Assembly (NCBI RefSeq): GCF_947302755.1
Contig: NZ_CAMYWM010000001.1
Span: forward strand, 625-64,624
Direction of reading: 5' to 3'
Source of the DNA: an uncultured Anaerovibrio sp.
GTDB taxonomy: Bacteria; Bacillota; Negativicutes; Selenomonadales; Selenomonadaceae
DNA length: 64,000 bases
Each line of letters begins with the position of its first letter. Position 1 is the first letter of the stretch. Below, piece by piece: positions 1 through 64,000 of the stretch. Under the pieces are notes generated by a model, which saw only the letters and a program-made list of their open reading frames with translations, did no database searches and had not been told where the DNA came from. The position numbers and the translations under genes are program-made.

Positions 1-888
1 CACGGTCACAGTGACGGTCTGCTGGTAAAGGCCGGCTCCGGTCTGGCCACCTTTGGGGTGCCGGACAGCCCGGGAGTTACCCCGGGTACCGCCAATGATA
101 CCATTACCATACCATATAACGATTTTGAGGCCTTTACTGAGGTCATGGAAAAAAGCGGCAGTGAAATCGCTGCGGTTATCGTGGAGCCGGTGGCCGGTAA
201 TATGGGTCTGGTGCTGCCTAAGCCAGGGTATCTGGACTTACTGCGCAGGCTGACGGCCGAACAGGGTGCCCTGTTAATCTTCGATGAAGTAATGTGTGGC
301 TTCAGAGCCTCCCTGGGCGGTGCCCAGAAGGCCTACGCCGTCAAGCCGGATCTGACCTGTCTCGGTAAAATTATTGGTGGCGGTTTGCCGGTGGCCGCTT
401 ACGGTGGCCGGCGGGATATTATGAATTATATTGCCCCGGCTGGTCCTGTATATCAGGCCGGTACCCTGTCCGGCAATCCACTGGCCATGACGGCGGGACT
501 GGAAACCCTGAAAATTATCACCGCTGAGCCGGAGCCTGGGGAGCCGGATTATAGCCGAGTATTGACCATCAAGACCAAGAAGCTGGTGCTGGGTATTGCC
601 CAGAAGGCCAAGGAGGCCGGTGTTACCCTGCAGGTACAGCAGGCGGGCTCCATGTTTGGCTTCTTCTTTAACGACAAGGAAGTAGTGGACTACGAAACCT
701 CGGCTGCCTCCAATCAGGAGGCCTTTAAGGTGTGGTTCAGGGCCATGCTGGAGCAGGGAATTTATCTGGCCCCATCCCAGTTTGAAACCCTGTTCATGTC
801 CGGGGCCCACACTGATGAGGATATCGATAAAACCATCGAAGCCGCCGGCGTGGCCCTTAAAAAGGTTGCAGAGTTTCTGAAATACTAA
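1..888 (+). CDS. hemL: Glutamate-1-semialdehyde 2,1-aminomutase, C-terminal part (5' end lies outside the window)
   Basis: Frame 1 is open from nt 1 (HGHSDGLLVKAGSGLATFGVPDSPGV). It carries the class-III aminotransferase PLP-lysine block CLGKIIGGGLPVAAYGGRRDIM. Stop codon at 886-888. Confidence 0.9.
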   Translation, partial: HGHSDGLLVKAGSGLATFGVPDSPGVTPGTANDTITIPYNDFEAFTEVMEKSGSEIAAVIVEPVAGNMGLVLPKPGYLDLLRRLTAEQGALLIFDEVMCGFRASLGGAQKAYAVKPDLTCLGKIIGGGLPVAAYGGRRDIMNYIAPAGPVYQAGTLSGNPLAMTAGLETLKIITAEPEPGEPDYSRVLTIKTKKLVLGIAQKAKEAGVTLQVQQAGSMFGFFFNDKEVVDYETSAASNQEAFKVWFRAMLEQGIYLAPSQFETLFMSGAHTDEDIDKTIEAAGVALKKVAEFLKY

Positions 889-1078
889 TTTCAATAGGGG
901 CATTGCCTTCAGCAAGGGACTCAGGACTAAATCTATTGTTTTGCTTTTAATTAGTCAGCAAGAAAAATCCAAACTCGCTTCGCTCAAACAGTGGATGTTT
1001 TCTCGCTGTGTAAGTATGCAAAAAAATAGCTTCTTAACGTCCATCGCCCAACGCTTCAAGCAATTGCCCCTATCAGAA
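889..1078. repeat. Long imperfect-palindrome intergenic repeat, family A, copy 1
   Basis: Near-identical to 35639-35840. The outer arms ATAGGGGCATTGCC.. and ..GCAATTGCCCCTAT are mutually complementary. An inner hairpin CAGCAAGAAAAATCCA / TGGATGTTTTCTCGCTG encloses the core AAACTCGCTTCGCTCAAACA (970-989). Confidence 0.85.
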
Positions 1079-1139
1079 AGCTATAATCTAAATTTATTCA
1101 TATTCTAATCAGATTTAAATGTTTACATTGTATAAGAAA

Positions 1140-1203
1140 GGCAGGGGGATGCTGTGTTGAACATTTAACGCCGGTACGGCGTAAAGCACAGCATTATCCT
1201 GCC
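1140..1203 (+). promoter_or_regulatory. Two-tier hairpin in the 5' leader of the 1234 CDS, function unknown
   Basis: Outer stem GGCAGGgggATGCTGTG (1140-1156) pairs with CACAGCATtatCCTGCC (1187-1203). Inner stem is ACGCCGgtaCGGCGT (1168-1182). No U-tract follows. It sits about 30 nt upstream of the start codon. Confidence 0.3.
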
Positions 1204-1233
1204 GTTATCACTGCATGTAGGAGGATTTTTGAA

Positions 1234-2163
1234 ATGCTTAAGAAATTATTCAGTATCTTTTTAAGCACGGTGTTCCTGGTGTCTTCATTGGGGACGGCGG
1301 CCGCGGCGGTGCCGAATACCGCCAACGGCAAGCTGGGAGCCGTGGAGATTGCCACCTATGGCCAGGAGCAGACCGGGGCCATCGTTCAGCGCATCGAAAA
1401 GCTGGAAAAGGATTTTGGTGGTACCACGAAAAAGGGGGCCATGATGGATCGCATTAACAGCCTCTACGATGAAGCCTTTGACAATTCCACCAGCCCGTCC
1501 CTGATTACTCAGCTCAACGCTCTAGAATGGACCATTTCCCATAAGGTGAGTATGGACTCCATTCAAAAGCGGGTCAACGACATGGAACTGCAGATCAACG
1601 GCAATAATTCCGATGACTCCATCAAGACGCGCATTGAGAGCTTGTCTACCTTCGCCTTTGGCAGTACCACCATTCCACTGACTCAGGTAAACGTACCGGC
1701 AAACACCCTGGTAAAGATTTCTCTGGTAACTCCAATTAATGCCAAGGAATTAAAAAAGGGTGACATTATAAAGTTCAAGGCAGCAGAGGACGTTATTGAA
1801 AATGACATGCTTCTTATAACGGCTGGCGCCCTGGGCGAAGGTGAAGTTACCGATGTATCCCAGGCCCAGAACTTCGGGCGCGACGCCAAAATCAACATTG
1901 ACTTCAAGGAAATGGAGGCCGTGGACGGTACCAGGGTTGATATGACCCTGGGTGAGGAAGCCAAGGCAAGCATGGAGCAGATGGGTATGGCAGCCGGTGC
2001 CAGCCTGGCCGGCATGCTTATCCTCGGTCCAATCGGTATCATTGGCGGTGCCTTTGTAAAGGGCAAAAATGTCAACCTGCCTGAGGGCACCGACTTGTAT
2101 CTGCAAACAGAAAAGGCTTGCACCGTATACGCCATTCCAACCACCAGCACAGAGCAGTTTTAA
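1234..2163 (+). CDS. Secreted or membrane-anchored protein of unknown function with internal repeats
   Basis: AGGAGG at 1219-1224 precedes the ATG. The N-terminus looks like a signal peptide (MLKKLFSIFLSTVFLVSSLGTAAAA). Four segments of the type I-x-x-R-I-x-x-L recur. A Gly-rich hydrophobic segment (GMAAGASLAGMLILGPIGIIGGAF) lies near the C-terminus. No family recognised. Confidence 0.6.
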   Translation: MLKKLFSIFLSTVFLVSSLGTAAAAVPNTANGKLGAVEIATYGQEQTGAIVQRIEKLEKDFGGTTKKGAMMDRINSLYDEAFDNSTSPSLITQLNALEWTISHKVSMDSIQKRVNDMELQINGNNSDDSIKTRIESLSTFAFGSTTIPLTQVNVPANTLVKISLVTPINAKELKKGDIIKFKAAEDVIENDMLLITAGALGEGEVTDVSQAQNFGRDAKINIDFKEMEAVDGTRVDMTLGEEAKASMEQMGMAAGASLAGMLILGPIGIIGGAFVKGKNVNLPEGTDLYLQTEKACTVYAIPTTSTEQF

Positions 2164-2183
2164 TTGAACACAGAAACAATCTG

Positions 2184-2227
2184 GCCTCCTCCGATGGAGA
2201 ATATTACAATCGGGGGAGGCTTTTCTT
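2184..2227 (+). terminator. Rho-independent terminator
   Basis: Stem GCCTCCTCCGAT...ATCGGGGGAGGC followed by TTTTCTT. Confidence 0.7.
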
Positions 2228-2317
2228 GTGTTATACAGTTAAAAGGAGTATCATATAGTAGAGTATGTATGCAATTAAGGGCGACAGCCAATTGATTAGA
2301 TAGGGGAAAACAATTTG

Positions 2318-3853
2318 ATGAAGAACAATACCAAAGCACTGCTTTGTGCCGGAATGCTGGTGACCATCATGGTTCTGCCGGGAGTGGGGACGGCAGCCCA
2401 ATACAACTCCAGTACTGATACTAATGCAAATGTGCTGGATTATCTGGAAAATAATCGGCGTGCGGCGCGGGAGAATGCTCTGACCGATGAACAGCAGCAG
2501 CTGGTGCAGGATGCCCTGGAAATGAGCAGAAACCTGCGTGATCCACTGGATCCCACCAAAAATGTTCCGGTGGCCCTGGAAGGGGATGAGCTGTTTTACG
2601 ATCAGCGTAATGGTGATTTTTACGCTGTCGGTCAGGTTAATATTACCTCCATGGATGCCCAGCGGTTTAAGACTGAGGAAATAAAAGGAAACCTTCAAAA
2701 CACGGAGATAAATGTACCGGGGAAGGGTCATATGGTACAAATGACCCCGCAGCAGGCCAAAATAATTATGGATGGGTACAGAATCCAATACAATTATGGC
2801 AAAAAAACCGGCAGCATGGAGGATGTCAGTGGCAAGATTGACCACGAATACATTAAGGGAAAGCGCATTGAATTGTACCCGGACAAGATTTTGGTCTTTG
2901 ACGGCTATATAACCAAGTGCTCGGCTGTTCACCCGGATTATCGTACCTCTGCCGCCATGGTTGAGGTATATCCAGGGGATAAAATGATTTGCCATGATTT
3001 GAAGTTTTGGCTGGGGGATACCCCCATTTATTCCGCCAAGAAGAAGACCTTTAGGTTGGACCGGGACGATAGCCAGATGGATTTGCCACGGGTGGGCTAT
3101 AATCCGGATGATGGATGGTGGATACGCAAGAACTTTACTAAGGATTTAAATAAAAATCTGTATTTAACAGGTGATGTGATTTATACGGGGAAGCATGGCT
3201 TTCATAGCAATGGTGGCCTTGTATACATCAACAGTCTAGGGAAATTTGAGTTGCTAACTGGATACTATGAGAGCAGTAACAATAAGTGGATAAAGAAGGC
3301 TCCATCCTTCCGGTATAGCAAATCCATACCCTTGGGGGACTCACCTTTTACGGTAAATTTGAGGTATGAACGGGGGCATTGGAGCCAGGATAATATTCAC
3401 AGTATGCACACCTTTTACGAGGCTACCTTGAAGCATAAGCCAATCGATTTGGGCGGTAATCACAAGTTGGATTTGAGTACCAGTTATTCTGTTACAGACG
3501 AAAGTTATAATCATTCCCGGATAAAGGGCCTTGGCTATGCGGCTCTGCTGTGGCGGGATGTGGATCCACGGTGGTCGTATTACACCAGGTACAGCTATAC
3601 CCAGGCCAACAGCAAGAATTCCGTATTCGATTACGATCTGGACAGCTATTCCCGGAAATTATCGGCGGGCTTCAGCTATAAGTTCAATGACCATGATCGG
3701 GTGGTTGTGGGTACGGCCTTTAATATGAATAACTACCATTTGGCGGATATGGACTTGTATTGGTTCCACGAGTTCCATTGCCTCCAGCTGATTTCCCGTT
3801 ATCGGGTAAAGCGGCATCAGGTTAACTTTACATTACAGTTTAATCCGTGGTGA
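2318..3853 (+). CDS. LptD/OstA-like outer-membrane beta-barrel protein
   Basis: Signal peptide (MKNNTKALLCAGMLVTIMVLPGVGTAAQ). OstA-like N-terminal pattern (LEGDELFYDQRNGDFYAVGQVNI). The segment ITKCSAVHPDYRTSAAMVEV..DLKFWLGDTPIYS resembles the LptD T-T-C..P-W core. Aromatic-rich alternating strands end in the OMP-type C-terminus LQFNPW. The gene sits directly upstream of heptose genes. Confidence 0.5.
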   Translation: MKNNTKALLCAGMLVTIMVLPGVGTAAQYNSSTDTNANVLDYLENNRRAARENALTDEQQQLVQDALEMSRNLRDPLDPTKNVPVALEGDELFYDQRNGDFYAVGQVNITSMDAQRFKTEEIKGNLQNTEINVPGKGHMVQMTPQQAKIIMDGYRIQYNYGKKTGSMEDVSGKIDHEYIKGKRIELYPDKILVFDGYITKCSAVHPDYRTSAAMVEVYPGDKMICHDLKFWLGDTPIYSAKKKTFRLDRDDSQMDLPRVGYNPDDGWWIRKNFTKDLNKNLYLTGDVIYTGKHGFHSNGGLVYINSLGKFELLTGYYESSNNKWIKKAPSFRYSKSIPLGDSPFTVNLRYERGHWSQDNIHSMHTFYEATLKHKPIDLGGNHKLDLSTSYSVTDESYNHSRIKGLGYAALLWRDVDPRWSYYTRYSYTQANSKNSVFDYDLDSYSRKLSAGFSYKFNDHDRVVVGTAFNMNNYHLADMDLYWFHEFHCLQLISRYRVKRHQVNFTLQFNPW

Positions 3854-4857
3854 TAAATGTGGATAAAGAGTTATTATTGAACGTAATAGACAAAATGCAT
3901 GGCAGTGAGGTCCTGGTAATCGGCGATATGATTGCTGATATCTACCTTGAGGGTACCATTTCCCGCATTTCCCGAGAAGCACCTGTATTGGTGCTGGAGC
4001 AGGCTGCTGAAAAGGTGGTGGCCGGTGGTGCGGCTAATGTGGTGAATAATGCGGCAACCCTTGGCGGTAATGTTCACGCCGCAGGCCTCTTGGGCGATGA
4101 CAGTGGTGCCAAGGGACTTACGGAGATTCTTAAAGGCCGCGGGGTGGATGTGGCTGGATTTATAAAGGATACCAGCCGGGACACCATTTCCAAAACCCGG
4201 GTTATTGCCGGGGGACGCACTACCGTGAGCCAGCAGATTGTCCGCATTGATAAGGAATCCAAGGAACCCATGTCCTCAGAGCATGAGTCCGTTATGTCCC
4301 GGTATTTGGCGGAGGTCTTGCCCAAGGTTAAGGGAGTCGTCCTCAGCGATTATGGCAGTGGTACTATTACGGAGAAGCTGAAAAATCAGATTTTTGACTA
4401 TTGTCATCAGAATGATATCCCTACCATTGTGGATTCCCGTTATGATATTCTTCGCTTTAAAACCGTAGATTTTATAAAGCAAAATGATGCGGAGCTGGCT
4501 AACGCCGTGGGGCGCACTCTCCATAATGAGGAGGAGCTTGTAGCGGCCGGCAAGGAGCTGCTGAAAAACCTGGAAGCCAAGGGAGCCCTTATTACCCGGG
4601 GTGAACAGGGCATGACCCTGTTTATGGCTGACGGCAGTGTGGAACATATTCCAGTTTCCGATAAGAGCGAGGTTTTTGATGTTTCCGGTGCCGGCGATAC
4701 CTGTGTAGCTACGGTTATATTGGCCTTGGCAGCAGGAGTGGAGCCATTGACTGCCGCTACCCTGTCCAATATAGCCTCCGGGATTGCCGTAAGGAAAATG
4801 GGTACTTCTACCGTAAGTGCCCAAGAGCTTAAAGATTATATTACGAAACATATGTAA
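3847..4857 (+). CDS. hldA: D-glycero-beta-D-manno-heptose-7-phosphate kinase (RfaE domain I type, pfkB family)
   Basis: Motifs VLVIGDMIADIYLEG..SREAPV, GGAANV, and the C-terminal VFDVSGAGDT anion-hole motif. Immediately followed by the adenylyltransferase gene. Confidence 0.75.
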   Translation: MVINVDKELLLNVIDKMHGSEVLVIGDMIADIYLEGTISRISREAPVLVLEQAAEKVVAGGAANVVNNAATLGGNVHAAGLLGDDSGAKGLTEILKGRGVDVAGFIKDTSRDTISKTRVIAGGRTTVSQQIVRIDKESKEPMSSEHESVMSRYLAEVLPKVKGVVLSDYGSGTITEKLKNQIFDYCHQNDIPTIVDSRYDILRFKTVDFIKQNDAELANAVGRTLHNEEELVAAGKELLKNLEAKGALITRGEQGMTLFMADGSVEHIPVSDKSEVFDVSGAGDTCVATVILALAAGVEPLTAATLSNIASGIAVRKMGTSTVSAQELKDYITKHM

Positions 4858-4887
4858 GGGATACTCCCTTACTTAAAGGTATTTATT

Positions 4888-5364
4888 ATGCTGATAGATG
4901 GTTCAAAAATAGCAGATTTTTGTAAGGTCCTGCGGGAGGGCGGCCAGAAGGTGGTATTTACCAATGGCTGCTTCGATATTCTTCACGCAGGTCATGTGAG
5001 ATATTTGAAAAAGGCCCGTTCCTTTGGGGACTGCCTGGTGCTGGGCCTTAACAGTGATGCGTCAGTGCGGCGTATCAAGGGGTCCACCCGGCCCATTAAC
5101 TGCGAGGCGGACCGGGCGGAGGTGGCCGATGCCCTGGCCTGTGTTGATTATGTGGTAATATTTGACGAGCCAACGGCGGAGGAGCTTATTACCAAGGTCC
5201 ATCCCGATGTTTATGTTAAGGGTGGGGATTATACCCTGGAAACCCTGCCAGAGGGCCGAATCGTCAAGGCATATGGGGGCGAGGTGGAGCTGGTGTCCCT
5301 GGTGGAGGGCCGGTCTACCACCAATATTATTAAGAAAATTCAGGCAGGTGACAGCAATGGCTAA
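4888..5364 (+). CDS. hldC: D-glycero-beta-D-manno-heptose-1-phosphate adenylyltransferase (RfaE domain II type)
   Basis: Cytidylyltransferase fold motif FTNGCFDILHAGHVRYL (HxGH) and the C-terminal RSTTNII. Confidence 0.85.
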   Translation: MLIDGSKIADFCKVLREGGQKVVFTNGCFDILHAGHVRYLKKARSFGDCLVLGLNSDASVRRIKGSTRPINCEADRAEVADALACVDYVVIFDEPTAEELITKVHPDVYVKGGDYTLETLPEGRIVKAYGGEVELVSLVEGRSTTNIIKKIQAGDSNG

Positions 5365-6382
5365 TATAAAAAGTGTTCTTGTAGTAAAGCTTAGTGCCAT
5401 TGGGGATGTGATTCATGCCCTGCCTGTTTCATACGCCATCAAGGAAACCTATCCGGATGCAAAAATCACCTGGGTAGTGGAGCCGCCGGCTTACGACTTA
5501 TTAAAGGACAACCCGTATATAGACAAGATAATTGTTTTTGAAAAGAAGAAATTTAAGTCCTTTAAGGGCTTTTTGAAAAATTACGGACCATTTTCCAAGA
5601 TAATCAGGGCAGAGCGTTATGATGCTTCCTTGGATTTACAGGGCCTCTTTAAGTCCGCAGCAATTGTGTGGAATGCCAAGGCCCGTCTTCGTCTTGGCAC
5701 CTGCAACATGCGGGAAATGTCCCACAAAATTAGTCGTCCGGTAGCTGGTCCTAATTCCAATGGTCACATTGTGGAGCGTTACCTGGACGTGGCCAGGGCT
5801 TTGGGATGTAAAGTGAAAAATGTGGTATTTCCCATGGAAATCACAGAGCGTGACCGTATAGGGGCTGAAGGAGCCATGCAGCAGGCGGGAGCCCGTATGG
5901 AGAATCCCTATGTAGTGCTGGCTGTGGGAGCCAACTGGCCTAACAAGCGGTGGCCAACCAGATACTATGCCCAGCTGTCTGACTGGCTTTATGGTATGAA
6001 AATTATTCCGGTTATTATCGGTGGTGGTGTTTTGGACAGCACCTTGGCGGCAGATATTGAAGCAGCAGCAGAAATCCCACCAATTAATTTGGTTGGCAAG
6101 ACCTCGTTAAAGCAGCTGGCCTATATTATTCAACAGTCTCAGGCAGTAATTGGTGGCGATACCGGTCCGGTTCACCTTTCCGCAGGCCTCGGAAGGCCAA
6201 CGGTAATGGTGATGGGTCCTACTGATGCCAACCGTAATGGTCCATATGGGCAGCTGGAAAATGCCATTGAGGCCAATCGTCCATGCAAATATTGCTGGAA
6301 ACGGGCTTGTCCTAAGGGACTGGAATGCTTATCGGTAATTCACCCGAAGGAAGTGGAAAACAAGCTAAAGAATCTATTGTGA
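5357..6382 (+). CDS. ADP-heptose:LPS heptosyltransferase (GT9), copy 1
   Basis: N-terminus MANIKSVLVVKLSAIGDVIHALP and C-terminal GGDTGPVHLSAGLGRPTVMVMGPTD. The internal ATG at 5357 was chosen because the 5162 extension only shadows hldC in another frame. Confidence 0.85.
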   Translation: MANIKSVLVVKLSAIGDVIHALPVSYAIKETYPDAKITWVVEPPAYDLLKDNPYIDKIIVFEKKKFKSFKGFLKNYGPFSKIIRAERYDASLDLQGLFKSAAIVWNAKARLRLGTCNMREMSHKISRPVAGPNSNGHIVERYLDVARALGCKVKNVVFPMEITERDRIGAEGAMQQAGARMENPYVVLAVGANWPNKRWPTRYYAQLSDWLYGMKIIPVIIGGGVLDSTLAADIEAAAEIPPINLVGKTSLKQLAYIIQQSQAVIGGDTGPVHLSAGLGRPTVMVMGPTDANRNGPYGQLENAIEANRPCKYCWKRACPKGLECLSVIHPKEVENKLKNLL

Positions 6383-6451
6383 ATTTTGGCTCTCTTGAGG
6401 AAACTGTCTGCCCTGCAGACTGAGGGGGGTATACCTATCTGAAAGGTCAAT

Positions 6452-7480
6452 ATGGATATAAATAAGTTAAAAATTAAAAGAATACTAATAATAGATTTAG
6501 CCTTTATTGGCGATGTGATTTTGGCTACGCCGGTTACCCGGGCGGTGAAGGCCAGGTGGCCAGAGGCGGAGCTTACCATGCTGACGGTTCCCTTTACCGA
6601 AGCCGTGGCCAAAATGAACCCCTACGTGGATAAAACCCTGGTCTATGACAAGCGGGGAAGACACAAGGGCTTGTCCGGGATGTGGCAAATGGCCAAAAGC
6701 CTTAAAAAATACAAATTTGATTTGGCCATTTGTATGAATTTTGCCCTTCGTGGTGCTGTGGTAGCCTGGCTGGCCCGGATTCCATATAGATTAGGCTATG
6801 ACGCTCAGCACGCCAGCTTCTTTTTGACCTGGGCTGTCAGCCATATAAGGGAGGGCATCAAGCATGAAACGGAAAATCACTTGGAAATACTGAAGCCCTT
6901 TGGTTTTTCCACGGAGGACACCTCCATAAAGCTGGAGCCGACCGCTGAGGCAATTTTATCCATGGAAGAAAAATATAAAAATTATGGTATAAAAAAAAGC
7001 AAGTATTATGTAGTATGCCCCATAGGAAGTTATGAGCGTAAAAATATGCCCATTAATATAGTTTCATATCTTATTAAGGAGCTTAAAAACACCTATCCGG
7101 TGTATTTTATTGGAGGCACAAGGGAGAAAACAGAGCTTATTGGTTATGCTCAGGCCGTACAGTTATCTGAGACTCATGTTTTTGCCGGCACATTTAACTT
7201 ACAGGAATTGGCAGTATTTATAAAAAATGCTGCTGGAATGGCTACTGTAGATACTGGTCCAATGCACATAGCCCAGGCTGTGAATTGTCCAACAATAGCT
7301 GTTTTTGGTCCAACGGATCCCATAGTGTGGGGGCCACGAAATGAAAACAGTTGTTATATCTACACTAATGAGGCGTGTTCTCCGTGCTGGGGAAAGGGCG
7401 AGTGTAAGGATAATGTTTGCATAAAAAAAATTAAGGCAAAGGACTTATATGAAAAGCTACGACAATATTCTGGTCATTAA
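6452..7480 (+). CDS. ADP-heptose:LPS heptosyltransferase (GT9), copy 2
   Basis: Motifs ILIIDLAFIGDVILATP and VDTGPMHIAQAVNCPTIAVFGPTD. Confidence 0.85.
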   Translation: MDINKLKIKRILIIDLAFIGDVILATPVTRAVKARWPEAELTMLTVPFTEAVAKMNPYVDKTLVYDKRGRHKGLSGMWQMAKSLKKYKFDLAICMNFALRGAVVAWLARIPYRLGYDAQHASFFLTWAVSHIREGIKHETENHLEILKPFGFSTEDTSIKLEPTAEAILSMEEKYKNYGIKKSKYYVVCPIGSYERKNMPINIVSYLIKELKNTYPVYFIGGTREKTELIGYAQAVQLSETHVFAGTFNLQELAVFIKNAAGMATVDTGPMHIAQAVNCPTIAVFGPTDPIVWGPRNENSCYIYTNEACSPCWGKGECKDNVCIKKIKAKDLYEKLRQYSGH

Positions 7481-8627
7481 TCTCATGCACATTGGGGATT
7501 TAATGCTGACTACACCGGTATTGAGAACCATGAGGTCCAATTATCCCCAGTCACGAATAACCCTGTTGGCGGATAAAAAGCTGGCGGATTTGGTGATTAA
7601 TAATAAGTGGATTAATGAATGCTTATTGATAGACAAAAAGGGGGCCGATAATTCACTGCCGGCCTTAATAAAATTCATTGGCAGAGTCCGTGAGAAAAAA
7701 TACGATTTGGTGATAAACCTCCACCGGAACGAACGGGCCTCGGCCATAGCGGCCTTTAGCGGGGCTAAGACCATCGTAGGCTACAGCAAGCCCGTCTTTT
7801 CCCTGTGGTTTACCGAGGTGAGAAATAATCCCTCCATAGCTCATCACATCGGTTGGGGGCCTCTGCATTTGCTTCCCCCATATAAATATGTACCGGGCTG
7901 GGAGCATCAGGTTCACGCTCATCTAAACCTGTTAAAGGAAACCCTGAACATAGATAAAATCGATGATGGGGGCCTGGAAATGTGGATCGATGAGCAGACT
8001 ACAGCCAGGGCAGAGCAGCTTTGGCAGGACAGCTTTCCTCCGGGAGTCAGGGTGGTGGCCTTCAATATTGGGGCCAGCTGGATTACCAAGCGGTGGCTGG
8101 ACAGCTATTTTGCCCAATGCGGTGATACGCTTATTGACAGGGGCTATGGCGTAGCCTTCTTTGGTGGGCCAATGGATGATGAAATAGTCCAGAGCTGTAT
8201 CAGCCTTATGAAGCATAGGGACAGTAAGCTTATCAAGGTATTTACCGGCAAATTGTCCCTGGGGGAATTGGGGGCCATGCTGAAAAAATGCGCCCTGATG
8301 CTGACCACCGACTCCGGGCCCATGCATGTGGGGGTATCCCAAAATGTGCCGATTGTAACCATGTTTGGGGCCTCCCCGGTGCCGGGCTTTTATCCCTATG
8401 ATGCCAAGGATGTGCTTATAAAGAGCCCGGAGCCATGTCATCCATGTGGCATTCATCGATGTCCACATGAGGGGGAGCAAAATCTGGCCTGCATGAAGCA
8501 TATTACCGTTGATATAGTGATGAAATACGTGTGGGAGCTGCTGGAAAAATACGAAGCTCAGGCCGGAAACGTGCCTAGAGAATACGGTGCTTACCAGTGC
8601 CGTGTGATAGATGTAGCAAAAGGGTAG
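7449..8627 (+). CDS. ADP-heptose:LPS heptosyltransferase (GT9), copy 3, with an internal insertion
   Basis: Motifs ILVINLMHIGDLMLTTP and TTDSGPMHVGVSQNVPIVTMFG. The start overlaps the previous gene by 32 nt. Confidence 0.8.
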   Translation: MKSYDNILVINLMHIGDLMLTTPVLRTMRSNYPQSRITLLADKKLADLVINNKWINECLLIDKKGADNSLPALIKFIGRVREKKYDLVINLHRNERASAIAAFSGAKTIVGYSKPVFSLWFTEVRNNPSIAHHIGWGPLHLLPPYKYVPGWEHQVHAHLNLLKETLNIDKIDDGGLEMWIDEQTTARAEQLWQDSFPPGVRVVAFNIGASWITKRWLDSYFAQCGDTLIDRGYGVAFFGGPMDDEIVQSCISLMKHRDSKLIKVFTGKLSLGELGAMLKKCALMLTTDSGPMHVGVSQNVPIVTMFGASPVPGFYPYDAKDVLIKSPEPCHPCGIHRCPHEGEQNLACMKHITVDIVMKYVWELLEKYEAQAGNVPREYGAYQCRVIDVAKG

Positions 8628-8645
8628 TAAGGAGGAAATAGTATC

Positions 8646-9653
8646 ATGACCGCAAGCAAGGATAGATTAAAGGAATTTGTGACCTCAGGCATGTCCAAGG
8701 TACATCTTTTGGTGGTGGGGGATGTAATGCTGGATAAGTATTACTATGGCGAGGTAACCAGGATATCCCCGGAGGCTCCGGTTCCCATTACTCGGGTGGT
8801 GGAGACCAAGGATACCATGGGCGGTGCCGCCAACGTAGCCCACAACCTGGCCCTGCTGGGGTGTAAGACATCTATTGCCGGATTTGTGGGGGATGATTAT
8901 CACTGTCAGACCCTGGTGGATAAATTTATATCCCGGGGGATTGATTACAAGGGGATTATTTATCGTGAGGAACCGACTACCACCAAGCTGAGGGTAATTG
9001 GCGGCCATCAGCAGATGCTGCGCCTTGATTTTGAGGATACGGAGCCGGTGAAGCCACTGTATGCCAATCGTCTGTTAAATTATGTGGAGCAGGCATTGGA
9101 GGAATTCGATGCTGTTATTATCTCCGATTACGGCAAGGGAGCCTGTACGCCGGAGGTGTGCACCAGTATTATTGAAATGTGCAATAATGCCAATATTCCT
9201 GTACTGGTGGATCCGAAGGGCCGGGAATGGCAGAAATACACCAACGCGGATTTTATCACCCCAAATGTAAAGGAAATCAATGAAATTTTGGAAAAACCGA
9301 TTAAGAACCGGGATGAGGCAGTACAGCAGGCTGCTACCTACATTATGAGCAGGTTTAAAATCAAGAATGTACTGGCCACCCGTTCTGAATGCGGTATGTC
9401 AATGGTGAGTCCAACCGATGCCGTTCATATCCCGACCAAGTCTCAGGAGGTTTTTGATGTATCCGGTGCCGGTGATACGGTAATTGCCGTATTTGCTCTG
9501 GGTATTGCCGGCGGACTTATTCCCCGGGAGGCAGCTTATTTGGCAAATCTGGCAGCCAGCGTAGTGGTGGCCAAGCTGGGGACCTATGCGGTGAGCAAGG
9601 ATGAATTGGAAAATGTACTTTTGCAGAGCATCAGGGCTGAGGAGGAAAAATAA
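8646..9653 (+). CDS. Second RfaE-domain-I-type sugar kinase (pfkB family), paralog of 3847-4857
   Basis: Motifs HLLVVGDVMLDKYYYGEVTRISPEAPVP, GGAANVAHN, VFDVSGAGDT. Confidence 0.75.
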   Translation: MTASKDRLKEFVTSGMSKVHLLVVGDVMLDKYYYGEVTRISPEAPVPITRVVETKDTMGGAANVAHNLALLGCKTSIAGFVGDDYHCQTLVDKFISRGIDYKGIIYREEPTTTKLRVIGGHQQMLRLDFEDTEPVKPLYANRLLNYVEQALEEFDAVIISDYGKGACTPEVCTSIIEMCNNANIPVLVDPKGREWQKYTNADFITPNVKEINEILEKPIKNRDEAVQQAATYIMSRFKIKNVLATRSECGMSMVSPTDAVHIPTKSQEVFDVSGAGDTVIAVFALGIAGGLIPREAAYLANLAASVVVAKLGTYAVSKDELENVLLQSIRAEEEK

Positions 9654-9656
9654 CCC

Positions 9657-10658
9657 ATGATTATTGTAACCGGTGGTGCCGGGTTTATTGGCAGCAATAT
9701 CGTAAAGGAGCTGAACCGTCAGGGGCGCAGTGATATCCTTATTGTGGATGATTTGAACAATCGTAAGGAGCAGAGTCAGTCCTACCGGAACCTGCGGGGG
9801 CTGCAGTTCATTGATTATATGCACAAGGATGATTTCCTCGCTGCTATCCAACGCAAGGAATTTGACGGTGTGGATGTGGACGTGGTATTCCATGAGGGAG
9901 CTTGCTCCGATACCATGGAGTACGATGTAAACTACATGATGAAGGCCAACTACGAGTATTCCAAGGCAGTGCTTCATTTCTGCATGGAGCATCGGATCCC
10001 CTTCCTTTATGCCTCCTCTGCCTCCACCTACGGAGCGGGGGAGCATGGCTTCCGGGAGGGAAATGAGTGCGAGGATGCCCTGAATCCTTACGCCTACTCC
10101 AAGCTGTTATTTGACCGCTATGTTCGTCAGGTGATTTCTGATACTCAGAGCCAGATTGTGGGTCTCAAATATTTCAACGTATATGGTCCTCAGGAGCACC
10201 ACAAGGGCAATATGGCCTCTATTTTCTATCAGCTGTATCATCAGGTGAAGAAGGATGGAGTATGCCGTCTTTTTGAAGGATGGGGCAAGTTCAGTGATGG
10301 TACTGACGTGCCAAATGGCGGTCAGAAGCGTGACTTTATTTACGTAAAGGACGTGGTAAAGGTAAATTTGTGGTTCTGGCAGCACAAGGGCCCCAGCGGA
10401 ATCTATAACTGCGGTACAGGCAAGGCCCATACCTACAATGAGGTGGCTGACAGCGTAATCAAGGCATTAGGCAAAGGTAAAATTGAGTACCGTGATTTCC
10501 CAGAGGTGTTAAAGGGCAAGTATCAAAACTATACTGAATCTGATACCACCAAGTTGCTGGAGGCCGGCTACGACCAGGGCTTCTATGATATGTACGATGC
10601 CGTAAAGGAATATTGTGACTTCCTGGATGAGGGCGGCTATTTTAAGTATGGCAAATAG
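9657..10658 (+). CDS. hldD: ADP-L-glycero-D-manno-heptose 6-epimerase
   Basis: Rossmann start MIIVTGGAGFIGSNIV, then YASSASTYG and the YAYSK catalytic Y-x3-K. The length is typical of HldD/RfaD. Confidence 0.9.
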   Translation: MIIVTGGAGFIGSNIVKELNRQGRSDILIVDDLNNRKEQSQSYRNLRGLQFIDYMHKDDFLAAIQRKEFDGVDVDVVFHEGACSDTMEYDVNYMMKANYEYSKAVLHFCMEHRIPFLYASSASTYGAGEHGFREGNECEDALNPYAYSKLLFDRYVRQVISDTQSQIVGLKYFNVYGPQEHHKGNMASIFYQLYHQVKKDGVCRLFEGWGKFSDGTDVPNGGQKRDFIYVKDVVKVNLWFWQHKGPSGIYNCGTGKAHTYNEVADSVIKALGKGKIEYRDFPEVLKGKYQNYTESDTTKLLEAGYDQGFYDMYDAVKEYCDFLDEGGYFKYGK

Positions 10659-10660
10659 GT

Positions 10661-11170
10661 ATGACCATGAATAGGGCGGTATTTTTTGATCGGGATGGCA
10701 CCTTAAACGAGGAGGTCCATTACCTGCACAAAATAGAAGACTTTAAATGGATAGATGGAGCCATTGACGCCATAAGGTATTGTAATGACAATGGTTATCT
10801 GGTCATTGTCATTACTAATCAGAGCGGCGTTGCCCGGGGGTATTATCCGGAAAGTGACATTATGAAGCTTTATGAGTGGATGAACGCCGATTTGGCCAAG
10901 CATGGAGCCCATCTTGACGGTATTTATTATTGTCCCCACCATCCTACTGGCAAGGTAAAGGAATACGCCATAGAATGCGATTGCCGCAAGCCAAAGGCCG
11001 GTATGCTGCTTCAGGCCCAGCGGGATCATGATATTGACCTGAAGGCGTCTTACCTTATTGGTGATGGGGCCAGGGATGTGGAATGTGCTGAGGCAGCCGG
11101 AGTAATAGGGATACGGTATAATGGGGGTAATCTTTATAAGGCCCTTATATATGGTATGAAAAATAAATAA
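10661..11170 (+). CDS. gmhB: D-glycero-D-manno-heptose 1,7-bisphosphate phosphatase (HAD family)
   Basis: Motifs FFDRDGTLN (DxDGT), ITNQSG, CDCRKPKAGM, GDGARD. Confidence 0.85.
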   Translation: MTMNRAVFFDRDGTLNEEVHYLHKIEDFKWIDGAIDAIRYCNDNGYLVIVITNQSGVARGYYPESDIMKLYEWMNADLAKHGAHLDGIYYCPHHPTGKVKEYAIECDCRKPKAGMLLQAQRDHDIDLKASYLIGDGARDVECAEAAGVIGIRYNGGNLYKALIYGMKNK

Positions 11171-11184
11171 AGGACGAGGATATA

Positions 11185-12261
11185 ATGAAGTTTGTGCAGA
11201 TTGCTCACGCGATTACAAAGGATGATGCGGCCAGTAGACAGCTTCTGAATATGGATTCCATGCTTAAGGAGCTGGGATACGATACGGCGATGTTTGCCCA
11301 CAAGGTGGACAGTCGCTTGACAGATCAGGTAAAATCCATGGAGGCTTTTTCGGCCACAGCGGAAGATATCATCATATATCATATGACTACCGGCACCTCC
11401 TTTAACAAGTGGGTGTATAATTATCCTCAAAAAATCGTGCTGTATTATCACAATATTACTCCTGCCAAATTTTTCTTCGGTAATGCCTGGGGATCCTGGT
11501 GGAAGTGTATAAAGGGCCGGCGGGAATTAAAAAAAATTGCTGCCAACAGCTTTTTTGCCTGGGGAGCTTCTGAGTATTCCCGTAAGGAGCTGGTTGATCT
11601 GGGAATGGAACGTACGGCTGTAATGTCCATTGTGGTGGAGCCGGGAAAATACACTCAGTATGAACCAGTAGCTTCTCTGCTGGATAAGTATCAGGATGAT
11701 GTGCCAACACTGCTGATGGTGGGACGTGGGGTGCCACACAAAAAGCTAGATGAAGCTATAGTGGCAGTCCATTGGTATAAGGAACATATCTCGCCAGTTA
11801 TTCGGTTGGTACTGGCGGGAAATATCAAGAGCAGTTACGCCAAGAAGCTCCATCGAATGGTGGAGAGTCTTGGATTGGTTGAACAGGTGATTTTTACCGG
11901 CCAGATATCCAATGAGGAATTGTGTACCTGGTATCGGATTACTGATGCAGTTCTGTCCCTTAGTGAGCATGAAGGATTCTGCGTGCCATTGGTGGAGGGG
12001 ATGATTTTCGACAAACCGGTATTTGCCTATGCCTGCTCTGCTGTGCCGGAGACACTGGGCGAGGCCGGTGTACTGTTAAAGGATAAATCGCCTGAAGCAA
12101 TAGCTACTATTATAAAAAATGTGTTAAATGACCAGGATAAACTGGCCCAACTGGCTGATGGAAGAAAAAAGCGGTTGGCGGCACTTTCCTATGACAGATT
12201 GATGGAAAAATTCCGTCAGGATATAAAAACTATAATTGAGCTGAAGAAACAGCTCAGCTAG
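11185..12261 (+). CDS. GT-B fold glycosyltransferase (GT4-like)
   Basis: C-terminal EHEGFCVPLVEGM (E-x7-E type) motif. Located in the LPS core cluster. Confidence 0.7.
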   Translation: MKFVQIAHAITKDDAASRQLLNMDSMLKELGYDTAMFAHKVDSRLTDQVKSMEAFSATAEDIIIYHMTTGTSFNKWVYNYPQKIVLYYHNITPAKFFFGNAWGSWWKCIKGRRELKKIAANSFFAWGASEYSRKELVDLGMERTAVMSIVVEPGKYTQYEPVASLLDKYQDDVPTLLMVGRGVPHKKLDEAIVAVHWYKEHISPVIRLVLAGNIKSSYAKKLHRMVESLGLVEQVIFTGQISNEELCTWYRITDAVLSLSEHEGFCVPLVEGMIFDKPVFAYACSAVPETLGEAGVLLKDKSPEAIATIIKNVLNDQDKLAQLADGRKKRLAALSYDRLMEKFRQDIKTIIELKKQLS

Positions 12262-12272
12262 GATGTGCAACA

Positions 12273-13049
12273 ATGGCCAAGCTTACGGTTTTGATTTTGG
12301 CAAAAAATGAAGAAAAAAATATCAGCGACTGCATAAAAAGTGTCTTGTTCGCTGATGAAATACTGGTTATAGATGATTTTAGCACGGATACCACGGCAAG
12401 GATTGCTGAAGAACTGGGGGCCAGGGTTATCCAGCATTCTATGGATGGCAATTGGGGTCAGCAAAAAACCTTTGGCATTGAGCAGGCCAGCCACCCATGG
12501 ATTTACCTGTTGGATGCGGATGAACGGGTTACTGAGCCATTGAAGGAGGAAATCCTCAAGGCCATAAATAGTGAGGAAAAGTTTGTTTATTATAATGCCC
12601 GGTTAAATCATTTCTGCGGTAAAGTAGTAAGATACAGTGGCTGGTTTCCGGATTACGGTATTCATCTTATTCCCAAGGATGGCTCCTATGTAACGGGGTA
12701 TGTTCATGAGGAAATACACTATAATTATCCGGTGAAAAAAATGCCTAAGTCGGCATATTTGCTGCATTATACCTATGTGTCCTGGGAACAGTATCTGCGG
12801 AAGCTGAATAACTATACCACTTTGGGGGCCAGAAAAAAGTTTGATGCGGGCAAGCGGGCCGGTATTTTGGATATTATATTTCACCCGTTGTTTGGTATGT
12901 TTAAAATCTTTTTTGTCCAGCGAGCCTTTCTGGATGGACTGACTGGTTGCTTCCTGACGGTAGGGCATGGGATAAGCGTGTTTATGAAATATTCCAAGCT
13001 GTACTATCTGGGGAAGGGGATTGGTACCGCTGACAAGGAAAAGAGCTGA
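12273..13049 (+). CDS. GT2 glycosyltransferase, WaaE/KdtX-like LPS core enzyme
   Basis: Motifs VLILAKNEEKNISDCIKSV, DEILVIDDFSTDTT, LLDADERV. The size (258 aa) matches KdtX-type proteins. Confidence 0.7.
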   Translation: MAKLTVLILAKNEEKNISDCIKSVLFADEILVIDDFSTDTTARIAEELGARVIQHSMDGNWGQQKTFGIEQASHPWIYLLDADERVTEPLKEEILKAINSEEKFVYYNARLNHFCGKVVRYSGWFPDYGIHLIPKDGSYVTGYVHEEIHYNYPVKKMPKSAYLLHYTYVSWEQYLRKLNNYTTLGARKKFDAGKRAGILDIIFHPLFGMFKIFFVQRAFLDGLTGCFLTVGHGISVFMKYSKLYYLGKGIGTADKEKS

Positions 13050-13055
13050 TAATTA

Positions 13056-13973
13056 GTGAGTGACAATAAATTGCAAAGCTATACTGCTTTAGGAAAGCAG
13101 ATTTACGATATAAGAAAGACCAGAGAGGCCAGACGGTATTATGTATTTGTGCTGCGGTCAGTTTTTTTGCGGGGGAAATTGGACAAGCTACAGCGGCATT
13201 TTACCAGTACACCGTTGCTGACTGAGGTACAGAAGCTGTACCCCTTTGTTTATGAACAGCCTACCCGGGCTTTTTTTTATAACAAGTCCACCTTTGAGGA
13301 GCGGGCTGAGATTGTAACAAAGCATATGGATTATTTAGCTGAAACGCTAAAACCAGAGGTGTTGTTGGACATTTATCGGGAAAAGGATATCCCGCTTTGG
13401 GAAGGCGGCGATGTAGATGGCAAACGATTTTGGGCATCGCTTTTCTATGAGCCGGGACAGCGGAAGGAAGGCATTTTATCTGTGATGTTGCGCCTGGATG
13501 AGGAACCGCTGTACCAGATGATTTTTTGGATTGCTCCGGATAAGGCCGGGAACTGGTCCATGTGGATTGGGGCTATGCAAGGTCCGAATATGGACGATGC
13601 CAAGGAGGTTATCAAAAAAATAACCAAGCGGTGTCATAGCTATCGCACGAAAAATCTTATTCTTTATATTGCCCAGGCGGTGGCCCGGGGCTTGGGGTTA
13701 AAGCGAATTTATGCTGTAACTAATTATGGTTATTATGCCAATAACCATGTAAGGATGGATCGGAAGCTGAAGACATCCTTTAGCGATTTTTGGGCAGAAG
13801 CCGGAGGACATCCCACCGAGGATAAGCGCTTTGATATCCTGCCGTTAGTGGAAACCCGGAAAACCATGGAGGAAGTACCTACCAGAAAACGGGCAGTATA
13901 CCGCCGGCGGTTTGAATTGTTAGATGAGATAGATGAAAGTGTAAATAGTGCCTTGGGGGCATTGTTGAAATAA
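13056..13973 (+). CDS. VirK/YbjX (DUF535) family protein
   Basis: Blocks WIGAMQGPN, ITKRCH..RTKNLILY, IYAV and SFSDFWAEAGG match my recollection of YbjX (IGGLQGP, ATK, IYAV, SY-EFWE-LGG). GTG start. Confidence 0.6.
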   Translation: MSDNKLQSYTALGKQIYDIRKTREARRYYVFVLRSVFLRGKLDKLQRHFTSTPLLTEVQKLYPFVYEQPTRAFFYNKSTFEERAEIVTKHMDYLAETLKPEVLLDIYREKDIPLWEGGDVDGKRFWASLFYEPGQRKEGILSVMLRLDEEPLYQMIFWIAPDKAGNWSMWIGAMQGPNMDDAKEVIKKITKRCHSYRTKNLILYIAQAVARGLGLKRIYAVTNYGYYANNHVRMDRKLKTSFSDFWAEAGGHPTEDKRFDILPLVETRKTMEEVPTRKRAVYRRRFELLDEIDESVNSALGALLK

Positions 13974-14007
13974 TAAAAGGATATTATTGGAAATAAAGGA
14001 GATTTAA

Positions 14008-15207
14008 ATGAAACTTCTTTTTGTGTGTACAACGGAATTGCAGCTTTTGACGGCTTTGAATTTAAAATATAACATCTATAAGGATGATATTGCAGATATA
14101 ATTGTAGATAATTATCATGGAGAAGAGGCTGCATTGGCAGACCGTATTAAACAAACCAATATATTCAGGAATGTTTGTTTTGTAAAATCCAATATAGAAG
14201 AAAAGACTATACACGCATATTTACGCGGTATTAGCGATGGCAAAACAAATATAACCTCCGGAGATGCTTTAGTGAATAGCTTCTTTTTTGTCTGGAGTCG
14301 TATAAAAACTGTTTTCAGTAAAGACAAGGGATGGCTAAGTGTTTTAGTTAATGATTTCTCCAAGCTGACTATGTCAGAGTATGATGCATTTTTTGGCTAC
14401 GGTGGGAAAAAAATCACAAAACATGTGCGTTTATTTTTAGATGAGATTAATCCATCCTGTAAGATTGTTCAGCTTGATGAGGGCGTAGGGGCTTATTGCG
14501 CCGGAAATGTTGGGGAAAATACTAAAATTGATTCTTGCGAGGTTTATGAGCCTGATTTGTTGCAGTTTACGGCTGTGACTAAAAAAGTTCCAGCAATAGA
14601 CAAAGAAGATATCACTTTTGTAAACATTGTCAATCAGATTTTTGAGTATGATGATACAAAAAATGTAGATTTTAGTGGGAATATTGTTTTTTTTGATCAG
14701 GGTGTTTCTAGTCCAATGCCAAAGTATTTAAGAAATGCCTCCTTCCTTACAAAATTGATATTTCATAATTCATATCGAAGGCACAAAGTTGAAGAAGATG
14801 TTTATGAAAGATGGAAGCAGATTACATTGGAAATATTAAAATCTGTAGGAGAAAAAAATATTTGGGTTAAAATGCATCCAAGAGCTTCTTCAGAGGCGTT
14901 ATCATTTTTTGCGGCTATGCCTAATGTTAATATAATGCCACAGTATAGAGTTCCGTGGGAAATTATGGCTCTAAATTCTAAAGTTGAGGATAGTGTTTTG
15001 ATGTCTTTTTTTTCCAGTTCGACCTGTCTGCATAATTCTGTTGTAAAATCGGCTGGCAAAAATATGATTATATTGCTATATGACATGGTTGATTTACCAA
15101 TAGAGCAAGTCGTGGTTGATTATTGTAAAGCACTAAGTAAACGCTTCAATAACAAAATTTTTATCCCAAAAGATAGGGAGGAATTCTTATCATTCTGGAA
15201 AAAATAA
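14008..15207 (+). CDS. Putative nonulosonic-acid (sialyl-type) transferase, paralog 1
   Basis: D-E-G at 14476-14484 (VQLDEGVGAY) and H-P at 14875-14880 (VKMHPR) match the two motifs shared by bacterial sialyltransferases. It aligns by eye with 28539-29786 (LFVC-T-L-L--AL, NSY--H). It lies next to NulO biosynthesis genes. Confidence 0.5.
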   Translation: MKLLFVCTTELQLLTALNLKYNIYKDDIADIIVDNYHGEEAALADRIKQTNIFRNVCFVKSNIEEKTIHAYLRGISDGKTNITSGDALVNSFFFVWSRIKTVFSKDKGWLSVLVNDFSKLTMSEYDAFFGYGGKKITKHVRLFLDEINPSCKIVQLDEGVGAYCAGNVGENTKIDSCEVYEPDLLQFTAVTKKVPAIDKEDITFVNIVNQIFEYDDTKNVDFSGNIVFFDQGVSSPMPKYLRNASFLTKLIFHNSYRRHKVEEDVYERWKQITLEILKSVGEKNIWVKMHPRASSEALSFFAAMPNVNIMPQYRVPWEIMALNSKVEDSVLMSFFSSSTCLHNSVVKSAGKNMIILLYDMVDLPIEQVVVDYCKALSKRFNNKIFIPKDREEFLSFWKK

Positions 15208-15344
15208 TGTACTCCACATAATAAATGTCCTCTAAATTTGTGATGTTGCAGATTATGGCAGAGGATTTTCAAGTAAGTACCTTTGGGTGTTATAATTTAA
15301 CTATGATACTTTGAACTAAAGTTGTTTAGTATTGGAGGAACACA

Positions 15345-16304
15345 ATGTATAATGTTGTAATAATCGGTGTAGGTGCTCTTGGAAGAAGACATCTTTCGTC
15401 TATATTAAATTCTACATTAGATCTTGATGTGTGTTGTTATGATATTAATGGGCATGCTTTGGAAGGTTTTGAGTGGGAGAATACATACAATAATAAAAAA
15501 CTAACTATGGTCAAAGCCTTCAAAGATTTGCCACAAACAATAGATTTCGCTTTATTTGCTATGACTGCCAATGGTCGGAGGGAAATGTTTGACCAGCTTA
15601 TTGAACACTGTACTGTTAAGAATATTTTATTCGAAAAAGTGTTATTCCAGAAGGTTGAAGATTATGAGCATGTTGCCAGTAAGCTAAATGAACTCCGTAT
15701 AAAGGCCTGGGTGAATTGTGCCAGACGACAGATGAATTGCTATCAGGATTTAAAGAAAGAGTTGGAATCTGCCAAGGAAATGCGAGTTAACATATCAGGC
15801 GGTGAGTGGGGATTGGGCTGCAATGCTATCCACGAAATCGATTTGATTGAGTTTTTATCCGGCAGTAGTGCGACAAAGATTGATAAGTTGAGTCTTCTGC
15901 CACAGATAGCTGATAGCAAACGTAAGGGATTCAAAGAAGTTTATGGTACCATATCAGGGCATAGCGGGAAATGTTCATATTTTTCCATTACCTGCATGAA
16001 AGAGACTCATGTTCCGAGTGTAATGACAATTTCCACTGATATTGGGCAGTACATAGTATTTGAAGAAAACCAAAAGCTGGTGTGCATGACAAAGAGTGGC
16101 GAGTACGATCTTATAGAAAGAGATTTTGTTATGCCATATCAGAGTCAGATGACGCAGTTTGTAATGGAAGATATTTTATTGACCGGAGAATCACGTTTGG
16201 CCAAGTACGATGTATCAAGTAGACTTCATTTGGAGTTTATTGAGCCGCTTATTAAATTCTTTAACAAAAATGGATGGGAGAGTAATTCATGTCCAATAAC
16301 TTAA
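15345..16304 (+). CDS. Gfo/Idh/MocA-like NAD(P) oxidoreductase
   Basis: RBS GGAGG upstream. N-terminal Rossmann VVIIGVGALGRRH and ILFEKV (EK-type motif). Family assignment is moderate. Confidence 0.6.
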   Translation: MYNVVIIGVGALGRRHLSSILNSTLDLDVCCYDINGHALEGFEWENTYNNKKLTMVKAFKDLPQTIDFALFAMTANGRREMFDQLIEHCTVKNILFEKVLFQKVEDYEHVASKLNELRIKAWVNCARRQMNCYQDLKKELESAKEMRVNISGGEWGLGCNAIHEIDLIEFLSGSSATKIDKLSLLPQIADSKRKGFKEVYGTISGHSGKCSYFSITCMKETHVPSVMTISTDIGQYIVFEENQKLVCMTKSGEYDLIERDFVMPYQSQMTQFVMEDILLTGESRLAKYDVSSRLHLEFIEPLIKFFNKNGWESNSCPIT

Positions 16305-17248
16305 AACAAGTTCTGATTGTAGGCACAGGAGGAATAGCAGGAGAGTATTGCAAGGTACTTCATGCTATTGGTATAGAGCCCGACGTTGTGGGAAGAAATG
16401 AAGATAAGGCAAAGAAGTTTGGGGAAAAACATGCTGTCACAGCCTTTGGCGGTGGTATCGATAATTATTTGGCAAATACTGGAAAAAAATATGATTATGC
16501 CATTGTTGCCACTGATGTTTTGAATCTTTGTACCAATACTTGTTCTTTGCTTGAGCATGGCATAAAAAAAATTTTCACAGAAAAACCAGCTGGTATGAAT
16601 AAGGCAGAGATTACCAAGATATGTCAGAATGCAGAAAAATATAATGCCAAGGTATATGTGGCATATAACAGAAGATTTTATGCTTCAACTACTAAAGCTA
16701 TAGATATTATACAGGAGGATGGTGGAGTACAATCATTCAATTTTGAATTTACCGAGTGGAGTCATGAAATTGAGTCATTGCCTACCCCGGCCGAAGTGAA
16801 AGAAGAATGGTTTTTGGCAAATTCTACGCATGTAGTGGATTTGGCTTTTTTCTTAGGAGGTGAGCCTGAAAAAATGGCCAGCTTTATTACTGGTGGCTTA
16901 TATTGGCACCCAAAAGGCTGTGTTTATTCCGGTGCCGGAATGACCAAGAATAAGGCACTTTTTAGTTATCAGGCTAACTGGGCAGCTCCGGGCCGTTGGG
17001 TAGTTGAAATATTAACTAGCAAACATAGATTGTATTTTAGCCCTATGGAGAAATTGTCCATTCAGGAATTGGGTTCTGTAGTTGTTAATCCTGTTGAGAT
17101 TGATGACAAGATAGACTTGGATTATAAACCAGGCTTTTATAAGGAGGTTGATTCCTTTATAAATGAAATTGATGATGGTAAAAAGAAGACAATTCAGGAT
17201 CAGCTCCGTTATATGGAATATTTTGACAAGATAGAAGGAAAAGCATAA
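16289..17248 (+). CDS. Gfo/Idh/MocA-like NAD(P) oxidoreductase
   Basis: Motifs VLIVGTGGIAGEY and IFTEKPAG (EKP motif). Overlaps the upstream gene by 16 nt. Confidence 0.65.
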   Translation: MSNNLKQVLIVGTGGIAGEYCKVLHAIGIEPDVVGRNEDKAKKFGEKHAVTAFGGGIDNYLANTGKKYDYAIVATDVLNLCTNTCSLLEHGIKKIFTEKPAGMNKAEITKICQNAEKYNAKVYVAYNRRFYASTTKAIDIIQEDGGVQSFNFEFTEWSHEIESLPTPAEVKEEWFLANSTHVVDLAFFLGGEPEKMASFITGGLYWHPKGCVYSGAGMTKNKALFSYQANWAAPGRWVVEILTSKHRLYFSPMEKLSIQELGSVVVNPVEIDDKIDLDYKPGFYKEVDSFINEIDDGKKKTIQDQLRYMEYFDKIEGKA

Positions 17249-17283
17249 TATCTATCAAGATTATTGTATTAGGATGATATAAC

Positions 17284-18492
17284 ATGTTTAATTTAGATGC
17301 ATTTATTAATAAATACGTTATCAAGCGGGAGCAAAGCATGTTCCTTGGGGATATCGAGGTAAATAAAGTGCAGTTAAGTAAAAAAATAGCTGGAAAAACG
17401 GTTTTGGTTATTGGTGGAGCTGGTTCTATTGGTTCATCATTTATTAAGGCTATTTTGCCGTTTAAGCCTGCGACTCTTGTTGTGGTGGATATAAACGAAA
17501 ACGGCCTAGCTGAGCTGACACGTGATTTGCGTTCCACTAAAGGTATGTATGTGCCAAAAGACTATGTTCCCTATCCAATGAACTTTGCTTCTACTGTGTT
17601 TGAAAAAATGTTCAGAATTCGAGGGGGCTTTGATATTGTGGCAAACTTTTCCGCTCATAAGCATGTTCGCTCGGAAAAAGATATTTATTCCGTTGAGGCC
17701 CTCTTGCAAAATAATGTTTTGCAGGCCAAGAAACTCTTAGATTTACTGGCGGAGCTACCTCCAGAGGAATTTTTTTGCGTGTCGACAGATAAGGCAGCTA
17801 ATCCGGCAAATATCATGGGAGCCAGCAAACGTATCATGGAGGATGTTATTTTCGCATACTCCGATAAGTTCCCGGTAAAGACGGCCCGTTTTGCCAATGT
17901 GGCCTTTTCCAATGGGTCTCTTCCAGCTGGCTTCATTGCCAGATTGCAGAAGCTACAGCCAATAAGTGCACCATCTGATGTAAAGCGGTATTTTGTATCG
18001 CCGGAGGAAAGCGGACAGATTTGTATGCTGTCCTGCATGTTGGGCAACAATCGGGAAATTTTCTTCCCACGTCTTGAAGAGGCCCAAATGATGACCTTTG
18101 ATAAGATTGCAACAACCCTTTTGGAAGAACATGGCTATGAAGTGCTGGAATGCGATAGTGATGAAGAGGCTATCGAAAAAGCGGCCGAATTGAGAAAAGG
18201 CAGCAAGCAATATCCAGTTCATTATTCTGGTTCCAATACCTCCGGTGAAAAGGCATATGAGGAATTTTATACCGAAAGCGAGACTGTAGACTTAGCACGG
18301 CTGAAATCATTGGGTGTGGTTACTGGTAAAGAAATACCTGATAAAGCAAAGGTGAAGGCTTTGTTTGACAAGCTGACCGCTGTGTTTGATAAAGAAAGTA
18401 CCACTAAAGAAGAAGTGGTAAAGATTATAGCGGAGTATTTACCGAATTTTGAGCATATTGAGACGGGGAAGTCACTGGATAGTAAGATGTAG
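17284..18492 (+). CDS. NDP-HexNAc 4,6-dehydratase, soluble CapD/PglF-type
   Basis: Motifs VLVIGGAGSIGSSF and STDKAANPANIMGASKRIME (Polysacc_synt_2 signature). Confidence 0.75.
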   Translation: MFNLDAFINKYVIKREQSMFLGDIEVNKVQLSKKIAGKTVLVIGGAGSIGSSFIKAILPFKPATLVVVDINENGLAELTRDLRSTKGMYVPKDYVPYPMNFASTVFEKMFRIRGGFDIVANFSAHKHVRSEKDIYSVEALLQNNVLQAKKLLDLLAELPPEEFFCVSTDKAANPANIMGASKRIMEDVIFAYSDKFPVKTARFANVAFSNGSLPAGFIARLQKLQPISAPSDVKRYFVSPEESGQICMLSCMLGNNREIFFPRLEEAQMMTFDKIATTLLEEHGYEVLECDSDEEAIEKAAELRKGSKQYPVHYSGSNTSGEKAYEEFYTESETVDLARLKSLGVVTGKEIPDKAKVKALFDKLTAVFDKESTTKEEVVKIIAEYLPNFEHIETGKSLDSKM

Positions 18493-18565
18493 ACCTCATC
18501 CGCCCTTCGGGGGATTAACCTCATCCGTCAGCATAGCGGCTGCCACCTTCCCCAGAGGGGAAGGC
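18493..18565 (-). repeat. REP-like hairpin repeat, family B, copy 1 (inverted relative to the copies at 44996 and 45083)
   Basis: Its reverse complement matches the shared modules GCCTTCCCCTCTGGGGAAGGTGGCA, a variable hairpin, GACGGATGAGGT, and a small hairpin. Confidence 0.8.
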
Positions 18566-18581
18566 AAAAAACGAAGGAGAT

Positions 18582-19766
18582 GTGAATGTGAGCAGATTTA
18601 TACCTTTATCTATACCGAATTTTGAAGGTAATGAACGGAAATATGTAGATGATGCCATTGATCAGGGGTGGGTATCCACTGGTGGTGCCTATATTACCAA
18701 GCTAGAGGAAAAGCTGGCAGGTTTTTTACATACAGATAATGTGGCAGCTTGTCAGAGCGGTACCGCTGCGCTGCATCTTTCAATGGTGGAGGCTGGTGTA
18801 CGGCCAGGCGATGTGGTTTTGGTTCCGCCACTTACCTTTATTGCAGCGGTAAATCCGGTAAAGTATCAGTTTGCTACTCCTGTATTTATCGATTGTGATG
18901 ACAGTTTTTGTATGTCTCCAGTAAAATTACAGGCATTTTGTGAAAATGAGTGCAGCTTTGATGGAAATCAGCTTCGTTATAATAATCAGCCAGTTAAGGC
19001 TGTAGTCGTGGTTCACATATTTGGCAATATGGCGGATATGGTGGCCATTATGGATATTGCTCAAAAGTATAACCTCAAAGTAGTTGAGGATGCTACCGAG
19101 GCCTTGGGTAGTAAATTTACAGCTGGTCCATTGGCGGGGCAATATGCTGGTACTATTGGTGATTTTGGCTGCTACTCCTTCAATGGGAATAAGATTATTA
19201 CCACTGGTGGCGGTGGTGCGGTTACGGCCAATAACACCAAAGTGGTAGACCATCTTCGTTATTTATCCACACAGGCAAAAAATGATGTGCATTATTACAT
19301 TCATAACGAGGTTGGTTATAACTATCGCATGACTAATCTTCAAGCCGCCTTGGGGGTGGCTCAGATGGAAGAACTGCCAGAGTTTATCCGCCGTAAGCAG
19401 GCTAATTTTCAGCTATACTGTGAATTGTTTGATAGTTTCGAGTTTGGTAAAATGGTAGGATTCCGCGATGATATTGATTCAAATATGTGGTTCTATTCTC
19501 TGGAAATAAATCGTGATAAGGTGAAAAACTCTATGCGGGATATCATTACGGCGTTGGAAAAATGTGGGATTCAGACTAGAGCTATATGGGGGCTTATTAA
19601 TGAGCAGATACCATATAAGAATGAGGTAACCTACGAGCTAGAAAAAGCACCGTATTATGCTAAGAGGATCTTAAATTTGCCGTCCAGTACCCAAATAACC
19701 AAAGCGGAAATTGAGTATGTGGTCGAGCAGGTAAAGAAAGTGTTAGGTGATTTTGCTCATGGATAA
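18582..19766 (+). CDS. DegT/DnrJ/EryC1-family sugar aminotransferase (LegC/PglE-like)
   Basis: Motifs CQSGTAALHL, FNGNKIITTGGGGAV (PLP lysine) and GYNYRMTNLQAALG. GTG start after AAGGAG. Confidence 0.85.
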   Translation: MNVSRFIPLSIPNFEGNERKYVDDAIDQGWVSTGGAYITKLEEKLAGFLHTDNVAACQSGTAALHLSMVEAGVRPGDVVLVPPLTFIAAVNPVKYQFATPVFIDCDDSFCMSPVKLQAFCENECSFDGNQLRYNNQPVKAVVVVHIFGNMADMVAIMDIAQKYNLKVVEDATEALGSKFTAGPLAGQYAGTIGDFGCYSFNGNKIITTGGGGAVTANNTKVVDHLRYLSTQAKNDVHYYIHNEVGYNYRMTNLQAALGVAQMEELPEFIRRKQANFQLYCELFDSFEFGKMVGFRDDIDSNMWFYSLEINRDKVKNSMRDIITALEKCGIQTRAIWGLINEQIPYKNEVTYELEKAPYYAKRILNLPSSTQITKAEIEYVVEQVKKVLGDFAHG

Positions 19767-20838
19767 GGAGCGAATGCAGGAGTTTTTAGCAAAATTGCCA
19801 TTGTCTGTAGTTGAGGCCATGGCAATGATAGATAGTCATGCCCACGATGCTGGATTGGTATTTATTGTTGATGAAATAAATAGACTGGTTGGCTGTATAA
19901 CAGATGGAGATATTCGTCGTTGGATATTAAAGGGCGGTGAAGTGAATGCTCCGGCAGAAAAAGTTATGTACAAAACGCCTATATATTTGTCCGAACGTGA
20001 TGCAGCCAATGCAAAGGCGGTATTGATTAAGGAAAGCATTACCGCCGTTCCCATTGTGGATGATGATAATAAAATTGTTGATATTGCGCTGTCACGAGAA
20101 GTAAGTAACATAAAAAACAGGAAAAAGAGGCTAAAAGGTGTTCCGGTGGTCATAATGGCTGGCGGTAAAGGTACTCGGCTTTATCCATATACCAAAATAT
20201 TGCCTAAGCCCCTTATTCCTATTGGAGACACCCCTATAGTGGAGCGAATCATTGATTGTTACGTGGAATATGGTATTGACAAATACTATATGACGGTTAA
20301 TTATAAAAAGGGAATGCTTCGATCCTATTTCAATGATTTGGCACCAAACTACGGCATAAAATTCGTGGAGGAGGATAAGCCATTAGGAACTGGTGGCAGC
20401 ATCAAGTTGATTGAAGATAAGTTTGACAGACCACTATTTGTTACCAATTGTGATGCACTTATTCGGGCAGATTACTCGGATATCTATGAACATCATATTA
20501 AGTGCGGGAATGATATTACAATGGTAGTTGCCCTGAAGAATATCACAGTGCCCTATGGTGTGGTGAATTCCGGGGAGAACGGCGAGTTACTCTCTATGGA
20601 AGAAAAACCTACCCTATCCTATTTCATTAATACAGGTATGTATATCATCAACCCTGAAACCATTGACTTGATACCGGATGCTACCATGTTCCACATGACG
20701 CATTTGGTGGAAAAGGTGATGAAACAGGGGGGCAAGGTTGGCACTTACCCTATAAGTGAGGATTCCTTCCTGGATATGGGTGAGTTTGAGGAAATGAAAC
20801 GAATGGAGCAGAAATTAAATATTATTTCTGATAAATGA
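19747..20838 (+). CDS. CBS-pair plus sugar-phosphate nucleotidyltransferase (PtmE-like); start uncertain (19747, 19759 or 19774)
   Basis: N-terminal CBS-like segments (LVGCITDGDIRRW, AVPIVDDDNKIVDI), then VVIMAGGKGTRLYPYTKILPKPLIPIG and EEDKPLGTGGS. Confidence 0.75.
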   Translation: MILLMDKERMQEFLAKLPLSVVEAMAMIDSHAHDAGLVFIVDEINRLVGCITDGDIRRWILKGGEVNAPAEKVMYKTPIYLSERDAANAKAVLIKESITAVPIVDDDNKIVDIALSREVSNIKNRKKRLKGVPVVIMAGGKGTRLYPYTKILPKPLIPIGDTPIVERIIDCYVEYGIDKYYMTVNYKKGMLRSYFNDLAPNYGIKFVEEDKPLGTGGSIKLIEDKFDRPLFVTNCDALIRADYSDIYEHHIKCGNDITMVVALKNITVPYGVVNSGENGELLSMEEKPTLSYFINTGMYIINPETIDLIPDATMFHMTHLVEKVMKQGGKVGTYPISEDSFLDMGEFEEMKRMEQKLNIISDK

Positions 20839-21410
20839 TTATGGAAGATATTGTGCTGGTTGGCTTTGGCGGTCATGCCAAAAGCGTGGCTGACTGTCTT
20901 GAACGGGAAGAAAAATATCATATTGTTGGTTATACAGATATGCAGGCAGCAACTTCCCAGTATGCATATTTGGGCACTGATGACAAGCTGCAGGCCATTT
21001 TTGACCGCGGTGTAAAAAATGCTGTTATTGGTATTGGCTATATGGGACGGGGAGCTATTCGGCAGCAGCTTTATAGTAAACTGAAAGAAATAGGTTTTGA
21101 GTTACCTGTTATCGTTGATCCATCTGCTATTGTTTCTGCCACAGCACTCATTGGCGAAGGTACTTTCGTGGGCAAGGGTGCCATAGTAAATGCCGAAGCA
21201 AAAATTGGGAAAATGACCATCATTAATACTAAAGCACTTGTGGAGCATGAGTGTGTAGTGGGGGATTTTGCCCATGTGGCTGTAGGAGCTGTGTTGTGCG
21301 GACAGGTGGAGATTGGCGAAGGAGCTTTTATCGGGGCGAATGCCACTGTTATTCAGTGCCGAAAAGTGGAGCCAAATACTGTAATTCCGGCAGGGGCAAC
21401 TATCAGATAA
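20835..21410 (+). CDS. NeuD/PglD-family sugar N-acetyltransferase (hexapeptide repeat)
   Basis: N-terminal VLVGFGGHAKSV, then left-handed beta-helix repeats (IGEGTFVGKGAIVNAEAKIG ... VEIGEGAFIGANATV). Confidence 0.8.
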   Translation: MIMEDIVLVGFGGHAKSVADCLEREEKYHIVGYTDMQAATSQYAYLGTDDKLQAIFDRGVKNAVIGIGYMGRGAIRQQLYSKLKEIGFELPVIVDPSAIVSATALIGEGTFVGKGAIVNAEAKIGKMTIINTKALVEHECVVGDFAHVAVGAVLCGQVEIGEGAFIGANATVIQCRKVEPNTVIPAGATIR

Positions 21411-21412
21411 GG

Positions 21413-22417
21413 ATGAAGGTTATGCAAAAGGTGTTGATTATTGCCGAGGCTGGCGTTAATCATAATGGAGATATAAATATTGCCAAAAGGCTGATAGATG
21501 AGGCTAAAAGAAGCGGAGCGGATATTGTGAAGTTTCAGACCTTTAATCCACAAAAGCTGGCTTCGAAATATGCGACAATGGCGGAATATCAAAAGGATAA
21601 TCTGGGCCGGGAAGAATCACAGGAAGCAATGCTCAGCAAGTTGACACTGAGTTGGGGCGAATATGTGGAGTTGGCGGAGTATTGTAAAAAGATAGGTATT
21701 AAATTCTTGTCTACTCCGTTTGAAAGCGAAAGTATTCATTTCTTGGATGATTTGCAGGATATATGGAAAATCCCGTCTGGGGAAATTACCAATTATCCTT
21801 ATCTGGTGGATATTGCCAAGACTGGAAAAGAGGTTATTCTTTCTACGGGAATGAGTAATATTGATGAGGTTAAAGGGGCCATTGATGTTTTGAAGAAACA
21901 TGGCGCAGGAAAAATCACGCTGCTCCATTGTACCACTAATTATCCAACTCCGATGGATGATGTTAATCTTAGGGCTATGCTGACGCTTGAAAAGGAATGT
22001 GGCTGTGCGGTAGGCTATTCTGACCATACGCAGGGAATAGAAGTCCCTATTGCGGCTGTGGCCATGGGGGCAACCGTAATTGAAAAGCATTTTACCCTTG
22101 ACAGGAATATGGATGGACCTGATCATAAGGCCAGCTTGGAGCCAGATGAGTTAAAGGCAATGGTTTCTGCCATTAGAAATGTGGAGAAGGCTATGGGAGA
22201 TGGCAATAAAGTACCGTCACCATCCGAAATGGCCAATATAGCTGTGGTCAGAAAGAGCATTATTGCAGCCAAGGACATAAGGGCCGGTGAAATTTTTTCT
22301 GAGGAAAATTTGACGACCAAACGGCCGGGAACAGGAATCAATCCAATGCGTTGGAATGAGGTTTTAGGGCAAAAAGCTAAACGGGATTTTGCAGAGGATG
22401 AACTGATAGAGTTATGA
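21413..22417 (+). CDS. Nonulosonic acid synthase (NeuB/LegI family)
   Basis: Motifs IIAEAGVNHNGD, GADIVKFQTF, KIPSGEITNYP, STGMS, LLHCTTNYP, GYSDHT, EKHFTLD, plus a C-terminal SAF-like domain. The internal ATG was chosen because the 21251 extension overlaps the acetyltransferase gene. Confidence 0.9.
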   Translation: MKVMQKVLIIAEAGVNHNGDINIAKRLIDEAKRSGADIVKFQTFNPQKLASKYATMAEYQKDNLGREESQEAMLSKLTLSWGEYVELAEYCKKIGIKFLSTPFESESIHFLDDLQDIWKIPSGEITNYPYLVDIAKTGKEVILSTGMSNIDEVKGAIDVLKKHGAGKITLLHCTTNYPTPMDDVNLRAMLTLEKECGCAVGYSDHTQGIEVPIAAVAMGATVIEKHFTLDRNMDGPDHKASLEPDELKAMVSAIRNVEKAMGDGNKVPSPSEMANIAVVRKSIIAAKDIRAGEIFSEENLTTKRPGTGINPMRWNEVLGQKAKRDFAEDELIEL

Positions 22418-23568
22418 AGAAAATAGCTGTTGTCACTGCAACAAGGGCCGAGTATGGCCTTCTGTCGCCAGTAATAAAAGAATTACGAAAACAGGAAACC
22501 GCAGATTTTAAGGTCGATTTAATTGTCACCGGAACTCATCTTAGTGAAAAATATGGAATGACTTTAAATGAGATTGATGAAAGAGTTGATTGTAAATTAC
22601 CTATTTCGGTTGAATCTGATACAGAATTGGATATTTCCCAAAATCAGGCTGAGGTATTGGTAAAATTTACTGAGTTATTCGTCAAAGAACAATATAAAGC
22701 GGTTCTTCTGCTTGGTGACAGATATGAAACCCTGACTGTTGCTATTGCGGCTGGAAATACGAGGACACCGATTTTCCATCTCTGTGGCGGTGATACTACA
22801 GAGGGAGCATTGGATGAGTGGATTAGGCACTCTATTACCAAAATGAGTTATCTACATTTTGTGACTAATGAGGATAGCCGCAAGCGGGTAATGCAGCTGG
22901 GTGAATCACCTGATAGGGTGTTTAACTATGGGTCTACCAGCATAGATAATATTTTGCATGTTGCTGATATGACCAAAACTGAGGCACTGCAAAGTATCGG
23001 CTTGGGTGATTGTAAATATGCTCTTTGTACCTATCACCCAGTGACTATGGATAATGGCAATGTTGATGAGCTAATAAAGGCTTTTCTTGCGGCGATTAAG
23101 GCATTTCCAGAGTTACAGTTCATTGTAACCAAATCCAATGCCGACCAGGGCGGGGCCAGGATAAATGAGTTGCTGGATGAAGCCGAAAAGCAGATAGATA
23201 ATCTTCATGTATATACTTCCCTCGGAGTGAGACGGTATTTGTCATTGATGAAGTATGCTGAGTTGGTGCTGGGTAACTCTTCCAGTGGTATAATAGAAAC
23301 GCCGGCTTTTCGTGTGCCAACGGTAAATATTGGAGATAGACAACGGGGAAGACTGCAGTCCGTAAGCATTATTAACTCTGATGTAGATAAAAACAGCATT
23401 GTGAATGCAATCAGACAAGCATTATCTGATGAACATAAAATCATTTGTAAAAGTGTGATCAGCCCGTATGGTGATGGTACCGCAGCGGAGAAAATTGCGA
23501 AAAAGATAGTTGAAATCGTTACAAATGGCACGATAGACTTGAAAAAGAATTTTTATATTGTATCATAG
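22414..23568 (+). CDS. Hydrolysing NDP-HexNAc 2-epimerase (NeuC/LegG family)
   Basis: Motifs IAVVTATRAEYGLLSPV, LLGDRYE, HLCGGDTTEGALDE, GNSSSGIIETPAF..PTVNIGDRQRGR. Confidence 0.85.
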   Translation: MKKIAVVTATRAEYGLLSPVIKELRKQETADFKVDLIVTGTHLSEKYGMTLNEIDERVDCKLPISVESDTELDISQNQAEVLVKFTELFVKEQYKAVLLLGDRYETLTVAIAAGNTRTPIFHLCGGDTTEGALDEWIRHSITKMSYLHFVTNEDSRKRVMQLGESPDRVFNYGSTSIDNILHVADMTKTEALQSIGLGDCKYALCTYHPVTMDNGNVDELIKAFLAAIKAFPELQFIVTKSNADQGGARINELLDEAEKQIDNLHVYTSLGVRRYLSLMKYAELVLGNSSSGIIETPAFRVPTVNIGDRQRGRLQSVSIINSDVDKNSIVNAIRQALSDEHKIICKSVISPYGDGTAAEKIAKKIVEIVTNGTIDLKKNFYIVS

Positions 23569-23588
23569 ACGAAGAAAGGTTGAGTATT

Positions 23589-24584
23589 ATGAATGCGATT
23601 GTCGTCGGTCTTGGCTCAATGGGAAGACGAAGAGCCAGATTGCTACATGATTTAGACAAAACTATAAAAATAATTGGTGTGGATATGCAAGATTCCCGCA
23701 GAAAACAAGCTGAGGATGAATTGGGGATTGTAACTTGTGAGACGATTGAAAAGGCATGTAAGGAATATCAACCAGATATGGCATTTGTTTCCACCTCGCC
23801 GTTATCACATGCAGCAATTATAAATGAGTGTCTGGAGAATAATCTCCATGTTTTCACTGAGTTAAACTTAGTTACTAATGGCTATGACGAGAATGTTAAG
23901 CTGGCCCAAACCAAAGGAAAAAAATTGTTTTTGTCGTCGACGTTCCTTTATAGAAAAGAGATTCAATATATAAAGCAAGCCGTTTCTTCTGCTGGATGCC
24001 CGCTTTCGTATATGTATCATGCCGGGCAATATTTACCAGATTGGCATCCTTGGGAAAGCTACAAGGACTTTTTCATAGGAAAAAAAGAGACAAACGGTTG
24101 TCGCGAGTTTATGGCAATCGAATTTCCATGGTTGATTGATGTTTTTGGCAATATAAAGTCTATTAAATCGATTAAAGGAAATGACAGCAGTCTGGATATT
24201 GATTTTGCCGATATATACCACATTATGATAGAACATGAGACTGGTCATAAAGGAATGATTACTGTTGATGTCGTTTCGCGGAAGGCTGTCCGCAATATGG
24301 AAATATCAGGTGAAAAGCTCTATTTAACTTGGCATGGAACCCCGGATTCCCTGAAGGTTTATGACTATGACAACAAGCTGGATAAGGATATAGTTCTATA
24401 TGATTCAGTAGAAAACAGAGCTGGATATAGTGCATTTATCATTGAAGATGCATATAGAAGTGAAATTGAGAATTTCCTGAATGTGGTTGCAGGGAAAGAA
24501 AAAGCCAAATACTCGTTTGAACAGGACAAAAGAGTTCTTTCAATAATAGATGAGATTGAAGAAAGTGAGGATAACTTAAAATGA
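23589..24584 (+). CDS. Gfo/Idh/MocA-like oxidoreductase, intact paralog of 26706-27687
   Basis: Motifs MNAIVVGLGSMGRRRA and YHAGQYLPDWHPWES, shared almost verbatim with the split gene downstream. RBS GAAAGG lies 9 nt upstream of the ATG at 23589. Confidence 0.6.
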   Translation: MNAIVVGLGSMGRRRARLLHDLDKTIKIIGVDMQDSRRKQAEDELGIVTCETIEKACKEYQPDMAFVSTSPLSHAAIINECLENNLHVFTELNLVTNGYDENVKLAQTKGKKLFLSSTFLYRKEIQYIKQAVSSAGCPLSYMYHAGQYLPDWHPWESYKDFFIGKKETNGCREFMAIEFPWLIDVFGNIKSIKSIKGNDSSLDIDFADIYHIMIEHETGHKGMITVDVVSRKAVRNMEISGEKLYLTWHGTPDSLKVYDYDNKLDKDIVLYDSVENRAGYSAFIIEDAYRSEIENFLNVVAGKEKAKYSFEQDKRVLSIIDEIEESEDNLK

Positions 24585-25882
24585 CACAAAATGAGATTTA
24601 TGGCAAAAAGGCACATGAGCTGATTCCAGCCGGTGCACATACTTATAGCAGAACAGATGAGGTTTTTCCAGAAAATGCTCCGCGTGTATTCAGTCATACA
24701 AAGGGAGTTTATGCCTGGGATGTTGATGGAAATAAATATTTGGATTTTGCCATGGCGTGCCGCTCAGTAACTATTGGCTATGATTATGAGCGGATTTCAA
24801 ATGCTGCCATTGCCCAGATTCATAACGGAAATACAGCAAGTAAGGCTTCCAAGGTTGAGGTTGATGCTGCCCAGACTATGGTTGATCTTATTCCGTGGAT
24901 TGATATGGTTAAGTTTGCTAAAAATGGTTCCACGGTAACTTCGGCTGCCACTAAGCTTGCCAGGGCATATACTGGCAGAAAATATATCGTACGGTGCAAG
25001 GAGCATTCTTTTTTCTCCTACGATGACTGGTTTATTGGTGATACTGTCATGGATGGCGGTATTCCAAAGGATATTAAGGATTTAACACTGCAGTTCAATT
25101 ACAATGATATAGCATCTGTTAAGAGTGTATTTGAAAAGTATAAGGGCCAGATTGCCTGCCTTATTATGGAGCCGGTTGATGACCAGGAGCCAACAAATAA
25201 TTTCCTGCAGGAAGTTGGCAAACTTTGTAAGGAATATGGTGTAGTGTATATTTTGGATGAAATGATTACCGGATTCCGTTGGGATTTACAAGGTGCTTGC
25301 AAATATTATGGTGTAGAACCAGATTTGGTGACCTACGGCAAGGGAATGGCCAATGGCTTCTCTGTAGCAGCTCTTGGTGGAAAGCGAGAGATTATGGACT
25401 TGGGTGGACTTACACCTGGCAAGGAAAGAGTGTTCCTGATCTCGACCACCCATGGTGCAGAGATGAGCAGCCTGGGCGCATTTATTGAAACTGTAAAAGT
25501 ATACAAAGAATTAAATGTTACAGATCATATTTGGGCAATGGGTAAAAAGCTTTGTTCCGGGCTTCGTGATTTAGCCAAAGAGTATTCTTTGGAAGATTAT
25601 TTTTATATCACTGGGGCTGAATGCTCACCTAATATGGTTATTTGCGGTAATGACAAAAAGCCATCCTTTGAGCATAGAACAGTATTTTGCCAGGAAATGC
25701 TAAAGGCTGGAATTTTGATGCCGTATATTGCCATTGCATATGAACACAATGACAAGGAGATAGATATGGCCTTGGAAGCTGCCCGGAAAGCTATGAAGGT
25801 GTTGTCTGATTCGTTAAACGGCAATGTTAATGACTTTATTATTGGCAATGTTATTAAACCTGTTTTCAGAAAATATAACTGA
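24581..25882 (+). CDS. Class-III (GSA-aminomutase-like) PLP aminotransferase
   Basis: Motifs ILDEMITGFRW and VTYGKGMANGFSVAALGGKREIM, parallel to the hemL block at the start of the window. Confidence 0.8.
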   Translation: MTQNEIYGKKAHELIPAGAHTYSRTDEVFPENAPRVFSHTKGVYAWDVDGNKYLDFAMACRSVTIGYDYERISNAAIAQIHNGNTASKASKVEVDAAQTMVDLIPWIDMVKFAKNGSTVTSAATKLARAYTGRKYIVRCKEHSFFSYDDWFIGDTVMDGGIPKDIKDLTLQFNYNDIASVKSVFEKYKGQIACLIMEPVDDQEPTNNFLQEVGKLCKEYGVVYILDEMITGFRWDLQGACKYYGVEPDLVTYGKGMANGFSVAALGGKREIMDLGGLTPGKERVFLISTTHGAEMSSLGAFIETVKVYKELNVTDHIWAMGKKLCSGLRDLAKEYSLEDYFYITGAECSPNMVICGNDKKPSFEHRTVFCQEMLKAGILMPYIAIAYEHNDKEIDMALEAARKAMKVLSDSLNGNVNDFIIGNVIKPVFRKYN

Positions 25883-25992
25883 TTTTTATTGCGCATTAAG
25901 GCGGCACCCTAATTGTAGATATGGTATATTATTATCTGCTATTAGCGAGGTATAGAAAGGTGGAGAATGTATCCGCCGCAGATACATAATTG

Positions 25993-26709
25993 ATGTATAA
26001 GGGAAAAAAGATTTTGGCGGTTGTGACGGCTCGGGGGGGCTCCAAAGGACTTCCTGGCAAAAATATACGGCCAATGCACGGTAAACCACTGATACAGTGG
26101 ACTATTAAATCCGCTCATAATAGTAAGTATTTGGATAAGTTGTTCATTTCCACAGATAGCCTGGAAATTGCTGATGTTTGTGAAATGGCGGGTGCACCGG
26201 TTCCGGAACTGAGACCGGAGGAACTGGCCCAGGACAAGTCATCATCGATGGATGTGCTGGTATATACACTGGAATTGCTGGAAAAACAAGGAGAAAAATA
26301 TGACTATTTGATTCTGCTGGAACCGACCTCACCTCTTCGTAAAGAACAGGATATAGACAAGATGATCGAGCTGGCGGTAGATAATCCTGAGGCTGATGGG
26401 GTTATTTCTGTGGGCCGGGTCCACTTGGAGCATCCGTCTATTGTGAAAAAAATAGACGAAAATGGGTTTATTTGTCCGTATTTTGAGCATGTACCAACCT
26501 TTTATCAAAGACAGGAAGAAGATGCGGCATATTTCCCATATGGGGTAGGTTATCTGGTTCGGGTGGACAGGTTTAAAGAAACTCATGCTGTCTACATGGA
26601 AAAAATGTTGCCATATTATATCGAAAGATGGCAGAACTATGAGATAGACGATATCTATGATTTTGAGTGTATTGAAAAAATAATGGAGCTGGAGGAACAG
26701 TATAAATGA
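25993..26709 (+). CDS. CMP-nonulosonic acid synthetase (NeuA/LegF family cytidylyltransferase)
   Basis: Motif ILAVVTARGGSKGLPGKNIRPMHGKPLI. About 239 aa. Confidence 0.85.
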   Translation: MYKGKKILAVVTARGGSKGLPGKNIRPMHGKPLIQWTIKSAHNSKYLDKLFISTDSLEIADVCEMAGAPVPELRPEELAQDKSSSMDVLVYTLELLEKQGEKYDYLILLEPTSPLRKEQDIDKMIELAVDNPEADGVISVGRVHLEHPSIVKKIDENGFICPYFEHVPTFYQRQEEDAAYFPYGVGYLVRVDRFKETHAVYMEKMLPYYIERWQNYEIDDIYDFECIEKIMELEEQYK

Positions 26710-27687
26710 GTTGTTATTATGTTAAAGGCCTGGGCTCAATGGGTAAGCGTCGTGTGCGTTGCCTTATGGCACTGGGCGTAAAGCCAGAGAATATCTGGGG
26801 AAATGATATAAGACAGGATCGGTGTGATGAAGCCAAGGAAAAGTATGGTATCAATATAGTGGATGATGAATCAGAGCTGGATTTTGACAAGATTGATGCT
26901 GTTATTGTATCCTTGCCACCGGATAAGCATAAAATTGGTGTTGATATAGCTGTTAAATACCATAAGCCTGTTTTCGTGGAAGCCAGTGTGGTTCTTGAGG
27001 AAAAACGATAGCAATGGCATTTTTGTTGCGCCTTCCTGCACATTTGTTTTCCATCCTATGGTTAAGGAAATAAAGAAGATCGTTGAAACTGGCAAATTGG
27101 GCAAGATGTGCAATTTCTCATACCATAGTGGCCAGTATTTACCTGATTGGCACCCATGGGAAAGTGTAAATGATTTTTATGTAGGCAATCGGTTGACTGG
27201 TGGGGCTAGAGAAATAGTTCCTTATGAATTAACCTGGCTGACAGATGTTTTTGGGTTCCCAAAAGAAATTAAGGGATATTTCCGTAAGACAGGCGATATT
27301 GGCTGTGATATAGAGGACAGCTATGCAAGCACTATCGACTATGGTGATTCCATAGGTACCCTGATTGTCGATGTAATGAGCCGTTATCCAGCCAGAAACC
27401 TTATTATCAATTTCCAGAATGGCCAGATTCAGTGGAAATGGGATGAGGAGCGTCTGACTGTATATAATGCAGCGGATGGAACTACTACATATATAAAACA
27501 GGAAAAGCAGCCGCATGAAGAAGGCTATGCTGATATGATAGGCGAGCAGATGTATATCGATGAAATAGCGGCTTTCCTCGCCGGTACAAAAGATGCGAAA
27601 GCTTATCCTAGCACGGTAGATAAGGATATACAGGTCCTCAGGCTTTTGAATTCAATTGAGGATTCAGATGGAGGCTTTGACAGATAA
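26706..27687 (+). pseudogene. Gfo/Idh/MocA-like oxidoreductase split by a +1 frame change at an A5 run (27001-27005)
   Basis: The 101-aa ORF (26706-27011) matches the N-terminus of the 23589 paralog (KGLGSMGKRR). The 233-aa ORF (26986-27687) matches its C-terminal two thirds (YHSGQYLPDWHPWES). Removing one A would join them as ..VVLEENDSNGIF.. Confidence 0.75.
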
Positions 27688-27689
27688 AA

Positions 27690-28448
27690 ATGAAAGTTGC
27701 TCTTGCGCAATTCGATATAATTTGGGAGGATAAGGAATCTAATATTGCCAACGCTGAATCTCTTATTGCTGCTGCTGCAAACGATGGCTCAGACATTATA
27801 TTTTTTCCTGAAATGAGCTTTACTGGGTTTTCCATGAATACGCGTGTTACAGGGGAGAAGAACAGCTACACTGTTGACAGGATAAGCAATATTGCGAAAC
27901 AAAATGATATAGCTGTTGGTTTTGGTTGGGTGAGATGGCATGACAATAAATGTGAGAATGTTTATACTCTGTTAGATTCTTCAGGTAAAATAGTATCAGA
28001 ATATGTTAAGATGCATCCTTTTTCCTATTCCGGGGAAGATAAGTATTTTGCCGGCGGAGAGAAAGTAATGGTTGCTGATTTTAAGGGGATACCCTTCTCG
28101 ACATTCATTTGTTATGATTTGAGATTCCCTGAAATATTCCGGGCAGTTGCAAAGGATGTGCATATGATAATCGTGCCTGCATGTTGGCCTTCCAAACGTG
28201 CTGAACATTGGAAAACCTTGCTTAGGGCACGGGCAATTGAAAATCAGGTGTATATTCTGGGAATAAATTGTCAGGGAAATATCGGTGGGCTGTATTACTC
28301 CGGTGACAGTTGCGTTATTACCCCTAATGGGGATATAGCCGTATCAATGTCGAATGAGTGTGGATTATTAACTTATAACTTGATGGATGATGTTGAAGAG
28401 TATAGAAAGGGATTTCCGGTTCTCAAGGATATGAAGCCAATCCCTTAA
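27690..28448 (+). CDS. Carbon-nitrogen hydrolase (nitrilase superfamily)
   Basis: Glu-Lys-Cys triad context: FFPEMSFTGF, YVKMHPF, ICYDLRFPE. Confidence 0.8.
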   Translation: MKVALAQFDIIWEDKESNIANAESLIAAAANDGSDIIFFPEMSFTGFSMNTRVTGEKNSYTVDRISNIAKQNDIAVGFGWVRWHDNKCENVYTLLDSSGKIVSEYVKMHPFSYSGEDKYFAGGEKVMVADFKGIPFSTFICYDLRFPEIFRAVAKDVHMIIVPACWPSKRAEHWKTLLRARAIENQVYILGINCQGNIGGLYYSGDSCVITPNGDIAVSMSNECGLLTYNLMDDVEEYRKGFPVLKDMKPIP

Positions 28449-28538
28449 AAAAGGGAAAAGCGGATGTTTCAAATAATTTCTAATGTGATATTTGCAGGAG
28501 AGAATGAAGGCATAGAAGGGATTAGGTGAATTTGTCAA

Positions 28539-29786
28539 ATGGATATCAATGATAATAGGGCAAGAATATTATTTGTCTGCTCTACAAAATTATTATTATT
28601 TAATGCTTTGCATGTTCGTATGCATATGTTCCCAAATGCCAAAGCAGATATAATATTTGATTTTTCGCGTCCGGAAACAGTTGCCTGCGCTGAGCGAATC
28701 AGTCAAACAAAATTGTTTGATAATGTTGCATTTAGATCGCCTCCCTATGTCGATTTTAAGGAATATTTCAGTTTAGTTAGAAATAATCAGCCTGCACCAT
28801 CACTCTTTACTGCCATCAAAAATACTGTCAATAAATATGGTAAAACAGGCCATAGAAATGCTGATAGCAGAGAACAGTATCTGGAGCAACAAATACATGG
28901 GTATGAAAAACTGGATATTAGCCGGTATACACATATATTTGGGTATGGTAATACCGATACTATAAGGAACATAGTTTCGCTAGCCAAAGAAAAAAATAAA
29001 ACCTGTAAAATGTGTGTGTTGGAAGAGGGAATAGGTTCATATTTCAGAGAATATATTTGCAACGATATAAAGCCTGACAGTATTTTCCTTTACAGTCCCA
29101 ATATGGTTTTGTATGAATATGATGAAAGAATAACTAAAATTCCGCCAATAGATAAAAATGACAAGGAATTTATTGATTGTGTAAACCTTGTTTTTAATCA
29201 CAGAGATAAAGAGAAGGTAGAAAATAAAATTATCTTTTTTGATGACCATGCTTCTGACATGCCGGGGTATTTGAAAATAAGTAAATTGTTATCAAAAACC
29301 CTGCTTCGCAATTCATATAAAAAACATGTGAGAGAAATGCGCTTTCTTCAGTTGCAGAGAGAAGCTTTTGAATTACTTTGCAAATACCGTAATAACAGGG
29401 AGGTAATTGTAAAACTTCATCCTACTACTAAACGCAATACTATCGAAGAGGAATATTTAAACAGACCCGGAGTTTCGGTACTGGAGGCAGCCTTTGCACC
29501 GTGGGAAGTGGTTTGTTTAAATAACGATGTACATAATAACATTATTGTAACTATGATGTCGGCGGCAGTTAAAGGAAATAGTATTTTCACGGGATACACG
29601 GACAATAACGTATATATTGTTTTGGTTGATCTTGTGTCAGATATCTATGACAATGAGAAGGGCAGTGCATTACTCAAAAAATGGAGTGAGCAGGAAAATA
29701 TACATGTTATTTTCCCGCAAGATATTGGTGAATATGAAGAATATTTAAAGTCCAATAATTCCAAGATGACAGATAACTGGAGATAA
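28539..29786 (+). CDS. Putative nonulosonic-acid (sialyl-type) transferase, paralog 2
   Basis: E-E-G at 29022-29030 (CVLEEGIGSY) and H-P at 29418-29423 (VKLHPTTKR). Paralogous to 14008-15207. Confidence 0.5.
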   Translation: MDINDNRARILFVCSTKLLLFNALHVRMHMFPNAKADIIFDFSRPETVACAERISQTKLFDNVAFRSPPYVDFKEYFSLVRNNQPAPSLFTAIKNTVNKYGKTGHRNADSREQYLEQQIHGYEKLDISRYTHIFGYGNTDTIRNIVSLAKEKNKTCKMCVLEEGIGSYFREYICNDIKPDSIFLYSPNMVLYEYDERITKIPPIDKNDKEFIDCVNLVFNHRDKEKVENKIIFFDDHASDMPGYLKISKLLSKTLLRNSYKKHVREMRFLQLQREAFELLCKYRNNREVIVKLHPTTKRNTIEEEYLNRPGVSVLEAAFAPWEVVCLNNDVHNNIIVTMMSAAVKGNSIFTGYTDNNVYIVLVDLVSDIYDNEKGSALLKKWSEQENIHVIFPQDIGEYEEYLKSNNSKMTDNWR

Positions 29787-29787
29787 T

Positions 29788-31212
29788 ATGAATTTTAATT
29801 CTTTGGAATATGCTATATTTTTGCCAATAGTATTTTGCTTGTATTGGCTTATGCCTCATCGTTTTCGATGGGCATTTTTATTGTTGGCGAGCTACTATTT
29901 CTATATGAGCTGGAATCCGCAATATATTGTGTTGATATTGGGGACTACAGCAATTTCATTTTTTGCGGCATTGTTGATAGAAAAATGTGACACAGTCCGG
30001 GCAAAGAAGATGGTTTTGGCGGGAGCTGTGTTCGTTTGTCTGGGTGTACTGTTTTGTTTTAAATATTTTAATTTCATGTCAGCTTCTTTGGTTGAGCTGT
30101 GTTCCCTTTTGGCCATAAATCTTCATCCCATAACTCTAAATGTGCTGTTGCCAGTTGGAATATCCTTCTACACATTTCAGACCATGGGATATGTTATAGA
30201 TGTTTACCGGGGGAATGTGAAGGCAGAGAGACATTTTGGCGAGTATGCGGCATTTATATCCTTCTTTCCCCAGTTGGTAGCTGGTCCTATTGAGCGGACA
30301 GCCAATCTTCTGCCTCAAATAAAAACAGTCAAAAAATTTGATTATGATGAAGCTGCCTATGGCCTTCGGCTCATGGCTTGGGGGTTCTTCAAAAAAATAG
30401 TTATAGCTGATAATGCTGCTATTGTAGTAGATAGCGTTTATTCATCTTTGGATAGATGCACGGGATTTGATCTGATACTTGCAGTGCTGTTTTTTACGAT
30501 GCAGATATATTGTGATTTTTCCGGGTACTCGGATATTGCTATTGGTACTGCCAGATTGTTGGGCATAAAGCTTATGACAAATTTCAAAAGCCCGTATTTT
30601 TCCGGCAGTTTAAAAGAATTTTGGAGCAGATGGCATATATCCCTTTCCACCTGGTTTAGAGATTATTTGTATATTCCTTTGGGGGGCAACAGGTGCTCCA
30701 AATTCAGGCACAACATGAATATCATGATAACCTTTCTTATAAGTGGCCTGTGGCATGGGGCAAATTGGACATTTGTACTATGGGGAGGAATTCATGGATT
30801 CATTCAGGTTGTTGAAAATGTTCTTGGTCTGAATAAAATTACGAAATCAAAATTGCAGCATATTATTTCGGTTGTTATAATTTTTTTAATTTGCAATATA
30901 GCCTGGGTATTCTTTCGTTCTAAATCAATTACAGATGCTTTTTATATTCTTGGCAATATTATTTCTGCCAACGGTGGTATTGATTGGTATATACGAAGCG
31001 GTATAGAGATAGACGAGAGTACCATTTATCACATATTGATACCTGTGGTGGCGATGATGGTATATGATTTTATATCCTTGAAACGGGATGTGATAAAATG
31101 GGTTGGTTCACAAAAAATGCTGGTACGTTGGTGCCTGTATTTTGTAATAATATTTTGGACCATACTTATGCTGCCTCTGGAAAACTCCGGCTTTATATAT
31201 TTCCAATTTTAA
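29788..31212 (+). CDS. MBOAT-family membrane O-acyltransferase (AlgI/DltB-like)
   Basis: Multi-TM protein with WHISLSTWFRDYLYIPLGGNR and LISGLWHGANW (conserved His). Confidence 0.85.
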   Translation: MNFNSLEYAIFLPIVFCLYWLMPHRFRWAFLLLASYYFYMSWNPQYIVLILGTTAISFFAALLIEKCDTVRAKKMVLAGAVFVCLGVLFCFKYFNFMSASLVELCSLLAINLHPITLNVLLPVGISFYTFQTMGYVIDVYRGNVKAERHFGEYAAFISFFPQLVAGPIERTANLLPQIKTVKKFDYDEAAYGLRLMAWGFFKKIVIADNAAIVVDSVYSSLDRCTGFDLILAVLFFTMQIYCDFSGYSDIAIGTARLLGIKLMTNFKSPYFSGSLKEFWSRWHISLSTWFRDYLYIPLGGNRCSKFRHNMNIMITFLISGLWHGANWTFVLWGGIHGFIQVVENVLGLNKITKSKLQHIISVVIIFLICNIAWVFFRSKSITDAFYILGNIISANGGIDWYIRSGIEIDESTIYHILIPVVAMMVYDFISLKRDVIKWVGSQKMLVRWCLYFVIIFWTILMLPLENSGFIYFQF

Positions 31213-31224
31213 TGGGGTATTATT

Positions 31225-32301
31225 GTGAGAACAATATTAATAAAAATGATAATACTGGCATTGACAGTATATAGCGTGGTTATATCAGTTAATTATTTTG
31301 TTGACCCTGCCAATTTATATCATGAGGGCACAGTTACCAAATTGGTGGATTGTCTCAATGATGGCAAAAATGTTAAAATTCCCGCAAATATTGATGAGGG
31401 GGTATTTCAGGAAAAAAGAATTGCAACTATGACCTGGAATCCAGAGACAGTAATAATTGGCTCAAGCCATGTTATGTATATGCCCTTTGATGATGGCAGT
31501 ATGGTATACAATGCAGGTATGTCCGGAGCATATTTAGGAGATTATTATGCTTTAACCGGACTGCTGCAATATTATGATAAAATGCCCAAGAAAATAATAA
31601 TAGGCGTTGATCCCTGGACCTTTATGCGCGGCAGTCTCGATGGGAAACATCCTTCATTGCATAGGTATGCGGAATACATGAAAAAAAACATTGATGGCTC
31701 CCAGGATACATACTATGGAGGAAATTATATTGATGATAAGTTAAAGGAACTGATTTCATTATCATATTTTCAGTCTTCCATTGCATATGCCAGAAAAAAT
31801 CTTTTTAAGGCAGAAGATGATGTAGAGACTGTTTCTGATGATCAGATTGGAGATGATGTCAAGATTATCGTGGATGGAAGGCGTGTTCCATCAGTTAAAA
31901 ATTTTCTTACCCAGAAAGAAATTGATGAGGAAATTTTAAAGCTGTTGAATAAAGGTACTATGTATCAAATGGGAACAGGCTTTAAAGAGGTTCAGCATGA
32001 TAATATTGCAGATTTTGAAAAATTGTTGCAATATTTACAGGCCAATGGGGTGGAGGTAAGCATTTATTTACCAGTATGGCATCCGAAGATTTACAGTTTT
32101 TTCTGTGAAAGTGAAGCATTTTCCGGAGTGAAAAAAATTGAGGACACCATACGCAAAATTGGTTATGGGTACCAGATTCCCGTTCATGGTGGATATGATC
32201 CAAGGGATTGTGGTATTACAGAAAACGACTTTATGGATTATCTACACCTGAAGCCGGAGAAGATGAAGGAAAACTATGAACTGATATTGGACAGTAAGTA
32301 G
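31225..32301 (+). CDS. Membrane-anchored extracytoplasmic partner of the MBOAT (DltD/AlgX-like role inferred)
   Basis: Single N-terminal TM segment (ILIKMIILALTVYSVVISV), then YFVDPANLYHEG and VIIGSSHVMYM, which is reminiscent of the DltD GSSE region. GTG start. Assigned mainly from position. Confidence 0.4.
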   Translation: MRTILIKMIILALTVYSVVISVNYFVDPANLYHEGTVTKLVDCLNDGKNVKIPANIDEGVFQEKRIATMTWNPETVIIGSSHVMYMPFDDGSMVYNAGMSGAYLGDYYALTGLLQYYDKMPKKIIIGVDPWTFMRGSLDGKHPSLHRYAEYMKKNIDGSQDTYYGGNYIDDKLKELISLSYFQSSIAYARKNLFKAEDDVETVSDDQIGDDVKIIVDGRRVPSVKNFLTQKEIDEEILKLLNKGTMYQMGTGFKEVQHDNIADFEKLLQYLQANGVEVSIYLPVWHPKIYSFFCESEAFSGVKKIEDTIRKIGYGYQIPVHGGYDPRDCGITENDFMDYLHLKPEKMKENYELILDSK

Positions 32302-32338
32302 TTTTTGGGCCACGAAGACAGCTGTTTGCTTTTTACTG

Positions 32339-32712
32339 AATAGTTACAAAATTGGCTTTATTTTTGTGGTGGGAAAGTTGAGTTATTATCAAATGGCCAT
32401 TAAGTATATCACTGATAGGGTTGGCGATATACAATTATTTGTTTTTTCCAATGATATTCCTTGGGCGAGGAAAATATAAAAACAGCTCAGGAAATCCATT
32501 TTGTGGACAACAACACGGAAGAAAAGGGCTATGAGGATATGCGGTTAATGAGCCTTTGCCGGCATCACATTATTGCCAACAGCTCCTTTAGCTGGTGGGG
32601 TGCCTGGCTGGGAACGGCTGGGGATAAGATTGTGGCAGCCCCTAAAAAGTGGTTGGCTAATGAACAATCTGGCCATGAGGATGTTGTGCCCAGTGGATGG
32701 ATTAAAATGTAA
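32339..32712 (+). pseudogene. Remnant of a GT11 alpha-1,2-fucosyltransferase (5'-truncated and frameshifted)
   Basis: C-terminal GT11 signature EDMRLMSLCRHHIIANSSFSWWGAWLG..KIVAAPKKW in the 32461 frame. The preceding part (YYQMAIKYITDRVGDIQLFVFSNDIPWAR) is in another frame that stops at 32477-32479. The N-terminal roughly 150 aa are absent. Confidence 0.65.
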
Positions 32713-32903
32713 CTGGAATATGTCCAAATCATAGTATAAATTCAAAAGACTATTTTGTGTAGAATATATCAAACAACGTAGAATAACAATTATTTTTCCT
32801 CTACGTCTGCTAGACAAGCGTGATACAATGGAATAAAATAGATTAGCTCAATATAGCTTTTAAGCCTACATTAACATAGAAAATATAAGGAGTGTGCTGA
32901 GTA

Positions 32904-34322
32904 ATGTTTAAGAAGACTAAAATCGTTTGTACCATGGGACCTACAACTGATAAGCCGGGAATCATTGAAGAATTGATGAAAAACGGCATGAACTGTGCCC
33001 GTTTTAACTTTTCCCATGGTGACCACGCCGAGCAGTTAGGCCGTATCGAGCGGGTGCGTGAAGCAGCCCGTCATACGGATAAGATTATACCATTGTTGCT
33101 GGATACCAAGGGGCCGGAGATGCGTCTGGGGGCCTTTAAGGATGGCAAGGTGCAGCTCACCAAGGGCAATACCTTCCGTCTCACCCAGTCCGATGAGCCA
33201 GGTGATGAAACCGGGGCACCAATAAGCTACAAGAACCTCTATAAGGAAGTAAAGCCAGGAGATACCATTTTGCTGTCCGATGGATTGGTTGGCCTTAAGG
33301 TGAAGGAAATTCAGGGACAGGATATTGTGACGGAAATTCTCAACAACGGCCCAATGAGCACTCGCAAGCGGGTGGCTGTACCGGGAGTAGCCATTGGCCT
33401 TCCACCTATTTCTGAGCAGGACGAAAAGGACATTCTCTTCGGTATTGAGCATGATATGGATTTCGTAGCCGCCTCCTTTATTCAGCGGGCCAGTGACGTG
33501 GAGGCCATCAGAAAGCTGATCACGGACAACAACGGCCACATGGAGATTATCGCCAAGATTGAAAATCTGGAGGGCGTAAAGAATATTGATGCCATTATTG
33601 AGGCTGCCGATGGAATCATGGTAGCCCGTGGTGATCTGGGGGTAGAAATTCCGGCTGAGGATGTGCCGGTTATTCAGAAGGAGGTCATTGCCAAGTGCAA
33701 CAAGGCCGGTAAGCTGGTAATCGTGGCTACCCAGATGCTGGAGTCCATGACCAACAATCCGCGGCCAACCAGAGCTGAGGTATCTGATGTAGGTAATGCG
33801 GTATTTGATGGTACGGATGCTATCATGCTCAGCGGCGAAACTGCCAGCGGTGATTATCCGGTAGAGGCTGTTCAGACCATGAGCACCATTGCCAAGCGCA
33901 TCGAGTCATCTATTCATTATGAAAATCGGTTTGCAACTAAGGGCATGGAGCATAAAAAGAGCATTACCGACGCAGTAGCTCATTCCACGGTGCAGCTGGC
34001 CTATGAGCTGGATGCCACCGCCATTATCACCCCAACGGAAACCGGCTTTACGGCCCAGATGGTATCCAAATACCGTCCACAGGCCACCATTATCGCCTAT
34101 GCCTCCACCTCCAAGGTAGCCCGTCAGTTGAACCTGCGCTGGGGCATTCAGCTGGTAAATGGCCGCATTTGGGATGATGAACCGGATCGCACCGGAGCCT
34201 CCATTGCCGCCGCTCTCCGCGCCGGTCTGGTGGAGAAGGGGGATATTGCCGTGGTAACCTCCGGTATTAACATGAGCAGGTGGAACAACACCAACAAGAT
34301 TCAGATAAGAACCATTGACTAA
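32904..34322 (+). CDS. pyk: Pyruvate kinase
   Basis: Motifs KTKIVCTMGPT, NCARFNFSHG, LLDTKGPEMR, AKIENLEG, MVARGDLGVEIP, VATQMLESM, SGETASG. Confidence 0.95.
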   Translation: MFKKTKIVCTMGPTTDKPGIIEELMKNGMNCARFNFSHGDHAEQLGRIERVREAARHTDKIIPLLLDTKGPEMRLGAFKDGKVQLTKGNTFRLTQSDEPGDETGAPISYKNLYKEVKPGDTILLSDGLVGLKVKEIQGQDIVTEILNNGPMSTRKRVAVPGVAIGLPPISEQDEKDILFGIEHDMDFVAASFIQRASDVEAIRKLITDNNGHMEIIAKIENLEGVKNIDAIIEAADGIMVARGDLGVEIPAEDVPVIQKEVIAKCNKAGKLVIVATQMLESMTNNPRPTRAEVSDVGNAVFDGTDAIMLSGETASGDYPVEAVQTMSTIAKRIESSIHYENRFATKGMEHKKSITDAVAHSTVQLAYELDATAIITPTETGFTAQMVSKYRPQATIIAYASTSKVARQLNLRWGIQLVNGRIWDDEPDRTGASIAAALRAGLVEKGDIAVVTSGINMSRWNNTNKIQIRTID

Positions 34323-34551
34323 GCCCTTCTATTGTATTTCGTATCATATTGTGCTATGATGTAACATACTGACAGAAAATTTTCCCCATAAGCAAGCTGA
34401 CAACCACCTGGCTTTCATCAGCCCTTACGCGAAATCTAAAGCTCATCTCTATCTTTCAGATTTGATGAACTGAGATTTCTTGGTAAAAATGAGGAAAATT
34501 TTAAACAATTGCGTTATACTATATTTTGAGATGGAATAGGAGGTCCGCAGA

Positions 34552-34776
34552 GTGCTTACGGTTTTAATGGTAATGGATGCATTGGTAGCCATCGTGCTGA
34601 TCGGTTCAGTACTGGCCCAGTCACCAAAGTCGGCCGGTATGGGCCTGGGCGGCGGCAGTGATACCGTATTCAGCAGCAATGCCCGGGGTATGGATGCACT
34701 GCTGGCACGGGTGACGATAGTCTTTGCAATTCTCTTTGCAGTGGTTACGCTGGTTATTGCGAAGATGACCATGTAG
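34552..34776 (+). CDS. secG: Preprotein translocase subunit SecG
   Basis: GTG start 8 nt after AGGAGG. 74 aa with two TM segments and the central SPKSAGMGLGGGSDTVFSS loop. Confidence 0.8.
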   Translation: MLTVLMVMDALVAIVLIGSVLAQSPKSAGMGLGGGSDTVFSSNARGMDALLARVTIVFAILFAVVTLVIAKMTM

Positions 34777-34789
34777 GTTTGACACCAAA

Positions 34790-34840
34790 CGCTTACTATC
34801 CATCATAGAATGTATGGTAGATAGTGGGCGTTTTTTATTT
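34790..34840 (+). terminator. Imperfect hairpin plus T-tract after secG
   Basis: CGCTTACTATCCATCATA ... TGTATGGTAGATAGTGGGCG followed by TTTTTTATTT. Confidence 0.5.
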
Positions 34841-34858
34841 AACGAAAGGATTACCAAT

Positions 34859-35602
34859 ATGATTATTAACGGCGGCGAGCCTTTCTTTTTTAAGGGGGGG
34901 CCACATGGCATACTTTTAATCCACGGCTTCACCGGGGTACCGGCGGAAATGCTGTTATTGGGCCGATATTTAAATGAACAGGGCTACACGATACTGGGGG
35001 TTCGCCTGGCGGGCCATGGCACCACCACGGAGGATATGGCCCATATGACCGCAGAGGATTGGTACGACTCTGTGTGCGATGGTTATTCCATATTGGCGTC
35101 CTTTTGCGATAAGGTGTCTGTGGTAGGTCAGTCCATGGGCGGCCTGTTGGCCATTATTTTGTCGGCCAATGCCCAGGTTAAATGCTGCTGCAGCCTGGCG
35201 GCTCCGATTTATATTCACGAGGATAAGCAGCTGTACCGCCTGCCGGCTAGGGAGTATTGCCAGAATAAATATTGGCCGAAAAAGAAGCGGATGAATTTTG
35301 ATGTTCCCCAGGTGTGCAATGCCTCCTATGGGGAGTATCCGATGATGTCCGTCCATGAGCTGCTGGATCTTATTGACAGAACCAAGCGGGAGCTTCCCCG
35401 GGTGAAATGCCCTATGCTGGTGGTGCACAGCCACAATGACCACACGGCCAGGGACCGCAGTGCCAACAAGATATACGATTTGTCGGGGAGCTATGAAAAG
35501 GAGCTGGTGTGGCTGGAGGAGTCCGGTCATTTGATAACCATCGGCAGTGAGCGGGACAAGGCCTTTGAGCTGGTGGATGAGTTTATTAGGGAGCATTCAT
35601 AA
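34859..35602 (+). CDS. Alpha/beta-hydrolase carboxylesterase (Est/YvaK-like)
   Basis: HGFTG oxyanion region and the GQSMGG nucleophile elbow. It occupies the same position as yvaK in the Bacillus secG-yvaK-rnr-smpB arrangement. The ATG at 34859 follows AAAGGA. Confidence 0.75.
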   Translation: MIINGGEPFFFKGGPHGILLIHGFTGVPAEMLLLGRYLNEQGYTILGVRLAGHGTTTEDMAHMTAEDWYDSVCDGYSILASFCDKVSVVGQSMGGLLAIILSANAQVKCCCSLAAPIYIHEDKQLYRLPAREYCQNKYWPKKKRMNFDVPQVCNASYGEYPMMSVHELLDLIDRTKRELPRVKCPMLVVHSHNDHTARDRSANKIYDLSGSYEKELVWLEESGHLITIGSERDKAFELVDEFIREHS

Positions 35603-35638
35603 GAGACATAATAGACAGAGGACTGTTGTATACTAACT

Positions 35639-35840
35639 TTCGATAGAGGCATTGCTTTCAGCAGGGACTCAGGGCTAAAACTATTGTTTTGCTTTCAATT
35701 AGTCAGCAAGAAAAATCCAAACTCGCTTCGTCCTTATAGGACTCGCTCAAACAGTGGATGTTTTCTCGCTGTGTAAGTATGCAAAAAATAGTTTCTTTAC
35801 GCCCATCGCCCAACGCTTCAAGCAATTGCCTCTATCAAAG
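35639..35840. repeat. Family A palindromic repeat, copy 2 (carries a 16-nt internal insertion in the core)
   Basis: Matches 889-1078 along its whole length. The core is interrupted: AAACTCGCTTCG[TCCTTATAGGACTCGC]TCAAACA. Confidence 0.85.
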
Positions 35841-35876
35841 TAATATATGGCAGTGGACTGTTGAGTTGAACATTTA

Positions 35877-36004
35877 GTCTCAGTGCGTTAAGAAACTTTT
35901 TATTGCTATACCTTGATTATAGTGGTAAAAATCATTTGTTTGAGCGAAGCGAGTTATGATTTTTGCCACTATATAAAAACAAGAAAAAGTTTTAGTACTG
36001 AGAC
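35877..36004. repeat. Family A-related hairpin element (variant C) with the same core in reverse orientation
   Basis: Arms GTCTCAGT..AAGAAACTTTTT / AAAAAGTTT..ACTGAGAC. Inner stem AAAAATCAT / ATGATTTTT. The loop TGTTTGAGCGAAGCGAGTT (35937-35955) is the reverse complement of the family A core. Confidence 0.75.
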
Positions 36005-36061
36005 GGCGTGAAACGCAACACTCTACTGCCAATATAAAATACATTTGACGAAAGATATATT

Positions 36062-38422
36062 ATGAAGAGAAAATTACAATATAAAAAAATAGATAAAAAA
36101 ATAAAGCAGGTAAAAAATAAAATAACCAATAGGGAGCCGGAGGCGGAGGAGCTGGTTACCGGTGTGCTGTCCCTGTCCAGCCGGGGCTTTGGCTTTGTTA
36201 CCCCGGAGGGGAAGCAGAAAAATGAGGAGGATATCTTCATTGGGAAAAGCGGCCTTCATACTGCCATGAACGGTGACACCGTGCAGGTGCGCCTGTTTCC
36301 CCAATATGCTGTGACCCCAGGCCGTTCCAAGGAGGGGGAGGTATATAAGGTTATCGAGCGGGCCAACAGTAAGATTGTAGGTATTTTTGCGGCCAGCCGG
36401 AAATTTGGCTTTGTATCCCCGGATGATACCCGGATTAGGGAGGATATTTATATTCCTGAGGGTCAGTTTATGGGGGCCACCACTGGTGACAAGGTGGTGG
36501 TGGAGGTTACCCAGTGGCCGGAGAATGGCCGCAAGGCCGAGGGTCATGTGGTGGAGGTATTGGGCAAGGCCGATGCCCCTGGGGTGGATATTCTATCCAT
36601 TATGCGCCATTACGAGCTGTCCGAGACCTTCCCGGAGGCGGTACAGCAGGCGGCCGGCAATGTGGAGCAGTCCATCAATGCGGAGGACCATATCGGTAAA
36701 AATGGCCGGGAGGACCGCCGCCATTTGAAAATTGTCACCATTGACGGGGAGGATGCCAAGGACCTGGATGATGGTGTCTATGTGGAAAAGCATGAGGATG
36801 GCAGCTTCTTTCTGGGAGTCTACATTGCCGATGTCAGCTGGTATGTCCGGGAAAATCAGCCCCTGGATATTGAGGCCCAGGCCCGGGGCACCAGTGTGTA
36901 CCTGGTGGATCGGGTGGTACCAATGCTGCCCAAGGAGCTGTCCAATGGGATATGCAGCTTAAACGCCGGGGTGGATCGCCTGTCCATGGCCTGTGAAATG
37001 GAAATAAGTCCGGAGGGCCGGGTGACCAAATACAAAATCCTGCCGGTGGTGGTGCATGTATACCGCCGCCTGACCTACACACTGGTCAACAAGATTTTGG
37101 TGGAGCGGGACAAGGATTTTTGTAAGGACAATGAGGATATATTACCCCTTCTCTACAATCTGGAGGAGGTCCGTAACGCCATGTACAGCTATCGTCACAG
37201 ACGGGGAGCCATAAACTTCGAGGTGCCGGAAATAAAGGTGAAGCTGGATGAAAAGGGCCGGGCTGTGGGGCTGAAGAAGCGGGTCAGCAATTTGGGCGAG
37301 TCCATTGTGGAGCAGTGTATGCTGGCGGCCAATGAAACGGTGGCGGAGCACATGTGCCGCCGGAAGCAGCCATTTATGTACCGTATCCATGAGCAGCCGG
37401 AGCCAGGCAAAATAGAGGCACTAAATCAGCTGATGATGACTTTTGGACTGCGTTTGCGGACGAGTCAGGATGGAAGTATTCGGCCCAAGGATTTGCAGAT
37501 TGCCTTGGAAAAAATCGCCGGCAAGCCGGAGGAGAAAATATTGAGCACCGTCTCCCTGCGCTCTATGCAGCAGGCCCGTTATGCGGCGGAAAATGAGGGC
37601 CATTTTGGCCTGGCGGCAGAATATTATACCCATTTCACCTCGCCAATCCGTCGTTACCCGGATCTGATAGTTCACCGTTTGCTGCGGGAAAGCTTCCCTA
37701 CCGGGTCTATTCCCAAGGAGCGGCGGGAGCAGCTGATAAACAAGCTGCCGGAAATGGCGGATCACGCCTCCAAACGGGAGCGGATAGCCGTAGCGGCGGA
37801 GCGTGATACCACGGATCTGAAGAAGGTAGAATACATGGAGCAGTTCGTGGGGGATGCCTTTGAGGGGGTTATCAGCAGCGTCACCGGCTTTGGCTTTTTC
37901 GTGGAGCTGGATAATGGCGTAGAAGGGCTGGTGCACATGACCAGCTTACAGGATGATTACTACGATTACGTGGAATCCCGTTATGCGCTGGTGGGCAATC
38001 ACCATCACCGCAGCTATCAGCTGGGGGATACGGTGGAGGTTATTCTGGTGCGGGCCAGCGTGGAGGAAAAGGCCCTGGACTTCGTGGTAAAGGATAACTG
38101 CGATTCCAGAGCCCTTAATATGGCCAATTCCGCTGACCGGCGGGCTGGGGAAGAAGCCGGAAAGGCAACCGAGGCAGCAGGCCGGAGTGGCAGAGGGGCC
38201 CACAAGGGCGACAAAGGGCCCGCTAAGTCGGATAAAAAAGCCGCCAAGAAAAAATTCGACCGCAAAAAGCCGGCTAACGCTAAAAAAGCCAAGGCCAAGG
38301 AGAACAAGGCCAAGACGGCTGTCACCGCCTCCAAACCGAAAAAGAAAACCAAAGTGTCCAAGCGCAACAAGCACGACCACAAGGCCGTAAAGCGCAAAAA
38401 GGATATTATTGTCGAAATATAA
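36062..38422 (+). CDS. rnr: Ribonuclease R
   Basis: N-terminal OB/cold-shock region, RNB domain (TIDGEDAKDLDDGV, GTSVYLVDRVVPMLP, HFGLA..YTHFTSPIRRYPDLIVHR), S1 domain (FEGVISSVTGFGFFVELD) and a Lys-rich basic tail. Confidence 0.9.
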   Translation: MKRKLQYKKIDKKIKQVKNKITNREPEAEELVTGVLSLSSRGFGFVTPEGKQKNEEDIFIGKSGLHTAMNGDTVQVRLFPQYAVTPGRSKEGEVYKVIERANSKIVGIFAASRKFGFVSPDDTRIREDIYIPEGQFMGATTGDKVVVEVTQWPENGRKAEGHVVEVLGKADAPGVDILSIMRHYELSETFPEAVQQAAGNVEQSINAEDHIGKNGREDRRHLKIVTIDGEDAKDLDDGVYVEKHEDGSFFLGVYIADVSWYVRENQPLDIEAQARGTSVYLVDRVVPMLPKELSNGICSLNAGVDRLSMACEMEISPEGRVTKYKILPVVVHVYRRLTYTLVNKILVERDKDFCKDNEDILPLLYNLEEVRNAMYSYRHRRGAINFEVPEIKVKLDEKGRAVGLKKRVSNLGESIVEQCMLAANETVAEHMCRRKQPFMYRIHEQPEPGKIEALNQLMMTFGLRLRTSQDGSIRPKDLQIALEKIAGKPEEKILSTVSLRSMQQARYAAENEGHFGLAAEYYTHFTSPIRRYPDLIVHRLLRESFPTGSIPKERREQLINKLPEMADHASKRERIAVAAERDTTDLKKVEYMEQFVGDAFEGVISSVTGFGFFVELDNGVEGLVHMTSLQDDYYDYVESRYALVGNHHHRSYQLGDTVEVILVRASVEEKALDFVVKDNCDSRALNMANSADRRAGEEAGKATEAAGRSGRGAHKGDKGPAKSDKKAAKKKFDRKKPANAKKAKAKENKAKTAVTASKPKKKTKVSKRNKHDHKAVKRKKDIIVEI

Positions 38423-38450
38423 AGTATAACGCCTTCTTCTATTTTTATTT

Positions 38451-38570
38451 GGCCTTCCCCTTGCGACGCGAATGAAATGAGCTAGTCCCTTTAGGGGAGG
38501 GGAAGCACCCAAGGGTACTAGGAGCAAAGCTCCGTCGGTGTCCCGTCGAAGACGGTGGATGAGGTGTAAC
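38451..38570. repeat. REP-like composite repeat upstream of smpB
   Basis: Contains GGCCTTCCCC, CCCTTTAGGGGAGGGGAAG and GGTGGATGAGGTG modules related to family B. The core at 38513-38544 is the inverse of 39092-39126. Confidence 0.6.
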
Positions 38571-38583
38571 AGAAAGGTAACTA

Positions 38584-39051
38584 ATGGGAAGAAAAAATCA
38601 AGGCATAAAAATAGTCTGCGAAAACCGTAAGGCCCGTCACGATTATTTTATCCATGACACATTTGAGGCCGGGCTGGTGCTGCAGGGAACCGAAGTAAAA
38701 TCCCTGCGGGCGGGCAAGGCCAATCTTAAGGACAGCTACGCCGAAATCAAAAATGGCGAAATATTCATCGTGAATATGCATATCAGTCCCTATGACCATG
38801 GGAATATTTTCAATCACGACGAACGCAGGCCCCGCAAGCTATTGATGCACAAACAGGAAATAATTAAATTATTTAGTAAGACCCGGGAGAAGGGTTTTAC
38901 CATAGTTCCGTTGAAAATATACTTTGTCAAGGGCCGGGCCAAAATCGAAATCGCCCTGGCCAGTGGTAAACACAACTTTGACAAACGCCAGGACCTGAAG
39001 GACAAGGCCGTAAAGCGTGATGTGGAACGGGAATTGAGAGGGAAAGGATAA
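38584..39051 (+). CDS. smpB: SsrA-binding protein SmpB
   Basis: Motifs [57 protein letters not shown]. Confidence 0.95.
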
Positions 39052-39068
39052 TTGTCGCTTCAAATAAT

Positions 39069-39180
39069 AAGCACCCCTTCCGTCAGCCCAAGGGATGCCA
39101 CCGATGGAGCCTTGCTCCTAGTAACCTTGCTGTCACAATCCCTTTCCTTGCCTCCCTCGGGGGAGGTGCCCGGAGGGGGT
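39069..39180. repeat. REP-like composite repeat downstream of smpB
   Basis: The reverse complement of 39092-39126 (GGTTACTAGGAGCAAGGCTCCATCGGTGGCATCCC) matches 38513-38544. Also contains the hairpin CCTCCCTCGGGGGAGG. Confidence 0.6.
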
Positions 39181-39205
39181 AACAATTTTTAAGGAGGGTT
39201 TTTTG

Positions 39206-40183
39206 ATGTCAAAAAATATAGCAGTACTAACCAGCGGTAACGACTGCCCAGGCATGAACGCCTGTATCCGGGCAGTGGTACGCACCGCAGTTCATCAGGG
39301 CGCACGGATTTGGGGCGTTCATAACGGCTACAGAGGCCTGATTAACGACGAAATCGAAGAGCTGAACACCCGCAGCGTCGGTGACATGATACAGCGGGGC
39401 GGCACCTTTTTGGGCATTGCCCGCAGCGGTGAATTCTTTGAAGAGGAGGGCCGCCGTCAGGGGTATGAAAACCTGATAAAGCACGGTATCGACGGCCTCA
39501 TTGTCATCGGTGGCAGCGGCAGCATCAAGGGAGCCGCTACCATGAGCAAGGAATGTGGCATGCCGGTTATCGGCATTCCTGGCACCATTGAAAACGATGT
39601 ATGGGGCACCGACTACACTATTGGCTCCGATACAGCAGCCAATACAGTGGTGGATGCCATCAACAAGCTCCGGGATACCGCCTGTGCCCATCGCCGTATC
39701 GTCCTTATCGAGGTAATGGGCAAAACCTCCGGCTGGCTGGCCATGACGGCTGGCATTGCCGGCGGTGCCGAGTATGTATTGGTGCCTGAAACCAAATCCA
39801 ATATCGACCAGATTTGTGCCGAAATCCGGGAGGACTACGCCAAGGGTAAAAAATACAGCCTGCTGGTAGTAGCCGATGGTGCCCTGAAGGGCATGGGGGT
39901 CACCACCACGGAGCTGGGCAAGCAGATTCAGGAAAAAACGGAAATCGATACCCGGGTGACGGTGCTGGGCCACATCCAGCGGGGCGGCTCCCCAACAGTG
40001 GAGGACCGCATCAACGCCAGCATGCTGGGTGAAAAGGCCGTCCTGGCCATGCTGGAGGGCAAGCAGGACGTGGTAGTAGGCTTCGATACCGGCGTAGTAG
40101 TAGAAATTCCAATAGACGAAGCCACCAACAACCGCAAGACCCTGGATACAGAGTTCATAAGACTCTCCAAGGTACTGGCTTAA
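39206..40183 (+). CDS. pfkA: PfkA-family 6-phosphofructokinase homolog with non-canonical active-site residues
   Basis: Full-length colinearity with PfkA (NIAVLTSG, PGMNA, RGGTFLG, GIPGTI-ND, GTDYTIG, VLGHIQRGGSP). However GGD is GND, GGDGS is GGSGS, TIDND is TIEND and MGR is MGK. Confidence 0.8.
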   Translation: MSKNIAVLTSGNDCPGMNACIRAVVRTAVHQGARIWGVHNGYRGLINDEIEELNTRSVGDMIQRGGTFLGIARSGEFFEEEGRRQGYENLIKHGIDGLIVIGGSGSIKGAATMSKECGMPVIGIPGTIENDVWGTDYTIGSDTAANTVVDAINKLRDTACAHRRIVLIEVMGKTSGWLAMTAGIAGGAEYVLVPETKSNIDQICAEIREDYAKGKKYSLLVVADGALKGMGVTTTELGKQIQEKTEIDTRVTVLGHIQRGGSPTVEDRINASMLGEKAVLAMLEGKQDVVVGFDTGVVVEIPIDEATNNRKTLDTEFIRLSKVLA

Positions 40184-40219
40184 TAGTTCGCAAAGTGATA
40201 TTTTTCATATAAGAATTAT

Positions 40220-40277
40220 CAGATAAAGACTTGTCGCATTACATTTGGTTTGTCATGCGACAAGTTTATCTGTTTTT
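40220..40277 (+). terminator. Rho-independent terminator after pfkA
   Basis: CAGATAAAGACTTGTCGCAT ... ATGCGACAAGTTTATCTG followed by TTTTT. Confidence 0.8.
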
Positions 40278-40322
40278 AGTTTTGAATAAAATACCATAGG
40301 GCATTTTTTTTACCAACTAAGT

Positions 40323-40351
40323 TTGACTACAGTCATTTATGATAGTATAAT
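40323..40351 (+). promoter_or_regulatory. Near-consensus sigma-70-type promoter for the kinase/HIRAN module
   Basis: TTGACT (40323-40328), 17-nt spacer, TATAAT (40346-40351). Confidence 0.6.
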
Positions 40352-40392
40352 CACAGTGAATTATAGCTATATCTTTGTGGAGGAAAATTGAA

Positions 40393-41304
40393 TTGAAAGT
40401 TGTGACAATTAAAGACTTTAGTTCATGGTCTCTTTATGATGGATTTGCTGAGGGTAGTGGACGTAGCGAGAAGGTTTGGTTGCAATCCTCTTCAGGCCGA
40501 ATAGGCTTATTTAAATATCCCAAAACTGATGAAAACAATATAAGCAATACTACAGAGCATGTATCTGAACATTTGGCATATTGTTTAGGACTTTGTTTGG
40601 GAATTCCTATTGCTGAAGTAGATATCGGTGTATATAAAAATCGTATTGGGTGTATGAGCTATTTAATTAATGGCAAACATGAGTCAATTGTTGAGGCTGC
40701 TCTGTTCATTAGTGGGTTTCATTCAGATTATGACTTGAATGAAATGATGGAAAAAGAGTCGGGGCGGTATTATTGCTTAGAACATGTATTTGAAGTGACA
40801 GCATTACCTCATATGAAATATCAAGCAATTCAAATGATGGTATTTGACTTTATAATTGGCAATTCGGATAGACATCAAAATAATTGGGCAATGATAATTA
40901 AACATGACAAGGCAAATAAACCAGTAGATTGGAAATTTTGTCCACTGTATGATAATGGATCATCGCTGTGTTGTTATGTTGATGATTCGGCTGTGGATGA
41001 ATATCTTGGCAGAGATAGGAATCGTTTTGAATCGCTAGTTAATTCGAAGTCAAGGTCTATGATACGAATTGACGGTAATACCAAGAAGAGGCCAACGCAT
41101 ACGGAGATGGTAAGGCATTTATTGATGAATTATTCTGACACTGGGAAAATTGTGGATGATTTTTTAGGGAAATTATCAAATGAAAGAATTAATTTGTTAT
41201 TAGATTCGTATGAAAATGTGTTGTCTATTCGTAAAATTGAGTTAATAAAGAAGTTTTTGATTAGAAAGCTAGAAATATTATCTCACTTGAAAGATGGTGG
41301 TTAA
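40393..41304 (+). CDS. Short HipA-family Ser/Thr kinase (core kinase only, HipT-like architecture)
   Basis: Gly-rich EGSGRSEKVW, catalytic IGNSDRHQNNW (DRHQNN at 40867-40884) and CPLYDNGSS. It lacks the N-terminal HipA subdomain. The TTG at 40393 lies 8 nt after GGAGGA; the longest ORF starts at 40375. Confidence 0.7.
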   Translation: MKVVTIKDFSSWSLYDGFAEGSGRSEKVWLQSSSGRIGLFKYPKTDENNISNTTEHVSEHLAYCLGLCLGIPIAEVDIGVYKNRIGCMSYLINGKHESIVEAALFISGFHSDYDLNEMMEKESGRYYCLEHVFEVTALPHMKYQAIQMMVFDFIIGNSDRHQNNWAMIIKHDKANKPVDWKFCPLYDNGSSLCCYVDDSAVDEYLGRDRNRFESLVNSKSRSMIRIDGNTKKRPTHTEMVRHLLMNYSDTGKIVDDFLGKLSNERINLLLDSYENVLSIRKIELIKKFLIRKLEILSHLKDGG

Positions 41305-41306
41305 TA

Positions 41307-41990
41307 ATGGAAGCAAAACAATATTTGTATTTGGTATGGAAAGATCCTATTAGTAGAAGAAATTACACGGTTGGTAAGTTGTCAAAAGGAAGCGAGTATA
41401 CATTTGAGTATTGTGGTGAGTACCTGCAAGCCAAAGACGTAGGTTGGGATTATATTAAGTCATTTCCTAACGATGAAACATATCATAGTAAAGTGCTTTT
41501 TCCAGCTTTTTCTAGTCGTCTACCCGATAAAAAAAGAAAAGATATTGTTTCTGTTTTAACTAAATATGGTTTATCTGAATATAATGGTTTTGATTTGTTG
41601 AGAAAAAGTGGTGGAAGGCTACCAATCGATAATTATGAATTCGTTGAACCAATTGTTTTTTGTGATAATGTTGCAATTAAGGAATTTTATGTTGGTGGGA
41701 TTAGGCATGTTAGTAAGTGTTTTGGGAAAGACTGTCGATCTTTACCCAAATTAAGTGGAGGTACGCAGTTAAATTTAGTACCGGAACCAAATAACGAGTA
41801 TGATACTAATGCTGTACTAGTTAAAACTATAGACGGAAACAGTGTTGGATATGTACCTAGGTACTACAGTAAAGATGTTACATCCTTTTTGAAAACAGAT
41901 GGAAAGTATGAATGTGTAGTATTAGAAAAAAATAACGAAAAGAATTGTCAAGACTGTGTGAAAGTTAAATTGGTAATGTCAAAAGTATAA
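41307..41990 (+). CDS. HipS-like N-terminal domain fused to a HIRAN domain (putative cognate partner/antitoxin)
   Basis: N-terminal half: LVWKDPISRRNYTVGKL, FPAFSSRLPDKKRKD and LLRKSGGRLPIDNYEF resemble the HipA N-subdomain. C-terminal half: GIRH..GTQLNLVPEPNNEYDTNAVLV..GNSVGYVPRYYSKDV is a HIRAN-type pattern. A 2-nt gap separates it from the kinase. Confidence 0.6.
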   Translation: MEAKQYLYLVWKDPISRRNYTVGKLSKGSEYTFEYCGEYLQAKDVGWDYIKSFPNDETYHSKVLFPAFSSRLPDKKRKDIVSVLTKYGLSEYNGFDLLRKSGGRLPIDNYEFVEPIVFCDNVAIKEFYVGGIRHVSKCFGKDCRSLPKLSGGTQLNLVPEPNNEYDTNAVLVKTIDGNSVGYVPRYYSKDVTSFLKTDGKYECVVLEKNNEKNCQDCVKVKLVMSKV

Positions 41991-42066
41991 TGAGTATTAA
42001 AACTGTGTTTGAACTCTTATTGCAGCAAATTGTTTAATAGGGTGCTGACATATACAGAAGATGAAT

Positions 42067-42095
42067 TTGACAGACTATTTGTGTCTGTACATAAT
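42067..42095 (+). promoter_or_regulatory. Candidate promoter upstream of desulfoferrodoxin
   Basis: TTGACA (42067-42072), 17-nt spacer, CATAAT (42090-42095). Confidence 0.45.
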
Positions 42096-42214
42096 AAATA
42101 ATTTTACACCCACATTTTTCCTTTTATTTTTCAGACTCATATCATATAATTAACCCAGATATCCGTTTTGAGCGATTTTTTTAATATTGTGTGTATTGAT
42201 TGGAGTGGATCGAA

Positions 42215-42583
42215 ATGAGATTTTTCAAGTGTGATTTGTGCGGCAACATTACTACGGCCCTGACTGATGTAAAGGGGCCTTTGTCCTGCTGTGGTCAGGG
42301 GATGACCGAGCTTATCCCTGGCACCACTGATGCCGCTCAGGAGAAGCATGTACCGGCTGTTACGGTGGAGGGCAACAAGGTCGCCGTCAAGGTGGGCAGC
42401 GTGGAGCATCCAATGACGGACGCCCATTACATTCAGTGGATTGTCATTGAAACAGACAAGGGCTGCCAGATGAAGAAGCTGACTCCACAGGACAAGCCAG
42501 AGGCAGAGTTCCTGCTGCTGGAGGGAGAGAAGCTGGTGGCCACCTATGAGTACTGCAACCTCCATGGTTTGTGGAAGGCCTGA
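42215..42583 (+). CDS. dfx: Desulfoferrodoxin (2Fe superoxide reductase)
   Basis: N-terminal desulforedoxin-like CDLC..CCG cysteines. EKHVP motif. C-terminal C-N-L-H-G-L-W (Cys/His ligands of centre II). Confidence 0.85.
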   Translation: MRFFKCDLCGNITTALTDVKGPLSCCGQGMTELIPGTTDAAQEKHVPAVTVEGNKVAVKVGSVEHPMTDAHYIQWIVIETDKGCQMKKLTPQDKPEAEFLLLEGEKLVATYEYCNLHGLWKA

Positions 42584-42629
42584 TGATACACAAAGGCTTG
42601 TTGTATAACATCATAAATAATTAAACGCT

Positions 42630-42673
42630 AAAGAACCGGTAAATGGGTTGCTCTCATTGGCCGGTTCTTTTAT
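42630..42673 (+). terminator. Rho-independent terminator after dfx
   Basis: AAAGAACCGG ... CCGGTTCTTT followed by TAT. Confidence 0.65.
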
Positions 42674-42704
42674 TGTGGCATAGGCTAATGAAATATACAT
42701 CATC

Positions 42705-44222
42705 ATGTTGAATATGTATGTAGACTATGGTAAAATGGCTTTTAGGTTTTATACGAAAATAATTTTTGGAGGAAAAAATTTGCAGGAAGAAACAAAACAT
42801 AATTCCTCAGCCTTTCGTCACTATACCCATGTGCTGGTGTTCATGGCGGTGGATTATGCAGCCGTGGTGCTGGCCCAGCTGCTTTCCTATCAGCTGTGTA
42901 TTTTGAACGGCAGGGTATTGGCCAAATCCTTGGTATTTTCACCAGAATATCAATACATATATATACCAGTCATCTTTATCCTTTGTATCGGTACCAATCA
43001 CGGCTACCGGTTCAATCGCCCATCCATGGAATTTAGCCGGGATGTGTTCAAGGGCGTAGTATTTGGTATAATTATGTGCGGTATTCTGCTTTTTGCTATG
43101 CATGAAAGCCTGTTGGTATCGAGAGCCTATGCGGCCTTTGTGTCAGTGTCGGTGATGCTGCTGGTGGCAGTTTTTCGTTATGGCATACTAAAGAAGTTGA
43201 AAACCATGCCTATATTAAAGGAAAATCTTCTGATTATCGGTGCAGGAAAAACGGCTGAACGAATAAAAAATTACTTTGATAATGATATAGTATATAGGTA
43301 TAATGTAGTAGGTCTTTTGGACGATCATCCAATATCCGAAAAGCTGGCGGAGGAATATCCTTTGCTGGGGGGAATTGATGACTCTATTGAAGTGATACAG
43401 CGGGAGGAAGTAAAGTCTGTATTGGTAGCCATTCCGGGCATGGAGCATGAACGGATGAACGTGTTGCTGGCGGATATTCGTCCCTATGTGCGCAATATCC
43501 TCTTTGCCCCTGACTTGGTGGGCACCCCTATGGGGCGGGTTCATATTCATACCCTGTTCAGTCAGCAGATCACTCTTATCAAGAGCTATAACGATATGTC
43601 CAGAACCTGGAATAAATTCGTCAAGCGGTCCTTTGACCTTATCAGCACCACTATCAGTCTGCCAATTATAATTCCGGTGTTGACTATTTTGGGAATTATT
43701 ATAAAATTAGACTCAAAGGGCAGTGTATTTTACAATGCAGAGCGCATGGGTGAGGGTGGCAAAAGCTTCACCTGCTATAAGTTCCGCTCCATGTACACCG
43801 ATGGTGATGAACGGCTGAAAAAATATCTGGCCGAAAATCCTGAGGCGGCGGCCGAGTGGAAGGAATTCGCCAAGCTGCGAGGCTATGACCCCAGAGTCAC
43901 CAAATGTGGCAAGTGGATGCGCCGCCTGAGCCTGGACGAGTTTCCCCAGCTCATAAACGTGCTGGAGGGCACCATGAGCCTGGTGGGACCAAGACCATAT
44001 CTGCCACGGGAAAAGGCGGATATAGGTGCTGACCTTGATACCATCATTTTGTCCAAGCCGGGAATTACCGGCTTTTGGCAGGTAAACGGCCGCAATGATG
44101 TGTCCTTTGCCGCCAGGGTGGCCATGGATGTATGGTATGTAAACAACTGGTCCTTTGCCAGGGATATTATGTTCCTGCTGAAGACGGTAAAAATAGTGTT
44201 TGATAAAAATGGAGCTTACTGA
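42705..44222 (+). CDS. Polyprenyl-phosphate sugar-1-phosphate transferase (WbaP/EpsL type initiating enzyme); start uncertain (alternative TTG at 42780 after GGAGG)
   Basis: N-terminal TM block, central Rossmann-like LLIIGAGKTAERI, and the C-terminal Bac_transf domain (KRSFDLISTTISLPII, GSVFYNAERMGEGGKSFTCYKFRSM, MSLVGPRP). Confidence 0.85.
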   Translation: MLNMYVDYGKMAFRFYTKIIFGGKNLQEETKHNSSAFRHYTHVLVFMAVDYAAVVLAQLLSYQLCILNGRVLAKSLVFSPEYQYIYIPVIFILCIGTNHGYRFNRPSMEFSRDVFKGVVFGIIMCGILLFAMHESLLVSRAYAAFVSVSVMLLVAVFRYGILKKLKTMPILKENLLIIGAGKTAERIKNYFDNDIVYRYNVVGLLDDHPISEKLAEEYPLLGGIDDSIEVIQREEVKSVLVAIPGMEHERMNVLLADIRPYVRNILFAPDLVGTPMGRVHIHTLFSQQITLIKSYNDMSRTWNKFVKRSFDLISTTISLPIIIPVLTILGIIIKLDSKGSVFYNAERMGEGGKSFTCYKFRSMYTDGDERLKKYLAENPEAAAEWKEFAKLRGYDPRVTKCGKWMRRLSLDEFPQLINVLEGTMSLVGPRPYLPREKADIGADLDTIILSKPGITGFWQVNGRNDVSFAARVAMDVWYVNNWSFARDIMFLLKTVKIVFDKNGAY

Positions 44223-44235
44223 ACGGAGAAATATT

Positions 44236-44979
44236 ATGAAAAAAAAGCTATCGACAATGATAATGGCCTGCCTGCTGGGAGCCAGTGTGGCGGTAGGCAG
44301 CTACGGCAGTATGGCCCAGGCAGCCCCGGTTTCCGAGGATAAAGTGGTGGTTGTTACCGATGACAGTGGCGTGTTTAAGGTGGCTAAAATTAGACCGGAA
44401 AGAATAATGGAAGAATATAGACTGTTCAAGAACGATACCATTGAGCTGATGGCCCTGGGACAGCATGACAGTGCTGTTGACAAGGAAATAAGAGTAGGTG
44501 TGGATGGTATGGTCCAGGTGCCATACGCCGGTAATGTGAAGCTGGTGGGTCTTACCCTTGATGAAGCTAAAGAGCTTATTCATAAAAAATTAAGCAGATA
44601 CTTTAAGATACCAGAATACTATATTATTTTAAAATCCTATGGGCCCAGGAAGGTCTATGTAATGGGAAATGTGGTAAATCCAGGTATAAAGGATATGTCG
44701 GTAGATAATATGAACGTTTATGCGGCGATTTCCAGTGCCGGCGGAGTGGATAAACGGGGCCGATCCAAGCATGTCCAGATTCTTCGCCAGATAGATAATG
44801 CCCTGTATTTTAAGGAAATAAGTCTGGATGGATTTGTGAAGCAGCATGATTTGACTCAGAATATAGCCCTGGAAGACGGTGACATAGTGTATGTACCAGA
44901 CTCCGGCAAGGTGGTATGGAGCGAGGACATCGCACCATATGTCAGCATTTATTCGGTATACAGATCTATAACACGATAA
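44236..44979 (+). CDS. Polysaccharide export protein (Wza/Poly_export plus SLBB)
   Basis: Signal peptide MKKKLSTMIMACLLGASVAVGSYGSMAQA. Motifs YRLFKNDTIEL, VGVDGMVQVPYAGNVKLVGLTLDEAKELI, VYVMGNVVNPG. Confidence 0.75.
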   Translation: MKKKLSTMIMACLLGASVAVGSYGSMAQAAPVSEDKVVVVTDDSGVFKVAKIRPERIMEEYRLFKNDTIELMALGQHDSAVDKEIRVGVDGMVQVPYAGNVKLVGLTLDEAKELIHKKLSRYFKIPEYYIILKSYGPRKVYVMGNVVNPGIKDMSVDNMNVYAAISSAGGVDKRGRSKHVQILRQIDNALYFKEISLDGFVKQHDLTQNIALEDGDIVYVPDSGKVVWSEDIAPYVSIYSVYRSITR

Positions 44980-44995
44980 ATTTGCACCTATTTAA

Positions 44996-45058
44996 GCCTT
45001 CCCCTCTGGGGAAGGTGTCAGCGCAGCTGACGGATGAGGTTCATGCCCAACGGGAGTA
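44996..45058 (+). repeat. REP-like hairpin repeat, family B, copy 2
   Basis: GCCTTCCCCTCTGGGGAAGGTG, GTCAGCgcaGCTGAC, GGATGAGGT, CCCAACGGG. Confidence 0.8.
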
Positions 45059-45082
45059 CTCAAATGGCACCCCCATTAACTA

Positions 45083-45150
45083 GCCTTTCCCTCTGGGGAA
45101 GGTGGCACACAAAGTGTGACGGATGAGGTTTGCCTCCGAAGGGAACTCAT
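45083..45150 (+). repeat. REP-like hairpin repeat, family B, copy 3 (tandem with copy 2)
   Basis: GCCTTTCCCTCTGGGGAAGGTGG, CACACaaaGTGTG, ACGGATGAGGT, CCTCCGAAGGGA. Confidence 0.8.
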
Positions 45151-45184
45151 TTCTAATTGATAATCAATTTAAAGGAGCACGGAA

Positions 45185-46549
45185 ATGAACGACAAGCTTA
45201 AAGATGATGATGAAATAGAGATTGATCTGGGAAAACTCTTTGGCATTATTTTGGATAGAAAAAAAATAATGGGTGGTATCGTGGCAGTTTGCACCATTAT
45301 TGCTATGGTTATTTCCCTCATTATACCCCCAACCTTTGAATCCAATACTTTGGTGCAGACTAATAGTTCTGGTAAATTGGATATATCCGGGGCTTCGGCA
45401 GCCATGGCTATGTTTGGAGTAAGTTCTGGTGCTTCATCACCAACTATGAACTATATGGAAATGATGAAATCCCGTACAGTATTAGAACCAATTATGGACC
45501 AGCTGGAGGATATTACCCCAGAACAGCGGGAAAAAATGACAGCGCAGGGTTTTGCCAAGGGTAATCTTAATATAGAAAATGTTAAAGGAACTAACCTGAT
45601 AAACGTAACTGGAAAGGGGCGTACTCCAGAGGAAGCTCAGATGATTTCTTCCGCTGTGGTGGAGAATTTCTTGAAGCTGATGACGGAGATGAACCAGAGC
45701 AGTCAGTCCTTTATGGTAAAATTCCTCAATGAACGCATAGCTACAGCCAAGAAAGAGTCGGATGAGGCTTCGGAAAAGCTGGAAAAATATGCCAGGGAGC
45801 ATAAGGTATATGTACCAGAGGATCAGACCAAGGCTATGCTGGAAAGGGAAGCAATTTACAATAAAACCCTGGGAGAGTTAATAGTACATCAGCAGGCGGC
45901 CAGTGCAAAAATTGAGGCAGTCAGCAGTGAGCTGGGCAAGCAGAATGCCAATTTAGCTGCATACAATGTGGCTGATGGTGATGTGGTGGTAGCATTGCGG
46001 AATAAGATTGCGGCCCAAGAGGTAGAAATCGTCAAGCTGGAGCAAAAATATACCGAAGAGCATCCAGACCTGATAAGTGCCAGAGCCCAGCTGACTTCCT
46101 TGCGTGATAATTTGTCCCAGGAGGTGGCAGCTGCTGTAGCCAGTGGAACGGTCTCTATGAACCCAACCCAGGCAGCCTTGGTACAGGCTCAGGCCATGGC
46201 CCAGGTAGATATGGCAGTGGCCAAGGCCAGTGAAGAGGCTGTACGGGCCCAGATGGAAAAGGCGGATGCCGATATGGCCCAGCTTTCCGAAGATGCTTTG
46301 GCATATGTAAAACTGCAACGTGAGGCTGGGATAAAAAATGAGGTCTATGTGGCTTTGGTAAAGCAAAGTGAGCAGTCACGTATTCAGGCTACCATGGAAA
46401 GTATGGATATTCAGATAATAGATAAGGCCAATCTGCCAATTCAGAAGAGTGCACCAAGGAGAAAGCTTATTACATTAGGTGGTATGGGTATTGGCCTAGT
46501 GGTTTGCCTAGTTTATGGATTTTGGCTGTATAGGAAAGAAGAAATGTAA
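45185..46549 (+). CDS. Wzz/GumC-type polysaccharide co-polymerase (no tyrosine-kinase domain)
   Basis: N-terminal Wzz block (EIDLGKLFGIILDRKKIM plus a TM segment), a long coiled-coil periplasmic region, and a C-terminal TM segment (LITLGGMGIGLVVCLVYGFWLY). Confidence 0.7.
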   Translation: MNDKLKDDDEIEIDLGKLFGIILDRKKIMGGIVAVCTIIAMVISLIIPPTFESNTLVQTNSSGKLDISGASAAMAMFGVSSGASSPTMNYMEMMKSRTVLEPIMDQLEDITPEQREKMTAQGFAKGNLNIENVKGTNLINVTGKGRTPEEAQMISSAVVENFLKLMTEMNQSSQSFMVKFLNERIATAKKESDEASEKLEKYAREHKVYVPEDQTKAMLEREAIYNKTLGELIVHQQAASAKIEAVSSELGKQNANLAAYNVADGDVVVALRNKIAAQEVEIVKLEQKYTEEHPDLISARAQLTSLRDNLSQEVAAAVASGTVSMNPTQAALVQAQAMAQVDMAVAKASEEAVRAQMEKADADMAQLSEDALAYVKLQREAGIKNEVYVALVKQSEQSRIQATMESMDIQIIDKANLPIQKSAPRRKLITLGGMGIGLVVCLVYGFWLYRKEEM

Positions 46550-46552
46550 GCC

Positions 46553-47320
46553 ATGGCCTATCAGCATAAAATCGACAAAAATCAAATACCAAGTTGCAAC
46601 ATATTGGGCGTAAATATTGCAGCTATAAATATGGACTGGTTACTAGGATTTATTCACAAAAATATAGAAAATCTTTCAGGAGATTATATGTGTGTAAGCA
46701 ATGTACACACGACAGTTACCGCTTATGAAGATTCAAAATATCGTGACGTTCAAAATGGCGGTATTATGGCTATTCCAGATGGTGGACCTCTATCTACTGT
46801 TGGTAGGAAACGTGGGTATAAAGAGATGACACGCACTACAGGCCCAGATTTTTTAAAAGCTATTTTAGAGGTTAGTCCCGAAAAAGGGTATAAACACTTT
46901 TTTTACGGCTCTACCAATGAAACTTTAGAAAAACTGCGGGTAGAAATTAATAAAAGTAATCCTGGGGTAGAAATTGTTGGCATGTATAGTCCTCCATTCC
47001 GCCCACTGACTGAAGATGAGGATGTACAAATAATTAAAGTCATAAATAAAACAAAGCCCGATTTTATATGGGTTGGAATAGGAGCACCAAAGCAGGAACA
47101 ATGGATGGCTCAACACCAGGGGAAAGTACATGGTTTTATGGTAGGTGTAGGTGCGGCCTTTGACTATATGGCTGGCAACATAAAGAGGGCTCCAGCTTGG
47201 ATGCAAAGGAACAATTTGGAATGGTTATACAGGTTGGCACAAGATCCCGTAAGACTTTTTAGGAGATATTTAGTGACTAATAGCAAGTTTGTATGGAATG
47301 CAGTGATAAGGGGAAAGTAA
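46553..47320 (+). CDS. WecG/TagA/CpsF-family glycosyltransferase (GT26)
   Basis: Motifs [59 protein letters not shown]...LEWLYRL..DP.R. Confidence 0.85.
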
Positions 47321-48552
47321 TGATGAATATTGCAGTGGCTGGAACAGGATATGTAGGACTTTCCTTAGCGGTATTACTAGCACAGCATAATCATGTTGTG
47401 GCTGTAGATATACTACCAGAAAAGGTAGAAAAAATTAATAAAAAAATCAGTCCAATTCAAGACGAGTATATTGAGAGTTTTTTAGCAGAAAAAAAATTGG
47501 ATTTAATAGCTACTACGAATGGAGAAGAGGCTTATAGTAATGCTGATTATGTAATTATAGCCGCACCAACCAACTACGACGCACAGAAAAATTTTTTTGA
47601 TTGTAGTGCAGTAGAGTCAGTTATCGATTTAGTATTAAAGAGTAGCGGTACTGCTATAATGATAATAAAGTCTACGATTCCAGTTGGTTTTACGGAAGGT
47701 ATAAGGAAAAAATTCAATACAGATAGGATATTGTTTAGTCCGGAATTTCTTAGAGAATCAAAGGCACTGTATGATAATCTCTATCCCAGCCGTATAATTG
47801 TGGGTTGTGATGCTGCCAGCAGAGATAAGGCGACAGTTTTTGCAAAGCTCCTACAGGAAGGAGCGAAAAAGAAAAATATTGATACTTTATTTATGGGATT
47901 TACAGAAGCGGAAGCAGTAAAACTCTTTGCCAACACTTACCTTGCTCTGCGGGTAAGTTATTTTAATGAACTTGATACTTATGCTGAGCAAAAGAATCTG
48001 TCTACTACTGACATAATTAAGGGCGTTTGTTTGGATCCAAGAGTTGGTGATTTCTATAACAATCCAAGCTTTGGTTATGGTGGATATTGTTTACCGAAAG
48101 ATACTAAACAGTTATTAGCCAATTACGCTCATGTACCACAAAATATGATAACGGCCATAGTGGAAAGCAATAGAACACGCAAGGATTTCATTGCTGATCA
48201 GGTGTTGAAAAAAGCTGGTTACTATGATTATTACAGTCGTGGAGATTATAGCCAAGATAAGGAAAAGGATTGTGTTGTTGGTGTTTATCGACTGACCATG
48301 AAAAGTAACTCAGATAATTTCCGGCATTCTGCTATACAAGGTGTGATGAAACGTATTAAAGCCAAGGGAGCTACCGTAGTGGTGTATGAGCCTACATTGG
48401 AGGATGGCAGTACCTTCTTCGGCAGTAAAGTTGTTGGTGACTTGAAAAAATTTAAGGATGTGAGCCAGTGCATTATTGCAAATAGATGTGACAAATGCCT
48501 GCAAGATGTGGCTGATAAGGTTTATACCAGAGATATTTTTTACAGAGATTGA
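47320..48552 (+). CDS. ugd: UDP-glucose 6-dehydrogenase
   Basis: [46 protein letters not shown] parallels E. coli Ugd. Also has [10 protein letters not shown]-type [15 protein letters not shown]. The start overlaps the WecG stop (TAATG). Confidence 0.9.
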
Positions 48553-48575
48553 ATAAAACGATGGGGATATAACTT

Positions 48576-49670
48576 ATGAAAATAATGCCAAATAGAATGG
48601 ACAGAGGTTTCTTTAAATACCAAAAAGAATTTGAGAACAAGGCCTTAGCGGTTTTGCGTTCAGGTTGGTATGTTCTGGGAAAAGAAGTGTCATCCTTTGA
48701 AGAAGAGTTTGCTTCATATGTTGGTACTAAATATTGTGTAGGTTTGGCTTCTGGGTTGGATGCTCTTTGGATAGCCTTTAGACTACTCCACATAGGGGCT
48801 GGCGATGAAGTTATTGTTCAGGGCAATACCTATATTGCATCTGTTATGGGGATAACCATGAATAGTGCAACACCGGTATTTGTGGAACCAGATGAACATT
48901 ATGGTATGGATCCATTGGAAATTGAGAAGAATATTACCAGCAAGACCAAGGCAGTGTTGGTGACGCACTTGTATGGTATGGCTTCACGTATGGATGAAAT
49001 AGTTGCAATATGCAAAAAGCACAAATTGCGCCTTGTGGAGGACTGTGCACAGTCCCATGGAGCAAAATTTAATAACACTATGACGGGAAGTTTTGGTGAC
49101 ATAGGTTGTTTTTCTTTTTATCCTTCAAAAAATTTGGGGGCTTTCGGTGAAGGTGGAGCCATTACCACCAATGATGAAGGCATTGCCAAGGCATGTAAGG
49201 TGTTTAGGAACTACGGTTCTCAGAAACGTTACTATAACGAGGTGGTTGGCACCAATTCCAGGCTGGATGAATTACAGGCTGGTTTGCTGCGGGTAAGATT
49301 ATCTCACTTGCAAGATTTAACAGAAGAAAGAGTTAAATTAGCTCAAAGATATGATGAAGGAATTAATAATCCAATCATAAAAAAACCAGTACTTGCTAAT
49401 GGAGCTACTGGTGTGTGGCATCAATATGTTATTTCTTGTGAAGCAAGGGAGAGATTAATTGATTATTTAAATGATAAGGAAATTGGCACCATCATCCATT
49501 ACCCTGTACCACCGCATCTTCAGGAATGTTACCAATATTTGGGTCACCAAAAAGGCGATTATCCGATTACAGAAAAAATTGCAAATATAGTATTGTCCAT
49601 CCCAATGTATAACGGCATGACTGATGAAGAACAAGATTATGTAATAAATGCTATAAACGATTTTAGATAA
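48576..49670 (+). CDS. DegT/DnrJ/EryC1-family dTDP-keto-deoxyhexose aminotransferase (FdtB/QdtB/WecE-like)
   Basis: Motifs GLASGLDALWIA, FSFYPSKNLGAFGEGGAITT (PLP lysine), GTNSRLDELQAGLL. Confidence 0.85.
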   Translation: MKIMPNRMDRGFFKYQKEFENKALAVLRSGWYVLGKEVSSFEEEFASYVGTKYCVGLASGLDALWIAFRLLHIGAGDEVIVQGNTYIASVMGITMNSATPVFVEPDEHYGMDPLEIEKNITSKTKAVLVTHLYGMASRMDEIVAICKKHKLRLVEDCAQSHGAKFNNTMTGSFGDIGCFSFYPSKNLGAFGEGGAITTNDEGIAKACKVFRNYGSQKRYYNEVVGTNSRLDELQAGLLRVRLSHLQDLTEERVKLAQRYDEGINNPIIKKPVLANGATGVWHQYVISCEARERLIDYLNDKEIGTIIHYPVPPHLQECYQYLGHQKGDYPITEKIANIVLSIPMYNGMTDEEQDYVINAINDFR

Positions 49671-49687
49671 AAATATGGGAGAGAATA

Positions 49688-50107
49688 ATGACTTTAAAGG
49701 ATAGATGTAGGGTAATACAGTTCGCTGATTTTGGTGACGAACGTGGAAAGTTGGTAGTTATAGAAGGCAATCAGGCTATTCCCTTTAAGATTAAGCGTGT
49801 ATTTTATATTTACGATTCTGATTCTACTGTCGTTCGTGGTCAGCATGCCAATAAGGAATCTGAGTTTGTTTTAATTAATGTTGCTGGGCAGAGCAAGGTA
49901 AGAATAACTGACGGCAAAGAAGAATTCATTGTGGAACTCAATAAACCGATGATGGGGGTATATATTCCAAAGATGATATGGAAGGATATGTATGATTTTT
50001 CATCAGATTCAGTGTTGTTGGTACTGGCTAGCACCCATTATGACGGCAAGGAATACATTAGAAATTATGATGATTATCTAAAAATTATGGGAGAAATCCA
50101 TGATTAA
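49688..50107 (+). CDS. WxcM/FdtA-like cupin (dTDP-4-keto-6-deoxyhexose 3,4-isomerase family)
   Basis: DERGKLVVIE..IPFKIKRVFYIYD..VRGQHANK pattern. 139 aa. Adjacent to the aminotransferase. Confidence 0.7.
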   Translation: MTLKDRCRVIQFADFGDERGKLVVIEGNQAIPFKIKRVFYIYDSDSTVVRGQHANKESEFVLINVAGQSKVRITDGKEEFIVELNKPMMGVYIPKMIWKDMYDFSSDSVLLVLASTHYDGKEYIRNYDDYLKIMGEIHD

Positions 50108-51116
50108 TTTTTGCACTTTATTTGACAGCTACTACTTGGATAAAGGTATTGCTTTGTATAAATCATTGGAGCGTGTTAGTGATGATTTTACACTGTATAT
50201 TTTCTGTTTTGATAATAAGTCTTTTGAGGTATTAAATAAGCTGAACTTTAAACATGCGGTGATTTTACATCATTCCAGTTTTGAAACTCCTGAACTTCTG
50301 GTGAAGAAAGCTGAGCGCTCAAAAGCGGAATATTGCTGGACCTGCACATCGGTAATTATTGAATATGTACTGGATAATTTTGATGTTGATTCCTGCACTT
50401 ATCTGGACTCAGATTTATATTTTTATCATGATCCACAAATTTTATTTGATGAAATATGGGAAGCTAATGCAGATGTGGTAATAGTAGAGCATAGATTTAA
50501 AAATAATGCCTATGGCAAAAAGCTGGAAGAACGAAATGGTAAATACTGTGTTGAATTTAATTATTTCCGGCAAACGGATAAATCCCGCAAGATACTCAAC
50601 TGGTGGAAGGAAAGATGTTTTGAGTGGTGCTATGACATTCCTGAGCTGGACAGAATGGGTGACCAAAAGTATTTAAATAAGTTCAAGGAATTGTTTACCG
50701 GAGTTCACGAATTACAGTATTTAGGAGGCGGTGTGGCCCCCTGGAATCTGGAGCAATACAATTTAAAACAACAAAATGGTTATAACATCATAATGAATGA
50801 CAATAAAATGGGAGATTTTCATTTGGTGTTTTATCATTTCCAGAATATAAGGTATTTGCCTGGACGAAAAGTCAATATAAAATCCCAGACCAAAAACAAG
50901 AAATTGAAATATGCCATATATATTCCTTATTTAACAGAAATTGAGGACATACGGCAGATGTTGATTAAGGAATATGGTTTATCCTATTCAGATAAAGGAA
51001 TAGTAAGGTCAAGTAATCCAATAGTTGGTTTTCTGCAAAAACATTTTGCAGCATTCAAGGTTCAGACGTGGTCTGATGTGATTGATTTGGATAAACTTGA
51101 AAGTTACAACTATTAA
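50100..51116 (+). CDS. Putative GT-A glycosyltransferase (DxD, GT8-like)
   Basis: N-terminal FCTLFDSYYLDKGIALYKSL and the YLDSDLYF DxD motif. Family not firmly recognised. Confidence 0.45.
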   Translation: MINFCTLFDSYYLDKGIALYKSLERVSDDFTLYIFCFDNKSFEVLNKLNFKHAVILHHSSFETPELLVKKAERSKAEYCWTCTSVIIEYVLDNFDVDSCTYLDSDLYFYHDPQILFDEIWEANADVVIVEHRFKNNAYGKKLEERNGKYCVEFNYFRQTDKSRKILNWWKERCFEWCYDIPELDRMGDQKYLNKFKELFTGVHELQYLGGGVAPWNLEQYNLKQQNGYNIIMNDNKMGDFHLVFYHFQNIRYLPGRKVNIKSQTKNKKLKYAIYIPYLTEIEDIRQMLIKEYGLSYSDKGIVRSSNPIVGFLQKHFAAFKVQTWSDVIDLDKLESYNY

Positions 51117-51126
51117 AGTTATTTAG

Positions 51127-52302
51127 GTGATAAATTTGAAGAAAATTGCAATTATCTCAGCTATTAATACAAATTATGGAACTTTACTTCAAGCCTACGC
51201 CACACAGCAGGAATTACAAAAGTTGGGATTGGATACAGAAATTTTTTACTATACCAGTGATCCAATCAAACAGTTTTATAGGGTGTTTAACTTACCATTT
51301 CTTGTTACCAAGCTAAAGGCACTTAATGTGCGACTGGCGACCAAGCTTTGGCATCCGGAGATTTACAAGGAAATTTTGGTTAGGGAAAAAGTCTTTATGG
51401 ATTTTAGACTTAATAAACTGAGAATTTCATCCAAAATATCTTCAAAGGAAGAACTTAAGAATAAGGTTATAAACTATGATGGTGTGGTTTTGGGCAGTGA
51501 TCAGGTCTGGAATCCGCAGAATTTAGAGATGGATTACTACACTTTGAATTTTGTTCCGGATAATATTCCAAAGATTACCTATGCACCAAGCTTTGGCGTA
51601 GATATAATCCCTGACTCTCAGATAAAAAAAACAAGGGAATACTTATCACGAATAGAATATATTTCTGTTCGTGAAATGGCTGGCAGTAAAATAGTGAAGT
51701 CCATTACAGGCAGAGATGTACCAACGGTATGTGATCCAACTGCATTGCTTACCAAGGAACAATGGGACAACATGAAATCGGCTAAGAAATACACAGATGA
51801 TAAATATATTTTTTGTTATTTTCTGGGGGCAAACAAACAGTACAGGAAATTTGCCAATGAAGTTACCAAATTGACTGGGTATAAATTAATTGCTATACAG
51901 CATATGGATGAATTTGTCAAAGATGATCTGAACTTCGCAGATATAAAGCCATATGACGTGGATCCTGCTGACTTTGTAAATTTGGTGGCCAATGCAGAGA
52001 TGGTATTGACTGACTCCTTCCATGGCACTATGTTTTCCATTTATTACAGTATTCCATTTTTTACATTCAATTATGATATTCAGGGAAGCAAAAATTCTGT
52101 AAATTCACGTATTGATTCAATAATGAAGATTTTAGATATTGGCGATAGGCGATTTACCGGTACTGAAGACGTAGCTGAATGCCTAAAAATGGGTATTGAT
52201 TGGAATAAGATTCATTGTAAGTTGGATGATTTTAGAAAAACATCCGAAAGCTATCTTATCAACGCATTGAGGTCAGCCAATTTGTTGGAGAATACCAAAT
52301 GA
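51127..52302 (+). CDS. Polysaccharide pyruvyl transferase family protein
   Basis: Motifs IAIISAINTNYGTLLQAYA, LGSDQVWNP, SVRE, TDSFHGTMFS. GTG start. Confidence 0.7.
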   Translation: MINLKKIAIISAINTNYGTLLQAYATQQELQKLGLDTEIFYYTSDPIKQFYRVFNLPFLVTKLKALNVRLATKLWHPEIYKEILVREKVFMDFRLNKLRISSKISSKEELKNKVINYDGVVLGSDQVWNPQNLEMDYYTLNFVPDNIPKITYAPSFGVDIIPDSQIKKTREYLSRIEYISVREMAGSKIVKSITGRDVPTVCDPTALLTKEQWDNMKSAKKYTDDKYIFCYFLGANKQYRKFANEVTKLTGYKLIAIQHMDEFVKDDLNFADIKPYDVDPADFVNLVANAEMVLTDSFHGTMFSIYYSIPFFTFNYDIQGSKNSVNSRIDSIMKILDIGDRRFTGTEDVAECLKMGIDWNKIHCKLDDFRKTSESYLINALRSANLLENTK

Positions 52303-53492
52303 TAACAATTTACAAGAGAGAACAATGTTGTGGCTGTGAGGCCTGTGCCAATATTTGTCCTAAAGATTGTATCGAAATGGAAGCCGATAACGAGGGCTTT
52401 TTATACCCTCATGTTGATGAAAATAAATGTATTTCCTGCGGACTATGTGAGAGGGTCTGCCCATTCATAAACACCAATTTATCTAATGGAGTCAATCAGG
52501 GCCTTGCTATGCAGGCGAAAGACAAAGAGCTCCTAAAGGAATGTGCCTCTGGGGGTGTTTATAGTGTGCTGGCTAAGGAAATTACCTCTGCGGGGGGATA
52601 TGCTATTGGGGCAAGCATTAATAATGATACCGTAAAACATACTGTACTTAATGATTCAATATCTGTGGTATCCCACTCATCCAGTAAATACTCCCAGTCT
52701 AGAACATTCAGCATTTACAAGGAAACTAAACAATTATTGGAACGTTATCCAAATCATAAAGTGCTGTTTTCCGGAACCCCTTGTCAGGTATTAGCCCTAA
52801 AGAATTATTTGGGGCATGAATATAATAACTTATATACCATTGATGTGGTATGCGCCGGAGTAATGTCACCGAGAATATTGTCTGACTATGTTCATTATAT
52901 GGAAGGGCGAAAGGGTAGCAAAATTTCTAAGTTAAACTTTAAATTCAAAGAGTATGGATATGCTTCCTTTACAACAAAACTGTTGTTTGACTGCGGGGAT
53001 GAGTATTCACGAAGTAGACTTACGGATTACCTTATTAAGGTTTTCACTGCCCATATTGCGGACAGGCCATCCTGTGGTGCTTGTTTGGTCAAGGGAGACA
53101 AACGGGCTTCGGATATTTCTATATTTGACTGCTGGCATTTTGTTGAGCTCACAGGCAAAGATGATAATGATTTAGGACATACCAATGTGTTGGTAAGAAC
53201 CGCCAAGGGACAAGAATTGCTGGAAACATATAAGAATTGTTTTGATATGTATGATGTAAATTGGCAGGAAGCCATACATTGGGATGGCAATATGGTTTAT
53301 GGTATACAAAAGCACCATCCCAAAAGGCAGGAGTTTTTTTACCATCTAAATGAAGGCGGGCTTGAATATGCCATACAAAAAGTTATTCCTGTAACTTGCA
53401 GCGATAAAATCAAAGAAAAGTTAAAGCGGCCATTATATAAAATTGGTTTAATAAAGCTAGCTGGTCGTATTAACAAAAAATATTTTAGTTAA
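52299..53492 (+). CDS. FrhB/FdhB-like (coenzyme F420 hydrogenase beta-like) iron-sulfur protein
   Basis: Two N-terminal 4Fe-4S ferredoxin motifs (CCGCEACANICP, CISCGLCERVCP), then FSGTPCQVLALKN typical of the FrhB family. Confidence 0.65.
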   Translation: MITIYKREQCCGCEACANICPKDCIEMEADNEGFLYPHVDENKCISCGLCERVCPFINTNLSNGVNQGLAMQAKDKELLKECASGGVYSVLAKEITSAGGYAIGASINNDTVKHTVLNDSISVVSHSSSKYSQSRTFSIYKETKQLLERYPNHKVLFSGTPCQVLALKNYLGHEYNNLYTIDVVCAGVMSPRILSDYVHYMEGRKGSKISKLNFKFKEYGYASFTTKLLFDCGDEYSRSRLTDYLIKVFTAHIADRPSCGACLVKGDKRASDISIFDCWHFVELTGKDDNDLGHTNVLVRTAKGQELLETYKNCFDMYDVNWQEAIHWDGNMVYGIQKHHPKRQEFFYHLNEGGLEYAIQKVIPVTCSDKIKEKLKRPLYKIGLIKLAGRINKKYFS

Positions 53493-53507
53493 AAGGAAGG
53501 AAACTAA

Positions 53508-54425
53508 GTGTTAGCACCTGTAGTGATATTTGTATATAACCGGCTTGAGCATACCCAAAGGTTGGTAGAATCCCTGGCTAAAAACACGCTGGCAGCCGAG
53601 TCGGAGATTTTCATATTTTCTGATGCAGCTAAAAATGATAATGCCAAGCAAAAGGTAGATGCAGTCAGGGAATATATAAAAGCGTTGGAGCAGAGCAAAG
53701 ATTTCAAAAGCGTTAAGGCAATATATGCTGAAAATAATCAAGGATTGGCTAAGTCAGTAATATCAGGTGTAGACAGGATTATCCAAGAGTACGGGAAAGT
53801 AATAGTACTGGAAGATGATCTAGTGTTATCCCCACATTTTTTGGAATTTATGAACCAATCACTGGAAAAATACCAAAAAGAACCACGAGTTTTTTCTGTA
53901 TCTGGTTTTAGCCGGGATATTGAATATTTACGTAATCTGGATGTGGATATGTATTTTGCGGTTCGTGCCCAAAGCTGGAGTTGGGGAACTTGGTTAGACA
54001 GGTGGGAAAAGATTGACTGGGATGTTAAGGATTACAACAAGTTTAAGTATAGCCTATCTGCTCGATCGGCTTTTAATGCCGGCGGAGATGATATGTCTAG
54101 TCTGTTAGATCGACAGCAGTGCGGAAAAATCAATTCTTGGGCCATAAGATTCTGTTATGCCCAGTATAAACAAAATGCTTACACTGTGCAGCCACGGGAA
54201 ACCTTGGTGGGAAACTGTGGTCAGGATGGAAGCGGCACTCACTGCAACTATGTTCGTGAGAAGTCTGAATTGTCTCAGGAAGCAAAATGGGATTTGCGAC
54301 CATTTAGTGAAGACACAGAGATAAATGCCGAATTAAAAAGAACCAGGAAAAAAATTCCATGGTGGAAGTTGTTGGGAAGTTATTTGTTTTTTGTGGTATT
54401 AAAGAGGAAGGTTCCGTTTGTATAG
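53508..54425 (+). CDS. Putative GT-A glycosyltransferase (GT2/GNT-I-like)
   Basis: Motifs APVVIFVYNRLEHTQRLVESL and VLEDDLVLSPHF (DxD-like). GTG start. Confidence 0.45.
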   Translation: MLAPVVIFVYNRLEHTQRLVESLAKNTLAAESEIFIFSDAAKNDNAKQKVDAVREYIKALEQSKDFKSVKAIYAENNQGLAKSVISGVDRIIQEYGKVIVLEDDLVLSPHFLEFMNQSLEKYQKEPRVFSVSGFSRDIEYLRNLDVDMYFAVRAQSWSWGTWLDRWEKIDWDVKDYNKFKYSLSARSAFNAGGDDMSSLLDRQQCGKINSWAIRFCYAQYKQNAYTVQPRETLVGNCGQDGSGTHCNYVREKSELSQEAKWDLRPFSEDTEINAELKRTRKKIPWWKLLGSYLFFVVLKRKVPFV

Positions 54426-54458
54426 TACTATTAAGTTTTTGCAGGGGAGTGTATTTTA

Positions 54459-55343
54459 ATGAGTGAAAATGTTTTAGGAGGGGGAATTCGTAGTGGTATA
54501 AAAACCATTTTATCCACGTTGTCTCCCAAATTTACGACATATTTAATGTATTTATATAATTTCAGAAGGTTGCCGGATTTTGATAATCCCAAGGATATTA
54601 ATGACTGGCTGCAAAAGCTAAAGCTTGGCGAATATTATCACAATCCTGTTATTACCCAGTGTGTAGATAAATATCGGGTGCGTGATTACATAATTAATAA
54701 AGGATTGAAAAAAATTTTGCCTGATTTGTATGTAGGCGGAATAGAAAATCCTGATGAATTGCGGTCTTATTGGGAGAAATTCCCTGACGCCTTGGTAATT
54801 AAATGCAATCATGGCTGTGGTTACAATATGCTTATTAATGATAAACGCAGTGTTAATATGGATGATGCGATAAGTCAGTTAAAAGAATGGTTAGAAGAAG
54901 ACCATTGGAAGAAATATTGTGAGCCTCAGTATATGGACGTAAAGAAATGTGTTTTGGCCGAGGAGTATCTGGGAGATGAAATAAAGACTTACAAATTTTA
55001 TTGTTTTAATGGAGAGCCAAAGGTGCTGTACGTATCAGCTAATGGAGCAAATGGCGAAAAGGATTTATACCTTGATTATTTTGATATGGATTGGAACTGG
55101 ATGGATTTAACTTTAGAAGGGCATTTGCATAACCAAGATGGATACGAAAAACCAGTATGTTTTGATGAAATGATAAAAGTTTCAAGGATACTGGCAAAGG
55201 ATTTTCCATTTGTTCGAGTAGATTTGTATGATGTGGCTGGAAAAGTATATTTTTCAGAGTTGACATTCATTCCTACTGGTGGAAATATGAAACTTACCCC
55301 AAGCAAGTATTTGATAGAGTGGGGGGAGTGGATGAAAAAGTAG
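54459..55343 (+). CDS. TupA-like ATP-grasp amidoligase
   Basis: Motifs DKYRVRDYI, ALVIKCNHGCGYNMLI, EPQYMDVKKCVLAEEYL, YKFYCFNGEPKVLYV, FPFVRVDLYDVAGKVYFSELTFIPTGG. Confidence 0.65.
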   Translation: MSENVLGGGIRSGIKTILSTLSPKFTTYLMYLYNFRRLPDFDNPKDINDWLQKLKLGEYYHNPVITQCVDKYRVRDYIINKGLKKILPDLYVGGIENPDELRSYWEKFPDALVIKCNHGCGYNMLINDKRSVNMDDAISQLKEWLEEDHWKKYCEPQYMDVKKCVLAEEYLGDEIKTYKFYCFNGEPKVLYVSANGANGEKDLYLDYFDMDWNWMDLTLEGHLHNQDGYEKPVCFDEMIKVSRILAKDFPFVRVDLYDVAGKVYFSELTFIPTGGNMKLTPSKYLIEWGEWMKK

Positions 55344-55379
55344 GGATTTTGGGAAAAATGGTGGAGAATAGTAAATAAA

Positions 55380-56534
55380 ATGATTTTAAAGATGAAGAAT
55401 ATAAATAAGTTGACAAGTGAACATAAGAGTCCTCTTTTATACATTTGGATATTTATATTAGTTTATCTTATGTTATCAGAGACGGCAGTTTTGGAAGTTT
55501 TATCCAATTATAACGGATATGTGACGTTTGCTACAATTCTCGTTTGCACTTTGTTTGAAGTTATAAATAACTATAGTTATTCAAAAACAGAATTTATGTT
55601 TGCTGTTTTTGTTATAGTCCTTTTTTTTCAAGGTGTTTTTTTGGGACATATATCTATTATGGCAGAAATCTTTTTTTATTTATTTGTTTTGAGAAAGGTA
55701 AATAAAAAGCAACTTGTTAGAACTACTTTGTATACCATAATTGTTGTATTATTTTTTGTTGTGGTGTTATGTGCCTGCCAAATAATACCTGATACTATTG
55801 TGTTAATAGATGGGCGACTAAGATTTTCATTGGGCTTTTTATACCCGTCAAAATTACAAACTTACTTGATGCTTGTTATATTTTTGTGGATTAATGCTGG
55901 TTTTAGTCGTAAAAATCATATAAAAGGACTTGTGTTACTAAATCTAATAGTGATTACTTGTTTCCTATTCACAGATGCTAAGTATCCATTCTATATTAGT
56001 TTAATGGTGTCTATATTGTCAGTACTTTCTATATTGGTTCCTTGCCGGATAAAAAAAGGAGAACTAATACTATATCTTTTTGCGATGCTTGTACCACTTA
56101 TGCCGGCTGTTTTGTCATTTATTTACAATCCAAACATTAGGTTTTTAGTTAAGCTCAATGAGCTATTAACTGGGCGTTTGTCTTTATCGCTGGCTGCAAT
56201 TTCATATAGGACATTATTCTTTTTTAATTATGCGCCTAATATAAGTGTTCAGCAAGGTACTGAAGGTATATATGGTTACCTAGATAGTGGATATTTATAT
56301 GTTATGTACAATTATGGGATATATTTGTTTATAGCGGTTGTCCTACTGGTATTAATAGCTATTTACGGAGCAATGAAGAAAAAAGACGATCAGTTTATTA
56401 TAATTATTGTAGGTACAATAGTTTATTCAATGTGGTATGGACATGTGATAACTTATCTTCAGTATTCGATTCCGATATTACTATGTACATTTTATATTCC
56501 CTGGAAAAGAAGGGTTAGACGTTTTTTATGTTAA
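55380..56534 (+). CDS. Multi-TM O-antigen/repeat-unit polymerase candidate (Wzy-like)
   Basis: About 10 predicted hydrophobic segments, AT-rich, no soluble domain. Its position between glycosyltransferases in a wzx-containing locus supports the call. No motif-level support. Confidence 0.5.
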   Translation: MILKMKNINKLTSEHKSPLLYIWIFILVYLMLSETAVLEVLSNYNGYVTFATILVCTLFEVINNYSYSKTEFMFAVFVIVLFFQGVFLGHISIMAEIFFYLFVLRKVNKKQLVRTTLYTIIVVLFFVVVLCACQIIPDTIVLIDGRLRFSLGFLYPSKLQTYLMLVIFLWINAGFSRKNHIKGLVLLNLIVITCFLFTDAKYPFYISLMVSILSVLSILVPCRIKKGELILYLFAMLVPLMPAVLSFIYNPNIRFLVKLNELLTGRLSLSLAAISYRTLFFFNYAPNISVQQGTEGIYGYLDSGYLYVMYNYGIYLFIAVVLLVLIAIYGAMKKKDDQFIIIIVGTIVYSMWYGHVITYLQYSIPILLCTFYIPWKRRVRRFLC

Positions 56535-56555
56535 ATTTAAATAAAAGGAGCAAAA

Positions 56556-57635
56556 ATGGCTAAAATAATTGCATTTTATCTACCACAATTTCATCCCATT
56601 AAAGAAAATGATGAATGGTATGGAAAAGGATACACAGAATGGAGAATTGTTGCTGCTACTAAAAAGCAATATAGAGGGCATTATCAACCACATATACCAG
56701 CTGATTTAGGTTTTTATGATTTGCGCTTAAAGCAGACATTAATAGAGCAGGTTAAACTTGCTAACCAGTATGGTGTCGATGGATTCTGCTATTGGCATTA
56801 TTGGTTTGGTAATGGAAAGGAACTATTGGAGCAACCATTTAAAATGCTTTTAGCCGACAAAACTATAAAAATTGATTTTTCGCTCGCTTGGGCCAACCAT
56901 TCATGGAACAAGAAAGGATGGAGCCCGAATGAAAAGGATGAATTATTAGTCTCACAGGAGTATTTGGGAAGGCAAGATTATGAAAAGCATTTTTACGCTT
57001 ATTTAGATGCTTTTAAGGATCCAAGGTACACCAAAGTTGATGATAAACCTTTGTTTATCATTTTTTCACCATTAGCTTCTCCGCAGATAGAATGTTTTAT
57101 AAATGTGTGGAGAGAATTGGCACATAAAGAAGGCATAGGTGATTTTTATTTTGTAGGACATGATATTAATGGGATGAATAAAGCGCAGATTCTTAATATT
57201 GGTTTCGATGCTGTGTATGATGATAGGATGTTAGAAATTAATAATCGTCAAAATAATGTAATGAAATTTCTTAGAAAAATAAAAAGAGAGGTTCTTCATT
57301 GTCCCGTGGTATTTGATTATAAAGATGCAATTAAATACATGGTTACAGATGATAGTATTGCAGAGGATATAATACCTACTGTTGTGCCAAATTGGGATCA
57401 TACTCCGAGGGATGGTGGCAAAGGGATAATCTTAGATAATTGTAAGCCAGAATATTTTGAGTTATTGCTAAATAGTGCAATAAAAAATATCAAAAATAAA
57501 CCACAGTCCAAGCAGATAATTTTAGTAAAATCTTGGAATGAATGGGGAGAAGGTAATTATCTTGAGCCAGATATGAAATATGGCAAAGGATATCTGAAGG
57601 TAATACAAAAGGCAAGAAAAGAGAATGGATTATAG
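56556..57635 (+). CDS. WbsX-family glycosyltransferase/glycosidase-like protein
   Basis: N-terminal IIAFYLPQFHPIKENDEWYGKGYTEWRIV, GHYQPHIPADLGFYDLR, YGVDGFCYWHYWFGNGKELLE, SWNEWGEGNYLEPD. Confidence 0.7.
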   Translation: MAKIIAFYLPQFHPIKENDEWYGKGYTEWRIVAATKKQYRGHYQPHIPADLGFYDLRLKQTLIEQVKLANQYGVDGFCYWHYWFGNGKELLEQPFKMLLADKTIKIDFSLAWANHSWNKKGWSPNEKDELLVSQEYLGRQDYEKHFYAYLDAFKDPRYTKVDDKPLFIIFSPLASPQIECFINVWRELAHKEGIGDFYFVGHDINGMNKAQILNIGFDAVYDDRMLEINNRQNNVMKFLRKIKREVLHCPVVFDYKDAIKYMVTDDSIAEDIIPTVVPNWDHTPRDGGKGIILDNCKPEYFELLLNSAIKNIKNKPQSKQIILVKSWNEWGEGNYLEPDMKYGKGYLKVIQKARKENGL

Positions 57636-57663
57636 TTTGAGTAAGTGAGATAAGGATAGTATA

Positions 57664-58665
57664 ATGACAAAAAGGAAAATTTTTGAGAAATGTATATGGT
57701 GGTTGCCTATCTCCCATATCAGTAAATTCAAATTGAGCAGAGTTGTTAATATTATATACAACACCATAAGTGGGAATAGCAGGCGTAATGGTAATGTTCC
57801 TATCATAGGGTGTAATAGCAATTATGGTCATGAATATTGGATAAAAAAGTATTCGAAATGGAAACATCCAGTTTATGGCGTAATTGAACATGGAGTGTAT
57901 TTTGGTCGAAATACGAATATGGTAGGAGATGCTAGAGATTATTTATTAAAGAAAATTATTACTTTTGGTGATTATCGAGAGGAAACTCTTGGAATGGCAT
58001 TTCCAGAACATAGTGTTATTAAGATTGGACCAAGAATAGCATATGCCGAAACGGATAGCAAATTTTTAAAGCAGCTTGAGGAAGAGGCTAAAGGTGAAAA
58101 AGTCTTGACATTATTTCCAGCTCATTCTCTAGAGAATTTTAAGTGTGAATATGATGTTGATTATTTAATTTCTCAAGCTAGAAATGTTATGGTTAAATAT
58201 AAACTAAAGCGGTTAAGAATTTGTTTAAAAGAACAGGATATGGTAAATGGCACAGCAGAACTATTTAATAGAATGGGGTGTACGGTTGTAACTGCGGGTG
58301 AGGCATCAATAGATTTTTTGCCTCGATTGAGAGCCATTATAGAAGCATCTGATGTGACAATGTCAAATTCTTTAGGAACACATTTAGGCTATTGCATTTA
58401 TCTGCATAAACCGCATATTTTAATAAAACAAAATAGAACTCATACGGGATTAGGCAAAGATTTTGTAAAAGAATATGAAATATGCAAGTCACGCGAAAAA
58501 CAATTTCAAAAAGAAGAAAAAATGTTCTTAAATTATTTTAGTTCTGATAATGCAATGTATATAACAGAGGAACAGTATGAATTATGTGACTATTATTGGG
58601 GCTTTCGACACGTAAAAAAGCCTTCAGAAATGTATAAAGCACTTGAGAGTCTTTACCGCAGCTAA
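57664..58665 (+). CDS. Hypothetical protein (possible uncharacterised transferase)
   Basis: 333-aa ORF in the operon with no recognised motif. Confidence 0.4.
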   Translation: MTKRKIFEKCIWWLPISHISKFKLSRVVNIIYNTISGNSRRNGNVPIIGCNSNYGHEYWIKKYSKWKHPVYGVIEHGVYFGRNTNMVGDARDYLLKKIITFGDYREETLGMAFPEHSVIKIGPRIAYAETDSKFLKQLEEEAKGEKVLTLFPAHSLENFKCEYDVDYLISQARNVMVKYKLKRLRICLKEQDMVNGTAELFNRMGCTVVTAGEASIDFLPRLRAIIEASDVTMSNSLGTHLGYCIYLHKPHILIKQNRTHTGLGKDFVKEYEICKSREKQFQKEEKMFLNYFSSDNAMYITEEQYELCDYYWGFRHVKKPSEMYKALESLYRS

Positions 58666-58678
58666 TATGAGGTGCTAC

Positions 58679-60199
58679 ATGCAGTCAAGAATATACAACA
58701 CAAAACGAAATATAGTTGCTTCTTATATTCTTATGGTAGTTCAGATACTGTTTTCGTTTATATCCAGAACAGCGATTGTTTATACATTAGGTGCTGATTA
58801 TTTAGGCTTATCCAGTTTATTTACTTCAATATTACAGGTGCTGAATATCGCTGAATCGGGATTTTCTTCTTCAGTTATTTATTTTATGTATAAACCAATA
58901 GCTTCCGGTGATACTAGGCAAGTGTGTGCCCTTCTTAATTATCTTAGAAAGGTATATAGGCTTGTAGGATTTGTTATATTGTGTGTTGGAATACTAGTAA
59001 CACCTTTTATAGAATATCTTATAAAAGGCGATGTTCCTAATGATATCAATATCTATGTATTGTATTTGCTTTATTTAGTTAATACGAGTATAAGTTACTT
59101 TTTATATGCATATAAAACATCGCTTTTAACAGCAATACAACGGTTGGATCTAACGAAAGTAGCAAATACGATTACGATAGTAATACAGTATGGTCTGCAA
59201 TTAATTGCACTTTTTGTATTCCATAATTACTACATGTTTGTTGTAGTGATGATTTTGGGAACAGGATGTGTAAATGTTTTTACTGCTTATATAAGCAAGA
59301 AGAAATATCCTGAATATAGATGTGAAGGTGAGATAAATAGTGTAGCTAAAAAAGACATCCTTAAGAAGGTAAAGGGCCTACTTATATGCAATATAAGTGG
59401 AGTTACATACAATACGTTTGATAGCATTATAATTTCAGCTTATATTGGCCTTTCCTCGGTAGCAATTTACAATAATTATTTTGTTATTGTTAGTACAGTA
59501 TCATCTTTTATTGCAATAATAAGAGCATCTATGCAAGCAAGTGTTGGTAATAGCGTGGCTAGTGAGACATTAGAAAAAAACTATAATGATTTAAAATTGT
59601 GGCAATTTTTGTTTTCGCTGATTGCAACAATATTTGCTTCGTGCTTGATTTGTTTGTGCCAACCTTTTATGAAGGTTTGGATGGGAGAAGATATGCTTCT
59701 TCCGTTTTGTGATGTGGTTCTACTTGGAATGTGGTTTATTTCAGGAACAGTTCAGCATGCTTTTTATTTATATCTAAGTGCTGCTGGATTGTGGCATGAA
59801 CTGAAGTGGGTATACATATCTAGTACATTTTTTAATTTAATTTTGAATATTTTTTTAGGAAAAGTAATGGGAATGACCGGTATTATTTTGGCGAGTCTTT
59901 TGGCAGGGATAATATTTGGACTTATATGGCAATGCACTATTATTCTTAAACATTATTTTAAAATTTCATCAAGAGATTATCTTAGGCAGCAAGGAAAGTA
60001 TTTTAGTGTTGCTGCGTTTATAGTAATTACCGCATATGCAAGTTGTGGTCTTATTGTAGCGGGTGGAATCGAAGGATTAATACTTAAGACCATAATGTGT
60101 GTTGTAGTGTCTACATTGCTAATAATTTTGATTTATCATAGGAGTCCTCATTTCACTAGATCAAAACAAATATTTTTGAAAGTTATTCATAAACATTGA
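58679..60199 (+). CDS. wzx: Wzx-type flippase (MOP/polysaccharide biosynthesis protein family); start at 58667 or 58679
   Basis: N-terminus NTKRNIVASYILMVVQILFSFISRT and about 12-14 hydrophobic segments. GAGGTG precedes the ATG at 58679. Confidence 0.7.
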   Translation: MQSRIYNTKRNIVASYILMVVQILFSFISRTAIVYTLGADYLGLSSLFTSILQVLNIAESGFSSSVIYFMYKPIASGDTRQVCALLNYLRKVYRLVGFVILCVGILVTPFIEYLIKGDVPNDINIYVLYLLYLVNTSISYFLYAYKTSLLTAIQRLDLTKVANTITIVIQYGLQLIALFVFHNYYMFVVVMILGTGCVNVFTAYISKKKYPEYRCEGEINSVAKKDILKKVKGLLICNISGVTYNTFDSIIISAYIGLSSVAIYNNYFVIVSTVSSFIAIIRASMQASVGNSVASETLEKNYNDLKLWQFLFSLIATIFASCLICLCQPFMKVWMGEDMLLPFCDVVLLGMWFISGTVQHAFYLYLSAAGLWHELKWVYISSTFFNLILNIFLGKVMGMTGIILASLLAGIIFGLIWQCTIILKHYFKISSRDYLRQQGKYFSVAAFIVITAYASCGLIVAGGIEGLILKTIMCVVVSTLLIILIYHRSPHFTRSKQIFLKVIHKH

Positions 60200-60270
60200 C
60201 TGACACATTCACATAAAATATAAATAATGATATTATCATTTTCTAAAAATCTTTATGAGTAAGTTCAATA

Positions 60271-60307
60271 TCGCATGGCAGTTTTTTGTGTCATGCGATT
60301 ATTGTTC
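60271..60307 (+). terminator. Hairpin after wzx (weak T-tract)
   Basis: ATCGCATG (60271-60278) pairs with CATGCGAT (60293-60300) and is followed by TATTGTT. Confidence 0.4.
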
Positions 60308-60327
60308 ATGAGAGATATTTTTCGTAA

Positions 60328-60356
60328 TTGCTATTATCCTTGTTTAAGCGTATAAT
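60328..60356 (+). promoter_or_regulatory. Candidate promoter of the pse operon
   Basis: TTGCTA (60328-60333), 17-nt spacer, TATAAT (60351-60356). Confidence 0.5.
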
Positions 60357-60419
60357 TATTGTGGCTTTTGGCTAATAAATGGTGAAAAAATATAATGAAT
60401 AAAACTGGAGGGCAATTAA

Positions 60420-61415
60420 ATGCTTACAAATAAGACAATCTTAGTTACCGGAGGTACTGGTTCTTTTGGTAATACCTTTGTACCAATGACATTAAAAAAA
60501 TACAATCCCAAGAAGCTGATTATTTATTCTCGGGACGAGATGAAGCAGTGGAATATGGCTAAGAAGTTCCAAGGTGATGGGAGAGTACGCTTCTTTATTG
60601 GCGATGTGCGTGATAAAGACAGACTTTATCGTGCATTGGATGGAGTAGACTATGTTGTTCATGCTGCTGCCACCAAAATTGTGCCAACGGCTGAGTACAA
60701 TCCATTTGAATGTATAAAGACAAATGTAAATGGCGCCATGAACCTTATTGATGCATGTATCGATAAGGGCGTTAAGCGTGTGGTTGCACTATCAACGGAT
60801 AAGGCCAGTTCTCCAATTAATTTGTATGGTGCCACTAAGCTTTGTTCAGATAAGATTTTTATTGCCGGTAACTCATATTCAGGTGGTAAAACTAAGTTTG
60901 CAGTTGTTAGATATGGAAATGTAATGGGCTCCCGTGGATCTGTTATTCCGTTTTTTATGGAAATTGCCAAGACTGGAAAGCTTACTATCACTGACAAACG
61001 TATGACCAGGTTTATGATTTCCCTTGAACAGGGTGTAGAACTGGTGTGGCACGCATTTGAGGATATGGAGGGTGGCGAGATTTATGTTAAAAAGATCCCG
61101 TCCATGAATATTTGTGATATTGCCACTGCTGTAGATGCCAAGGCAGAACAAGTGGAAATTGGTATCCGTCCAGGTGAAAAGCTTCATGAGCAGATGATTG
61201 GTGTGGAAGATGCACATTTCACTTATGAGTATCCTGAGCATTTTAAGATTTTGCCACAGATTTGCACTTGGGGAAAGATGGAGTCCATGATAAAGGGCGG
61301 TACCCAGGTTCCAGAAGGATTCAGCTATACTTCCGACAACAACAAGGAATGGATGACCATCCCTCAGTTACAGGATTGGATTGAGGCAAATCGGGTTAAA
61401 ATTGGCAGTATTTAA
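60420..61415 (+). CDS. pseB: UDP-GlcNAc 4,6-dehydratase (inverting), PseB/FlaA1
   Basis: Motifs ILVTGGTGSFGNTFV, LIIYSRDEMKQ, AAATKIVP, STDKASSPINLYGATK. Confidence 0.9.
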   Translation: MLTNKTILVTGGTGSFGNTFVPMTLKKYNPKKLIIYSRDEMKQWNMAKKFQGDGRVRFFIGDVRDKDRLYRALDGVDYVVHAAATKIVPTAEYNPFECIKTNVNGAMNLIDACIDKGVKRVVALSTDKASSPINLYGATKLCSDKIFIAGNSYSGGKTKFAVVRYGNVMGSRGSVIPFFMEIAKTGKLTITDKRMTRFMISLEQGVELVWHAFEDMEGGEIYVKKIPSMNICDIATAVDAKAEQVEIGIRPGEKLHEQMIGVEDAHFTYEYPEHFKILPQICTWGKMESMIKGGTQVPEGFSYTSDNNKEWMTIPQLQDWIEANRVKIGSI

Positions 61416-61416
61416 T

Positions 61417-62625
61417 ATGGGGGAAATTACATTGGATGAGTTAGCAATAAATGGCGGAAATCCGGTATTCGAAAAGAAAATTGGCTATGGTCATCAGTAT
61501 ATTGATGATGAAGATATTCAGGCGGTAGTTGATGTTTTAAAAAGTGATTATCTCACTTGTGGACCAAAGATTGAAGAAGCAGAGCGCAAACTTTGTGAAA
61601 TTACTGGAGCAAAATATGCAGTCCTTATTGCTAATGGCACAGCAGCTCTTCATGCAACTATGTTTGCTGCTGGAGTGGGACAGGGGGATGAGGTTATCAC
61701 CACCCCAATAACTTTTGCGGCTTCGGCTAATTGCTCCCTATATTGTGGTGCCAAACCTGTTTTTGCCGATATAAATCCGGAGACATATAACATTGATCCA
61801 GATAGTATCGAAGCAAAAATTACCAGTAAGACCAAAGCTATTGTAGCGGTTGATTTTACGGGGCAGGCGGTGGAAGTAGATAAAATTCGTGCTATTTGTG
61901 ATAAGCATAATTTGATTTTCATTGAAGATGCAGCTCATTCTTTGGGAACTAAGTACAATGGTAAACCAGTGGGCAGCTTGGCTGATATGACGGAGTTCAG
62001 CTTCCATCCGGTTAAGACATGTACTGCCGGTGAAGGCGGTGCTATTACCACTAATGATGAGAAATTATATGAGAGGCTTGTACTGTTCCGTACTCACGGC
62101 ATTACTCGTAGTCAGAAGCTTATGGATAAGCCTAGTGAAGGTGGATGGTACTATCAGCAGGTAGATTTGGGCTATAATTACCGCATGACGGATATGCAGG
62201 CAGCCCTGCTTAGTTCTCAGCTAAAAAAATTGGAGATGTTTAGCAAGCGTCGCAAGGAGCTTGTAAAACGCTATGATGAAGCCTTTTCAACTATGCCAGA
62301 AATAGTTGTGCAAAAGGAAATTGCAGAGTCTGATACGGTTCGTCATCTTTATATCATCCAGTTAAACTTGGAGTTATTAAAATGCTCCCGTAGGGAAGTT
62401 TTTGATGCTCTGCAGGCTGAGGGCGTTGGAGTAAATGTTCATTATATTCCAGTATATTCATTCCCATATTACCAAAAACTTGGCTATCAGATGGGTGAAT
62501 GCCCAAACGCTGAGAAGCTGTATGAAAGAATTATTTCCATTCCGCTTTATTATTCATTGACTGATGAGGAGCAGAATAAGGTTATTGAAGCTGTTATGAA
62601 AGTAATAAATTACTACAAGAAATAA
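61417..62625 (+). CDS. pseC: UDP-4-amino-4,6-dideoxy-N-acetyl-beta-L-altrosamine transaminase
   Basis: IGYGHQYIDDEDI start region typical of PseC, then FSFHPVKTCTAGEGGAITT (PLP lysine) and GYNYRMTDMQAALL. The ATG at 61417 comes directly after the pseB stop. Confidence 0.85.
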   Translation: MGEITLDELAINGGNPVFEKKIGYGHQYIDDEDIQAVVDVLKSDYLTCGPKIEEAERKLCEITGAKYAVLIANGTAALHATMFAAGVGQGDEVITTPITFAASANCSLYCGAKPVFADINPETYNIDPDSIEAKITSKTKAIVAVDFTGQAVEVDKIRAICDKHNLIFIEDAAHSLGTKYNGKPVGSLADMTEFSFHPVKTCTAGEGGAITTNDEKLYERLVLFRTHGITRSQKLMDKPSEGGWYYQQVDLGYNYRMTDMQAALLSSQLKKLEMFSKRRKELVKRYDEAFSTMPEIVVQKEIAESDTVRHLYIIQLNLELLKCSRREVFDALQAEGVGVNVHYIPVYSFPYYQKLGYQMGECPNAEKLYERIISIPLYYSLTDEEQNKVIEAVMKVINYYKK

Positions 62626-62639
62626 GTGGTGAATTTAAG

Positions 62640-63332
62640 ATGAGTGCGGTAGCTATCATTACTGCCCGAGGTGGCAGTAAAAGAATACCAAAGAAAAATA
62701 TTAAAGATTTTTGTGGAAAGCCCATTATTGCCTATTCTATCGAAGCGGCACTGGAATCAAACTTATTTGAAGAAGTGATGGTTTCAACAGATAGTGAGGA
62801 AATTGCTGAAGTGGCAAAACGGTACGGTGCAAAAATTCCATTTATGCGCAGCGAAAAAAATAGTGATGATTTTGCTACTACTGCTGATGTTTTGCAGGAA
62901 GTAATCAGTGAATACGAAAAGCTGGGGCAACACTACGACTATATGTGCTGTATTTATCCTACTGCACCATTTGTCACCGGGGCTAAACTGAAACAGGCAT
63001 ATCAGGTGTTTGTTGAATCGAAGGCAGATATATTGGAACCAGTAGTAAATTTTTCCTTCCCCCCTCAGCGGGCATTTGTAATTCGAGAAGGTAAGCTGGT
63101 ATACCGTTATCCGGAATGTGCGTCAATGCGGTCACAGGATTTGGAAAATTGGTATCATGATGCAGGGCAATTTTATTTTCATAATGTAGAAATATTTATG
63201 AAGGGACTGTCTGCTGGAGAACAAATGAAAATCGTTCCATTTGAACTTCCTGAAACAGAAGTTCAGGATATCGATAATATGGTAGATTGGCAGTTGGCAG
63301 AAATGAAATACAAGATAATGTCCCAACACTAA
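62640..63332 (+). CDS. pseF: Pseudaminic acid cytidylyltransferase
   Basis: AIITARGGSKRIPKKNIKDFCGKPIIAYSI. Sits within the pseB-pseC-...-pseG context. Confidence 0.8.
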   Translation: MSAVAIITARGGSKRIPKKNIKDFCGKPIIAYSIEAALESNLFEEVMVSTDSEEIAEVAKRYGAKIPFMRSEKNSDDFATTADVLQEVISEYEKLGQHYDYMCCIYPTAPFVTGAKLKQAYQVFVESKADILEPVVNFSFPPQRAFVIREGKLVYRYPECASMRSQDLENWYHDAGQFYFHNVEIFMKGLSAGEQMKIVPFELPETEVQDIDNMVDWQLAEMKYKIMSQH

Positions 63333-63347
63333 GATTTGTTTTCAAAA

Positions 63348-64000
63348 ATGAGGCTGGATGGTGATAAGGTGATTATCGTCTTTCGTGTGGATGCTTCGAC
63401 GCAAATAGGTACTGGCCACATGATGCGTTGCTTGGCATTGGCGTCTCGTATGAAGAAGAAGTATTCTGCTGATATTATTTTTTTATCAAGGGATTTACCA
63501 GGTAATATAAACGATAGAGTAGAAGCAAATGGCTACAGGTTACTCGTTTTACCACGACGTACACCTAACGAAAAATTGAAAGGCTATGCTGCCTGGTTAA
63601 CGGTTCCACAATCGCAGGATGCTGCAGAATCGATTGAAGTGTTAGGGAATATTGGGCAAATTGATAGGTTGGTAGTGGATAGTTATGCCATAGATGAAAC
63701 ATGGGAGAAGTGTCTACGCCCGTGGGTTGGAGAGATTTTTGTAGTTGATGACTTGGCTAATCGGCGACATGATTGTGATATATTATTGGATCATGGCTTT
63801 TTACCAGGCAAAGAGGAAAGTTATCGAAAACTTGTCCCCGAAGGTTGTCAACTTATGCTTGGGGTTAAATACGCTCTTATAAGAGATGAATTTATATTGG
63901 CGCGTGCCTCTTTGCCTCCTATGAAAAAAAATATTCGAAATATTTTGATATTTTATGGTGGTGCGGATGTTACAAATGAAACGGAAAAAGCTATTGATGC
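63348..64000 (+). CDS. pseG: UDP-2,4-diacetamido-2,4,6-trideoxy-beta-L-altropyranose hydrolase, N-terminal part (3' end outside the window)
   Basis: I translated this frame by hand; it stays open to the window end and is not in the supplied ORF track. Motifs: VIIVFRVDASTQIGTGHMMRCLALA, VVDDLANRRHDCDILLD, GVKYALIRDEF. Confidence 0.75.
   Translation, partial: MRLDGDKVIIVFRVDASTQIGTGHMMRCLALASRMKKKYSADIIFLSRDLPGNINDRVEANGYRLLVLPRRTPNEKLKGYAAWLTVPQSQDAAESIEVLGNIGQIDRLVVDSYAIDETWEKCLRPWVGEIFVVDDLANRRHDCDILLDHGFLPGKEESYRKLVPEGCQLMLGVKYALIRDEFILARASLPPMKKNIRNILIFYGGADVTNETEKAID

Follow-up and report, generated by a model that had tools for sequence, protein, structure and literature searches.

A hipIN-type kinase and HipS–HIRAN gene pair at a strain-variable site in the genome of a rumen Anaerovibrio

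Described systems and architecture of the locus

The closest described system to the locus analysed here is hipIN, defined by Gerdes, Baerentsen and Brodersen (mBio 2021; PMC8262856), which pairs the HipI kinase with a putative antitoxin, HipN. In that survey, HipI proteins are 279–321 aa long and form four subclades in main clade XI, where HipL is likewise found. The published proposal is that HIRAN senses phage DNA ends and activates the kinase, which aborts infection (PMC8262856); the idea of DNA-end-sensing abortive infection is therefore not new. PDC-M03, a candidate system in PADLOC, is a prediction that goes back to its location inside BREX, DISARM or type I RM systems (Payne et al., bioRxiv 10.1101/2024.01.29.577857). 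In HipBST, HipS takes the position of N-subdomain 1 and obstructs HipT's Gly-rich loop (PMC10627512), while HipAD (DS-6) is a validated HipA-family defence system with kinase-dependent phage protection (DefensePredictor, PMC13092281). In the literature, we found no experimental study of the large hipIN/HipL families, and no paper testing toxicity, neutralisation, DNA binding or phage protection of hipIN, HipL or PDC-M03, which agrees with what the first-pass annotation of this DNA had supposed.

The locus comes from an uncultured rumen Anaerovibrio (a Negativicute), where the cassette is solitary, with pfkA and dfx on either side. Coordinates below refer to the window, i.e., the whole 64-kb stretch of DNA that was analysed.

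39203..40183, plus strand: pfkA (6-phosphofructokinase), conserved left flank (Pfam PFK, 1.7e-106)
40187..42029, plus strand: hipIN cassette proper, AT-rich foreign DNA confined to the hipIN allele (GC, allele alignment)
40220..40272, plus strand: cassette-borne 18-bp hairpin, then GTTTTTAGTTTT (dG -31.5 kcal/mol, z -5.16)
40323..40351, plus strand: predicted sigma-70-type promoter TTGACT-17-TATAAT (11/12 positions match)
40362..40371, no strand: TATAGCTATA, a perfect 10-bp palindrome that separates -10 box and RBS
40393..41304, plus strand: hipI, short HipA-family Ser/Thr kinase, 303 aa (Pfam, PADLOC, PHROG, CtkA match)
41307..41990, plus strand: hipN, two-domain partner, 227 aa (Pfam, PADLOC, PHROG, AF2)
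~41364-41621, plus strand: HipS-like/HipA N-subdomain-1-like domain of HipN, aa 20-105 (Couple_hipA)
~41715-41972, plus strand: HIRAN domain of HipN, aa 137-222 (Pfam HIRAN)
42030-42109 (coding part 42029..42101), plus strand: remnant of another (ABC-ATPase) cassette, from the 3' end of one of its genes
42110..42583, plus strand: desulfoferrodoxin gene dfx (ATG at 42215) with its upstream region, conserved right flank

As for the first gene, profile searches agree on a HipA-family kinase. HipI, which has a TTG start with GGAGG 9 nt upstream and is listed in NCBI as WP_297963047.1 (HipA domain-containing protein), matches PADLOC PDC-M03A (5.1e-103, profile positions 2–286 of 293) and PHROG 8728 (2.3e-52), and scores only marginally above the cut-off for Pfam HipA_C (PF07804; 6.2e-8, 33.0 bits vs 30.5). 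A HipI family profile matches CtkA (3akj; 1.7e-13, profile positions 33–292 of 305). The segments on which the first-pass annotation had based its kinase assignment (EGSGRSEKVW, IGNSDRHQNNW and CPLYDNGSS) are all present. They include the Gly-rich loop GSGRSEK (aa 21–27; 40453–40473), the catalytic DRHQNN (aa 159–164; 40867–40884) and YDNGSS (aa 186–191), to which are added the ATP-binding K41 and the Mg-binding Asp187 (40951–40953). Since none of the core motifs (GSGRxEK, K41, DRHQxN and YDNGSS) varies among 31 homologues with 48–59% identity, and since the HipI family is homologous to the active kinase CtkA, HipI is likely to be an active kinase. The Gly-rich loop already begins at residue 21, which leaves HipI without HipA N-subdomain 1, as had been noticed from the sequence; Couple_hipA is found in the second gene instead.

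The second gene encodes a protein with a HipS-like first half (aa 20–105) and a HIRAN second half (aa 137–222), as originally read from motifs that are indeed there, and Pfam, AF2 and Foldseek agree. HipN matches PADLOC PDC-M03B almost throughout (3.6e-85, profile positions 6–229 of 232) and PHROG 8026 (9.6e-53). Its HIRAN domain is clear (PF08797; 6.6e-14, 51.9 bits vs a cut-off of 24.7), while Couple_hipA is only marginally above its cut-off (2.1e-5, 25.4 bits vs 22.5); together with HipA_C, all three Pfam families are thus matched above threshold. In the AF2 model (pLDDT 87.8, pTM 0.80), the N-terminal half finds HipA by Foldseek at 2.5e-3, and the C-terminal half finds DNA-bound HLTF HIRAN (E 6.5e-6) and lp_0118 (TM 0.78). 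HipN residues R133, N163, Y165, D166, Y182 and R185 align with the 3'-OH end-binding residues R71, N91, Y93, D94, H110 and K113 of HLTF. R133, N163, Y182 and R185 do not vary among 31 sequences, in which conservation of D166 reaches at least 90%. The HIRAN domain of HipN thus retains the residues by which HLTF holds a DNA 3'-OH end.

The layout is bicistronic, with the kinase gene first and no other ORF. hipN starts 2 nt past the hipI stop, the gap reported at first pass, and both genes share a single promoter; they are thus predicted to be translationally coupled and expressed from the near-consensus TTGACT-17-TATAAT, a sequence whose presence we confirmed. The absence of a HipB-type HTH gene also stood up, none being found among the ORFs of the islet down to 20 aa. 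The palindrome TATAGCTATA, which occurs once in the window, is a possible, if weak, candidate operator. Short palindromes are not uncommon in AT-rich DNA.

Together, these features make the cassette almost certainly a hipIN module. Its architecture is identical to that in PMC8262856: a short core kinase without N-subdomain 1 and with Ser in the Gly-rich loop, which lies close to its N terminus, followed by a gene with a HipS-like domain and, C-terminally, HIRAN, in a bicistronic unit without HipB. No difference is architectural; the host here is Anaerovibrio, a Negativicute. The Hip-kinase survey mentioned in the first-pass annotation as predicting such operons is this same hipIN study, so the cassette belongs to an already predicted family that was correctly recognised. 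It equally resembles PDC-M03, whose A and B models are matched almost end to end by adjacent and co-oriented genes. However, PDCs are embedded in defence systems, whereas this cassette sits alone between two housekeeping genes. HipL has the same three-domain order and shares the HIRAN and kinase folds, but it is one polypeptide with ~28% identity to the window proteins, and it often occurs with an Rv2179c-like 3'-5' exonuclease that the window lacks.

More distant systems share parts of this design. In HipBST of E. coli O127:H6 and Legionella, too, the HipA fold is divided between a core kinase and a second protein that resembles N-subdomain 1 and that experiments have established as the antitoxin. 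However, it has a HipB HTH gene, the order hipB-hipS-hipT and a HipS without HIRAN, and HipT is a much more distant kinase (the HipI profile gives E 0.006 vs HipT(Lp) and 1.7e-13 vs CtkA). We therefore rejected membership of HipBST, the HTH gene being absent, the HipS-like domain fused to HIRAN and the order reversed; only the logic is similar. HipBA of E. coli K-12 has the kinase superfamily and catalytic motifs in common with the cassette, and both the N-terminal half of HipN and the kinase domain of HipL find HipA structures. In contrast, HipA (440 aa) carries kinase and N-subdomain 1 on one chain, is neutralised by the HTH protein HipB and has no HIRAN. CtkA (JHP0940 of H. pylori; 3AKJ/3AKK/3AKL) is the closest solved structure, by sequence for HipI (1.7e-13) and by fold for HipL (TM 0.73–0.76). 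This kinase stands alone and is reported to be secreted and to act as a proinflammatory factor, and we know of no HipS–HIRAN partner for it. The HIRAN domains of HLTF/Rad5 and of bacterial lp_0118 (PDB 3K2Y) share the fold (TM to target 0.61–0.79), but in HipN its fusion partner is a kinase-docking domain instead of a SNF2 helicase or RING, and the window clade has five conserved cysteines that HLTF and HipL lack. HipAD likewise combines a HipA-like kinase with a non-HipB partner, whose domains are, however, DUF3037 and DUF1829. A possible relative of hipIN/HipL is Bandua, a nuclease-plus-kinase system that resides in P4 hotspots and gives protection.

The variable site between pfkA and dfx

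The ~1.9-kb AT-rich insert described at first pass is real, and its flanks are as stated: 6-phosphofructokinase on the left and desulfoferrodoxin on the right (Pfam Desulfoferrodox 9.6e-22, Desulfoferrod_N 3.7e-8). GC falls from 0.55–0.57 (39200–40199) to 0.29–0.37 (40200–42199) and returns to 0.54 in dfx, and the sharply delimited stretch 40187–42109 has a GC of ~0.32 against ~0.55 in the flanks. Since the window holds other large low-GC stretches, low GC by itself is not distinctive. What is distinctive is that the GC breaks match population-level insertion boundaries: the homology of all alleles ends at 40186 and resumes from ~42108–42110. Not all of this interval belongs to hipIN. The cassette proper covers only 40187–42029, which among contigs with the same PfkA is homologous to a single conspecific one (L001), and the remainder is a relic. 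Homology to another contig (L002) picks up again at 42030 with 94.7% identity, and the relic comprises the final 23 codons and stop of the second gene (190 aa) of an alternative ABC-ATPase cassette, ending in KLFNRVLTYTEDEFDRLFVSVHNK in the window and in LFNRVLTYTEEEFDRLFVSVHNK in L002. We found neither an integrase nor convincing flanking repeats at the hipIN cassette.

The site varies between strains. An identical PfkA is encoded by 9 other contigs with differing downstream cargo, and the genome comparison that the first-pass annotation had suggested shows four states at this position: hipIN, an ABC-ATPase pair related to PD-T4-4, AriA and PtuA, a Phd/YefM-type pair, and empty. These four alternative states are a new observation. 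By composition and allele alignment, the islet is thus best described as a horizontally acquired cassette at a hotspot, flanked by pfkA and dfx, whose content differs between strains.

The comparison also bears on the hairpin, which had been read as the pfkA terminator. Although it folds strongly, with 0/200 shuffles doing equally well, this was a misattribution: strains without hipIN carry a different terminator, GGAACTCAGATTTTTGAGTTCC and a T run, immediately after the pfkA stop, and this native terminator is missing from the hipIN allele. The cassette's own hairpin is therefore predicted to serve as terminator after pfkA in its place. The allele in L001 has a frameshifting 40-nt deletion that truncates HipN. 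Since coverage of that contig is only ~2.8x and there is a second deletion, in dfx, both may be assembly errors; if the hipN deletion is real, loss of the putative antitoxin is tolerated.

Relatives in other genomes

The HipN profile matches 3,990 clusters (50% identity) at E up to 0.001, and the hipIN/HipL families are spread over bacteria from gut, rumen, marine and clinical sources as well as over the prophages of these bacteria. The closest relatives are in gut and rumen Clostridia and Coriobacteriaceae, with identities of at most 56% (HipN) and 59% (HipI). Of 80 loci, each from a different species, at least 70 have a HipI ORF directly upstream of hipN, overlapping or abutting it, which speaks for an obligate pair. 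Some relatives have a third, upstream gene, Phd/YefM-like or Xre, and these retain HIRAN. Directly neighbouring genes across the 80 species are mostly unrelated to defence (UvrB, transporters and other housekeeping functions; UvrB accounts for 3/144 neighbour genes), with occasional defence neighbours (Cas3, AriA/AbiLi and HEC-02).

Relatives are also located on plasmids and in accessory loci of prophages and satellites. In the C. difficile phage phiCDKH02, hipIN has the lysogeny module on one side and the integrase on the other, and in Vibrio elements it adjoins an integrase. HipL is a single-chain kinase–HipS–HIRAN fusion, colinear with HipI plus HipN and with a short linker, and its model is confidently packed (pLDDT 87.8, pTM 0.89). 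Such fusions also occur close to the window clade (matches of 500–530 aa, up to 2.6e-61). HipL with a DEDD nuclease occupies the P2 gpA-gpQ (old/tin) hotspot in 61/5426 E. coli genomes, and both Actinobacteria and the P2 prophages of Enterobacteria show genetic linkage of HipI/HipN or HipL to a DEDD (Rv2179c-like) exonuclease. The linked nuclease of Actinobacteria is deoxydinucleotide-specific. The occurrence of hipIN relatives in prophage accessory loci, and of the fused form in the P2 old/tin hotspot, is new here, as are the third gene of some relatives, the identification of CtkA as nearest solved kinase and the case that the fusions make against release of the kinase.

Candidate functions of hipIN

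By analogy with characterised Hip kinases, HipI is probably a kinase toxin with a regulatory partner. HipI and HipN would form a stable complex in roughly equal amounts, in which the HipS-like domain would dock in the place of HipA N-subdomain 1 and keep the Gly-rich loop of HipI inactive, as HipS does with HipT. Binding of free 3' DNA ends or short fragments by HIRAN, with phage genomes, replication intermediates or degraded DNA as candidate triggers, would act as an allosteric switch that needs no dissociation. Activated HipI would then phosphorylate some protein essential to the host, probably a translation component to judge from HipA and HipT, and the resulting growth arrest would abort the infection or the invading element. 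The first-pass annotation had proposed a similar switch, but one that releases the kinase. Its defence or conflict role is upheld by context (PDC-M03, the hotspot and the prophage loci), whereas release is doubtful, since natural single-chain kinase–HipS–HIRAN fusions exist; we therefore favour an allosteric switch in a stable complex. The presence of ATPase and toxin–antitoxin cargo at the same hotspot, and of relatives in accessory loci of mobile elements, makes an anti-phage or anti-mobile-element role somewhat more likely than not. A DNA 3'-end trigger, suggested by the conserved pocket, is put forward tentatively, and we are only slightly inclined to accept the mechanism as a whole. Counted against it were the near-consensus promoter with yet no HipB-like regulator in the window, the mostly non-defence neighbours across 80 species, the marginal Pfam scores of the kinase and HipS-like domains, the standing of PDC systems as candidates and the L001 allele with its truncated HipN. 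In addition, N-subdomain 1 is an integral part of the active HipA kinase, so the HipS-like domain is not necessarily inhibitory.

This last point leads to a different reading, that of a split, constitutively assembled HipA-like kinase. The HipS-like domain would complete the fold, being activating or neutral, and HIRAN would bring the holo-kinase to DNA ends, where it would phosphorylate replication, repair or phage DNA-bound proteins; its task would be signalling or targeting, not the growth arrest of a toxin. The single polypeptide and compact predicted structure of HipL fit this picture, as do the nearest solved relative, CtkA, which is a kinase outside any toxin–antitoxin pair, and the UvrB neighbours. 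Moreover, eukaryotic HIRAN domains recruit enzymes to stalled forks (cited in PMC8262856). However, strain-variable, horizontally transferred cargo of prophage loci is atypical for housekeeping repair signalling, and the family was discovered by guilt-by-embedding in defence systems. To our knowledge, all characterised Hip kinases inhibit growth, and we consider the split-kinase reading very unlikely. An inert passenger, i.e., a decaying cassette remnant that is non-functional in this host, is less probable still, to the point of being far-fetched. The foreign DNA (GC 0.32 in a 0.55 host), the deletion in the conspecific hipN and the adjoining relic, which implies rapid turnover at the site, would all suit such a remnant, but both ORFs are intact with all family-invariant residues, the promoter, RBSs and coupling geometry are preserved, and the L001 deletions may be artefacts of assembly.

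Somewhat more weight, while still unlikely, goes to an ordinary type II-like toxin–antitoxin module for addiction or persistence, without infection sensing. HipN would be a labile or titratable antitoxin, and the cassette would persist because its loss is penalised. HIRAN would merely tether the complex to DNA or aid autoregulation in place of the missing HipB, for which the palindrome between the -10 box and the RBS could be noted. The two-gene architecture and HipS homology are typical of such modules, a Phd/YefM-type pair occupies the same chromosomal site in other strains, relatives reside on plasmids and prophages, the usual home of addiction modules, and neighbours are mostly non-defence genes. 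Against this, HIRAN as established for HLTF binds DNA ends rather than specific operators, and its pocket residues are kept in HipN. Relatives with their own upstream Phd/YefM-like or Xre regulator retain HIRAN, which is therefore not simply an autoregulator. Furthermore, differential decay of an antitoxin is impossible in covalent HipL fusions, and the P2 old/tin hotspot, in which the fused form is found, is a site of anti-phage cargo.

Within the DNA-end-switched mechanism, a variant that we regard as quite unlikely is that the HIRAN of HipN senses very short 3'-OH breakdown products (deoxydinucleotides, oligonucleotides) instead of phage genome ends. Such products would arise when phage or nuclease degrades DNA, and the HIRAN pocket reads terminal nucleotides only. 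The linked DEDD nuclease would clear the signal and set its threshold, like the ring nucleases of CRISPR type III/CBASS-like systems, and the two-gene form in the window would be a nuclease-less, more sensitive variant. If true, hipIN/HipL would represent a new kind of immune kinase activated by DNA-degradation products.

The four natural states mark the pfkA–dfx junction of this rumen anaerobe as a hotspot of cassette exchange and make it a useful test bed, in which hipIN is present as a compact, 1.9-kb two-gene version with its own predicted promoter. Should the proposed logic hold, hipIN would encode a bacterial immune kinase under the direct control of a sensor of nucleic-acid ends, which is homologous to that of human HLTF and yeast Rad5, and HipA biology would reach beyond persistence into defence.

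The hipIN pair and its islet

The window comes from an uncultured Anaerovibrio (Selenomonadaceae): its SmpB and HIRAN proteins are identical to NCBI entries attributed to uncultured Anaerovibrio sp., and its PfkA, RNase R and kinase fall into clusters in which the named NCBI members are attributed likewise. Between pfkA and the desulfoferrodoxin gene dfx, the GC content of the window falls from ~0.55 to 0.29-0.37, which bears out the AT-rich islet described in the first-pass annotation. Low GC by itself is ordinary here because two long co-directional clusters for polysaccharide biosynthesis and export (14000-33000 and 42700-64000, GC 0.31-0.44) are also low in GC. These clusters, whose Pfam matches include Bac_transf, Poly_export, Wzz, UDP-glucose dehydrogenase, pyruvyl transferase, Polysacc_synt flippase and MBOAT, lie on either side of an RNase R-SmpB-PfkA-Dfx core block. 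The C terminus of RNase R is a long basic tail rich in Lys and Ala (38000-38420, AT skew up to 0.50), probably the basic extension that this enzyme usually has there. The islet contains the following features.

Features of the islet and its neighbours (window coordinates)
39203-40183: pfkA, left neighbour of the islet
40220-40272: hairpin, then a T-rich run (folding gives dG -31.5 kcal/mol, z -5.2)
40323-40351: promoter-like TTGACT-17-TATAAT, 11 of 12 positions agreeing
9 nt upstream of 40393: GGAGG, preceding the TTG start of hipI
40393-41304: hipI, same strand as hipN
41307-41990: hipN, same strand as hipI, after a 2-nt gap
42029-42101: relic downstream of hipN, the last 23 codons of the 190-aa gene of an ATPase cassette
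42215-42583: dfx (ATG at 42215), right neighbour; Dfx is 122 aa

The hairpin was skipped by an automated terminator scan because its loop exceeds 8 nt, and was confirmed by folding. The putative promoter reported at first pass is indeed present. A perfect 10-bp palindrome, TATAGCTATA, is found at 40362-40371, between the -10 box and the hipI RBS, and could be an operator or a chance occurrence. Apart from the two genes, no islet ORF of at least 20 aa has a plausible role and none encodes a helix-turn-helix protein, in agreement with the absence of a HipB-type regulator noted earlier, and the ORF scan of the window found no DEDD or diDNase gene accompanying hipIN. The hipIN of the window is the minimal form of the operon.

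Exactly this organisation was named hipIN by Gerdes, Baerentsen and Brodersen (mBio 2021, PMC8262856), who describe HipI as a short clade-XI kinase and HipL as a monocistronic fusion of all three domains. The prediction of kinase plus HipS-HIRAN operons that the first-pass annotation cited matches this work, and its DNA-end-sensing abortive-infection idea is the hypothesis already published there, in which HIRAN would see the DNA ends of invading phages, the kinase would become active and the infection would be aborted. In PADLOC, PDC-M03 is one of 145 "phage defence candidates," explicitly untested and picked for embedding in BREX, DISARM or type I RM loci (bioRxiv 10.1101/2024.01.29.577857). 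A 2025 NAR paper reports that about one-third of Gram-positive deoxydinucleotide-specific DEDD nucleases adjoin HipA-plus-HIRAN gene pairs. The literature searched yielded no experimental work on hipIN, HipL or PDC-M03; what it offered of relevance was Gerdes 2021, the diDNase paper and surveys of the PADLOC type. HipAD, a separate HipA-family pair, is a validated defence system (PMC13092281), and "Bandua," a nuclease-plus-kinase pair of P4 hotspots that confers protection (NAR 2026 gkag898), might be related. A specialist would find nothing unexpected in the module itself, a type predicted by computation in 2021 and included among the PADLOC defence candidates.

Domain architecture of HipI and HipN

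HipI matches Pfam HipA_C at 6.2e-8 (33.0 bits, barely over the curated cut-off of 30.5), the PADLOC kinase model PDC-M03A at 5.1e-103 and PHROG 8728 at 2.3e-52, with no significant match in NCBIfam. The earlier call of a HipA-type kinase is thus upheld, and all the peptide motifs quoted with it are found in the window. A word-indexed protein search returned 901 clusters, nearly all ~300 aa with HipA_C. When 31 homologues sharing 48-59% identity were aligned, the Gly-rich loop GSGRxEK (21-27), Lys41, the catalytic loop DRHQxN (159-164) and YDNGSS, including the Mg-binding Asp187, proved invariant, while Ser25, the x of the Gly-rich loop, is kept in at least 90% of them. Read from its sequence, HipI is a core HipA-type kinase without N-subdomain 1, and is very probably catalytically competent. 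The closest solved structure to the HipI profile is Helicobacter pylori CtkA (3AKJ, 1.7e-13 over positions 33-292), HipT(Lp) reaching only 0.006. CtkA, unmentioned in Gerdes 2021 (PMC8262856), is thereby closer than HipA or HipT as a solved relative of HipI, and it is also the nearest one of the HipL kinases.

As for HipN, profile searches agree with the HipS-like plus HIRAN fusion proposed at first pass. Pfam Couple_hipA, the HipA N-terminal domain, matches residues 20-105 (2.1e-5, over the cut-off) and Pfam HIRAN matches residues 137-222 (6.6e-14); PDC-M03B, the partner model of PADLOC, and PHROG 8026 match at 3.6e-85 and 9.6e-53, respectively. With 31 homologues as input, AlphaFold2 gave a confident model (pLDDT 87.8, pTM 0.80), and Foldseek backs both domains. 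The C-terminal half resembles the DNA-bound HIRAN of HLTF (E 6.5e-6) and the bacterial HIRAN protein lp_0118 (TM 0.78), and the N-terminal half resembles HipA (E 2.5e-3, probability 0.99). Since the HipN sequence profile retrieved HIRAN entries and no HipS or HipA among solved structures at E up to 0.1, the HipA link of the N-terminal half is that given by Pfam and Foldseek.

When the HipN family is aligned with the HLTF segment ...DPNNPYDKNAIKV...GHLKK..., residues R133, N163, Y165, D166, Y182 and R185 of HipN correspond to R71, N91, Y93, D94, H110 and K113 of HLTF, D94 being the 3'-OH contact. Because these HLTF-equivalent residues are conserved in the family (R133, N163, Y182 and R185 being invariant and D166 at least 90% conserved), the 3'-end pocket of HipN looks intact. 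The HIRAN half also carries five cysteines, C138, C143, C203, C214 and C217 (window 41718-41960), spaced C-x4-C ... C ... C-x2-C. Across the Clostridia-type HipN clade, each is either invariant or kept in 90% or more of the sequences, in contrast to HLTF and enterobacterial HipL, which lack these cysteines. Together they may form a structural zinc site.

Cassette states, distribution and carriage

We compared nine metagenomic contigs whose PfkA is identical to that of the window, obtained by an exact look-up starting at the second codon, and a further contig reached via SmpB. Exact-sequence look-ups of HipN and the 122-aa Dfx gave no match. Over the flanks these contigs share 96-98% identity with the window, homology ends at window 40186, 3 bases past the pfkA stop, in every contig extending beyond pfkA, and all alleles rejoin at ~42108-42110. 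Between these points four states are found (L numbers designate contigs or records compared with the window).

States of the pfkA-dfx site
Window 40186-42110, and L001 (2 contigs): hipIN
L002:1294-3263, also L003, L006 and L093 (4 contigs): ABC-ATPase and 190-aa protein
L004:1566-2428, also L005 (2 contigs), minus strand: Phd/YefM-like antitoxin and 109-aa protein
L007:1564-1702 and L009:1042-1179 (2 contigs): empty, spacer of ~137 nt only

The ATPase cassette (genes at L002:1485-3334) encodes a 426-aa AAA_15/AAA_21 ABC-ATPase and an overlapping 190-aa partner. The ATPase matches PD-T4-4_A at 1e-23, as well as NsnB, AriA, PtuA and Old/GajA, which is distant kinship, and its partner has no Pfam or PADLOC match; the two may be an undescribed ATPase-plus-effector defence pair. 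In the third state (genes at L004:1623-2281, minus strand), the antitoxin matches PF02604 at 7.7e-6, under the gathering score, and its 109-aa partner matches no family.

The non-hipIN alleles have a native pfkA terminator straight after the stop codon, whereas the hipIN allele lacks it and has the cassette's own hairpin in its stead. The hairpin that the first-pass annotation had assigned to pfkA is therefore cassette-borne. Among the alleles compared, window 42030-42109 is common only to the ATPase allele, and the relic of the 190-aa gene downstream of hipN suggests that hipIN took over the place of an ATPase cassette. In the simplest history, hipIN would have replaced most of that cassette. 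A near-consensus TTGACA-17-CATAAT (42067-42095) lies within the relic.

A site-specific mobile element was considered as the insertion mechanism and dropped, since the search turned up no recombinase ORF (integrase or transposase), the whole window has no Rfam match, tRNA included, and only chance-level short direct or inverted repeats flank the cassette. For the same reason, exchange by homologous recombination via the conserved flanks is what we infer as a working explanation. In the second hipIN contig, L001, 40 nt are missing from hipN (L001:2821-2824, window 41906-41945), which shortens the protein to 204 aa, and 29 nt are missing from the 5' region of dfx (L001:3109-3110, window ~42232-42260). 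Since this contig has ~2.8x coverage, both deletions may stem from faulty assembly and not from genuine decay.

Beyond the species, hipN relatives came up at 112 loci in a pattern-plus-tblastn scan that took one genome per species. The best 80 belong mostly to gut or rumen Clostridia (Lachnospiraceae, Oscillospiraceae and Acutalibacteraceae) and Coriobacteriaceae, show at most 56% identity to the window HipN and include no Anaerovibrio, which fits horizontal acquisition from low-GC neighbours. A HipI ORF lies directly upstream of hipN, abutting or overlapping it, in at least 70 of these 80, most exceptions being contig ends. An exhaustive search with the HipN profile returned 3,990 representative clusters at E <=0.001 (912 at <=1e-10), including 500-530-aa proteins with the HipN-like part C-terminal, which are fusions.

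At nine loci, an extra Phd/YefM-like gene of 70-95 aa overlaps or abuts the hipI start (eight neighbours match PF02604), and at one an Xre HTH gene takes its place.

Extra genes upstream of hipI
L015:884-1120: Phd/YefM-like
L017:8778-9065: Phd/YefM-like
L020:4045-4332: Phd/YefM-like
L022:3384-3662: Phd/YefM-like
L023:8861-9079: Phd/YefM-like
L028:8828-9091: Phd/YefM-like
L030:8865-9077: Phd/YefM-like
L033:8816-9073: Phd/YefM-like
L036:8863-9081: Phd/YefM-like
L064:5067-5366: Xre HTH

Tricistronic hipIN variants therefore exist, in parallel to HipB in hipBST, whereas the published bicistronic scheme has no such third gene. Xre-type HTH genes rank among the commonest hipIN neighbours. Overall, the 144 immediate neighbours in 80 species are heterogeneous, with occasional known defence genes (Cas3, AriA/AbiLi, HEC-02), a signal so weak that we claim no defence-island enrichment from this survey.

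Using tblastn, we also found hipN relatives in 19 phage and seven plasmid records. In Clostridioides difficile phage phiCDKH02, the pair has the ImmA/XRE lysogeny module on one side and the integrase on the other, and in integrated Vibrio Vinavirales elements it adjoins the integrase. In P2-like Escherichia phage 899 and Yersinia phage GMG73, an Rv2179c-like DEDD 3'-5' exonuclease (PF16473, 6.8e-57) and HipL lie between gpA and the portal gene, the position of the old/tin anti-phage hotspot (Rousset et al. 2022). The same arrangement occurs at >=99% identity in 61 of 5,426 complete E. coli genomes. Coordinates of this pair in P2-like prophages are as follows.

L091:2456-4660: exonuclease and HipL
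L102:5057-7261: exonuclease and HipL

For the P2-type HipL, the phage record gives a length of 519 aa and RefSeq one of 547 aa. This pair echoes the diDNase-HipA-HIRAN linkage reported for Actinobacteria, and positions like those of hipIN/HipL in phages and prophages are usual for accessory cargo with an anti-phage or exclusion role.

A candidate switch and its alternatives

At the level of sequence, the pair of the window combines an intact kinase, tight translational coupling and near-obligate synteny. In HipBST, HipS occupies the position of HipA N-subdomain 1 and neutralises HipT, the outward Gly-rich loop of which forms a pocket into which Trp65 is wedged (PMC10627512). By analogy, the N-terminal domain of HipN would dock on HipI and keep the kinase off, ligand binding by HIRAN would lift this hold, and active HipI would phosphorylate an essential protein, with aminoacyl-tRNA synthetases as the foremost candidates, thereby stopping growth. 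As a proxy for the HipI:HipN complex, we used a model of HipL, the natural fusion, which is colinear with HipI plus HipN (HipN 7-183 aligning to HipL 329-506); both proteins also match the single 547-position PHROG 26212. The model has a pTM of 0.89 for the three domains, with a ~13-residue linker from the last kinase helix to the first HipS-like strand. Because the regulator in HipL is covalently tethered and compactly packed, an allosteric switch fits better than dissociation or differential decay, and the physical release of the kinase envisaged at first pass is disfavoured.

The same fusions, by arguing against differential decay, make it fairly unlikely that hipIN is simply a toxin-antitoxin module for addiction or persistence whose HIRAN does no more than tether or autoregulate, and HIRAN is kept even in variants that already have a Phd/YefM-like or Xre regulator. 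Since N-subdomain 1 is non-inhibitory in HipA, it is possible that HipI and HipN are constitutively joined into a split kinase that is drawn to DNA ends as a signalling and not a toxic device, although a strain-variable, prophage-borne distribution fits this less well. An inert remnant, as the hipN deletion in one low-coverage conspecific contig might imply, is an unlikely reading of the cassette, which keeps each of the invariant residues and has its expression signals intact throughout. As to the ligand of the allosteric switch, we regard it as quite unlikely that HIRAN senses short DNA-degradation products and that the linked DEDD nucleases clear this signal.

What is added to the published picture of hipIN is a pfkA-dfx hotspot with four states and a relic that points to cassette replacement, the location of hipIN/HipL in prophages and in the P2 hotspot, the tricistronic Phd/YefM-like variants, the identification of CtkA as the nearest solved kinase together with a clade-specific cysteine cluster in HIRAN, and a case for an allosteric over a dissociative HipI-HipN switch.
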